In this document: in pieces, positions 1 to 60,000 of the stretch
How the letters are laid out: each line of letters starts with the position of its first letter
Numbering within the stretch: the stretch's first letter is position 1
NCBI RefSeq assembly: GCF_037042905.1
Contig: NC_087245.1
Coordinates: 26,910,001-26,970,000 of the forward strand
Origin: Lytechinus pictus
Taxonomy: Eukaryota
DNA: 60,000 nucleotides
Direction: 5' to 3'
The notes under the pieces: model-generated
The model's database searches: none
The model's input: the letters and a program-made list of their open reading frames with translations, nothing else
Told to the model about the DNA's origin: nothing
Made by a program: the position numbers and the translations under genes

Positions 1-284
1 TGTTTGGAGTAGTTTGACTCGGTACGGAGTCAGTTTTGAGATATGGCTGATATGTTGCTAAATATCCAAAGTAAAATTGCTGATTCGCATATAGTGATTT
101 CCTAAATTACTGCCTATACCTTGCGTTAAAACTCACAGGTCAAGTTCCTGAAGCGGGAACCATAAGATGGCCCTGGTAGGATCGCGTTCCCTGCTAATTG
201 AAGAATTTTTACCTCCCTGATATACATAATATTAAATGGAGTACTCTTGTTGCTTCGTAACGCTGATGCTACTTTAATCCACAG

Positions 285-452
285 CTGCGACATCGAAGTT
301 TATTACTCAACAAAGTCAACACTATGTTTACCAACTGGGTCCATTTGCAGCCGCAGATGAAGCAAGGATCGATTTCTCCATCCAGTCTGCTTGCGAGGCC
401 GAAATCGTTTTTAAAGCTACAACAACAGCTGTCTCGGATAATTATACACTTG
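285..452 (+). CDS. Gene 1 exon, FAMeT-like domain 1, N-terminal half
   Basis: ccacag|...|gtatga; 168 nt; phase 1-1; ATSKFITQQSQHYVYQLGPFAAADEARIDFSIQSACEAEIVF...NYTL. Confidence 0.8.
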
Positions 453-3400
453 GTATGAAACTATTAGTAAAATATTCAAGTCTCATAAAGGCAATGTTAC
501 TCCTTTGATTACGTTTTCGAAGTGAGTGATCGTGAACATTATGGTGTTTTTATTAGAAGTATGTTAACTGATACAATGTATAATTTCATTAATTCATGAT
601 ATTATAAGAATAATCGAATATTGTATTTCCTTGTTTGAGACGATCATCATGTTCCACGGCTACCTTTATCACTGTCCTAAATCAATTTCAAACCGTACAT
701 CGTCCATGTAACCCCCCCCCCCTCCTTTCTAGCCTTACCAAATTTACGCTCTATAGTGTTGATGAACTGTCACGATTATAGTTTGGAAATTTAAATGAAT
801 ATATACCGTTTATCAATAGACAAGCCAGGAGTGCACATTTACACAGTCATACCTTTACCATAGGTTTGTATGTCATTAAGACCAAGAACAGCTTATCTCC
901 TGTCTATCATTCTGACTTGAGTGATTCACATGTGAGAATTTAACCACCACCTAACAACATCGAGTGCTGGAAAAGGATAGGACTACTGTGGGGTTTCACT
1001 GTTCATGCTGAAATGATGTTTGAGTAAAGTTTGTTTGTCTTTGTTTCAGAAAAAAATGTGTCTTTTTCTAAGTTCCCTTATAAATTATGTAAGTGGAATT
1101 TGATAAACGTTTCCGTTTTAGTTAATCATGTACACTTTGGGAATCGGGTGTGATATCAAACTCGGAGTCGAATCCACAACCTTATTATTTGCCAAAATCC
1201 CGACTCTCTTGTTATTGTTAAATCATAGCAATCGGTACTGACAACAACCAAATGACGATCATCACTAAGTGCGTATCGTCAAGGTGTAATCAGCTTCACG
1301 TCATCCAGACCCCGGATATTCTCAGCTCCTTATTTCCCGCCTTTTTCTACATCAATATCATCTTTAAGGATGGGACGTTGTCGGCGAGAATAGGGAAAGC
1401 TAGTCTTGCTGGCAGCCTTCGGTCAGATGGATCCGCGCTCGTGGTGTTTGAAGATCTGGAACCGCTCCATGTTATGTATGCTGGATTCAGGACGACAAAG
1501 TGTTCTGGCGTTTGGACCTCATCAAAACAAATCATCTCAAAACCAGGTATATACTGACGTATTCACTGAATTCAGAATGTATGTTGGTACTTTGGCCTCT
1601 TTTATTCCAATTGGTCGAAGTGTAATCATCATTACACATTGAATCAAAGTGCACTGATTATTGTCTGATGTTCAGATAAAGAAGTCATTGAAACTGCAGG
1701 TAGTAATGAAATAAAAGTCTTTTGAATAAATTGTCACATTGTCTTTCATCCAAATGTTGTGTTTTGCAGAAGTTACCACTACAGCCAAGGCAGTGAAACA
1801 ACCCACATCTCAAGTAGTTCCACAGCCGGGTCCCACTGAGAATGGGTCCAATCAATCTGCTGCAGCTTTGACAGCGCCCTCTGCGCTGGAAGAAGAACCA
1901 AGTAAGTAACTAACTAAATGATCTATGTGGGTTTATTTTTTCAGTCATCGTTAATAAAATATGTATATAAGCATCTCTTCATCGATATTCACTTTATATT
2001 ATAGGAACAATCGGCAAATTACACCTAGTACAGGATTGACTGGTGTACACACTTCTGGTCATATTATTTAAGATTTCATTATCGAAACCTTCTATAGGGC
2101 CTATTCATTATTCTTTATTTCAGGTGATAAGGTAACTTTTACCACTTTCGGTCTCGACAATGAATCACCTCGTTATGAAGTCGGTCCTCTTGATTCTTCC
2201 CGACCATCAAGGTTTGAGTTCTTGGTCACAGCAGCCGCCGGTGCCGTGGTATCCTTATCACCAGCAGTGGATTCGGAATATCCCAGCTATAAGCTACGTA
2301 AGTGGATACCTCATACAGAAGAGAAGGAACAGGATGCATGGTTGAATTAGTACTTTTGGAGACACTAGAAGGGGTGCTAAAAGTTAATTCAGATCTGTTA
2401 AAGATGGAATATTTACTTTCTTAATTTATTTAACTTGTCATTCTGGGGGCTCTTTTAAGTGTTGAGTTTTATCTTATATCCCTCTTTTTTTGGCCAGAAT
2501 ATCTCCTTTGAACAATACGTCGAGTGTGGATGTGTCCACGAGCGCTTTAGCGAATGATTGTACATTGAAAAAACATTATTATTATTGTAATTATTTATAA
2601 TTTTATCATAATTATCATTGTTATTATCATCATTATTAGGCCTATTATTACTGTCATCATTGATTGAATTGATTTATTACTATTTTATCTGGGTTATCTT
2701 AGTAATTTTTATTATCATCATAATTTTCTGCGTAATAGTAATCCACGTTACAAGAACAGTAGGGTTTATTCCGTCAACAATAAGGTAAAATTGTAAAAGA
2801 AATTAAATACAAAAATAATTGATGATCAATGAAAACCTTGAACTGCTATTCTACTCAATTATCACGATGATACTTATTGAATATCAAATATTTTTCAAAT
2901 TTTATTTAAAATCCGTGCCTGCAGATATTGGCGTTAACGGGAACAGCGAAACCCACCTCATGCGATGTACTTCCAGATACTTCTGTACAGCAGTGCTAAC
3001 CGTACAGACCGATTCCATTTTGACAAGTACCAATCCCGTCAAGTTCTTCGTAGAGCTCATACGATGCGGCAGAACCAATAAACTTAATGTGAGGCTTGGA
3101 CATATCGCGGGGGCAGCAGGAGCGGATTCAGTGATCCTAGATTACGAAGAAACTTATCCTTTGGAGATCGGTTGGGCAGGGTTTGGTACCATGGAAGATT
3201 TTACTGGACAATGGACAGTTTATAAATTCATCTTCTATTCAGGTACGATACGATAAGTATCAAAAGAACACCATTGATTCAAGTGAAAAGTGCTATATTT
3301 GTTAGTAACGCCACCCAACGCCACATCACATCACGTCACAAACTTATAGCTTTATCTATTTCAAAGTCATGAGATTTACAAGGTCATCTTCTGTCCTGAA

Positions 3401-6400
3401 AAGATAGATCTACTTACAATAAGAAGCTTATATTTAAGAAGCAGTTTAAGTACATTTTATCATTATTGGTCATACATAATTATGTCGCGTCACATATTGA
3501 TATTGAATGCTAAGTGTCTGATTATTTTACATTAGTAGCAATTGCAGATTCATTTTATTCATGCACTTTAGGATCATAAAGATCAATACAATATCTCACC
3601 AAAAGATAAGAGATGGAGAAAATGATGTGCCACACAATGGTCCCGTTGACAAATCGATTTAATTGATATTCTATCCAAGAGGTAAAGATCGCTGTGAATA
3701 GGTTGAAAATATAAAGAAAATCGAAAGGAAATATATATTTAATCATCACAAATGTGATACGTTACAGAAAAAAAATCATTATATTAAGATATTCTTTTTT
3801 TATAAACTATGGTAACATGATGTATTACAATTCTTTAAGATGACTCCATAAAACGATTCAACCAGATTCTTTGGGTAATATTTGAATTCATATTATCCTA
3901 TTCAGGATGATAGCTGGGAATTTTCTAAATTGCAGGGATTTAAAATAAATCCAAATGGACTGTAGTTATGGACCAGCCGAATTCTGGATTTTTGTTTTAA
4001 TCCTACAGATTCATTTTTAAATCTCGAACAATTTGAATACAAATCCTTCGAGATTTAAAACCAATTTTTTTTTAGGATTCAAACTAAATTCAGAATTCGA
4101 TTTTACCCTAACTACAGTCCAGCTTGATTTATTTTAAATCCCTCTATATTGGAGCGAAATTAAAAACTTAAAATAACAAGAACATCATTAAGTATTAGAA
4201 AGAATAAATATAATTATTCATCGCACAAAGTAACGTCAAACCCCTATTGTAAAATGTTAAATTTGTCAAATTAACTGAAGTTTTCATAAAATTATAAGAG
4301 TATTACAATCGGTTTATCTGGCTTTATATTCCATTTTTATAATTGGTGTATTTTCAAGATTTTTCCTAAGATCTATCAAGTTCCAGTAATCGTCGATATT
4401 GTCTTCTTGACAGGAACTACCTTGATATCATCGTTTAATACTGGCAAAGGTCCCGGAGACTCTAGGTACCCCCGAAGCTATTCCGTATTACGTGACCAAT
4501 CTGAGATGAAGTTTTCCTTCAGTGTTAAGGCCGAACAGAACGCCCTCATAGCTCTTTCCAACCAGGCTTCTGTCTTGGCTGCAACAGACGTCATCCAGAT
4601 CCGTAAGTAACATCTGTACCCATAACAATACGAATATGAACAAACCTTATCAATGGAAGAATGGACAGTTTGTGTTTTGCCTTTCTTTAATAATCAAGCT
4701 GGGAGGTGAGTTCTAAGCCCAGCCAAGAATTCTTTGATTTAAATGATTCTTTTGAACTTGTGCTCATGACACTTTAGTGTACGACTGATATATAAAAGCA
4801 CCGGAAATGAGCCAATTTAATGGCACAAATATGTTATTCTGTTGATAAAAATACGTTTTGCATGCATGTATAATTTTTAATACCGACTGTTTAGATACTA
4901 TTCCTGTTTATATAGACTTGTTTAAGCCATGCAGGGTTTTGAGTTCTCAGGATTGTCAACAATACGAACTGTTTTAGTGTAGATATTAAGTGAGTTGACC
5001 CTGGTTAAGAGAATCATCTTCTGTTGAAAGATTGAGCTACAAATTATTAATCTTTCACATCTGACACGTGACAAAGGACAGGAAGGAAGAAAAAGAAAAC
5101 GCTCCAGGGGGTCGTTTCTTAAAGCTGTTCGTAAGTTAAGAGCGACTTTAAGAACGACTGGTGAACCTTTTTTACGCGCTTAACCATCGCCAATGAATAT
5201 ACATTTTTCCACAAGGAAGGATCACCAATCGTTCTTAAAGTCGCTCTTAACTTACGAACAGCTTCATCATCATCATCATCTGCAGTAATCTTCAAAGGGC
5301 TCTGCAGCCTATCTCGAGCTTTATGAAACACCCACCCAGAGCAGGGAGAACGTGTTTTTACCATGAAGATCCACATTTCACTAAAATGTTTCTATGATAT
5401 TCGAATGAAAACAATTTTTTTTAAAGCAAAGTATGGTTGCACAATTCGTCTTTCATTTTCACGTTGTAAAAGAAATACCTATTCGTGTTTTTTGTTTTGT
5501 TTTTCATTTTGGTCGTGCCTTAGGTTTGGGTGTTGACAACAACCGGAGGTCAACTCTTTCAAAGAACAATGTTGAGATAGTGAGCGTTGAAGGAGACCAT
5601 CTATTGCGTTTTAGTGATGTTACTTTTTGGGTCTCTATCGACGGTAATATCATAGGAGTCGGAATGGGAAGTGGCGACCGCTTTATGGGAGCCATTTTGG
5701 AAGAACCGATCCATGCCAAGTACATCTGGTTTGCGGCCGGCGACGATGGTCTGACATATGAATGGAAGTTCTATAAGTACTTCTATTATAGTGCATCGAC
5801 GGGTAAGAGATTCACTTATGGTAGACTCACACCAACAAAACCGACTCCAGACCGATCTAAGCTATTACGTTATTTCCAATGACGTGCTATCGGTCGGTTT
5901 CATTAGTGTGAACGTACCATTGCTCTTGAAACTTATTATTCCCTTGTGAGTCCTTTCAAGCGTTTGCAGATAATCCTCCACTGATGTATAGTATTTTATG
6001 ACATAATTCCTCCCATTTCTTCTGTTCAAAATTTAGTTGACCCCACCCACAAAAAACACTCCTTCAATGTCGACAACAACACTACAATGTTCGGCGAGTC
6101 AAAAGAATCGAACTTTATTTAAAGTAATAAATAATTTATCACCAGAATTCACAATTGAATATCTAAAGCATGTCAGAACTTGAACACTTTAAATATTTTT
6201 TTATTTTTTGTGGGGTTCGCTAACTTTTGAGCAGCACTCTTATAAAACCAGTTCGTATAAAAGTGCTTTTGATCTGCGTAGTGTTCTTTTGACAGACATT
6301 GAGTAATTGTTTTCATCGTTAAAGTGCAAACCTGTATTAATTTTTTTAATCCCTCTCTAATGATCTGAAACTACTTTATTATTACTATATCAACCCAAAG

Positions 6401-9400
6401 GTCATCTGGAATCGACCCATGACATCGATGTCTTCCAGGCTCATATCTATGAGCAATCATCGCTGGAAGAAAAGTTTGAGTACAGTTTCCATCCACTTCA
6501 TGAAAACTACTTCGGCAAGTACATTGAGTTCACAGTCAGCACAGAGGGCGCTGTCTCAATTGCTTTGTCAGCAGACGGAAGCCAACAAGTCGAAATGTAT
6601 GAAATCGGTAAGTCGTTTACTAAAAATCCTTCGCATTTGCCACTTGCAATTAAGGACTGTTTCTTGTACCAAAGGAGTTATTGTGCGAACTTGATGTTCG
6701 GGGGGGGGGGGGTATGGGAGAGAGTTTCACCCTTAATGATGAGGGTGAAATCTGGCCGTTTAATACCTGAATTGAGTCGAGTAGTTAAATAGATTTGTCG
6801 TAATTCGTAAACATTAGTCCCCAGACTAAACGTAAAGTTTGCATATATATATGTTGCCATGTCGACTTAAAAATATATTAAGTCGACATAATAAGAAAAT
6901 GTCGACTTGGCGAGACACACTCTTTCTGGCCATCTCGTCATCAAGAATATCACAGTCTACAGTTCCCATGCTAGAAGACCAAATAAAGAACAAACTACAT
7001 GTATAGAGAGGAAAACATTCATTATACAAGTAGTACGATGTGTTTTCTTATATTGGTTACGCGGTAGGGAATGTTTGAAAAAAATCTAATTTGCCGCATC
7101 ACCTATTTTGGGGGAACAATTTACCATTAAATTTAAGAATTATATCATCATTGGAGACTTTCAAACCTCAACTGAAGTGATATCTTTGTAACAGTATCAC
7201 TTGACACTAAGACGCCCACCTTAACTCTCTTATTCACTCTTTTTTTCTTGTGTGCCTCGGAATATGATATTTCTAGATGGATGTTTTATTGTAATCTATG
7301 TTTTCAGTATCAATCTATATGTACCTTTTAAATATGTATATGTTTACCTATTTAGCATTTTTTATTTGATTTTGATTGTAAAAAATCAAGGATAAGACCG
7401 CCATAACCATGTGTTTAATGACGTTAACTGACAGTTGCTGGTATTTGTCTTCATCCTCCACTGATTTTATTGTATTACTCTAATTTTAAATATTTATATT
7501 TATTATGCTGGTGTTGTTGTAGTTTTCTGGTTTTATAGTTGTTTTCTCTGTATGTTGTATGTAATCTTTTACTCTTTTTATATTGTATAATATTGTAATA
7601 CGTTTGTATTTTAATAGGGCTCTCTTGTAAAGCAGTTTTGTACTGAAGAGACCACCCTGGAAAAATAAAACAAAACAAATAAATAAGTATAAATGCTTAT
7701 TAATATAATCAATCCCGTTCCCATATTTTACTCACATTGCAGTCTTTAGCGGTAACAGGAACTCGGACTTGTCGCTACGGAGATGCAGCTCGTGTGAAAC
7801 TCTTGTTAGTTCCTACGAAGAAGATGGATTTTTATTGCCAGGGAGAGAAAGGTATGGAACTAGAACTAATTGATTAATTACACACAAATGTTACCGTGCA
7901 CACACGACACGGGCGATTTGCAAAATACAAACATGGCAAATGAGAGAGTCCATCACACCACACAATAGGACATAATCTTTTGTATTACATGTAATATCAA
8001 ATATTTCGATTTTTGTAGATGTGATAATAAAGAAGATCATGGTTGAATTTTAATAGGGAACCATGTGTAACCATGCATGTCAAAACAAGATTTATAAGCA
8101 AAAACAATCTAAAACAGATATTGCTGTTATGATTTGGCAAATAAAACTATGTATACCTCAAGTGGACTGTTGACAAGTCAATTGCATTTCCATTATTTCA
8201 ATTGTAAAGGAATTTCTTGATATCCGTATATGACGGTACTATCAGGGTGTATGATGAACAGTTAACCGATCCGCTGTTAGAATGGACAGATCCGGAACCT
8301 CTACCGGTTAGCTTTGCCGGATTCAGCATGAAAAGTTCGTCCCACTTCGCTTACACTACAGGTAAAATCAGTGCATTTTGTGTATGATTATTGTTCACAG
8401 ATACATGAAATAGCGCACATTCATTTGACATTATCTATAAAGTTATTTTTGTGTATTTATACGTCAATAAGTTAACTTTTGGTAACCATACTATTTGCCG
8501 TCCCCTTCCGTACAAAATCCGAAATTAAGAAAATATGTAAATGAGAGATCACCTGTGATTAGGTGAATCCAGAACGTACAATTTGTGAACCTGTCTGCTC
8601 TGTAGTCACGTGATAAATAATGGCATATTGACCTATCACTGATTCCAGTAATATAAACTATATAATTATATAAGTTTCGAATCGATCATATATTTTATAT
8701 TGTGTCATGATTATTATTACTGCCCCCCACGAAACCAAAAACAGCTCCATGAAATCTATACAGGGGTGACAAGGTAGGCCTTCAATGTTTGATTCACTCA
8801 GATATAATTTATTATGAGAGCGCCTACTTCATACTCTACCGTCATCTCATTTAATATATATTTAGAAAATGTTCATTTTCTTTCACTTATTTCATTAACC
8901 GACTACCATTCAACATCTGAAACAAGTTTTTTCCTATCAATATTATTGCAAACTCAGTACCCACTGCTGGCTCTTACACCGATGAAGCCCCCTCCCCTTA
9001 TTTCTACGCCGTTCAACTTGCCACTGATAAGCCATGGAAGGTCGTTTTGTCAACATCAGGTGAACCAAAAGGGGAAGTGTATGAAATAGGTAAGAGCATT
9101 GACAGAGATATATACGATAGCCGCCTTAATAACTAATATTCAGATTGAAACGATGATCTTCCAATCTGATTTTCATATTAGACTTTAAATTCGAAAGTTA
9201 GCCCAAAAATTAAGGGACTGGGGTATGTTTGTAACGTTCCTAGATGATTGTGGATGTGCAGCAAAGGTCTGCTGGTATTGAGTGGTGCCCCGCTAAGCAG
9301 TAGATAACAGCCTCTCATTCCGATCGTTCAATTTATTTTTCAGATTTATTTACAAATCGAACACAATATTTTTTCTTGGATGCACGGCAGACATTCATTT

Positions 9401-10644
9401 AATTTATTATGAAAAAAATAATAAAGCTTATATTAATATTGTAATACGCGTTTCTTTACTTTTTATTAACTAATTTAAAAGTGGCGCGATTTCAGTGACT
9501 TATGACAAGAGCTTTTTATCTTGTTATTGATAAGAATTAAAAAGAAATTACGCCGGAAAGGACTTCTAATGATTTAATTACTTTAATCCTAAGCTGTTAT
9601 GATAACGATCAACAATTAACTTTTTCAAACCAATAAACAGAAATGTAAAACATTTACTAGACTTTTCCAAATTGTAAAGTATGTATTCTACCTCATAAAT
9701 GCTATATATTTGTTGTTTTGAATATCCCAAGTTCTATTGGGAGTCATTGTTGTTTCTTTTTACTTGCAGTTTATGGGACTGGAGAAAATACAAGAAGCGA
9801 GATCCGAAGAGGCAATGTACCCGTTGCCTCGGTTGAAAATGCCGGATTGGTATCCGCTGTGAACCCGAACTACTATTGGTTTGAGGTTAAAAACAATGTC
9901 ATCAAAACCGGCTTGTTTGATCCGGATTCTTCTCAACAATGTGAACTGTTTCTTGGTTACTACGACGCGGATTTCATCCCGGTACCCCTCTTTCGGATAT
10001 CCACCACTGATCCAGCAGCGGTATTCAATTTCGGTTTTGGGAGCGGACTTTCTCCTCGGTTGGAACCCGGGAATAGCATTTGCGAGCCGTATGCTCACGC
10101 TGTTTACAGCTCGGAAGAAGTTGAAATGGAGGGGAAAGAAGGCGCAGTCAGCGATGGTGAAAGTTCTGATCATGAGAGTAAAAGTAAAGAAAAAAGGAGC
10201 AGTAATGAGAGAAGGAATGAGAACGTTAGTAGTAATGAGAGTGGGAGTAATGAAGGGACGAGGAGCAGCGAACAGAGTGGAAGAAGTCAAATGAAATGGA
10301 GCAGCGAAGAGAAAGGGGGAAATAACGAGGTTAGAAGCAGCAATGAGAAAAGTGACAGTGATGAGACTAAAAGCAGCGGAGAGAGTGGAAACAGTGAAGA
10401 AAAGATAGAGAACGATGGAAAGAACAAGAATAAGAAAAATAAAGGAAGCAAAGAAGACAGAAGCAACAGTGAGGAGAAGAGAGAAAACGAAGGGAAGAAC
10501 AAGAAAGGGGAAAGTAAAGAAAGCAGTGACGAGGATAGAAGCGGCAGTGAAGAGAAAAGAAATAGTAAGGAAAAGAGCTCCAAAGAGAAAGGTAAGAAGA
10601 AAAACAGAGGTAAAAAGAAAGGAAGCAGTGAAGAAGGGAAGTAG
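285..10644 (+). CDS. Multi-exon gene, 5' end not identified: five tandem FAMeT-like (Methyltransf_FA-type) domains, T/P-rich linker, S/E/K-rich C-terminal tail; ~1016 aa visible
   Basis: Exons 285-452, 1229-1546, 1770-1901, 2124-2297, 2925-3242, 4414-4602, 5524-5802, 6401-6607, 7743-7851, 8210-8361, 8958-9089, 9770-10644. All have AG/GT boundaries and join into one open frame ending at TAG 10642-10644. The repeated pattern F-x-V...I-A-L-S...Y-E-I-x-I-G...N..S...F-W-I...D-P-x-P-L-x-V-x-(Y/F)-x-G-F was recognised by eye as FAMeT-like. Confidence 0.85.
1229..1546 (+). CDS. Gene 1 exon, FAMeT-like domain 1, C-terminal half
   Basis: tcatag|...|gtatat; 318 nt; IGTDNNQMTII...TPDILS...FEDLEPLHVMYAGFRT...GVW. 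Confidence 0.85.
1770..1901 (+). CDS. Gene 1 exon, Thr/Pro/Ala-rich linker
   Basis: ttgcag|...|gtaagt; 132 nt; VTTTAKAVKQPTSQVVPQPGPTENGS...EEEP. Confidence 0.8.
2124..2297 (+). CDS. Gene 1 exon, FAMeT-like domain 2, N-terminal half
   Basis: tttcag|...|gtaagt; 174 nt; ...YEVGPLDSSRPSRFEFLVTAAAGAVVSLSP...SYKL. Confidence 0.85.
2925..3242 (+). CDS. Gene 1 exon, FAMeT-like domain 2, C-terminal half
   Basis: ctgcag|...|gtacga; 318 nt; IGVNGNSETHL...TDSILT...YEETYPLEIGWAGFGT...GQW. Confidence 0.85.
3934..4143. mobile_element. Palindromic MITE-like element in a gene 1 intron
   Basis: agggatttaaaataaatc..ggactgtagtta is inverted at taactacagtcc..gatttattttaaatccct. Confidence 0.6.
4414..4602 (+). 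CDS. Gene 1 exon, FAMeT-like domain 3, N-terminal half
   Basis: tgacag|...|gtaagt; 189 nt; ...KFSFSVKAEQNALIALSN...VIQI. Confidence 0.85.
5108..5336. mobile_element. Palindromic MITE with 3-bp CAG flanks (PIF/Harbinger-like), interrupted by a 52-bp insert
   Basis: Long arms (agctgttcgtaagttaagagcgactttaagaacga / tcgttcttaaagtcgctcttaacttacgaacagct); CAG at 5105-5107 and 5337-5339. Confidence 0.7.
5265..5316 (-). mobile_element. Very short 5'-truncated non-LTR retroposon 3' end with (GAT)n tail
   Basis: Flanked by the direct repeat AGCTT (5260-5264, 5317-5321); ends in gatgatgatgatgatg on the minus strand. Confidence 0.6.
5524..5802 (+). CDS. Gene 1 exon, FAMeT-like domain 3, C-terminal half
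   Basis: ccttag|...|gtaaga; 279 nt; LGVDNNRRSTL...TFWVSIDGNIIGVG...EEPIHAKYIWF...EWKF. Confidence 0.85.
6401..6607 (+). CDS. Gene 1 exon, FAMeT-like domain 4, N-terminal part
   Basis: ccaaag|...|gtaagt; 207 nt; ...IEFTVSTEGAVSIALSADGSQQVEMYEI. Confidence 0.85.
7743..7851 (+). CDS. Gene 1 exon, FAMeT-like domain 4, middle part
   Basis: ttgcag|...|gtatgg; 109 nt; phase 1-2; VFSGNRNSDLSLRRCSSC...GFLLPGRE. Confidence 0.8.
8210..8361 (+). CDS. Gene 1 exon, FAMeT-like domain 4, C-terminal part
   Basis: gtaaag|...|gtaaaa; 152 nt; phase 2-1; NFLISVYDGTIRV...PLLEWTDPEPLPVSFAGFS. Confidence 0.85.
8958..9089 (+). CDS. Gene 1 exon, FAMeT-like domain 5, N-terminal half
   Basis: actcag|...|gtaaga; 132 nt; ...YFYAVQLATDKPWKVVLSTSGEPKGEVYEI. 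Confidence 0.8.
   Translation, partial: YPLLALTPMKPPPLISTPFNLPLISHGRSFCQHQVNQKGKCMK
9770..10644 (+). CDS. Gene 1 last coding exon, FAMeT-like domain 5 C-terminal half plus S/E/K-rich tail
   Basis: ttgcag| acceptor; VYGTGENTRSEIRR...YYWFEVKNNVIKTG..., then a low-complexity tail to TAG. Confidence 0.85.
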
Positions 10645-11166
10645 TAACAATTAACAAGTTCAAATTGTGATAGGTCTGCTGGTTTATACCATTGATTTAC
10701 GCCAACAGCATTCTGATTTTGCTCAGAACTAATGGTGCCACATGCCAGTGTGTTAATGCTTTCACTCTCCTATTTTTGGTCAACGGTAACAAAGTGGTTT
10801 CAATCATTCGAAAATTCTTTAAATGCATTAATGAACTTGTTTGTTTGATCTTCTCACTGCTTGCTGATTTTTTTTTAAAGAATGATTAATATGATCATAC
10901 AATCATGTCGGTTTTTAATCCGCGGTTCAATGTGAGCAATGGAAAGAAAAACGATATTACGTATTGGTGTACTCGAAGAATTATCATTTGAAAAAAAATC
11001 ATATTCCAGTTCACTTAATGCGCTCTTTCTGTCTGTCTCACCCTCTCTCTTTATGATGCTTTTGTGGTGATCTTATGTTGTATCATATTCCATCTTCGAA
11101 TTGAATATGCCATTACCAGAGTTAGTTGAGACTTTCACAATTTATATTACCATGAATACCGATACC

Positions 11167-11202
11167 AATAAATCATCACGTTTCAAGAGCAGACTGAATA
11201 AA
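11167..11202 (+). promoter_or_regulatory. Candidate polyadenylation signals of gene 1
   Basis: AATAAA at 11167-11172 and 11197-11202, followed by a T/GT-rich tract at ~11215-11250. Confidence 0.45.
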
Positions 11203-13396
11203 AAAACTGTCTCATTTGCTTTTTTGCTTCAGTTCGTAGTGTATTTTTCTGATAATTCACAACAAAAGAATGAACATCACAATATATATGTAGAAATATT
11301 AGTAACAAGATTAAAACTTGATTTACAAAACTCTTTATTTTACTCACGGAAGATGTCAATAATAAGACAGCATAGGCCTATTAAGAAATGTACATAATTA
11401 ACATATCGTAAATGTATCTTCACAAAAACATGCGTTGCAATTAAAAATGAGGGTACTTTTATCATGATTGACAAATTTGACGCTCAAACCGGTCAGAAAT
11501 GATCCGAATGCACTTATGCAGACTTAGCTTGTAACCAAATACAACACAATTTAATGGTTTAATTCACCAAATATGGAGAAACACATTTGTACGCCTATAT
11601 CCGGATGAGGAAAACAAATTTATTTGCCAACCCATAAAATGTGTGTAATCTTGGTATTTTTTTCCTATTCATATTGTAAGAAGTACTTACCAAGACAAGC
11701 ATTTTATTCATCTTTCTTTATCAAATTGAAATGTCCATAACAATCTTATACGGTAGAAGGAAACTGGGGTTTGTAAGCTTAAAGTACATGTTCAAAATTA
11801 AGGCTTAACCATTATCACTGTTTTACTTTGTATTGTTACGTTCCAAGTATATTTATATCATGTTTTCGTAATTGTGTAATTGAATGTGTAACGGAATTCC
11901 CGCTTTTACGTCGTGCATGAAACTTTTATTCCTAATTGGAAAAACCACATGAAAATTACAATTGAGTGACATTGATATCAATAGTAATTCCAAACACGAC
12001 TGGGAGACCATTTAACAAACCGAAACTTTAATATTCTAGCAGCGTTGAGATCGAAAACTAAAGGAGTGGTCTATAATCCATGGTTGAATGCTTATTACCG
12101 ATTAAAGACCCGAAAATCAAAATATTGTTGACAAAAAGAATCGCTTTATGTATAAAATCTCTTATCAACCGAAAGCTATAACATAATGGAAAAAAAAATA
12201 ATCAAGATATTTTTTGGAAAGATATATTCCACCATCGTCATTAAACATTTTGATTGACATTTATTACCGTTAACATCATCTTTACAAGTAATTGTCAACC
12301 AACAGAAGTAAACTAGAAGTAATATTCGCATGTATATATCAATCAAATCTTGAAGCAACTTAAGAGTCTCGGACAGTGCAATTATGTCGAAACTAATCTT
12401 GGCAATTTAAACAGCTTTAAACTGCTAATCCATAAACATTTGCAGCATATATAACTGGAAAAATGCATCCAGATAAGGAAATTAATTGGAAAATAATGAA
12501 TTGTTCTTTATAATAACGAGTCCGAATTCAATGTAGACGTTCTTTAAAGAGCCAAGTTGAGCGTGATAATTTTGTTTTTCATCGGTGCGGTTTGTTCGCG
12601 TAAGTGCCAGTGTACTCTGATATAATGCCTATATCATCAAATGACTACTGCATTTATTAACCGTGCATTATGAATCATATCATATCTTGGTTACATGAGA
12701 ACGATCAAGGAAAGGGGAACTTTGTCTGAAAATAATATTTTTTTTTTGAATTATAATATCCCTGCTAGAAAGAGCGCAGTGTCGCAAAGTGTGTTCAAGT
12801 GTGGTTCCCATAGTCCATGCTAAATTTTCAGTATGAAGATGATTTCACACCGTTGATGCCTCCAGTGCGACTGTCAAGTGTGCTGGAATAGTTGAATAAG
12901 TGACCATACGAATCAAACTGTTAAAATTCTCAGTTATGATTTGTCTGGTGAAGTATAGTCCCCCCTATTGGATGCACATGTAAAATCATTCATGGCAACT
13001 GGAACAATGTTCGTAGAAGCCTGTATGATAACCATGAGGTTGATGTACAGGGAATGCAATGTAAAGTCATCTTGAATTTTATGAGGAAATGGCACTTATT
13101 AGCATCTGCATTACACATATGAGAGTTGCTCTTTAAGTGACTTCACATAATTCAAATTGAGAAAATCAGATCTATGTTATGCTTTGGTGAATTTGGACCA
13201 AACCTTCAGTAATATACAGTACTTCTCTCATTGTATTATCCCTTTATTCAAAGCAATGCAAAATCAGGGCGAACAACCCCTTGAAATGGAGTCATTGAGA
13301 ATGATGTTCAGGACAAATACTAAATTATTTGGAGGGGTTCAAGTATTGTAATAGAACGAAATGTCAGCAACCGATTAATATATGATTCTATTTTAA

Positions 13397-13893
13397 AAGG
13401 GAAGTTCACCTGAAGAAAAGTTTTTGATAAAAATAGCAAAAAGAATAATAAGAAATATTGGTGAAGGTTTGAGGAAAAACCGTTAAAGATTAAGAAAGTT
13501 ATTAGAATTTTAAGTTCGTGATTTGTGGCATCATAAACGAGCAGCTTCCCCATATGTTATGTAATACAAAATGCATGAATTTCATTTTCCAACAATTCCT
13601 GATGATTTATTTTTATTTTCTATTTAAGATCGGGTGTGAAATGATTTGTCTATTGATATACAAAGGTACAGGTAATAACTACTTTCAATTTTCTGAGAAA
13701 ATGACATTTCATTGATTTTTTTTTACAATTCACTATGTAGGAATGCTGCTCGCATATGACGTCACAAATCAAATAATCAAAATTCTATTTACTTTTTAAT
13801 TCTTTGGATTTTCTTCAAACCTTCAGCAATATTTTTAATGATTTTTTTTCTGCTATTTTTACAACAATCTTTTTGGCAGGGTGAACTACACCT
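13397..13893. mobile_element. TTAA-flanked MITE (Kolobok/piggyBac-type target site), copy 1
   Basis: ttaa|aagggaagttcacc ... ggtgaactacacct|ttaa; subterminal inverted ggtgaaggtttgaggaaaa / ttttcttcaaaccttcagc; homologous to 50404-50876. Confidence 0.75.
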
Positions 13894-15612
13894 TTAAATG
13901 CGAACATTGTAAGACCCTAAATAATTCTTGTGTTGCATTCACGAATAGAAGATGAATTTGTGGAATAGATCACCCAACTGAAAAGAACACGGGTTTACAT
14001 AATGTGCTCACAAGCATAGTGGACTATGCAGAGATATGATTCTCACTGTTAAAACCTTCAAGTCTAACAGTGTGATGATACGTTCACACTATGGACACCT
14101 CTGCACTTTGAGTGTTTATGTTCATGAACAACTACATGAAAAATGTTATTCACAGCTTTAAAATGTTCATATTTGACCATGTGAAGATGGTGTCACATTT
14201 TGGGACGCACTAAGTGGCAATGTTCTTTTTTAGCAGGGCGAAGTGTGAATAATACTTCAAATCAACCAGAAATATGGCATTCAACCGAACAGTACAATTA
14301 AAATGTTATACATTACATACACTAAAACAGCTTATGATGCAGTGTCCTCGTGTGATGTGCAACGTGGTTGAAATGAAGACAGCTAAAACAAAACGCTTCG
14401 GCTTGCAGGCCTAAATTGAATAACTTAACAGAATGTAAACATCTTTGACAGAGCGCTTAATGTACAAACGATCTTGCAAAATGTCGGCATGTCTTTGTGA
14501 TATACATCCATGGCGATAGCGATCTCCGAAGCGGGATAACTGTACGACTTCACAGAAGATCACATCTGCGCCTCATACCCCCACATTGCAATTAGGTAAA
14601 TGGACGACAAACTCTTTCTTAATTGAAAGCAGAAATCAATTAATCTTCTCTCGCAGTGCAATGTCTATAAAGCAGCAAATAAGTTTAATGCAATGAAGAG
14701 AGAGCAAATGTCCGTTGCATAAAAAAGCTTTCATTCAGTATAGACAAATATTATACTGTAACCTGTCGTTTCGTGTACTTTGCTCAGTAAACCCACATTG
14801 CAGGCCTATTATTCGCTTCATTCATGTCATCATGGTCATAGGCCTTATTAATTTCACCTAGAAGATGTGAATCAGGTAGCACCAATCCGAAAGGCTGAAA
14901 ACCACGTCGACGACTCTAAACACTGATCCATTCAATATGTGATATAGTCGAAGTTATCCACCTTTATGAGTCGAATCAACCAGAGCGAGCCAGTGAAGTT
15001 GTCTTAAATGTTGATCAAAGTGCGTCTTGATACAAAACAACCTCCCATCATTAGGCCTCAGTTTAAAGATGCTCGCACGTTCCTGATCCCAGTTTTCCCT
15101 TACATGCAAATCATTGGTTTAATATGCTGGAATAATGTAGGAATATAAAAAAGTGCATCCATATTACAGTAAGAAGGCTCTGAAAAAGCCGTTGAGATTT
15201 TCTTGAAGTTCATCTTAATAACCGAGCAAAAGATAGTCGTGCAGTGCTTGAATGGACCCGAACATTATTTTTATAAATGCTCTGAGAATTCAGTAGGTTC
15301 CGTGGCTTTACGAAGTATTTGGAATTCACCACGAATATAAAAAAAAACGAGGATTTTTCATTCCTACCACATTTCTACCGATTCAGTCTCTAGTGACTCT
15401 CTTGTAGGATGGGTATAAGTATCACCAAAAGTGAACCATGGTGTAATGTATGGCGAGTTGATCAGTATAATGCTGGTGGTAGGTCATGATCTCTGAAACC
15501 GAATGAAATCGTCACTTTTCGATTCAGTCAAAGCCTCTGCTTCCGAGGTTCCATCTCGCTTGGAAGAAACGTGATCAAAATAATTATTCATTCGAGTCTA
15601 AAAATTTTCAGT

Positions 15613-15671
15613 TCAGCTCTCGTCTTCCTCCTCTTCCTCTAAGAATGAGTCAGATGTTTTCTTCATAGCTT
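15613..15671 (-). CDS. Gene 2 last coding exon
   Basis: TTGCAG|; EAMKKTSDSFLEEEEEDES*; parallels the starts of exons 2 and 3. Confidence 0.8.
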
Positions 15672-18600
15672 CTGCAAACAGGAAAAACAAAGATTTTTAT
15701 GAAGACGATTAATATGTTGTAGGTATTCATTTCATTATATATTTTACACACAATGGTTTTTTATACTATATATTATATTTGTCACCAAAGCCATTGACTT
15801 TGTTTTATTATAATCATCATCCGTATTATCCATTACCATATTTATACTACTGTTCCTTTTCATGTTAACAAATCAAATTCTATAAATCATTTTCGTAATA
15901 TCTTATTCAGCTCAGGTTAAAACATTCAGTGTAAATGTATTCAGGGAATGAGAACATCGGAAGAAAGGGGAGAAAGCAATTAAGACTGGAACGGAAAAAA
16001 AAAAGAAGATGGGAAAAGGAGTTTTAAAATGAGAAAAGGTGAAATACGAAAAGAAGAGGAAGCGCAAACCGAAATAGGCCTCAATCAGAGAAAAAAAAAT
16101 AGGTAAGAGCCAGATGAAAGAACCAGAGGATTGAATGTTAGAATATTACCTGAAATGATGTGTTTGGGTAGATCCACCTCTAACGGAGTCAGTTGTCGCT
16201 TCAAGATCTTGGTATGATGTGGCGATACTTTCCTCCTGGCCGAAGAAGGGCTCCCACTGCCGTCTTTGTTACCTGAGTAAGCCGACTTCTTGAAGAGTGA
16301 TTGTCTTTGAAGGGTAGGCGAACCCATATCCTTCGGACCATCCTGGATGTTTCTTCCGGCATTGGACTTGACTGTGCCATTCGCTCCCCCCACAAGGTCC
16401 AACGAAGATGCTTCACGATTGTTGTTATTGCAGTTCACAGAGGTGATGATATCTGGTCGACCTGACACATCCACTTCAGCAACGTCGTTTTTGGTGTTCT
16501 CTTCAGTTACCGCACCACTGCTGGCATTGGCTGCGTTTTCGGTTTCATCAGACGAAGATGACAGTTTTTCCGTTGATGACTGATTGTCATCCACTTGACC
16601 ACTTGTTGCTTCTGACTTCTGTTGTCCACACTCGCTAGGTTTTCTCTCTTCCGTTTCCTCCTCCTCCTCCTCCTCCTCTTCCTCCATAATACCTTCACTT
16701 GATTTCTCTGCCATGATATCTAAAATAAAAGGAAGATTTCCATAACAATAATTTTTGCTCGTATTTTTTATTTCAGGGATATCTGGAATAAGTTTTGTCC
16801 AGCCTCAATATGAAATCTTCCAATTGCTACATTGTTACATATTGTTAAAATGATTTTTTTTAAGAAAAAAAACTAGTCGAACTCCCAAAGACCGCATACG
16901 GGCTCAACTCCCGCATAATCTTAATGAAAGTTGCAGTTTAACGACATTATATTATTAGAACATTTTATTTCCGCAAGTATTCCAAACATCTTTAGACGGG
17001 ATGGCCTAGATAACTGAATTAATGAGGGGGGAAATAGAATCTACTGGTACCTTTTAGATTCTTGGGTACATCCAATTTGATTGGCGTCTGTCTGCGGACA
17101 AACTTGCGTGGGTGATGGGGAACAGTCTGAACCCGAGAGTTACTTGGTTCCGGTTCAGGACTCTTCGTGAAAGACTTTGATACTGTTGGCGAAAGGAAAT
17201 GCTTGTCCTCGGCGTTGAAATCATCCTCCTCTTCGTCATTCTCATCCCCACCCTCGTCTGCATCTGCTAGCTTCTCCGCATCTTCGTGCGAGATCTCCTC
17301 ACCTACGTCTGTCCGGACGACGATCGTTGGGCTACCAGTGTCAGTACTCAACTCGTTGGTATGGCCATCATCTGCCAAGCCGATATGAAGATCTTTCGAG
17401 CCTGATATTCTTGGCGACGGGGTATCAGCGTCACTGCTCTCGATGTCTTCAATGACGAGGACGTCAGCAGTGGTTCCTTGCTTTAGTGACACTGGTACAG
17501 GACTTTGATCTCCGTCAACAACACGCTCTTCCTCGTCTTCCTCGAATGATGCGGCCATCATTTTCTTTGATGCCTTGTCTGTATATAACAAAACAAACAC
17601 AGGTATAAATGTATTGGATTCAAACAAACATTACCTACAAGTAATATCATAATGTATTAAGAGATACCGTGATGATACGATCGTTCACGGATGGCACCTG
17701 CGTGTTTATTAGGCCTACTCTTTTTTATGGAGGGAGGGGTGGGGAGATGATTCAAATATTTTCCGTATTAATTTTGTTAGAAATTAACCAGTGTTATTTA
17801 TTCAATAAATTTTCAAACAAATATAATATATCATGCAGCTCCGATGAGCGAAAATCTTCAAAAGCCATATATGTTATTATAGTGCATACTGTAACTACAA
17901 GTGATTTAGCACAAGGCGTTTCGACATTTATACTTCACACAATTGACAAACAGAACAAATAGACCAAAACAAGGTGATCATTTCAAATCTGTATTTGCAA
18001 TATTTCCTACCGGTGTTACGCTCAACAAAGCTTAAATGCGAAATATTTGCTCAGGTGAAAATTCAAACTATCAATATGAGGTATGATATTTTGGAGTTCC
18101 ATCGAACAAAAAGCAATAAAATATCTTATTCATATTCCTTAAGACGTAGATACTAGTCTTGTTACAAAGTCCTCATTATCATCCAACATGTTCTCTTTCG
18201 AAAGGAATTTCCAAACTAAACGTAACTCCTTACGATTTAAGAATAGTTTCATTAACATTATTCATGCAAGTTTGAAAATCATAATGACAATTATTGTCAC
18301 TTGCATACAACAATAATTAGTATTAAGCTTATTTCTTCGTTTGACACTGCAACATGTGTAATAAATGAAAGTTATTGTGATTGCAATGGAGGTGCAACTT
18401 TTGTTATTACAAAATATTACACACATTCATATTTTTACTGTACAAATAATATTATTTGTACAGTAAAAAAATGATATGGGGATAGTCTCGCACAAAGATG
18501 GAAATGTAGGTTTATTCAGATGTCAATATAATCCCCTACCAACTTTAGTTCTTTCTAAATAATATGACGTTTTAGGGGCTTGTTAAATGAAGGTGTAAAG

Positions 18601-21191
18601 TAATGCAACCTATATGGAATAACGCAAGCTTTGAGAAAAAGGATTGAGATATATTAATGCACGGCATAACACTCGTATCTAAAATGAGAGAATACTTTGT
18701 ATTCTCTCATTCACTCGGAATATTCCCCTTCCCTTCTATTTCCCTATGCACAAGTACTCTGCGAACCAACTCACGCAATTGTTGCCAAGGCAATAAGTGT
18801 AAATGACACATTTTTGCTGAAGTAGTTTAGCAGAATGCAATTTTGTTGTGATTGCATTTTTACAAAATATTAATTGCAATTAAACACGGAGGTTGTGGTT
18901 TTCATTCTATTCTCAAGTGGTTCAAGCTTATCTTTTGTCACACCTTCAATATGAATTTCTTTCCACAAAATGACGTTAATATCCCCCGAAATCATTTGCA
19001 CTGGAAGATTGTGATTTGTATATCAGAAATATGTATTGACTATACCAACTTGGAAACAGTGAAGATATTCAATTCTCATGTCTTTGTACCTGCCCGTTCT
19101 TCAAAATATGAAAGATTGACGGGAATCGTTCGAAACAACCAAAATGATTTACATGCCAGTATCTGGATTAAAAAGTCTAATGAATATATCATCACTATGC
19201 TGACGGTGATGTCCATGCATAAAAAAAATACCAACATCAAAGTTAACCATGACCGAAACATCCATAAATCGTAATAGTTCTTAAACCAATCCATTATGCA
19301 TGGTTGTGAACCGCCCATTTATTCCACATGTTCCACGCTTACATCCTTTGACCAGTGTTAAGTCGAAATCTGTGAACAAATTATCGGAAGCCAAACATGT
19401 TATTTTTTGGTTAAAACTATTTTTATTGTGTTCACAGTGCACTTTCACCGTGCTGTAATGGCGAAGAAAACCAATTAATTATACTCATACATTATTGATT
19501 ACTGACGAATGAGCTGATAAATCTAACCCATACATTTAGTGATTTATGTCACAATCGGCTCACCATAGTCAAACCCCAACTTCAGACTAGAGTTTGAATT
19601 AAACCCGACTTCAGAATAATGGCCTTTGAGTTTGCTTCAAAGACTGCACTTTTTTGTAATAAAGCTTGGAGGAAAGCGTGCGCCAAGGAGATGATGCGAT
19701 GTGCCATTTACAGAAAGCCTTTAAATATATCGTCACACGTCCAATCAAGTAATTAGTGAGAACGAGACAAAACTCATTTATTATGCGATTCTGTCAGTTG
19801 AGAGGAGGCATTGGTATAGTGGTCATATTTGCGTTTGATCATTATCATTTTATCATGACATTACTGTAATGTCATGATGTGTGAGTGTGTGTGTGAGCGT
19901 GTGGGTGAGTGAGGGTGCTTGTATGTGTGTGCATATCATTTTCAATCAATGTGTACTGGGGTGTACAGATTATCATCATAAGCATTATAAGTCAAATAAT
20001 TTCATGTTATTTTCAAAACCATAACAATGAACCGCATAATGAATGAATATGTATATGTGGTGTGGCAATGAGTCAAAATATAATGAGATATGCCTTATCG
20101 TGCAGTTATTTTTTGTATGCTAAAGCTAGCGTACTTTTGTTATCCTTATGATCCATCAACATAAAAGCAACAAAGAATTAGAAAGATGTTAATATAAAAA
20201 AAATCCTGCCTGGATGCCCTCCTAGTTATTATGGATATTTTAACACGAATCTCAAATTATAACATAAAATTCGTGTTAAGATATCCATTATAACTAGGAT
20301 GGCATGTTAGCAGGATAAATTATGAATATCTTAAAATATGTGGAAGGTTACAAATTATAGAGTGCATATAGTTTAACTCTTTTTTTATGATCCTAGCTTC
20401 GTTGCGAAAATGTTTTAAGCAAGGAGAAAGAAACACCGTCTTGTGAACATAATACATACACATTTAAAATGTCTGTTGTCAAATTCGTTCAAAGAAATAT
20501 AATTTGTGGATGAGATTTTCTCTTACTAGTAATTAGGCAAAGTCCGGTGTTTTTTCAAACGAAATTCGGAAAAGTACCATTTAAACTATCCCAATTGCTA
20601 AAGAAAATTTATCTCGCCCAGTTTCATAAAAGTTAAAATAGCATTCGTCAGACAAATTTGGAAATTACATCAATAAGAAGTTTCATTCTTGTGGCAAATT
20701 CCTATATCCAAATCTGGATATAAAAATGTAGCAACTTTTATGTCACACTTGGCAGGTGGATGATCAAATCACTTCCAAATTTTTTACCTAAGATTGTACT
20801 TACCAAGTACAGATTTAGGCACTCGAATAGCCATTGGAGTAGGTCTTCTAACCAAAGGCCTTGATGGATTCTGTGTTGACCTGACCTGCCATGGTTCACT
20901 ACTACTTGATGACCCTGCTATAGGATGTTTCACATACTCATGTGATTTGGCCGCTGCACCGTTTGGTATCTCCGTTACTTCACCCCATGAGAGGACGGGA
21001 TGAGGGCGTCCTTTAAAACCCGAAGGCATCGACTGTGACTCTTCAGAAGCACTTGCGGAATGAGATAGCTGTTGGTTAAGACCGTTAAGAGACAGTGCCT
21101 TCAAAGACTGCACTCCTTGCGATGTCTCCTGGTCTGATGATGCAGTTGGCATGCTGCCAACATCACTTGAACACGATTCTTGTGACGTCAT
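15613..21191 (-). CDS. Uncharacterised acidic, disorder-like protein (514 aa) with three (R/K)R-x(1-2)-TP...VPK...poly-E motifs
   Basis: Coding exons 21191-20804, 17578-17051, 16719-16150 and 15671-15613 total 1545 nt. All introns are GT-AG and phase 1. The ATG is in AAAACTATG context with an in-frame upstream TAA near 21253. TGA lies at 15613-15615. Confidence 0.8.
16150..16719 (-). CDS. Gene 2 coding exon 3
   Basis: TTTTAG|...|GTAATA; 570 nt; DIMAEKSSEGIMEEEEEEEEE...KILKRQLTPLEVDLPKHIIS. Confidence 0.85.
17051..17578 (-). CDS. Gene 2 coding exon 2
   Basis: ATACAG|...|GTACCA; 528 nt; DKASKKMMAASFEEDEEE...RKFVRRQTPIKLDVPKNLK. Confidence 0.85.
18432..18469. repeat. Perfect 38-bp palindrome
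   Basis: tttttactgtacaaataat|attatttgtacagtaaaaa. Confidence 0.9.
20203..20316. repeat. ~114-bp imperfect hairpin (small MITE-like) in a gene 2 intron
   Basis: atcctgc..atgcc.tcctagttattatggatattttaacacgaat / attcgtgttaagatatccattataactaggatggcat..gcaggat. Confidence 0.75.
20804..21191 (-). CDS. Gene 2 first coding exon; the exon probably extends as 5' UTR to the acceptor at 21629
   Basis: MTSQESCSS...RPLVRRPTPMAIRVPKSVL|GTAAGT; upstream acceptor TTTTCTGCAG| at 21630. Confidence 0.8.
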
Positions 21192-24100
21192 AGTTTTACT
21201 TGAACTGTAGGCACTTAATGGGGGAAGTCTGGTGTGATTTTGTGTGATCCCTTACGATCTTGGGACTCTCCCTTTTGAGGAGGTTACGATGAATTTTCGC
21301 TTTTGAATCTACTGTCAGAGTATTTCTGTGTGATCTTGCTCACCCCAATGTTCTAATGCCATTTGATTGATTGCCCGCTTCTGCAGTCCGTAACATCCAC
21401 TCTTCTCTGGCCTTTAGAGTAAGTGATAATATCGAGTGTTGACGGTGACGATATAGGTAGCCGGATACACACGCTTCTGATTGTCAAGTGCTAATTTCGA
21501 AGAAGTTTGCCGTAACCTATCGTTAAATTTAGCCAATAACCTGAGCCGAAAAACCAGTCTTGAAAAACGGCATGGACGAACACTTGAAGATATAATTAAC
21601 GAATGAGGGTACTCCAGCCTCGGCGTAGCCTGCAGAAAATGAACAAATGAGAAAAACTAATTTATTTAAATGCATTGAAATGTGGTTTTGCCTATCTCTA
21701 ACTTACACATATTAATTCCAGTGCACAATAATTTCATGAACTATATATCGCTTAACGACTTTAACAGAAAGCAGATTCCAAGTGTGGCGATGTTGACATC
21801 ATATGATTCTCTTTTCGCCAATCAGAATAGATATTTAATGCAGTGAAATTGGGTTAAGTAATTTCCCCGTTTCAACGTTGCTCGGTCATGACGGTCGTTG
21901 ACTTTTCATCTTTGACAATCTGAGCCCTACTCCACCCTCTCGTACGCAGGATACGGGAAAGTTAACATTACTTTGTATCAATTACTTTATCAATCGACTG
22001 CAATCTTTCAACTTTCACTATACGCTTATGAATATCAATCAAAACAGAGCTGTGTCTTTCTATATGAATATCAAATTGGTATTGATGCTATTGCACGCAC
22101 ATTAAACACACATACACATACAAAATAAAATTAAAAGGTTCATGTGTTGAACATTTCATATATCTATAGTCGCATCAATGTAATGAGACAAAAATATAAC
22201 ATTCTTGTTATCGTTCTGATTCAGGAATCCCGAATGCAGCGGAGTGTCACAACTTAAACATGGTGATTTTGTTTCGAGAATGTTTCTAGAAAATCAACTT
22301 CTATCACCCTTACATAAAATAAGTCTACTGTGATAGCTATCTTAAGACTTCACGTTCAATAAACGTTTTCGTGCTCCTTTCCACATGATCCAATGTATGC
22401 CGTGTGATCCTGCACACATTCTTCTCTTCTAAATTCAACAAATTGATTAAAAACACACACTTTGAGATTCTCTAAAATGTTTGGGACCTTGGTAGCATCA
22501 TAACCATTGCTATAACATTCCGGTGAAGATTACTGAAGACTGATATTAGTTGTCCATTTTATTTCAACGCTTTACTATGTTTTTTGTGATCGTGATACAT
22601 TCCCCATCACAATGGTTTTCATCAACAAAGAATGTATTGAATTATGTCGACCAACCAGGATAGAACTCCCGACGTAGATGTTTGTTGTGTTTATCGCATC
22701 TTATTATCGGGGGTTGAAATTGATTTCAAAACAGACTACAGATGAAATCTGTTTCAGGGTGAACAGTACTCTCGTAAAATACTTTGTACTTTAGCCGAAT
22801 TGACATCTCGTAAACACTAGATCTACATAATTTATACACCCACTCCACCATAACACATTTCAATATGTACTCCATCGACACGCCGATCTGAGCCAGAATC
22901 ATTTTTGCTATTTTATATGTGTCAGGCAGGCAGATGATAATGGGCTCAACAGAAGAAACATGACACTTCGGTAAAGATTCCTGAAATAACGCCCACTTAA
23001 AGTGTTCAAAGTTTTACTAAAACTTGAAACGGAAAGATCATTTGGTAGATAACCGGTTTGATCATGTTGATACGAGTGTCCGTGGATCAATATCGAACAA
23101 AGAACAAGAAACAAAAAGACAACTGTATGGAGTACCTACTCGACTGTCACCAATTCGACAGAAGCTAATCTGAACTCGCATATCAATAAACAACATTGAC
23201 CTTTTTATCTCATTTGCAAAAGATGTCCACAAAGTTGATGAATAAAAAGCAACAGCAGAAGATAAGTGCGCGCGGGAGGTTGTGGGTGTGTACAAGTACG
23301 TACGTGGGGGGAGAAAGAAAGAATATAAGATGGGTGTTGTTGAGCATGTCGAGAGCCGCGAAAATGCCTCTTCTATGCACGGCTCGTGAAAGATGGGAAA
23401 ATTAATGTTATGACTGACCTACTTTGGTTTATGACTGACGATAAAAGGGATGAGCTGCCGCACATGGCATTGACTCTGCTCGACATATATAGGGACGGCA
23501 TTGGGTTTCTTGAAATCATCTCGAGCGTCAATAAATCATAATTTCAGAGGGACACCTGGACGAAATGAGTTTTATTAATCCTCACAAATTCTGCTTGGGC
23601 TGAACTAATCAAATAACTTGCCCTGATGAGGAGGTGGAGACGTGCTGATATAGCGGATGGGGCTCGGTTCAGACACCACAGGTCACAAAATAGGAGTACT
23701 GTTAAAGTTGATCTAAAACCCCCTTTCAAACTAAGTTACGATGATCACAGGTTACTATTATGCCAAAGTTACAACGTAATCACGGCCTCCTTGAACTGCA
23801 TTATGCATTATGCTAAAAGAAACAGTTGAAATCTGTGTACATTGCATGTGTTTTAACCGTGAATGAATAAAGTCAAACAAAAATATCAATACCATAGATA
23901 TAGAATTCGATAATGATCCAAGGATACAAAGCAAACACCGACACGCTAAAAAATAAAGCGTCGAGCCTTAGATGGTTATCCACTCTTCACGTTTTAATAA
24001 CCCTTTTCCATTATAACAGTAAATTTCGCAAATGATAAAGAGATTCATCAAAAGGTTTCAATAACAAGTTAACAACCCATTTGTGATTAAAAAAAATACG

Positions 24101-27100
24101 AAGACAATTATGCAAACAAATCGATTCTTTCTCAGGAAATGCATTTTTTATTGATTTCGTTTTGTATGAACGTTGACCGAGATGAGTTTGATTACTTTGT
24201 ATGTTTTTTTGTATTAAGTGTATTAATATATTATCCCCCCCAAAAAAAATCGTTCCAAACCCATAATTTATGTATGGTGGATAGGCATAAATGTACATGT
24301 AGTTATGGACGCTGTGTGCCATTACTTGCGGTTGCGGTGACTGAGTTATAATAATCATTATCTGCTCAATCTGAAATCTGAATATCAACGATTCGAAAGA
24401 ATTCATAAGAATTTTAATAACAGACACACCATGAATAATCTGACACTCTCTTCCGAGGGAAAAACAAAGCAATAGCAAGCATGACGAAGGTAGGATGTAC
24501 GTGTAAAGAATGCCTCTGTCCATGCTGTCAGGGTAAAATACAGTTAAGGCAAAGTTTACAACAACCAAAAATTTGAGTTTTAATTTGACGAATGAAAAAC
24601 AACAACAACAAAGTTCATGACTCATGACTATCCGTGATAGCCGACAGTGGTCACAGTGACCTCATAGATGATAACAATCCGATTATACGACCATTGGTAG
24701 GCCAATATGATCATTATTCGTTTTCAACAGTTTTCTTTATTTAATGAATAATTATGAAAATATGCCTTTGTTAATTCTTACTTCATATGAATGGCTATTG
24801 TATAATATGTTATGAGTCACTATCTGCCTGTGTGAATTTTCAGTTGACTTATATCGTTTGTATGATTGGCACTGAATAATTTAAAAATACTATTACAAAA
24901 CAAAAATGATCATTCTCTGAAGTAAATGGCAATACATGGAGCTTTACATACTTCATGGAATTCGCAATGAATTACATCACAATGCAAGTTGAAATTATTC
25001 ATCAACACATTTTACTCCCATCTTTTCGAACGTTTTTTTCCGATTATATCTTGATGGATCCGACATCATAAAAAGATCGCTCTGAAATATACGACAAAGG
25101 CAATTAATAATTTCGGTCAGTTTTGATGCCTACGTTTTTTAATCTACGTGAAATTAAGAGATATGAACAATTTATCGCTTAATATTTGTGTCCTTTGTCT
25201 CGTAACTTTGAAAAAAAAAAACCGAATAAAGGGGGATGAACAAACAGGCATAGAGCTAAAAAAAAGAGGGGCCTAATTATAATCCTTTCAAATTGATGAG
25301 CTGCATACTGGATAATTGGCTCTCTGCATTATTGATGCATAGTACACACTGGCAGTGGGTGATACATCACCTGCGTACACGGGGAAACCAGGAAAACTCA
25401 ACCACACCAAGGTAAACTCAAGGTAGTACAAGAGGCCAAACATCAAAATGAAAGTGATTTTGTTATTTTCCCTATTTGTTCCTTCCACAAAATGGCTAAA
25501 CTCAAACCTTTTCACAACTATACAGATTTTGACGTATGTGAGTATACCAACCAGTGTTCAAATTTATAAAGATTTCACCCTCCCCATTACCCACATTCCA
25601 TGATAGCCATATTTTGTGTCATTTAATGATCAATGGCGTAATGAGCCAACAATTTAAATTTTCAAGGCCAAATAAGGTTTATCGGGCAAAATTTTAGTAA
25701 CAAGTAACAAGCAAGCAAAATTGTTAACATTTTTGTTACGAAAAACTGATTTTGTGATACATTTTGAGAATCGTGACAATATCATATTTAATCATTCTCC
25801 CCTTTCCTCTTCTTTCCTTTCTCCTTTTTGTCTTGGTCGTAGAACTTTCTTTTCGGGGGGGGGGGGGGACATGGTTCCCCAAGCCCCCATCTATTTGTCA
25901 GTGTCATTGTGGTGCAGTAGATTCTGACAAGTGGTTAGAATGACTTTGGAATTCGACATATACTAGGATATCCGGAATTTGTGGCCTGCACGCTGGCCCC
26001 GAAGTATATTGTGAATCAGGTAGACAGGATCATAGGTTTGGTGTTTTACCATTTAAATTTATAAGTAGATGAGGCTTAAAAATTAAGGGAAAATATTACC
26101 AGAACATTAAAACTCCTTCCTCAGTTTTTTAAAGGTAATAGAGCTATGTTAACCCCTCCCCACCCAACACATACAAAGACTGCCCTTACATTATTCTTCA
26201 CAGCAGCAGAATTTGATATGCAGGGAAAGATTGCATGTGTCGAAATGTTGTAAATTTCATTCATACTCATTATCGAATGTTGTAATGAGCCTACGGCAAT
26301 GTAATTAGTAACGTCACGAGTGTGGCCTGAGTTGGCAGGGTGTGTGAAGAAGTGCGAGCGTACATGGGTATCATGAGAGTGTGCGTGGGTTGAGTTATGC
26401 GTGCGTTTGTGACACGTCGAGATGGCTCGGAGGAGAAGAGTGGATAGACGCATAGACCTTTAAAAGAAGGTTTGAGGAAGAGATAAGGGTGAAAGAGAGA
26501 GAGAGAGGGGGTTGGGGCGAACTCCACACTCTTCAGTGTGATCTATCGATTCAAGTTGTTAGTACAATTACACAAAGGGACAAATACATTAATCACTTTT
26601 TTCAGTGTGCGTAGTTTAAAATTTCACTGAAGAATAATATTTCATCGGTGGACTAATTTCCAAATTTTGTGTATTTGATATAACTCATTCGTTAAAGAGG
26701 TATAGGTATATTATAATATGATATTTTATATTATGGGGATACAACTAATACCACTTGGGGTGTGATAATTGAGACTTGTGTGAAGTAAGATTATTAAATC
26801 AGTCAGAATTGCCTGAAAATATTACGCAAATATGACGTGTATCTGAACGGTGACACAGAATAAAATATGTCTTTAATCTTTCTCGTGATTGTCATATCTA
26901 CATAAATAAAATCATTTTATTTTATTAAATTGAAATATTTTCATATACATGTAGGACCTATCTGAAGATATCAATAAACCAAAAACTAAAATTATCTGGT
27001 CAATTATACTTTATCGAAGTACTTCGGGACTTCGGCTAAAATAAGTTTCAAACGATATAAAAGAACACAAGATGTTTACATTTTCACTTGCCCTTGAAAA

Positions 27101-27815
27101 GGGCAAGTTAAAACAGTTGGCGAGATGATAATACGACTCGTACCACATACAATAATTCCGAAAGAAAATGTACCACTGTGACACATTGAAACTAGAGTAC
27201 TATATTACTTTTGGATATACTGTAAGCGTAGCGACAGGCGCTCAATTGGCCTTGCCACAGAAAAAAACATATTACCCTATGGAATCAATATCATAATATG
27301 TGAGTTAAACAGACAGTCGGATTAATTAATAAAGGAGACACACCGTTCAGTAAGAGCGATAAACAAAGGTCCAAGTATCTTCACGTTGCGTTTTCAACCT
27401 GCGATTTCGACAAAAGATAATGATAGAAGAATTATTCATTTGTTTCTTAATTACATACTCGCACCCTCAAACGATATCTTAATCATCATTCACACTGGAG
27501 GCTCAACGTTACACTATGACATGTATTCTTTTGTCGGCAAATGTTTGGGCTTAAAAAGGACTACCGACACTCGATGTCCTAGCCGACTTTGAGAAAGTGA
27601 GCACTGTGGAAAAGAACATGTACAGTGAAGCATCCACATTGATTCATTCGTCGCCGTGATAACCTTCATAAATAATCATTATTGTCATAATTATAAGTAT
27701 TTGTAGTAGAAGTAGGCATAGATGTGTCATCATTATCATCGTCTCATTACCCTCATCATAATCGCTGTAGTTATCATCAGCATTTATCTTTTGTTGTAAC
27801 GTATGTATAATCTCT

Positions 27816-28278
27816 GAGGCTGTTCTCACTACGTTCCTAAAACTAGTTTACTGGGAACCGGTTCAGAAAGCCAGTTTGGAAGATCGCTTTGCTAGCGTTC
27901 TCACTTGATCACACGAAAGTGGTTTTCAAAATCACTTCACGTATAGCGCTCTTGTTGCTATGGAAACGCTCTCAGTGGGGAGACACGTTTCGCGCGAAAT
28001 TCGAAACCGCAGCATAGGCATTCTACACCTGTCGTGTGGAGTAGCGCGCTCAAAATGTGCGAAGATCGCTTCCCGAAGAACGGTTGTGTCCTCACTTACG
28101 CTAAAACCACTTTTCCGATGCGAAGCGATCTTGAAAACTACATCGCGAGGTGGTCTTCCAAACTGGTTTGGAAGAGCGCTTCCAAGAGCGCTTCGACCGT
28201 TCTCACTTAGCGTTAAACTAGTTTCCACTAAACTAGTTTCCACTAAACTAGTTTAAGGAACTGAGTGAGAACAGCCTC
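27816..28278. mobile_element. GC-richer MITE, PIF/Harbinger-like
   Basis: Perfect 15-bp TIR GAGGCTGTTCTCACT / AGTGAGAACAGCCTC; internal repeats of aaactagttt. Confidence 0.8.
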
Positions 28279-28766
28279 TATGAAGCACTTCTGCTACCAA
28301 CCGCCTGTGCTGCCTTATACTGTCTGTTTTCTGAATCAATACATGTATTAGATTAAATCGAATTGTATCATTGTGTGGACGCTGGTTACTATTAATACCT
28401 TAAGCCCCGTTGAGCTTTATCCTAGACCTCCGCGTAGAGAATCTACGATTATTGTTACTCTCAACAAAGGTTAAGACATACCCTGGGCATTGGCGTCTAT
28501 TCCCAGGGTTATTCTGAAACATTTCACTTGATGGAAGGTGCCCACCATCCATGTAATGTTTCTTCTCTGTTTCCGGTGTATTCCGCCCCACTAATAAAAA
28601 TATATTGACGCAAATTAGTGTTGGTATTACACAATAGTTGGTAAGAAAATCAATTTTTAATGGCGGCTGGAAATGTGGCTTCGTGTCAGACGAGGTCATA
28701 TTAATACATAACGAATGATCGATTGAATCTAGAGAGCGAGTTTGTCGTGCCATGGACCATGGTCGT

Positions 28767-28824
28767 CAGTGGCGTACCTAGGATTTTCCACAGGGGGGGC
28801 AAAACCGTCCGCCAAAATTTGACA

Positions 28825-28876
<52 letters not shown>

Positions 28877-29012
28877 TCTTCAATCTCGTCAGGGGGGCAT
28901 TGAAGGTCTTAAAGCTCGTCAGGGGGGGGGGCAAAAAAGTTTTTTCAAGCCCGTCAGGGGGGGCAAAGATACGTTTTTGCATGGGTTGTGACTCGTCAGG
29001 GGGGGGGGACTG
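28767..29012 (+). mobile_element. Truncated CAGTGGCGTA-type non-autonomous DNA element with A47 run and tandem cgtcagG(n) units
   Basis: Begins cagtggcgtacctaggattttc...gggggggc; poly-A at 28828-28874; four cgtcaggggg units; no matching right TIR seen. Confidence 0.55.
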
Positions 29013-31748
29013 AAAGTAATAAAACATGTTTGCATATACTTCGAATGCGGTCCATTAAGAGTATCGATACTTCGATAGTTACATAAAATACATGAAGTAA
29101 GTGTAAAGTCCACTTGACTTTAAAGTATGTAATCCCTGAAGAAAAATACAAATGATATTTAACAAAGGACAACTAAATCTATAATGGCGACAAAACTTAG
29201 ATTACTCGAATGTCACGGATGATTAAAGGAATATCGCACAAACACATGTATATTTGCATCATCAAGACATAGCTCGAAAAAGATTTGTACAGAATATGGC
29301 AATTGTACTATTTCCCCTGTTGTAGTACACCTCCGGGCGCTTGTGAAGCTTTAAAAGGTTCATATGTTCTCTTTAGTAACCGAGGAGCAAACACGCTAGA
29401 AATTGGTGCATTGTGGAACTTTCTTTCACATGATGGGAATGAAAGATTAATACAACCGCTGCGTGCAATCAAAATCTTCTTCATGAAATTCAAATGGTAT
29501 TAAAAAAAAGAAGGTTCACTGAAATGATTGCACCTCGAATGGCCATTTATTGCAGATAAGAAATTTAGAAAACACACATGAAAAAAAAAACACTTGTGTG
29601 CAATCCAATGCACTGGGAGTACGTATTTCCAAGTCAGCGAGGTAGTTCTTTGTTTTTATTTCTGGATGTGGCTCTTGGATGAATGGCGTCAACTTATCAT
29701 TGGTAATAAACTGGCAGTAATCGCAAATTCTTCTGTATTATAAACATCCCCAGCACTTTTAACGGTTCTCTCCAATTCAAAACTCAATACAAAATAAAGG
29801 GTGCATTTACTATGTCTTTGAAGTGTCAGTTCATAAAGAATATAAAATTATCCATAGAATTCTAAAACTTTTTTTATTCAATTCTTCAACTTGTTGTCGA
29901 CAGGGAAGTTTCAACAACTGCCCCCAATCTGTCCACGTATTCCCTTTCCCCGGCACATAGAATGAAAGACCACGGCACTGCTCTGACGTTAATGAATGCA
30001 TGGTAATTTCTGGATTCTACTTTTCGCATACCCACCAGCAATATTATTATTATTCCAAACGTCTACACATACAATTTGAATAGAGTAAACAGGCCTTATT
30101 AGTTTGGAAGAGAAATCATATAAAATACAGCGCACATATGAAAGATTCGTGAAAAAGAAATATGTCCCTATTACGTGATACAGTCCCAAGAGATACATCA
30201 TCCTCGTCTGGCCTGGAAACGCCTTTTCAGCAAGTTATTGTTGAAAGAAGACTGATTGTGATGAATGCGAATGGTCTAAATGCTCATTTTCGAGTTTTGT
30301 TGCATTTGGTATGTTATATAACGTTCGGTCTCATGAATGGGTTTTGGCGCTCAAACATAAGCATAAGCATCGGTAAAAGATAAGATCACAATTTCGGGAG
30401 GGGGAAGGTTATTTTGAGGAGTATGCCCTTTAATAATCAGTATGGAGGGGTTATTCAATAAAATAAAGGTTTTTTAATACTTTGTTTTTCATTATTTAGC
30501 CTTATATGCCTAGTTATATTGGTCACACCTGCTTCTCCCTACATCAACCCTGGATCAAGCAATTCAAACGGACATCCGACTTCAAATCATTAACCTCATT
30601 AAATCTTCTATATGGAAAGCCAGCGACATAATCGTAATTAACGCAAAGTACAAACAATTTAAAAAGGTATATTTACAATATTCATTAACTCAATATATAG
30701 GTGGCATGGGGAGCCAGATATTTCCTTTGAATTCGTCCTCTTTTGTACTTATTAAACAACAAGTATGTGGCAGAGAATGGCTAGCTAACTTGTCAATGAC
30801 ATTTTCACGAAATCTAATTCTGGAATGGGAAACGGGCTCTTTTACCTCTCACATTTCTGGTGTAAACACAATCCTCTTTGTCACGTGCCATTGTTTATAT
30901 AAAGCGATTAGACCAAGTATATACGGAAACCCCAGAATACATTTTGACAAAATGTTGTCTGTGAACTGTACAATGAGTAGCGTTTTATTTGATTTGTTCA
31001 TGCCAGGACTCCTTGACCCCCCCCCCCCCCCAACACAAACATGAGCAGAGTAACTTTATCGTCGTAGCTATATAGCTATGGTTCACCATAAGTAATGTTT
31101 AGTTATGTTGGTGTAACTTTTTTCCGCAAAATATGGTTTTAAATGTTGAATACCAAAGACGCTAATAAGTACAGAATGGCTAAATACATGTAGGTCACAA
31201 TGGCACAATTCCGTCTCCATTTCCACAAACAGTATAGTGTCATCAGTTATACTTATTTGACATTCGGTAATTTATCGAGGAATTACAATACAAATAATCA
31301 TTAAGCATAGCCATAGAACACCGACACTACTGTGACCTAATTCCCCAGACTGACAAATATCTTGACACTCATCTCATACCCAGCCCTGCACCAAGTTTAA
31401 TTCAGAAAATCCATTATAAGACCAAGATGTCATCGCCGCATTATAAATCAGGCAGCAATACGCATCTAAACTCAATGGCGCTTTCCCCACTTAACACGGT
31501 AACAAATTTGGCCCTCTGCAATGCATACATGATCTCTACGTGCTGTTTGCCTCTATCGATTTTCACAGGTATTTTGGACTGGTTTTCTACACGGTTAAAC
31601 AAACAGAATATGTACCAGAAGTGCTGGATGAATAATGTTGATTGTACTTTTCTCCATTGAAGCCTGAGTGGATTATTGCGTCAAAGTCTGGTAAACATGG
31701 GGCAAAAATCAACTCTCACCATACTTCCCAAAGATTATCTATCCCCAG

Positions 31749-31877
31749 GGGTCCGTGACACAAAGGTTAGCAATGATCGTAGAACATTTTTCTACGATTG
31801 ATTGCATAGACTACAATGTACAATCAATCGTGAAAATCAAGAGTACGATTCATCGTTAACCTTTGTGTTACCGGACC
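31749..31877. mobile_element. Short palindromic MITE with CAG flanks (Harbinger-like)
   Basis: gggtccgtgacacaaaggtta / taacctttgtgttaccggacc; inner tacgattgattg / caatcaatcgt. Confidence 0.7.
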
Positions 31878-32623
31878 CAGGACTCTCTTGTCAAATAACT
31901 TTATTCTAATACTTTGAAATCGATGGAACCTGCTCATGCAAGTGAAGACGTACGAATGCACACTTTTGAAAAGATCGGACTCGAAAAATAAAACGATTAT
32001 GACAATACGGTTCTAATTGGGGGCAGCAACAAGAAGCGCACATGTGCACATTATAGGACAAATATATGAACATGTCTCATCTTGCTAGAGACGAAGGATA
32101 TATCTTTCCGATTCTTAGTCAAGTCCACTCCCCACGTCAAGTTGATTTGAAATACAAGAAATCAGACAAGCATAATGCTGAAGTATCATAAAAAATCGAA
32201 CAAAGGTATGTCATTAAAAAAAATTCCCTCCATTTCATGGGACAGTTAATTTATATGTCCAACTTCGATAACATCCGATTTTGATGATTTTCCCCCATTT
32301 ATGTAAACAACCTCCTTCTTGGGTGGAACTGGTATTTTAGCTGCGTAATGGGTTCATACCCGAACACTCAGGCATGCTTACTTATATTTTGGGCTTGATG
32401 CTAGGGTTTTCCTGGGTTTTTCTCTCTTTCACATACACACACACACCCACACGCCCTGTCTCCCCCACCATCTCCTTCTCACGACTTTATGCCTTGACCT
32501 CCTTTTTATCCCCATTCTATTAACCTTTCTCTGCATTCTAAAAATGTATCGTTATCATACACTTTTAAGTGAAGAATAAAGTAAATGCGACTTGGAAAAT
32601 CAAAATTAAACAGGTTATCTTAC

Positions 32624-33053
32624 TTCCAGCCTTCCACCATGGCCACAGTGGTGTTTATTTCTCCGTCTTAAACGTAATACCGTCACCCTCCCCAATCCGC
32701 CCTCTGATGCAATTAAGCTGATGATCGTCTAATCGTCAAACCATTATACTTTCGTCATTCTATAGTCCTGTTTGTATCCAAGTTGATACGTGTTCGGTTC
32801 TTCTTTCGTATGGCGCCCGCGTCATTCTTCACGACGATCCACCAAACTGCTGGGGAATCCCTTCTTGCTTTCCCGAGCATGATGCTCAAGCTCAGCTTTG
32901 GTAATTATCTTAATTCCACAGAGAGTTTTCCTTCAATCCGTCTTTAGCAGGAAACCGTAAAGGACTCCCAAGTGAACAGAAAATACAATCTCCTCACGAA
33001 GATATGAAGTATGAACTAAATCAATCCAAACTTAGGCACACTTCGAAGTAAAC
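32624..33053 (-). other. Candidate 5' UTR exon of gene 2
   Basis: Less AT-rich block bounded by a weak TAG acceptor (33054-33056) and a GAA|GTAAGA donor; no long ORF. Confidence 0.3.
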
Positions 33054-33466
33054 CTAGATACTTACATATATTTTTTTCACTCATCTATACAAAATTTATT
33101 TTGAAATATAATTCACTAAGTTGCGGAATATTTAATTACGTTTTTTTAATGGAAACACATTAATATTATTTGAAACCTATCAGATTTAAAACGGACTACA
33201 CCTTTACCCCTTAAACCACCACCCCTTAAACCACCATTTAACCATTAACAAACAATCTCGTGCATAAGACCTCCTGAGCCCGCTTACACACCTTATCTCA
33301 TCATGATGACGATGATGGATTGGAAAATAATGATGCGGCAAGCTTTCCTGACACGGTAGATTCACACAGGATCGACCTCGGGACGGGAGGGGTAATCTCT
33401 GTTTCGCCTATAGTCGTACTTGACTGTACCGTTTACTGTTTTCAGGATCTTCTTCTTTGCCTTATA

Positions 33467-33480
33467 GTTACCATGGTAAC
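33467..33480. promoter_or_regulatory. RFX X-box, perfect palindrome
   Basis: GTTACCATGGTAAC matches GTNRCC-N(0-3)-RGYAAC; ~180 bp upstream of a minus-strand GTAAGC donor at 33287. Confidence 0.55.
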
Positions 33481-36400
33481 ATTGCATGCCAATGACAACA
33501 TCAACAGCATCAGCAGTATCGGTCAAAAGAGCAAAGAACATGCTTTCACAGGGCTTCATGAAACGCGATTTAAATAATTGCCACAATCATCATCATTTTA
33601 ACATATTTTTGTTTTTGTATCTATCACTATCATCACCAAAGCTATTCTATCATTCTTTAACGACATTAATTGAAAGGGAATTTAAAATATGACGCAGTTC
33701 GTAACCTCACCTTAAATCATAAGGCTTAAATAGGATTAAACGAAAATTGGGCAAAAAGCAATAACACACAACTCAAAAGGTTTCAATGATTTTGCAGCTT
33801 CCATATCACATTTATCAATGATCATTGTATTGAAAACCCCCTTGGCCTGCTCTTTCAAAAAGCAACAAGAACGATCCTTATTTTTACATTTTATTCTAAA
33901 TCACCAAAACAAGGATATTATAGATCCTTTGCCATAATTTGATCTGCTTTTCTTAAATAACTCAGATCCACCAGTTTAATATCATGGAAATGACTATATG
34001 TGAAAAAAATATTCTTATGGTCGAATGAAAAACATACTTGGGCGACAATATTGAATTTCTTTATTTTTTCGGCTGATCAAAAACAATTTTGTAGATATCG
34101 AGATTTAACAAACACATTCGCCACCATCCATCTTTCACGAAATGCAAGATCTGATTTGGCATTGATATGGTAAAAATAGAATCAACAATTCGACTCTTAC
34201 CGTACTGATATGTTTTTCTTCAGAATGAGTAGTTCATACCTGTTTGGATAGACGTTTGCCCGCGAAATTAATAAAAACACATTGAACAATCCAAATATGG
34301 AAAATCTACCTTCCCAAAATCAGAGATTTTTATGCAATAAAACAGGACAAATATTTTGAAGTTGAGTTATAAATAAAATGCAATCTAACAACCATGTATG
34401 TTAACGAGTGCTTGACAAAAATAAAAATATCATAAAATGAATCATCGAATTAAACAATATAAGTCGAGGAAAGGGAAAAGCCTTATAAAATGATTGAGAA
34501 TTATCGAACTCAAGAACAATTTACGAAATATTGAAAACAACAAAATGCCAAAGTGTTTTTTTTAAATCTTCTGGAGTTACTTGTCATAGTTTATAGGCAT
34601 TATATTTGAAAGCACGGCCTAACAAAGCAAAGGTCGGCAACAGCTTTTGAAAATAACACATTCTGAAGATATAGTTTTCAACAATATACCGATTTTTTTA
34701 AATTTATATTATCTGTTCATTTTAAATGAGCATAGTTTGTAAGTGATGGATTGATATATGCCCCAATCCCTCTGATTGACACTTACTGATGACGACATTT
34801 GGGGGAATGGTATGGGAATCTGACCATCTGTCTTTTAAACATAGAAATAGGTAAGGATTTTTACTTTTCATCAGAAGAGTATTTAGTTTTCTTTTGTCGA
34901 GAGATAGGATCTACCCGCACATTATTAAGATTCCTAATTCATCTTGCATCAATTGACACAAGCTAAGATCTACTGGTAGTTCCTTGGAGGTAACTGATAT
35001 GCAATACGTACAAATGAAATCATGAAGCCACAGTAAAATAAAGTCACTATACTACATGTAGATCTTGCGTCGACAGAGAGAGCGAGTGTTATACATGGAG
35101 TTGAATGAATAACAGGGATGATACATGACGAAAACCCCTCTTCAAATACCCTCTTTCCGTTTTCCTTCTTATCCTTTTCCTACCCTCCTGTTTGTTACCC
35201 CACTACTTGATTGACCATAGGAGCCCCCGGTAGTAGTTTTAGCAATAGAAGTATCTGTTGCAACAAAAGCAAAAAAATACAGATGTAGACTAGTTATGAT
35301 AAAAAATAAAAAAGTACTAGTTGTAATAGAAGAAGTTTCAGAAAGAAGTAGGGAAAGAAAGATAAAAAGTAGTATTCTTGTGTTTTGGTGTTGATTCTAC
35401 AATCTTACATGCAAACAGCAGCTGCAAAGAACAACATCAAATGAAGTGGTTTTGGTGAATTTAAGTGGCACTGGTTGTTGTGGATTGGGTAGCAAATTAG
35501 GGAACGGTTGTGAGTTTAATCGCTGTCAAATGTAGCCTTATAGTTCTTCTGTTTCAAGCGTAATCGGGTTCCCAAGTCTCATCGACTCATACAAAGTTCA
35601 AAGCTAAACTTTTGGCATCGAATGTCATAAGGAATGTAGAATATAGATCATACCATCAATAATGCATTACATTATCTTTGGCAATATTTTATCACTTCCT
35701 GCCGGAAGACATTTGCCATTTAATGGTGATTACCCAACGGCAATGAGTTCAAACCACCTTTCCAAAGAATGAGAAATAAAAATATTTGTTTAATGTTATC
35801 ATTAGTTTCATTACATGTTTACTTTTATGTCTTTCTCTATGTACAGTTACAATAAGTCTGGCTTGATGTTTATATAGGAAGGACTTTGTACATTCGGTCA
35901 GAGATATCTTACCAATATCAATATTTGAACAATATTTTATTATTGACTGAGGAGCTGAGACAGAATCTACACTGTAAAATCTAAGATATAGTTTACGATG
36001 GGTCAATGAGAAGTAGAGATCGTTGAGTGAAAATGATGAGCTATCCTCCGCTGATTTCCGCACGAGACGTTGGCCAAAAATTAATAAACAGTTGTTTAGG
36101 TTGACTGTATTTTTACTGTGTAGTAGTCGGATTTACGCTTTCTCAATATGGTAGAGTCATGGTGAATAGATAAAATCAAACAAAAAATCAATTAAAAAAT
36201 GGTAGATTCCCAATGACTGTGTTATTATTGTATCATAAGTCTCTGCCATTCATGGTCAAAGCTCCATTCGACCATAGTACCGACACTATTATATTGTTCA
36301 TAAATTTTATATGGAGACAAATCCAATATCTATGTAGTCGATTTTGAAGGATTATTAATCCATCACGTGATACACGAATTGTGTACATATATGAAATTCG

Positions 36401-39400
36401 TGGCAACAACAGTTTGCTATATCATCTAAAAATAAATGACCCAACCTTATAGTAAAACACGCCCCTGGCCATATTATTCTAGTGGATCCACCTTTCAGTT
36501 GGTTAGCAACGATCTGTGCTCACTTTTGAAATCTTTGGAAGTCGTATAAAAATGCTCTTTGGCAGAATTAACAACGCCACAACCCCCCCCCCCCTTGTGG
36601 GCACTTTATCTTGCAATCACCAGTGCATCTTGTATGAAAGAAATAAATGTTTTAGAAAAAGTGACAACAGTTTGTTATTACTTACTCTTCATGCACCTCC
36701 GATCACCTAATTGTTATGAGCTGTTTTTGCTCTGACGCAAACGAAAAATCATTTCAGGCATTTTATTCGAGTAACCTTATCCCATGTTTAAAGTTTAAGC
36801 CTCACGGACCACTAAAGTGTGAAAGACAGTCACGATGTTTTCACCTTGTCAAATACACGCCCGTCAAATCACTACGTGGTGTCACTTCGGACATACTTGG
36901 GCAGATGGCAGGTGAAAGTCCTCGGTCCAGGTACTGACATGACTGAGGGGGGTTGGGTAGATACGTCTCCAAACTGAATATTAACCCCAAGGTTCCAGAT
37001 TCAAATCTTACCGCATCATTGGCGGTTGTCAAACTTCCGAATGGCAACTTGTAACCAAGATATCAGGAGTTACCGAGCTATGCTACCAGAAAAGTCAAAG
37101 TTGATGACAAATTTACCACGCATCTTCTCAAGTCATCCGTAAGTGTCTGACGTATTCGTTCATGCATAAAACACTTTAGACAAACAAAACCTTATGCAGC
37201 ATTCAAAGTACATCGCAAAAACGTGATATGATATAATAGTCCCAAGAATATTACATAAAAGTGTCAACTTAATGATTTATAAGTCAGCAGAAGTCCCACA
37301 CCGTCACCCCTGTTCAATGAAGTCTTGCTATGCTCTTTCAATTTTAAAGTGACAGGGCCCAGCTGACTCTTTATCATCGTTCTTCTTCCAAAACAACTTG
37401 CTATTATCTAAATTGGCCTTTCCATTTTTCTATTTATGATCTTCTTGCGGACCGGGATGTCAAACCATTCCTATCACTTGCCATTCACTTCTGCTTCCTA
37501 CGCTAGCTCTTTCAAACTGTAAGATTCATTTTCGAATTGTATAAGTATTAAATTTTCTTTTGTATGATAAAATGGATTAATGTTTACAGATATTTTTTTA
37601 TAACATGAGGCAATCATACTAAAGAACTCACGCCATTTGCTTTTGGATATCCCTCTTTAAGATACAGGTTGGAACACAATAGAGATTGCAAAAGGAATTA
37701 TTAAAATGAAAATTTCAATAACGCACATGTTAGAGAAAGTGGAGGATACTTGCAGAGTGCAGAGTGAGAGAGAGGAAGTGAGAGGGAGAAAGGGAGGGAT
37801 GGGGAGGGGAAGATTACATTTAGTACATTTCATTTGAATTCGAAAAGATTAAAATACATCGTCATTATATATTTGTAATCAGCGTAATGGCATACTCTCG
37901 CGTACGTGCACTCCTAGCTAAATTGAAATCTCGAGTTTATTCCCTGGATTTATTAGTGGATAGGGAAACGTGCTTGTGATAGTGGAGAAAACATGCGTGC
38001 TTAATATACACGGATTGTCTCCAACTTGATACCATGCATATACCAGAGGCAAGATAGATATAGCAACCGTAAGAAACGTAGATTCCATTTTGCTGTTACG
38101 TAATACAGAATAATTAGAAAGTGTGAAAACTGGAGTTCTGAAGATAAACATTATTTTTTTAAGTCTCATGTACCATGTATGCGTGTAAGGGCCTAGGGGG
38201 TGTGTAATATTATGTTACTTTAGCGCCATTTCCGTCAAAAGCGGGTAAAAGCATTTAGGTTTCAGTGTTATATACATGTATATAATTATGTGTTTGTATG
38301 TGAGCGTGTGTGAAAGAAATAATTGATACATGAACCTGGTCTTGGCTTCTGTATACACGTACATGCCTCTTTTAAAATATTAAGCTTTTCAATTTCCTTA
38401 TAATCTTCATCAGTCAATCAAGAAAATCCACAAAGACGAATTACAAAATTGCCTATGCAAAAGACGATATCTCTGGGCGGCGTAATTTTACACAATTTTA
38501 CACAATTATGGATTAATACTTAGTTACAGTTAATATAACAATATGCCATCCAATTATATAAATTTTCCAGATCAATGTGGATTTTCTGCTAAAGCAGTAA
38601 CAAAGCTGTGCGTAGGCCTATCCAACACGATTGCAATTTAGTTGTTGCATGATAAATGAGTGTGGGCAAGTTTTTTCAATGCCTCGACAAGAACCAGTAT
38701 ATCAAAAGGCGAATACCTCCATTGCATGACTATTTTATATGGTTTGGTATTTTCTAATGATCTAACCTTGAGCATGACCCCCAAGTGGTATAGTTCGTTC
38801 GGGTGACATCGGGGTTAAAGACATGTGGTAGTTCCGTCAGGGACTTGGGAGTTTTCCGCTGACAGGAAACTGTTAGGACCAGGTACCAGCCTTTTTCAAA
38901 CATAATCGGAATATGACGTTATATTCCAATGAATCATATTCCCCTTCATTGGTCGTTGCCAACCATTAGTCAACGAGTTTGAGTTTGCTAGGATCCTGTT
39001 AAAGTATATGTACTTACGCTAGGCCGAAAATCTTTCTACGATGTAAAGATTTCTTGCATTAAACCTGAAATTGTACTTCGAGTTTTTTTCTGTTTCCCTT
39101 GTCAGTGCAATCTTTATTTTGGTAATTTTGTGTCTCTACATGTGCATGTTTTTCATAAAAAAATCGGTAGTTTATACTATCTGCGAAGAAATCAAAATGA
39201 CCGCTGAACAATATTTCAGAGACAATGATATTGAAAACGATTAGCTCTCTCTTAGCTGATCCCTCCACTATTTGGAGATTCCTAGGGTCCAAGGTTGTTG
39301 CTATTCATTCCCTATGTCTCAGTAAGATCCTGCATGAATCCTATCTGTACAGATTCCAACCCCCCCCCCCAGTAAAAATGTTTTCCAATCTACCATTTAG

Positions 39401-40959
39401 GCTTATGCATTTGCAAATGCTATTAAGCTTCATTTTCAGACACCTCAGTGAATATGATCGCCCTTGTCATGCCTTAAAAAGAACTATCCTATCAACTTCA
39501 GAAGGTGAAATATCTTCACCGTGAACTTGCAAAACAACAGCGCAGACACCAAATAGGCATCGTCATTCTCTATTGTGTGACTTATTTTGCTTGTATTTAG
39601 TTAATGATAGCACACAGTGAGACTCTTTAGAGGATTGTTCTTGTTTGTGAAGCTCTTTGCATTCCTGGGCATGCACTACAAAGGGCTCGTGTGTGCAACT
39701 TGCAGAACTAAAGAATATGGCGACCTGGCTTCACTGTCCACTGACTTTATTGAATCAAGAAGAACAAATACCATTCTAGAGTTAAAATCCTATACGTCAA
39801 TGTACTGAACCTTTTACCCCATCGGTTTTACAACACTTAATCGTGTCAGCTGATTATTTAACTTGGGTTGAGGGTCCGAGTAATGAATCGGCTGTTTTAC
39901 TAGCCATTGCATAAATTTTACCCCCCCCCCATCGACATTACCATTAAAACGTCATCCAAACGGAATTTACCGAGGCCTTTCATAACAGTAGATATGAATA
40001 ATTATATACCAGTAGAAATGCACAACAACGCAACGTACAAGAAGATCTGTTTAAGATATAAGTCTTGTTTTATATATCCCTTGCAAATTTACCTTAATTA
40101 CAAACTGCATGGAGTTCGTCCCCATCAATGTTCTTTCTTTTAGGAGAGAGTGTATCCGTTTAATTAAGAATCACATCGGGACTCACATCCTATCTGGTGA
40201 TTCTATTCCTATCTATGAGATCACCTGACCTCTCTTAATGGTTTGGCAAATCCCCCAATGGTCAATGTCAATCAAGATCCATATATTACATGAATTTGTA
40301 TCAACTAAATCTACATGATGTGGATGAACTGTTTAAGTCGTTTTACATTGCACGATTTTGCATGGCAATCTTATTTTGGTAACTGACCAAAGTAAACATG
40401 ACTGCATATAATGAAAGATAAAGGTAAGAATCCCTTAATACAATTAATTCCTATCCATGAATATTAATCCCGCACACCTAAGCTGTTCATGGGAATTCAT
40501 CCCTTTGGAAATTGATTATACCCGCAAAATGTGGACATGGCATAGATATAGATTAATGGAAAATAACGAACGATACAATGACTCAGACCGTTACAGTAAC
40601 AATGTGTCAGTATGTTTACTTGTACCATGGAGCTATATGTAATGCTTGTACCTTGTACCCACACGTACACCACGGGATGGAAGACAAATGGCAAGAGAGA
40701 GAGAGGAGGTTGGATGGTTGAGATAGAGATGAAGAGGGATGGGGTGGGGTGGGAGAAGGAGTGGGCAAGAAAAGGAAAGATAAGATGTCGAAATAGACAG
40801 CTGTTCATCAGACGGTAAGAGATAGCAAACAATATCAGGAATAAGTGAACTGTGCTTGCAAATAGAACGATTGAACCCATACAAAACCTTTATGATCATT
40901 TTGCTGCACATAACATAGGTGATGATGTTCGTAATAAGAACACATAGTAAGATATTACC

Positions 40960-41142
40960 ACCACTACTACTGCTACAACTGCTACTAATGATAATATTAA
41001 CAACAATTATAACAACAATTAACAACAAAAACAATAAAAATAAAAGTAATAATAATTATAACAATGATAGTAATAGTGATAATATAATATGAATAATGAT
41101 GATAATAATAATCATGATAATCATAATAATCGTAATGGTAAT
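40960..41142. repeat. Degenerate (AAT/AAC/CTA)n trinucleotide microsatellite
   Basis: Runs of aataataat, aacaacaa and ctactact. Confidence 0.85.
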
Positions 41143-42569
41143 ATATTTAAATCAGTACTTATTGAAGCATGAAGGAAGCTGACAAAATTAGAAGATAGAC
41201 CTGGAAGCTCGACTGCTAATTCAGCATTCTTCCAGTATTTGCGGTAAGGTAAGGTAAGGTAAGTACACTGTTCGCTTGTCATTTCATAAACTGTACATTC
41301 CCCATCCGTGGTTTGTTTCTTCTTAACTCAAGGTTAGTGCAATACAAAGAAACCCACTATTAAAACACACAATATTCTGACAAAACATGACAATTCTTCA
41401 TGGATTGCATGCCATTCACCGTTGCGTGAGTGATTGACACTAGTAATTCTATTTCTAAGTGATTCCCTCTTTCCCGAATAATACAAAAATACAATGACCA
41501 CTTTTTCCGAAACTGTCATTGTGAATTAAACAGCTTCTGTGTCATAATAATCATACGAATACAAGGCAAGGGATGCTTTCGAATGCAAATGAGAAAATAA
41601 TATTTTAGTAGGATCCATGGTTTTACTTAAGGCCTACAGGTGCATTCTACATATAGTGGGCTATACTGTGATATATCACGATTCATACTATATCACATTA
41701 TCCTTCAATGTATATCAATTTAAAACCGATGTTATTTGTTAGTATTGACTGTTGTATTTCATCGAATGAGACCCATATAATGATGCTGATAAAGATGAAG
41801 TGTCATCAATATGCAAACAGAGAATCGTGCTTTAAAGAATGCTACTTGTTGTTTGCAGATCCTACTGGACATCGGACATGGGTGCAAATAGCTATGCAAT
41901 GATACGCCGCTGATTCTGGCCTCTTGAAAGTGATCATTAGCCAGGCTCTAAAAAAAAAGGCCGCCGCTAGACAACTAAGTAAGAAAAAAGACGTAATGAA
42001 TAGTGTCATGCCATTCACTTACCTAACACTTGAAGAATTAATACTTATAACGAGGGGGGAACAATGCATTGAAATATGAAAGAAATGAGTATCGTCCACT
42101 ATCCTTTTAAGTATCCACGTACAGGAGCATAAGCAGCAGTGCGTACGCCTACCGGTAAGTCGTCAACATTTTATGAGTGACTTCTTAAAAGCTGACTTTT
42201 GTGAATGCAGAAACTGTGTGTGTATCCTGCGCATTCTAGCCCGTCTCGGTCCATTGACGAAGGGAGCGCGCGAATGAAAAATCAATGCTTCTCTGAGCTA
42301 TGATCTCGTTCGTCATTCAGGAACTCCTTATTAGGAGGTGTGAATTATTTTTTCTTGGAACTTGTCAAGACAAGATAATGGTTCTCTCATGTCAAAATAT
42401 AATATAATGAATTTAAGTAACAAATGATGCATCAATTTGCATGTGAATCTTCGATTATATACAAACTTAGAATTTCATATGCCTAAATAAATCAAGATTT
42501 ATATTTGGTGACTTTCACTCAGCTTTTTAACTTTAAAGTATTAAGTTTAATCATTATTTGAAATATTTT

Positions 42570-43865
42570 AATAATAATAGATGCTTAATGATAACAGATG
42601 CTTATATAACGCATACTATTCGACAGAATCTCTATGCGCTTTACAAAAGAAGTAATTAGATCTAATACATGTATACCTAGAATAAAAACATATATACTAA
42701 ATGAAAAAAATAACAAAACATTGTAACATACCTTTCCTCAACAAAATAATCTACCTTGAACATACCTTGAAGCGCCACACTTCCATCTTCATGGAGATAG
42801 ATAATAGTGTGTCAGGGTTTGGGGGCTTTGTAGCCCATTAATAACCCAATTTTGATAGTCTCTGTTTAAAGTTGAGGAGTGTGGACGATTTGATGGCTTC
42901 TTCAGGGAGTTTATTCCAGCTATCAATAACTCTTTTGCTAAAGAAATGTTTCCTTATGTCCAGTCTGGAATGAGTTCTTTTGAGCTTTTGAGAATGACCT
43001 CTGGTACTCTGATATACGTTGCTTTCTGGAGGATGAAGTTTGGATTGATGTTATCGATCTGTGACATAATGAGATCACCCCTCCTCCGCCTATGCTCCAA
43101 TGTTGTGAGGTTTATTCTTTTCAATCTGGATTCATAGAGTAGATCTCTTAATTTGGGTATGAGTTTGGTAGCCCTAGCCTGCATCTTTTCAAGAACTTGA
43201 ATGTCTTTAGATAGATATGGGCACCAGGCTTGCATACAATAGTCCAAATGTGGCCTGACAAGAGATTTGTATAATTTTAGAATTACATCTCTACTTCTGT
43301 AAATGAAGTTCCTCTTAATCATTCCCAAAACTCTATTAGCTTTCTTGGCAGCCGCGGCACATTGGGTTATCATGAGAACAAGTATGTTTTAAAAGATTTG
43401 AGAAAGGTGGAATTACATTGTGATGGCCCTCAGATTATTAGGCAGTTTATTCCACAGTACAGGTGCTGCTGACTGAAAGGCACGATCACCAAACGAACAT
43501 GTTTTAGACGTTGGTACAGTTAATAAATTCAGGCCTGAAGAGCGGAGATTTCTTTGTGGGACATATTCAGTAATCAGATCAGACAGGTAAAATGGGGACT
43601 TACTAACTAATTTTTTATGACATATTGCTGTACAGGCAACAAGGGCGCTATGGGATCTTTACCTTTAGCACGCATGATAAGCCTGGCTGCGCAGGTTTGC
43701 ACTATTTGTGTCTTTCTTACATCTTTTTCAGACAGGCCATATAAAAAGAGAATTGCAAAAGTCAATTCTGGATGAAACAAAAGCGTGAATCAACATTTCA
43801 GTGGTCTTTTTACACAAGTAATTCCGAATTTTTGCAATTCTTCTCAATGAACACATTACAGATTG
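42570..43865 (-). mobile_element. L2-clade LINE 3' fragment, interrupted by CR1
   Basis: 43375-43865 encodes LRRIAKIRNYL..TEMLIHAFVSSRIDFCNSLLYGL...FGDRAFQSAAPVLWNKLP...KTYLF. An L2-type 3' end (aagcgc...tataagc...tattattat) lies at 42570-42650. Confidence 0.75.
42750..43373 (-). mobile_element. CR1-clade LINE 3' fragment, frameshifted
   Basis: KKANRVLGMIKRNF..LYKSLVRPHLDYC..RRRRGDLI, then TRGHSQKL..RKHFFSKRVIDSWNKLP in a shifted frame; (tcaaggta)-type tail at ~42750-42770. Confidence 0.85.
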
Positions 43866-44364
43866 AGTCCTAATTTTCCAGGATTACGAGTTTCTGCTCT
43901 GAGTAATTAAAAAAAAAAAATTTTTATTCCAAAAATAGCGATCCAAACTATATGCAAAAGGAAAAGAGACATACATTATAGGCTACAGATAAATTGAATA
44001 TGATAATGAGGTTGAATAATATATATTAATGATAATAATTTGAATTCGAAATTGTATTTGTCGGTTACTGTGTATTTTCATTATATCATAATATGTTTCA
44101 TAATTAGTAAGACCTAATCATTTAAGTTTTTTATTTATTTAATCAGAATCAACAGGATAAAATAAACTAAAATAAAAAAAACGTCCCTTTGATCCTGGTG
44201 CTCTTAAGCAGAGTTGTATACAAACTGCACTCGTCTTTTCAAAAGTTCTTCCTAATATCATACCTAATAATATTTAGACAGAAATATTCTGTCGTTCTAC
44301 TTCAAGTAAAATTCACCCGGTTTTTCCTCCCAACAAGCTACTTTGCATGTTAAAATCATGAATG

Positions 44365-46608
44365 CACTGTTAAAAATACTAGTAATTTTACAAAGAAAAA
44401 TCGGAAGTTGAGGATGTTTACCTTTTAAAAACAGACGACACAATGATTTAACAAACCAAACGTATTTATTCAGTGATATGTAATGTCGAATTACAAGTTA
44501 AATGTAAAACAAAGTAAAATGTAATAATCTTTGTAAAAATACCAACGAACTATCGTGTTTTTACGTTGATTGCAGTGCATCTATCGTATAAATAGTTTTT
44601 GTATTTGTAAATTAATGGCGATTTTCATGTTAAATGAATGTTAATTGATTGATTGATTTTATTTGTCAGGTAACTATGAACAAGTACAAGAAAATACGAA
44701 AAGAAGTGTATACCTTGACAGGATTGCCCATGAAAGCCGAGATGGCTTATTTCCAATGGGGTCCTTACATCAGTAATTGAAGACAATGTACATCTATGAA
44801 AAGAACACCTATAGATATCTACAAACTACATCAATTATGTCTAGACCACTAAATTAACACGATGAATTGTAAAAATTAATATATAACAAGACAAAAACAA
44901 ATAAGTTTGCCATGAAAAACATTTACGCAGTCAACAAAATATGATTAAAATAATTGTAAAACAGGTTGAGTAAACGATCATTACTTCTAAGTTACATATG
45001 AGAATTATACTAATAATCAGTTTTTAGGTAGCACTAAATGCATTTTTACTAATACAAGATTCATGAATCGTAAAACCTAAGATATGAAAAAGTACAAATA
45101 AGCTTGACATCAAACTTGCACGCAAACAACAAAAGATGATGAAACAATGTAAAACAAGTTGATTAAATAAATCAAAACTAAATAGTTATATATAAGACTA
45201 CACGATACACATGAAATTAGAAAGAATATTTAACATTACAGAGTGGGGACATTTTTTAAGTGTTGTTTCAATACTCTTTTAAATTGTGTAAAAGTCTTAA
45301 CCGATTTAACATGATTAGGGAGGGAATTCCAAAAATGTATACCTTTATAATAAAATGTGTTGCCAATTTGACCTTTTCTCATAGGTACCACAAAGTTAAA
45401 CAGTCTATTTCTTGTTTCATGCCCGTGAATATTTGATGACCGTGTAAAAATTGTTGATATGTAATGATATTCGTTTGAATAGAAAATTTTATGAACATGG
45501 TGAAGTAAAAGTTGTTGTGACCTCAAGTCTATGCGAAGAAGGCCAGCTTTTTCGATTTCATTCTTCCCAACATGTGTTCTTGGGTGTAAGCAAGTAATAA
45601 ATCTAACAATCTTATTTTGCATAATTATAAACTTTTTTTATCAACCTTTCCAAGACTGCAGCACCATGCTACATTAGCATAATCAAATAAACACTGTATT
45701 AATGAAAAGCTTAAAATGCGTCTGGATTTCGTATTCATGCAATTTTGGTACCGGTACATAAATTTCAAGCGAGCATTAGCTTTTTTGACAATAGAGTCAA
45801 CCATAGATGTACATGAGAGATCACTATTTAATATCAGGCCTAAATACTTCACGGAATTATGTCTCTTAATTAATTGATTGTTATAGTATATATAGAAATC
45901 ATCTGTATGCTTAGACATGCCCCGCGAACAAAACAAAATACTTTCAGTCTTACCAACATGTAAGCTAAGCTTATTATCTGTCATCCATTTAACACAATGT
46001 GATAATTCTAGGCTAAGTTTTTTACCGATCAGCTTAGGACTTGTATCAGAATAGAGTAAAACACTGTCGTCTGCATATAAAAGTAATTTACTTTTATTAA
46101 CACAAATACACATATCATTGATATAGCACATAAAAAGAACGGGACCTAATATGCTCCCCTGTGGAAATACACACTTTATAGGCATAGAATATGAAAGTAC
46201 ATTTTGCATGGATACCACTTGACGGCGATTGGTCAAGTAAGACCTAAACCAATTCAAGCATGCTGAATTCAAACCCATCACTTCTAATTTATTTAAGAGT
46301 ATTTCATGATTAACCGTATCAAATGCTTTTTGTAAGTCAAGAAGAACCATCCCAACATAACGGCCTTCGGAAATTTCATTCCTAACAAAATCCAACAAGT
46401 GAATTAAACATGTTTCAGTAGAATAACCATTCCTAAAACCAGACTGAAATTCATAACTGATTTTGTATTCTTCAAAGTAAAATGTTTTGTTTTTACAGTT
46501 ATCCAGCAATTTTGCATTTTTACAGCCCATCTTGAATTCATATTGTTTGTGAGTCCCAGCTGCCAGTAATAATTACTGTTTTTATATACAGGTTTATTTT
46601 TAACAGTG
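44365..46608. mobile_element. CACTG-ended (CACTA/EnSpm-like) non-autonomous element hosting a LINE
   Basis: 14-bp perfect TIR CACTGTTAAAAATA / TATTTTTAACAGTG, with TG on both outer sides. Confidence 0.7.
44643..46480 (-). mobile_element. 5'-truncated CR1/L2-group (Crack/Daphne-like) LINE with reverse transcriptase remnant
   Basis: ORFs 46530-45625 and 45622-45236 carry FQSGFR, DLQKAFDTV, PQGSILGP, YADD, KYLG and WNSLP, with a frame disruption near 45630. The ~600-bp 3' UTR ends in AATAAA(ATCA)n. Candidate TSD is AATGTT. Confidence 0.9.
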
Positions 46609-49600
46609 TGTCCTTGATGGAATTTCTAATAACACACACCTGAAGACTGAATTTCATTTAATAAAATCGGACCAAAAAAGTTGTGGATAAAATCAAATAA
46701 TAACGTAAAATCAAATTGTTACGATATTTTATTGTAGTTTTACTTTTGGTCATCTTGTTCCTGTCATCGAACACAACATGGAAGAAATAATGCAAAAGGA
46801 AATTCCACATTGCCTACAGTTCAATAAAATATTGCTTAACATGTAGACATTCCCATGCTCGCTCTCTCGGCCCCCCTCTCTCTATATAAATATATACAAT
46901 TTGCCTTATATATATATATATATATATATTCATTGTCTCTCTTCTCTCCTTCTATTTCTTCCTTTTCCTCTATGACATTTGATTCTCCTATCGACATCAT
47001 TCTACAAGAAATTGCAATGAGATAACAAAAGAGTTAAAAGACATATGAAGAAGGCGATAGGAGCCGATGATTATCTAGCAGTACTAGTGCCAATATCAGA
47101 CCACATAGCACCGTGATACATACCTTGTGTGTCCCCCGCCCCCTTAAAAAAAGCCTCATTTGGTATATTATCCTTTACCCCTCGTACTCAGTGTTCAACC
47201 ATAGAGATAGATGAATATTGATATACATCATAAACACTGTTTGACCTTTCTTATTTCTGTAGTATGAACGAATTATTTCTCAAAAACTCTTTGCCACTTA
47301 ACTTCCGAGAGGAACACTAAGAATTAAAATAAGTTGATATACGGAAATGAACACAATGTTTAATGTTCATAACACGGAAACAAAAATGGCAATCCAAAAC
47401 TGAAACTCTGAATTTCAATTAGTACTCAAGATGTTCATAGGTTTTGGGGATTTTATTTTTATCATTGTATTTGTCTAATCCATTGGTTTCGTGCTTACAT
47501 CTGTGAACATTATAATGTAACCACATTGAAGCAAAGAGTTCAAATTTAGAACAACAACAACAAATGGAAAAATATCACGAGACACCCATCTGTAATAAAT
47601 ACAATACGATTGAATGTCATTTCACTGCATTTTTTCCTAATCTTTATTTTTGTCTTTTATATCTAAACGTACTTTTCTGAAAACAAATCAGAATGAATAT
47701 AGAGTAGGCATACCTTGTGCAAATTAATATAATGTACTCAGTTTATTGATATAAGTAATCGGAGTGTACAAAATCGTTAGAATTGCTTCTTATCTTTTAA
47801 ATGCCTTATGTTTTTATATATTCGTAACTTTATACATTTAAGTCATTACACATTTGATTTGTGTTTAGCCGGAAAGGGTACGTCAAATGCCTGTATCAAA
47901 ATTGATGAAAAATTTTCCCTTTACTCACAATATCGTGTAGAAAACAACCAAACGTGTCAATAATAAAAGAACACAACTATTAGTATTACACAACATCCCT
48001 CCTGCGTTCACGTGAGTTATTACATAATAAATCAATTGTGTGACGTCATGGATAACGACGCATATCGATTGCAAGACCAAAGGGCCAATTAATAAAGTAA
48101 GGCGAATGAGATTGACCCCATTCCATCTTCCTCGAAATAAAAGAAGAATAAACATTACTTTATTATACATGACATAAATTTAACAAGGAAACGAGAGGCT
48201 TGGCCAGGTCATCCTCGTGTCATAATTTCCCACATGTTTCATCATCGTGTTATTTCATACAAAAACATAAACATTGACAAAGACTTCGAAGAAATCAACA
48301 ATAGCCTTGCTCTTCGCAGATGGGAAAGAGACTATGACGTAGTCAGAAAGGGATTTAGCACCAACACAAAAGAAAGGAGTTTGTTCCAAATAACAAGATA
48401 ATTTTCCTGAAGGTCTGTTCACTGTTATCACACACCAATGATGATAATTGGCCAATGTTGGGTTAACAGGTAACGTGCATGTTTGTTAAAGGGGTAACAT
48501 TATATTAAATACTAAAAGTTATACAAGATGCTGGGTAAAATTTCTCTCATGAAACACATTTTTATCTAGTATTCTCAAAATTTAACAAAAATAGCATCCA
48601 TGTTTCATATTAAACCCAGAATTAGGTAGATTTTTACAAATCTTCTTGTGATCATTTGGTTCTCATCATCTCTTTCGTTTCAAAGTCAATATTAACTTAC
48701 CGGGTGATTTTGGGGGGTTAATTGGGTTTGAAATGAGTTTTTAAGTTATTTCAAGTATGCTGGAAATGGAGAGAAATTACATCTACAATAAATATGATTT
48801 TGTAATAAATGAGAAAGATCTACACTCGTGTGAACACGTTTAAAAAAAATTAAGAAAAATGCACAAATTGTGCAATACAGATTCCCCTTCCCTACCTGAC
48901 TGCAGCTTCATGGTGAAGATATACGCACAGAACACATGTATGGACATTTTCATAAAATAAATGTTTTTACTGTGGAATTGTGCATATACATGTTGGCTGA
49001 AGCAATTTCATACCAACAAATTTTCTCCTTAAATGAATCATACACACAACAAAACGGGGAAGAAATGTCAAACAAGAAGCTCCCGATCTAGTCAGGCATT
49101 GTAGGGGATGAAAACATAAATTATTCGAAAATTGTCTTCCTCTTTCTTTCTTCAAATTTAGGCTGCCTTACAAATATCATTAAATATAGTATTGCTATGA
49201 CAACGTCTTCAAATAAGATTCGTCATGTTAACTCTTTCATTTCAGAATACATCGTTTAAACATTATCGAAGGTGTTTGATCATGCACGAACAATCATTCA
49301 TTCTGAACCGCGAATCGGATAATATCATGAAGTGAGACGTGAAAATTCTAGCTGTAATCATATGGTGGTATAATATCACGTAATTCCAGACACTAAATGA
49401 AAACATGTACATTCTTTGTCGGTCTGAAAGATCAGTAATATTACCAGTACACAATTAATAAGCATGACTGGCTTTCATTGAATAACAAATTTAACACTTT
49501 ATGAGACCTTGGTCTTTTTATTGATAAAATCATAGTATCTACAGGCAAACAATGATGTAAACATGAAGAAAGATGTACATGAGCCATGCCTACATGGAGA

Positions 49601-49848
49601 CCGTGATACATAAATTTGCTCCTATTGAAAGCGCGAAGCGCAGTGAGCAATGGCGAAACAATAAAAATGAGGGAGTCGAGATTTTCGAATCCCCAAACTC
49701 TTTATCTGCCTTTTCGTTACCAGTCGAGTAGGATGGGGGCGTGCACCCGTTCCCCTGGCTTTATTCATGGGGAGATAAACAAGATGTTGTGTGCACGCTC
49801 CCCCTCTCCCTCCCCTTTCTCTCTATTATTTTAGAAAGTCAAAAAGGG

Positions 49849-49887
49849 GCCTAAGCTTTCGATCCTAGCAGAGTCTTCGTCGGAGGC
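49849..49887 (-). ncRNA. Degenerate minimal type I hammerhead ribozyme motif (Penelope-like element type)
   Basis: GCCU-CCGACGA-A-GACUCU-GCU-AGGAUC-GAAA-GC-UUA-GGC; core deviates from CUGANGA and stem II is mismatched. Confidence 0.5.
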
Positions 49888-50403
49888 AAAATGACTATTA
49901 TTTTGTCTCTCTGTCTGCCTGTCTCTCTCTGTATTTCTCTTGCTCTCTATTTCTCTTCTCTCTCTCATAGGTCTACCTCCCTTATCCCTGCTTTTGGGAT
50001 TTATCTTGTTTTATTAGGCATGTTCCGTAGATAAAGTTCCCTCTCCATCCCCCATTTCTTGCCCCTTTCTTCCTCCTCATTCCCATACACTATTTCACCA
50101 TCTCACGATTATTTCTTCATAACCTGAGAAACATTGTCTGCATTCCCATTCCCTACCTCCATTTGATTCTGCTTAAGTTCTTGGTCACGTAGTGAATCTG
50201 AAAATAGAACTAGACTAAAAGGACATTCTCAAGTACAGAAAAACACATAACGATGCCATTATTGAAGATATGAACATATCCAATCCATAAAAGTCATTTC
50301 CATGCTATGAGATTGAAATTAATGTTATTTCCTTTCCTCCTACTATACTTAATTAAGGACATTGGTAGGCAAATCTGCTCATATCTTACATATTGGGTTT
50401 TAA

Positions 50404-50876
50404 AGGGAAGTTCACTCTAACAAAAATTTGTTGGAAAAAAATACCAGAAAAATAAGTAATATTGGTGAAGGTTTGAAGAAAATCCATCAAAGATTGATAG
50501 TGTTATAAAATTTTACGTTTTTAACTTGCTATGTTATATACAAGCAACTGCTCCATATATTATGCAATATATTAAGATACATAACTTTTATTTCTTAATT
50601 GCTCATGTACATAATAAAAATACAATAATTTGTTGATATACTGAAGGTACAATAAAAACCATTCTTAATTTTATAAGAAAATGAAATTTCGTTGATATTA
50701 TTGATTTACGATACACAGGAAGGCGTTCGTATATAAATAAATAAATGAAAAAGAAATAAGCTTAAATTATAGCTTGTTTTAATCTTTGATGGATTTCCCT
50801 CAAACCTTCACTACTACTTTTTATCGTTTTTTCTTCTATTTTTATAATCAACTTGTCGTCGGGGTGAACTTCCCTT
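50404..50876. mobile_element. TTAA-flanked MITE, copy 2 (same family as 13397-13893)
   Basis: ttaa|agggaagttcac ... gtgaacttccctt|ttaa; shares attggtgaaggtttga and tactgaaggtaca/tacaaaggtaca blocks with copy 1. Confidence 0.75.
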
Positions 50877-51196
50877 TTAAAAATGAAATTAGCTTACACT
50901 ATAATGATGATTATTTTCTTGAACAGAAAATGTTCAAATAATCGATAATGTTATTATTGTTTGATTACCTTTCTTAACACTGTCATCAAAATCATCATAT
51001 TCATATAATTTTTATATTTCTATTAAATCAGGTTCGCGTGAGAATAGACTAACTAATTAAGTGACTTTCATTTACTTCGGCTTCTTCATAAAACAATTGA
51101 TGAATAAAACCGTTGTCATCTTGTCTTTCCTATCCTATTCTTTTATCTCCGGCATATCGATTTATAAAAGATCTCTCTATCCTTATTACATTGGGG

Positions 51197-51232
<36 letters not shown>

Positions 51233-51295
51233 TTAACAATATTTCAACAGGATACCCAATCAACATAAAAATTGCTCTCCCTTGGGGTCCTGCAT
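51197..51295 (-). mobile_element. LINE-type 3' terminus with (TAAA)n tail
   Basis: (attt)n followed by caggataccca...ggggtcctg, similar to the 3' end at 44718-44765. Confidence 0.5.
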
Positions 51296-54148
51296 ATTAA
51301 AAAAACAATCACAATATATCTTGTTATACACAGTAAAATTAACATGAGAAAATGTACATACATTATGATAGAACATAATAGTTGAAGTCAAATATAAACG
51401 AAACTATAAATAACTATTAACTACGCACATCATTAGAAAGAAGGGTCTGTACATAGAACATAATAATCGAAATTGACATCGGAGATATCTACTATTGGAA
51501 AAGAAGCTGCAACTGGATTTAAAGGTTATCTTTTAAATATTTCTTTAAAAAAATATTACCATTAAAACAGCAATTATATTTAGAAAATCATTGCGCAGTC
51601 GAACTCAAATAAGAGTTGCTATTTTAAGCAAATTAAAAATATATATATGACCAATTAAGAAGAAAATCGCGCAAACAACATGATGGAAATATTTTGGGAT
51701 AAACAACAAGTATTTGCGTTTTATTCGACTTTGGTAAAGGGTTGAATACATGAGATATCGCAAATTACAGGAGCGATCATTTGACTTGACTCATTGTTGC
51801 GCTCACCGTGAAGTTACACCCAATAACGAGAAGGCGCCACATGTGCTCTGTTTATAAATACATCGACCCAAATGAAGTCAAACTGTATATGGCAAAGAGG
51901 TTTTTGTCATACATGCGGATGGTACACCAGATAAGGCTCATTTATCTGATGGTTGTTTATTTGTTATGTCCTCCATGGCCGTACGCATAATTTTTTTTCC
52001 GGGTGGGGGGGGGGGACAAGATGCGTAAAAAATCTAAGAAACATAAAAGCGATGGAGCGAAGCGACCGAGCTTCTCATGGAGGCGCTTTTGCATTTTCGA
52101 AAGTAAAATTAGAGGATTTTGAGCACACTTTTGGTGATTTTTATTTTAAGAAATTCATTTAAAAAATTGTAGGTTTTCAAAATTTCTCGGGGCAACTGCC
52201 CCTTCCCCCCCCCCCTGCGACACTATACAGCAATGATGTCTTCGGTATGAATACAAAAAAAAGAGAAATGCCAAGAGGTTTATTTAGCAGGATTACAAAA
52301 ATAACTCCAAAATAACAATAATGAGGAGGATTTTTTACTTATGAAGGTACGGTATTTTTCTTATGCGTTTTGGGAAATCTTGTATAAATATGAAATTCTC
52401 ATTAAAGCATACCATGAAAAAATAATGTCGAAATAGGGTAATAAGATGCCATGCATGTTTACACAATCTATAAAAACCAAACTTCCTAAGAGTCTGTAGC
52501 AAACCCATGCTCAAAATAATTCAAACACTATCAACAAGAAAAATGACAACAAACAACATCAACAATAGCATAATATGACAAAATACTTACAGTCACGTCA
52601 TGACCCTGTTTTCTTTTATTTTCACTGAACTGTGAAACAAAATTTACACAAGACAATTTTAAACTAATTCTTCTTTCTGAAACTTTGTACTTCCACATGT
52701 TTTCCCTTTTCTACACATCGGTACAATATCACACTTTAGACTACTGGAAATCAACTGGTAAGATATTTTGATTGAACATATTGAACAGAAAAGACATCCC
52801 AATGATTGCGTATCACTATAGTGTTTGCAGGAAAAAGTAATCATGGTAATATATGAATCAATATAAAGGACGTTTGCTAAAATTGAAATAGTCTAACACA
52901 TGTATAAAATGCGTTTAAATATATGCCATATACAAATATTATCCATAATATTATCAACATTATTATATGTGATATAAACAATGATGTGCAGTATAAACTT
53001 TTCTTTTTGAAAAGTGTAAATCAACTAACGCAGCAGACGGCCATATTGTCAATATAATTAGCCAACTATCGACGAATCAGATGAGTTGTCTGACGATTCA
53101 TTATATGATTTAAACCTGAATTAGACGAGAATAATCCAAATATCAAAAGCGTCATGACAATTGGTGAATACTTCGGTGGATTTCATCTATCACGTGGAAA
53201 TCACATGCACTATAATAACAAGTGGGTACTTGGGACTTCAAACCAGATAACACACCATGGAAATTTAATCTAGCATTTTAAGCATCCCCTACTCTTATTT
53301 CCATCATGATTTGACAAGAAAATAGGGCATTGGAACAACAGTCATATTTATGAGGATATTATATTAATACTCAGCCTACACAAAAAAAAATAATAATGAG
53401 AAAAGCCCACTTCTCAACAGCAGGCGGGCCTTTTCTTCATAAACAATTCCTTCGTATACCAGGTTCTTGAACTTCAGCCTCGAAAAACACACAAATTTAT
53501 TCGAAAATGCTTTCACGGAGGATTCTCCCTACTCGCTTCGCCCCCCGAATTCTTGAATAATGTCCTTGATCTCGTCTTTCCCGCCACTTGTATTGCAGAA
53601 AAACAACCTCTCAATCGTTGTCTGACACTGCTTCTCTTTTTCAAGACAGCAGCTGCAGTGTGACTAAAGAGAAACTGATTGCTGTTTTTTTTTGCGATAC
53701 ACTTCAAGGGAACTTTTTTAAAGCATATTTTCACTTTATTCAACTGATGACCACAATGTGTTTTTTAATCACTGTCTGGATATCATATCTATCATAAATC
53801 TATGAATAATGAGGGCAATCCACAACCAAGTGTAGTCATTTCTATATATAGATAATAATGTATACTCATGAATATAGTGCGCCTAATTGAAACATACAAA
53901 AGAGTGTTTTTTTTCCGTATATTTTATTTATATAATTAAATAAAATGTCTCTTAACCAACGTGACTGAGTAATAATTTCAAGAAAACAGCAGAATCACAG
54001 AAAGACCTTATCATTTATTGGTAGGAAATTCTTATTTCTTATTTCTCTGTCTCTTGTTTATCTGTCTTCTGCTTTAAACGTTTAGTTTTTGCATTCACCG
54101 AAAGCCTAAACATCCATGTCCTGTCAAGACGAATAAATCGAAGACATA

Positions 54149-55955
54149 CACTCCCCTCCAAAAGTTTGGGAACACCTGCATTCAGTGTGTGCTTTTCTAT
54201 ACTTGGTAGACTTTATTGATATTCAGGCTCATAGCACAGTTGAATTTTTGTTTTAAAGTGAAGATTATATACAGCAGTGTAAATTTTGATATTGATTCAA
54301 ACAAATTTATACTCTCTTAAATGGCTGGCTACCAGTCAAGATGGCATTCTCTCAAAATGCTAACTTCTTTTATTACATGCAGTTATTGCAGTTATTCAGA
54401 GCTTTTACACTAATACATGTGCAACTTCATTCATTTTTCCTTTTCCTAGTCAGAAGTCAGACACAAAAATAAAATTAAACAATACTCAGTGTTTCACTGA
54501 TATGGAAAACACAGATGAGTCTCACTTGTTGGGCAAGTTTCTCGAACCTTCCTGTCTAGTTCTTCCCAAAGCAGCTCGATGGGATTGAAATCTGGGGACT
54601 GGGGCGGCCAATCCATGATTTCCAGGACTTGTTTCTCTTCCTTTTTCTTCAAGTATTCTTTGCATAGTCTTGACGTGTGTTTTGGGTCATTGTCCTGCTG
54701 GAAAACGAATCCTCCGATCAGGCGTTTCCCTGAAGGGATGGCCTTCCGCTGTAGGATTGAATGATAGCCGTTCTGGTTGAGGATACCCTCTACACTGTGC
54801 AAGCTGCCTACCTTTCCTGCACCAAAGCAACCCCATACCATGACATTACCACCACCATGTTTCACAGTTGGCTTGATGCACTGGGCCCAGCATCTTTTCT
54901 CCCTTTCGCCGTCCCACATAGGTACGTCGCTTGCTGCCAAACACATCGAACTTTGATTCGTCAGACCAAAGAACCTTCTGCCACTGCTCCAAAGACCAGT
55001 CTTTATGCTTCCTAGCCCAAGCAAGCCTTTTCTTCCGGTTCTTTTCTTTGAGGAGAGGTTTCCTTGAAGCCACACGGCCCATCAGCCCTGCTCCACAGAG
55101 ATGTTTCTAACAGTTGAAGAACATACAGGCATCTCACGGGTGTTGTTGAGGTCAGCTGTAATCTGTGGGCAAGTCAGACAACGGTTGCGCAGACTGCTCA
55201 CCCGAATGTATTTATCTTCAGCAGGAGATGTTGTTTTTGGCCTTCCACTTCGTCTCCTGTCCCCATTAGACCCAGTGGCCTCTTTGCGTTTCAGGCTGTA
55301 GTGAACAGCATGGATACTGATCTTGAGTTTCCCGGCTATTTCTCGCATGGAGTAACCTTCTTTCCTCAAAACTACGATTGACTGACGTGTTTCCAAAGAA
55401 AGCTGTCTTGTCTTAGCCATTTTAATTTTGTGACTGACTTTTGACTAAGAAAAACTGAATAGGCAAAATGAATGAAGGTGCACTGGAATAAGTGTAAAAA
55501 ACTCTGAATAACTTTTGAATTCATGAATTTCAAATTGCACTGATGTCTACTCCACTTCCATGCATTTTCTTTAAAGAAGGATTAGGTATTTGTCAAGTTC
55601 AGATGTATTCCATGATAAAGATGCAGATTTCCATAAATTAACTGTCTTATGAACAATACTGAGCAACAAATTAATGGGAAGAATTTCAGAATAGAACCCC
55701 AAACAGAACAATGTTAAAAGAAGTAAGCATTTTTAGAGAATGCCATCTTGACTGATAGCCTGCCCTCTTCGGCAGCTGCACGTCTCTTAAGAGCTTTGAA
55801 ATTGTTTTAATCAATGATAAAGTGTACACTGGTGTATAGCCTTCACTTTAAAACAAAAATACAGCTGTACTATGAAGCTTAACTTCAGTAAAGTCTACCA
55901 AAGTTCGAAAAACACACGCTGAAGGCAGGTGTTCCCAAACTTTTGAAGGGGAGTG
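54149..55955 (-). mobile_element. Tc1/mariner DNA transposon with DD38E spacing (Intruder-like), defective
   Basis: TA|CACTCCCCTCCAAAAGTTTGGGAACACCTGC ... GCAGGTGTTCCCAAACTTTTGAAGGGGAGTG|TA; 1807 bp; long degenerate TIRs. Confidence 0.92.
54494..55420 (-). pseudogene. Tc1-like transposase pseudogene
   Basis: HTH and GRPK region, then WSDESKF, KHGGG.VMVWGCF, QQDNDPKH and SPDFNPIE across three ORF segments; frameshifts near 55105 and 54885; C-terminus missing after CPTSETHL. Confidence 0.9.
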
Positions 55956-56755
55956 TACATTATATATATTTCAACATTATCTTTAAAATTGAGATGATAT
56001 ATAACATACCATATTTTCTGAATCGTAATTGTTTTAGATCGTCAATAAAAAAAAACCGCTCAATAACCTCACAACCCCACACCCACATTCACATATGCAC
56101 CATTCCATCCCCATACAATGACATAATGCATGAGCGTCGATCGAACCCCTTTCACTATGACGTCATTATCAGCTTATATTGTTGAACTTGTCTCGGAATG
56201 CAATAGAGGGCACACATTTTCAAAATTGTAAACATCTCGCGGCATCAGAGCAAAATGATTCGGAGCGATGTTGTTATTGCGTGTTGAACGCCAAATCAAA
56301 CATCAATTAGGGGGCTTTATCAAATTACGTAGCAGAGACTTGATGTCATGAATAAGAATCACTTTGGGGGACGTAACAGGAGACAACAAAATAATAGAGA
56401 GTAAAATAGAATTTGCACTTATGACGTCTATCTGTATTTTCTGCCCTGATTTGATGTGTATTCGTCGGTGCAAATGATGTTACGTTATTATAGGTGACAA
56501 GAGGTGTTGTCATATACAATTTGGTTATACGCTTTCTTATTATGACATGAATGAGGTAGAGAAATATGGATATGGATGCGAGAAGTATAATGACTGTCTA
56601 CTTCGTAAAAATATAGGAAACCATTAAAAAACCGTAAGAAAACCAGGTTTCTTTATTTTTCCCTGTGGTGTGCACAATAGAATGAATATAATGCAAACAC
56701 ATTGAATATAATAGCGAGCAAGATCATGGTTTGGATATGATATTAGACAATTATA

Positions 56756-56926
56756 CAGTGCGTCCCAGAAAAAACGAAACCGAGATTTAGCGATGATTTT
56801 TTTTTATTTCAGATGAAAGAGGAGATTCTAAGCTTTACAATGGTAGGTCATTTGTCTATTGTATTTGCGATTAAGTTATGATAAATCATCGATAAATCTC
56901 GGTTTCGCTTTTTGTGGGACGCACTG
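56756..56926. mobile_element. Tc1/mariner-type MITE, 171 bp
   Basis: TA|CAGTGCGTCCCAGAAAAAACGAAACCGAGATTTAGCGATGATTT ... AAATCATCGATAAATCTCGGTTTCGCTTTTTGTGGGACGCACTG|TA. Confidence 0.85.
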
Positions 56927-57445
56927 TATAATTATGCAGCTAATTCAATCGGAATCATAACAGAATTATAAAAAAATCAGGTTTTATCGAATTAAACATA
57001 GAATTTTTTCAGAGAACTACTTTCTTCTTTTTCTTCTTCCTCTTCTTCTTCTTTGTCGTCTTTGTTATCAGCCACATTTTCACCAATCTACCCCTCCCTT
57101 AAAATTATACATCTCAGAATTATTCCATTAAAAAAATTACAGCATTTTTATTAGGGAGACATACTGTTTGTCGAGTTTTGTTTGTAGCTTCTTCACGCAC
57201 GCCATGTGTAAAATCGCCCTATTTTACAGAGTACTATAACTTTGGAGAGATGACCACAATTTAAAAAATCGATGTGATTACATTCTTAATTTAGAATGAA
57301 TAGACACAGTGATGAATCCTTCTTCGCAAATTTAATTCATTCAATTTATGTTTATTGCAAGGATAACGCATTTATAACATTGTTCATGTACATTGACACA
57401 ATTAGGAAGAGAAATGGGCGAATTAAAAATAATCCCTCACTTATA

Positions 57446-58885
57446 CAGTGCGTATACAAAAAAGTTTACACTTAGAAATAATCCTGTAAAATTATTTAAG
57501 TGTAATATCCAAAAGCAGTTTCCAGATCTCTTTAAGCAAATAACGATATAACTGTCGAAAAATCTTTCCGCTTGAGTGAGCACCACTTCCTAAAAAAGTT
57601 CGTTAAAGGAGAATGAAACCCTTGAAACCAGCTGAATCCATATCAAAGAGAAAAATCAAAGAAACATATTGTTGAAAGTTTGAGGAAGATTGAATGAATA
57701 ATAAGAAAGTTATGAGCATTTGAATATTGAGATCACTAATGCCATGTAGATCCTCCCATTGGCAATGCGACCAAGATCTGTGATGTCACACACGTACAAC
57801 TCCCTCATTGCTTTAGTACTTATTTCACTTATATTCTCACTTTTATAGAATCTATCACAAGGTGAGATGTTCTCTTTATGAGAGGGCAAGTACAGAGGTT
57901 TCACAACATTATATCATTGATGAATCGTTTGTCATATGATTAGAATGAGCAAAAAGAGATGTTTTGGGGTATATTTTCAGTGTCCAAAAGGGGAGAGTTG
58001 TTCATCTGTGATATCATAGATCTTGGTTGCGTTGCCAATGGGAGGATCTCCATAGCATTAGTGATCTCGACATTCAAATGCTCATAACTCTTCTATTGCT
58101 AGTCCTATTTTACTCAAACTTTTGTTGATCTTATTCTTTGATTTTTCTGCTTTCACAAAAGCTAACTTGCTCCAAGAGTTTCATTCTCCTTTAAAAAGGA
58201 TTCGTGCAGAACATGAACATAAAATCCAATTGCGCCCCCCCCCCCTCCCCACACACCGAGGCCATCATGATGATATCTGCTTTACACAGAGCTGTGATTC
58301 ACATGAAATGGCTGAGGTATGATTTTTCTTCTGTTTATCATAATGAAGCTTAGGAAAATTGTGGATAAACAAGTATTAAATAAAATATGAAATGTAAACC
58401 CACTTTAAATGATAAAAAATGAAATCATGCTGGAGGTATCTGAAATAAACATTTGTTTACATTCAGTTATGTCCTCAGATCCAGCTGGCACAAAAAAAGG
58501 TAAACATGGTAAAGGTTGGGCTGACCTAGGGTTAAAATGTTGATTTGGATTTGGGTGGCAAAGTTGTGACAAAATGTTTAAATGTATCTGTTTTAATTAA
58601 ATTGGCTAAAAATGCAAAAGATATGTATAAGAAATGTACCGACGGTCAGTTCGATTTCGCCTTTTTTGAAGCATGAATATTAGCATTTCTGCGCAAACCG
58701 ATTTCTGCGAGCTTTACAAAAATGGACAGTGCTCACTCAAGTGTAACATTCTGTCTAAATGTTTACTTTCATTTGATAGATAAGACCCAAACCTAACAAT
58801 ATATGTGAAAAAATCATCCCCATGTTGTATGTTTTTCAATTCCCAGGACTTTCACAAAGTGTAAACTTTTTATTGACACGTACTG
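57446..58885. mobile_element. Tc1/mariner-type non-autonomous element hosting a nested MITE
   Basis: TA|CAGTGCGTATACAAAAAAGTTTACACTT ... AAGTGTAAACTTTTTATTGACACGTACTG|TA; inner inverted cttgagtgagcac / gtgctcactcaag. Confidence 0.75.
57607..58190. mobile_element. TTAA-flanked MITE with ~180-bp TIRs
   Basis: ttaa|aggagaatgaaac ... gtttcattctcct|ttaa; inner arms gagatcactaatgc..tcctcccattggcaa / ttgccaatgggagga..gcattagtgatctc. Confidence 0.85.
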
Positions 58886-59769
58886 TATATAAATGGACAT
58901 ATTTTCATGTTAATGTTGAATCTCTCACATCTTGTTGTCGATTATACATATAATGTTAATTTATGTATTACACGATTTCACATTGAGCAACTGTATTTAT
59001 GTATACATGTACAGAGCGATGGGTCTATATTTGTATTCACATGATAACATAATACCTACTTTGTTTGATTTATTTTTCGCTTTTGTCACGGTTTCCGCCC
59101 CGTTTCCAATGCGGTTGTTCCTTTATTTCTTTTATTTACTCCTGAACCTTGAAAGTTTTCAAAGTCTTGGTTGATTGTTTCTTTACAAAATACATAAGAA
59201 ACTTACGGGATTTTATTTCAAAGAGCAGTATTTACAAATCGATTGATATTTTTTTCTCGTTGTGAGTGTTCCAAGGACGTAGGGAGGACGTAAGAGGGAG
59301 CCATTCACAGAATGTAGATGCACGCCATTGACATGATTGTTACACCGAGCATGACTGATTTAAAAGGGCATCGACTTGACCTGAATTATTATATTTGAAG
59401 TCGTTGGGTGAAGACTGCCTTTTATCAGAGAGCATCATGTAAGATTTTACTATTTAAACAGTTAAGTCATAATATGATCAATATTGCACATTAAACAAAT
59501 CTTGTCACAATAAATAATCCCTGTATTTATCTCAAGCGATCTACTTTAGCAGATGACCAACCTTTCCCTTTAATACACCCCTCCTTCTCAGTCAGCGGCT
59601 GATCCTGGAAAAGTGTCTATATACATTATTTATAAGGTCAGTACTGTACTGTTAGTAACTATAAGCAGTGTCGATTGTTTTTTTTTCATAGGTTAATATG
59701 TGTGTGATGGAGTGCGAATGTGTGTGCGCGTGGGGTTGTGTGAGTGTGGGGTGGGTGTGTTAGTAAGGT

Positions 59770-60000
59770 TTATTTCCGATTCGTCTAATTGCCAACTCGT
59801 CTACTATTATTTGGTCTACCATAATTTCGTCCACTCATCACCTGGTCTACTTTAAATTAGTCTAATGCCATTTCGTCTAATGACCGGTTGGTCCAATAGT
59901 CATTTAGTCCATATACCATTTGTTGTAATTAAACTAAAGTGTTAATTGTGCAAAATGAATGAAAAGAAAATAAGTATTAGACCAACTGGTTATTAGACGA
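59770..60000. repeat. Interspersed repeat with tandem tcgtcta/ggtcta units and inverted copies, cut by the window end
   Basis: Repeated tcgtcta/ggtcta, then tagacca/tagacga in inverted orientation. Confidence 0.55.

Follow-up and report, generated by a model that had tools for sequence, protein, structure and literature searches.

The window, a 60,000-nt stretch of the Lytechinus pictus genome, contains a transcribed and spliced minus-strand gene for an acidic, largely disordered protein of 514 amino acids. Its coding exons (21191–20804, 17578–17051, 16719–16150 and 15671–15613) join without an internal stop, and all three introns have GT..AG borders. Expression was assessed from raw RNA reads: the three joints were spanned by 45, 50 and 60 reads in run X19 and by 26, 26 and 30 reads in run X21, with approximately 6% of each run sampled, and the same joints were present in contigs of X4 and X9. 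The reads in the two runs bear out the gene model of a first-pass annotation made from the letters of the sequence, and its observation that every intron is in phase 1 was confirmed, so that skipping of an internal exon in frame is possible. The exon-skipped isoforms that it had proposed to look for did not appear among the best 15 joints (0 skipping joints; there are 137 weaker joints besides), and its idea that splicing tunes the valency gained no support there. The parts of the gene are as follows.

20804..21631, minus strand: first coding exon, with a 440-nt 5′ UTR containing three upstream ATGs, and codons 1–129 from the ATG at 21191
17579..20803, minus strand: intron 1, phase 1, GT..AG, 3225 nt (45 + 26 reads)
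17051..17578, minus strand: symmetric (phase 1-1) exon of 528 nt, encoding the repeat 1 tail (helix plus acidic run), spacer 1 and the repeat 2 core
16720..17050, minus strand: intron 2, phase 1, GT..AG, 331 nt (50 + 26 reads)
16150..16719, minus strand: symmetric (phase 1-1) exon of 570 nt, encoding the repeat 2 tail (helix plus poly-Glu run), spacer 2 and the repeat 3 core
15672..16149, minus strand: intron 3, phase 1, GT..AG, 478 nt (60 + 30 reads)
15613..15671, minus strand: coding part of the last exon, with the repeat 3 tail (helix plus acidic run) and a TGA stop
11400..15612, minus strand: long 3′ UTR (approximately 4.2 kb, end approximate), from minus-strand read depth that continues down to about 11400

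A further 5′ exon lies outside 10800–28700 or failed to align. AATAAA occurs in the 3′ UTR region at 11930, 11708, 11624 and 11339.

The spliced product is identical to RefSeq XP_063955373.1 (Lytechinus pictus), so the protein is named but uncharacterised rather than unannotated, as had been claimed. Its RefSeq name is 'nucleolar and coiled-body phosphoprotein 1-like'. The two Lytechinus orthologues are named differently (NOLC1-like and TAF11), and those of Diadema are 'uncharacterized'. The likeness to NOLC1/Nopp140 and TAF11 is confined to a composition rich in Ser, Glu and Asp, and the Pfam domains of both were undetected in the three-repeat protein; the database name is misleading, and we correct it here. 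No Pfam family reached the cut-off with the full protein, the exons or the units, and a PDB profile search with the unit gave a best E of 0.77, which is chance level, so that no solved structure matches. In the ESM Atlas, residues 270–335 had one match at 0.75 (a synuclein-alpha-interacting fragment), which is under the usable level, and residues 455–514 had none. Profile searches (8 matches in one; 10 of 6685 candidates at E<=10 in another) found homologues only in sea urchins or in records closely similar to sea urchin ones; one profile match (P0011) was dropped as an unrelated tandem repeat. Within the window there were no copies of the unit beyond the three described below.

Each repeat has the consensus [LF]-x-R-[RKQ]-x-T-P-φ-x-Φ-x-Φ-P-[KE]-x-Φ, in which φ and Φ are hydrophobic. 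No gaps are needed to align the three units on L/F-x-R-x-x-T-P, and the best triple of 14-mers scored 113, a value reached by none of 300 block shuffles (mean 59, maximum 76). The three units quoted in the first-pass annotation are thus present above chance, and the spacers are unrelated, as it had stated (412–495 of 500 shuffles scored as high). Its claim that the units are completed only by splicing stands for the tail, as it is splicing that attaches to each unit a weakly conserved helix and, at a fixed distance, the acidic run; it fails for the core and the upstream extension, both of which precede the donor, and the consensus lies wholly within one exon. The introns fall 11–12 codons past the Thr, the point at which single-exon ORFs from other records also end. 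In every L. pictus repeat the acidic run begins at Thr+24; across the 15 units of five full-length proteins it begins at Thr+22 to +25, always preceded by a hydrophobic residue. Invariant (15/15 units) are a hydrophobic residue at −5, Arg at −3, the Thr, Pro at +1 and a hydrophobic residue at +10. The exact RRPTP sequence is restricted to repeat 1 (5/5 proteins). The RRxT-P pattern of PKA is found in repeats 1 and 2 (10/15 units); repeat 3, which has Gln at −2 in all five copies, is without it. We also note that the earlier reader overlooked the most informative half of the unit, P-φ-x-Φ-x-Φ-P, which fits the rules for a MAPK docking motif (D-site). The motifs and conserved islands map as follows.

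20964..20993, minus strand: conserved island, residues 67–76 (LSWG-x-VTEI), with 9/10 residues shared with Diadema; resembles RVxF in some orthologues only
20856..20894, minus strand: upstream extension of repeat 1, residues 100–112, 12/13 identical to Diadema
20817..20855, minus strand: core of repeat 1, residues 113–125, with Thr118
17310..17333, minus strand: conserved island, residues 212–219, with Ser212-Pro and a PxIxIT-like stretch, the shared match to which does not exceed chance (P=0.14)
17064..17132, minus strand: upstream extension (residues 279–288) and core (residues 289–301) of repeat 2, with Thr294
16166..16261, minus strand: upstream extension (residues 459–477) and core (residues 478–490) of repeat 3, with Thr483; the extension holds the conserved Ser462-Pro and an RKVS site

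Comparison with Diadema showed that the cores are identical at 27 of 42 positions (Fisher P 1.5e-5 versus spacers) and the upstream extensions at 37 of 42 (Fisher P 2e-13), compared with 75 of 260 for the spacers. The possibility raised at the outset, that orthologues keep the motif no better than the spacers, is therefore contradicted. The segment that does behave like a spacer is the junction-spanning helix (10/39 identical). Ser-Pro sites at Ser212, Ser259 and Ser462 are kept in all four full-length proteins compared. Charge–hydropathy analysis placed the protein on the disordered side, and AlphaFold gave a mean pLDDT of 40, which is weak evidence alone because a 5-row alignment also lowers pLDDT; low-confidence helices were predicted after each core (residues 126–137, 302–309 and 496–502). 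These data show that three exon-duplicated modules are under purifying selection, and the phase 1 introns and fixed Thr–intron distance support the earlier proposal that exon duplication gave rise to a multivalent, disordered protein of linear motifs. We conclude that the three-repeat protein is a lineage-restricted, exon-duplicated, multivalent linear-motif protein. That the repeats could be duplication leftovers without a binding role, or an artefact of the gene model, is extremely improbable: the protein is mostly low-complexity and the profile searches gave no homologue outside sea urchins, but the junction reads and the conservation of cores and extensions relative to spacers in Diadema largely refute this reading.

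Considering its sequence pattern, the unit best fits, in our tentative reading, a forward MAPK D-site of the ERK/MEK1 type in which the invariant Thr is a possible phospho-switch. Taking R-x-x-T-P as the sole anchor gave 15 sites in seven proteins, which represent only three independent paralogues and are thus non-independent. A hydrophobic residue was found at +2 in 13, at +4 in 15 and at +6 in 15 of these, and Pro at +7 in 14; the corresponding counts for the 33 other S/T-P sites in the same proteins were 2, 9, 5 and 0. The general D-motif consists of basic residue(s), a linker of 0–5 residues and φL-x(1,2)-φA-x-φB (PMC4670726), which all 15 units match in the 2-spacing form and 13 in the 1-spacing form. 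Pro is favoured after φB in the MEF2A class (PMC4670726). In a docking screen, ERK2 selected Pro at library positions 7–9 and 13, aliphatic residues at position 8 were the mark of the MEF2A class, and P-x-x-L-x-L was named for MEK1 (PMC10691213). With φA and φB at +4 and +6, library positions 7, 8 and 13 are +1, +2 and +7 of our unit; the ERK-favoured Pro three residues before φA is then present in 15/15 units, being part of the anchor, and the Pro after φB in 14/15. The MKK1(1-13) docking peptide, basic-basic-P-T-P-I-x-L (PMC3073974), is in register with repeats 1 and 2 and shares their Thr. The pattern of the screen, [RK]-x0-2-[RK]-x3-5-[ILV]-x-[FILMV], is matched in the +4/+6 register by 10/15 units, comprising all copies of repeats 1 and 2.

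Several observations count against the D-site reading. Repeat 3 fails this two-basic pattern in all five copies, and although both MAPKs selected Leu at the two core positions (PMC10691213), Leu occupies +4 in 8/15 and +6 in 3/15 units, the remainder being Ile or Val. The patterns are loose, with about 1.2 matches expected per shuffled protein, and the fit was recognised post hoc. The sequence spacing agrees with that of the HePTP KIM, but φB there (Val31) lies two residues further. A complex prediction with an invertebrate-type ERK stand-in (L026) and residues 278–312, both alignment-free and run without controls, returned a score of 0.02 and a mark of 0.34, which is no evidence either way. 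A D-site also leaves unexplained why hydrophobic residues are invariant at −5 and +10, why the repeat-specific upstream extensions are better conserved than the cores, and why the helix and acidic run keep a fixed distance; these features suggest a larger interface of approximately 45 residues.

The main alternative takes this larger interface at face value. The whole ~45-residue module (extension, hydrophobic-x-R-x-x-T-P, strand, helix and acidic run) may bind another partner, with its D-site likeness incidental, which we regard as somewhat unlikely. The partner could be, for example, a CAMK-group kinase, with the module as pseudosubstrate, or a DYRK-type kinase, with the module as substrate. 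A hydrophobic residue at −5 and Arg at −3 match the site preference of CAMK-group kinases, for which Pro at +1 hinders turnover. The five invariant positions, the near-identity of the extensions to Diadema, the placement of the acidic run after a hydrophobic residue in every unit and the low-confidence helices would all find a place in such a module; neither kinase consensus, however, requires the hydrophobic residues at +2, +4 and +6 or Pro at +7, and the unit matches no solved structure or Pfam family.

Two phosphatase-based readings must also be weighed. G-substrate carries two Thr-Pro sites of this kind and is not known to have an RVxF. Once phosphorylated by PKG, it inhibits PP1 and PP2A. 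A protein resembling inhibitor-1/DARPP-32 or G-substrate, in which PKA or PKG phosphorylates the Thr, the phospho-Thr-Pro segment blocks PP1 or PP2A and three-site avidity replaces RVxF, would account for the exact RRPTP of repeat 1, for the acceptor Thr in 15/15 units and for an N-terminal R-L-S-W in 3/6 proteins covering that region. We consider it unlikely. Inhibitor-1 requires a second subdomain, R8KIQF12 (PMC5758809), and the RVxF (KIQF) subdomain expected about 25 residues before the Thr in PP1 inhibitor-1/DARPP-32 is missing here, with no strict RVxF or SILK in any of eight proteins. Moreover, Pfam gave no match, none of these inhibitors was among the profile matches, and repeat 3 has no basic residue at −2. 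The kinship with PP1 inhibitor-1/DARPP-32 suggested in the first-pass annotation is thus not upheld. A calcineurin substrate or regulator, with an LxVP-like motif at the end of each core and PxIxIT in spacer 1, is very unlikely. Repeat 2 fits the loose L-x-[ILV]-P (10.1101/632547) in all six proteins that hold it, and a PxIxIT-pattern match at residues 213–218 is present in all six proteins covering the site. However, the loose motif is otherwise found only in repeat 1 of Diadema, repeats 1 and 3 mostly having Ile or Val at the required Leu; the stricter π-Φ-L-x-[VPL]-[PK] (PMC5156906) matches 0/15 cores; 13.7% of column shuffles reach the shared PxIxIT match; and the Thr lies only four residues before the motif, compared with a minimum N-terminal distance of 20 (PMC5156906). 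By eye, we also rejected beta-thymosin/WH2, calpastatin, 14-3-3, FHA and Polo-box motifs, the defining residues of which are missing.

If the D-site reading holds, each core would be an ERK-preferring, MEK1-like forward docking motif, in which basic residues at −3/−2 from the Thr, Pro at +1, hydrophobic residues at +2, +4 and +6 and Pro at +7 would form the parts of the site. The protein could then bind up to three MAPK molecules, or retain one that shuttles between sites, and, itself non-catalytic, might be a scaffold, a sponge or a substrate with multiple sites, with the conserved Ser-Pro sites 212, 259 and 462 as potential MAPK targets. More speculatively, the linker that joins the basic half to the hydrophobic half holds the invariant Thr, which may be a switch: its phosphorylation would release the MAPK, as happens when PKA acts at the Ser inside the PTP-SL KIM. 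Candidate kinases for the Thr would be PKA or PKG in repeats 1 and 2; in any of the three repeats, the MAPK itself or a kinase with R-x-x-T-P specificity could act. The gene would then encode a dedicated multivalent MAPK-docking protein made by one-exon duplication, with a phospho-switch inside each site, and would show cleanly, in a sea urchin amenable to genetics, how nature multiplies a motif and gates it by cross-talk. A fuller version is quite unlikely: a sea-urchin-specific, non-catalytic ERK buffer in which each duplicated exon supplies one of three docking sites, phosphorylation of the built-in Thr gates the site, and the conserved extension upstream of it sets the kinase to which it responds, a different one for each site. 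If such a buffer exists, cAMP/cGMP or calcium signals could release or cluster ERK stepwise, for example at egg activation or in early development. The present interest is limited, as the gene model is already in RefSeq, the family is apparently narrow and the partner is a prediction only.

Among known systems, inhibitor-1/DARPP-32 (PPP1R1) and G-substrate (PPP1R17) share with the urchin protein an acidic, disordered nature and basic-x-Thr-Pro phospho-sites, with RRPTP in repeat 1; the urchin protein differs in having no RVxF subdomain or profile similarity and three sites rather than one. The forward D-sites of MEK1/MKK1 and MEF2A (PMC4670726, PMC10691213, PMC3073974) have in common with it a basic cluster, a linker of 3–4 residues with Thr-Pro, an alternating hydrophobic triplet followed by Pro, and a disordered setting, whereas the urchin protein has three copies and no catalytic or folded domain, often carries Val or Ile instead of Leu at the core positions, and adds the invariant −5 and +10 residues, the helix and the acidic tail. 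In the PTP-SL/STEP/HePTP KIM (PMC2168101), as in the urchin units, a phospho-acceptor lies two residues past an Arg pair within a MAPK-docking motif, and its phosphorylation by PKA releases ERK/p38; there, however, the acceptor is a Ser without a following Pro, the hydrophobic register is two residues longer and a tyrosine phosphatase domain is attached. Chains with repeated MAPK-docking motifs in a disordered scaffold also include GRA24 of Toxoplasma, with two KIM repeats (PMC3782045), and the tail of NHE1, in which three D-domains are candidates (PMC4833948). GRA24 is similar in length to the urchin protein and is without homologues in close relatives, but it is a parasite protein that acts on host p38, and NHE1 uses one of its three D-domains together with F-sites. 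Unlike either of these, with which it shares a likeness but no demonstrated homology, the urchin protein is encoded by an animal's own gene, in which every duplicated exon contributes one motif.

The four coding exons of the minus-strand gene (21191-20804, 17578-17051, 16719-16150 and 15671-15613) joined into 1545 nt encoding 514 residues with no internal stops. All three introns were bounded by GT..AG and, as the first-pass annotation had claimed, were in phase 1. The splice junctions it proposed were recovered from RNA: four of 21 listed runs were placed on 10800-28700, with approximately 6% of the run sampled for sequencing runs X19 and X21, and reads in both crossed every joint.

Joint 17578/20804, minus strand: 45 reads in X19, 26 in X21
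Joint 16719/17051, minus strand: 50 reads in X19, 26 in X21
Joint 15671/16150, minus strand: 60 reads in X19, 30 in X21

Contigs from both X4 (organism A) and X9 (organism B) crossed these joints as well, and first mates in exon bins lay almost entirely on the plus strand, in agreement with minus-strand RNA. The first coding exon begins at 21631, 5' contig ends carried 115-153 extra bases that were unaligned within 10800-28700, and the 3' UTR extends to approximately 11400. Read counts of the three joints were alike in size, and no exon-skipping joint was found among the 15 strongest joints, out of a total that includes 137 weaker ones. A single main isoform is likely, with room for minor skipping. 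The surrounding sequence contained the following features.

278-10641, plus strand: neighbouring gene of several exons, with repeated Methyltransf_FA (PF12248) domains (matches in 5 of 9 scanned ORFs, one of them exceeding cut-off) and a tail rich in Ser/Glu/Lys; it lies tail to tail with the 3' UTR of the three-repeat gene and is a useful synteny marker
13188-13900, 19500-19620, 27830-28240: multicopy repeats where both-strand reads and contigs pile up, one element sitting inside that 3' UTR
21192-21631, minus strand: 5' UTR with upstream ATGs at 21573, 21396 and 21362
45628-46572, minus strand: LINE-type reverse transcriptase fragment
54497-55444, minus strand: Tc1/mariner-like transposase, split across two frames

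From approximately 21362, the 5' UTR is homologous to a 55-residue N-terminal extension that is open in protein record P0024 and interrupted by stops and a frameshift in L. pictus; this region reflects either the gain or loss of such an extension or the presence of a uORF.

The gene model is already in RefSeq, which corrects its earlier description as unannotated: the product is record P0004, the Lytechinus pictus protein XP_063955373.1, which bears the name 'nucleolar and coiled-body phosphoprotein 1-like'. An older model, P0027, runs on into the last intron. In L. variegatus the orthologue carries the name 'TFIID subunit 11-like', and the two Diadema orthologues are 'uncharacterized'. Because no Pfam family reached cut-off for this protein, the RefSeq names are probably composition artefacts. 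The protein is acidic (97 D+E versus 55 K+R), and in a charge-hydropathy plot it lies beyond the boundary, among disordered proteins. AlphaFold with a 5-row alignment gave a mean pLDDT of 40; the helices in the model, at 126-137, 227-237, 302-309 and 496-502, were weak.

Over the three long exons, the best ungapped 14-mer triple scored 113, against a maximum of 76 in block shuffles (0/300 reached it). The spacers between repeats were mutually unrelated, as previously claimed. Using R-x-x-T-P as the sole anchor, we collected 15 sites in seven proteins, which descend from three paralogues and hence are not independent, and compared them with 33 other S/T-P sites.

Residues relative to the anchored Thr (Thr118, Thr294 and Thr483 in L. 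pictus): anchored sites versus other S/T-P sites
Hydrophobic -5: 15/15 versus 3/33
Basic -2: 10/15 versus 5/33
Hydrophobic +2: 13/15 versus 2/33
Hydrophobic +4: 15/15 versus 9/33
Hydrophobic +6: 15/15 versus 5/33
Pro +7: 14/15 versus 0/33
Hydrophobic +10: 15/15 versus 3/33

These positions all lie 5' of the donor site. Beyond it comes the acidic run, with a hydrophobic residue before it, which begins at Thr+24 in each L. pictus repeat; across five full-length proteins its start ranges from Thr+22 to +25 (15/15 units). The tail that splicing adds is therefore conserved in its spacing and its charge, whereas its sequence is not. The claim that the repeats are completed only by splicing therefore holds for the tail (helix and acidic run) and fails for the conserved core. 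Introns fall 11, 11 and 12 codons past the Thr, and single-exon ORFs of other records enter intron sequence at the same point. The simplest origin of the repeats would be duplication of a symmetric phase-1 exon.

Overall identity to Diadema was 42-43%, with 27/42 positions identical in the cores, 37/42 in the upstream extensions, 75/260 in the spacers and 10/39 in the helix segments straddling the junctions. Conserved islands were also observed outside the repeats.

20964-20993, minus strand: residues 67-76 (LSWG-x-VTEI)
17441-17467, minus strand: residues 168-176, a hydrophobic run with acidic residues, which we take to resemble a SUMO-interacting motif
17189-17200, minus strand: residues 257-260 (FLSP)
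Third coding exon: residues 445-451, present twice in the orthologous exon P0008 through internal duplication of the matching segment

A 5-unit profile searched against 1.84 billion representatives gave eight matches at E<=0.001; seven were orthologues or single exons thereof, and the eighth was an unrelated tandem repeat. Among 6685 word-sharing candidates, an 11-unit profile matched ten at E<=10, all orthologues. Homologues with a named source were all from sea urchins, and the remaining orthologue matches were close in sequence; among the named matches of either search there was no sea star, sea cucumber or chordate, although a 33-position profile may miss single diverged copies.

The core fits the rules for a forward MAPK D-site, and on its sequence we tentatively favour this reading, in which the core would dock a MAPK and the Thr within the linker, once phosphorylated, would act as a switch. 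The general D-motif consensus (PMC4670726) matched 15/15 units with 2-spacing and 13/15 with 1-spacing. According to PMC10691213, Pro is selected by ERK2 at positions 7-9 and 13 of the library, the MEF2A class has an aliphatic residue at position 8, and MEK1 has P-x-x-L-x-L; library positions 7, 8 and 13 correspond to +1, +2 and +7 of the core. Ser212-, Ser259- and Ser462-Pro were kept in 4/4 proteins compared. Against the D-site reading, the patterns are loose (1.2 matches per shuffled protein), the two-basic pattern is absent from 5/5 copies of repeat 3, and Leu occupies +4 in 8/15 units and +6 in 3/15. It also leaves the -5 and +10 positions, the upstream extensions and the tail unexplained.

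It is possible, if rather unlikely, that the repeat is instead part of a more extensive module that binds a different partner; kinases of the CAMK group or the DYRK type are examples suggested by their site preferences. We doubt more strongly that the protein is a phosphatase inhibitor of the inhibitor-1/G-substrate type, although repeat 1 contains RRPTP. G-substrate inhibits PP1/PP2A (PMC7809303, PMC10869263 and PMC13643276), but inhibitor-1 additionally requires R8KIQF12 (PMC5758809), strict RVxF or SILK (patterns partly after PMC9813921) occurred in 0/8 proteins, and no match to the family was found in the Pfam and profile searches. The proposed kinship with inhibitor-1/DARPP-32 thus fell away, and PPP1R1 family membership was rejected. 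As judged by sequence patterns, calcineurin docking is improbable: repeat 2 fits a loose LxVP pattern (10.1101/632547), but the strict pattern (PMC5156906) occurred in 0/15 cores, and 13.7% of column shuffles equalled the PxIxIT-like stretch conserved at 213-218. PMC13022171 is neutral among these readings. That the repeats have no function seems highly improbable. Overall, the observation in the first-pass annotation largely stood with corrections, and its interpretation, a phospho-regulated docking or inhibitor protein, only in part.

We found no literature citing four of this gene's accessions, and among the papers listed on sea urchin or echinoderm ERK docking sites, in a collection with few subscription journals, no title or abstract opening dealt with this protein. 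Proteins with several D-sites are already known: GRA24 (PMC3782045) and the NHE1 tail (PMC4833948) carry several D-sites in one chain. If the D-site reading is correct, an endogenous, domain-free, exon-triplicated protein whose linkers each contain a Thr-Pro would be a new form of this type. The MKK1(1-13) peptide (PMC3073974) contains basic-basic-P-T-P-I-x-L, a register common to repeats 1 and 2. In the PTP-SL KIM, PKA phosphorylation of an internal Ser releases ERK and p38 (PMC2168101), a precedent for the repeat Thr as a putative switch.
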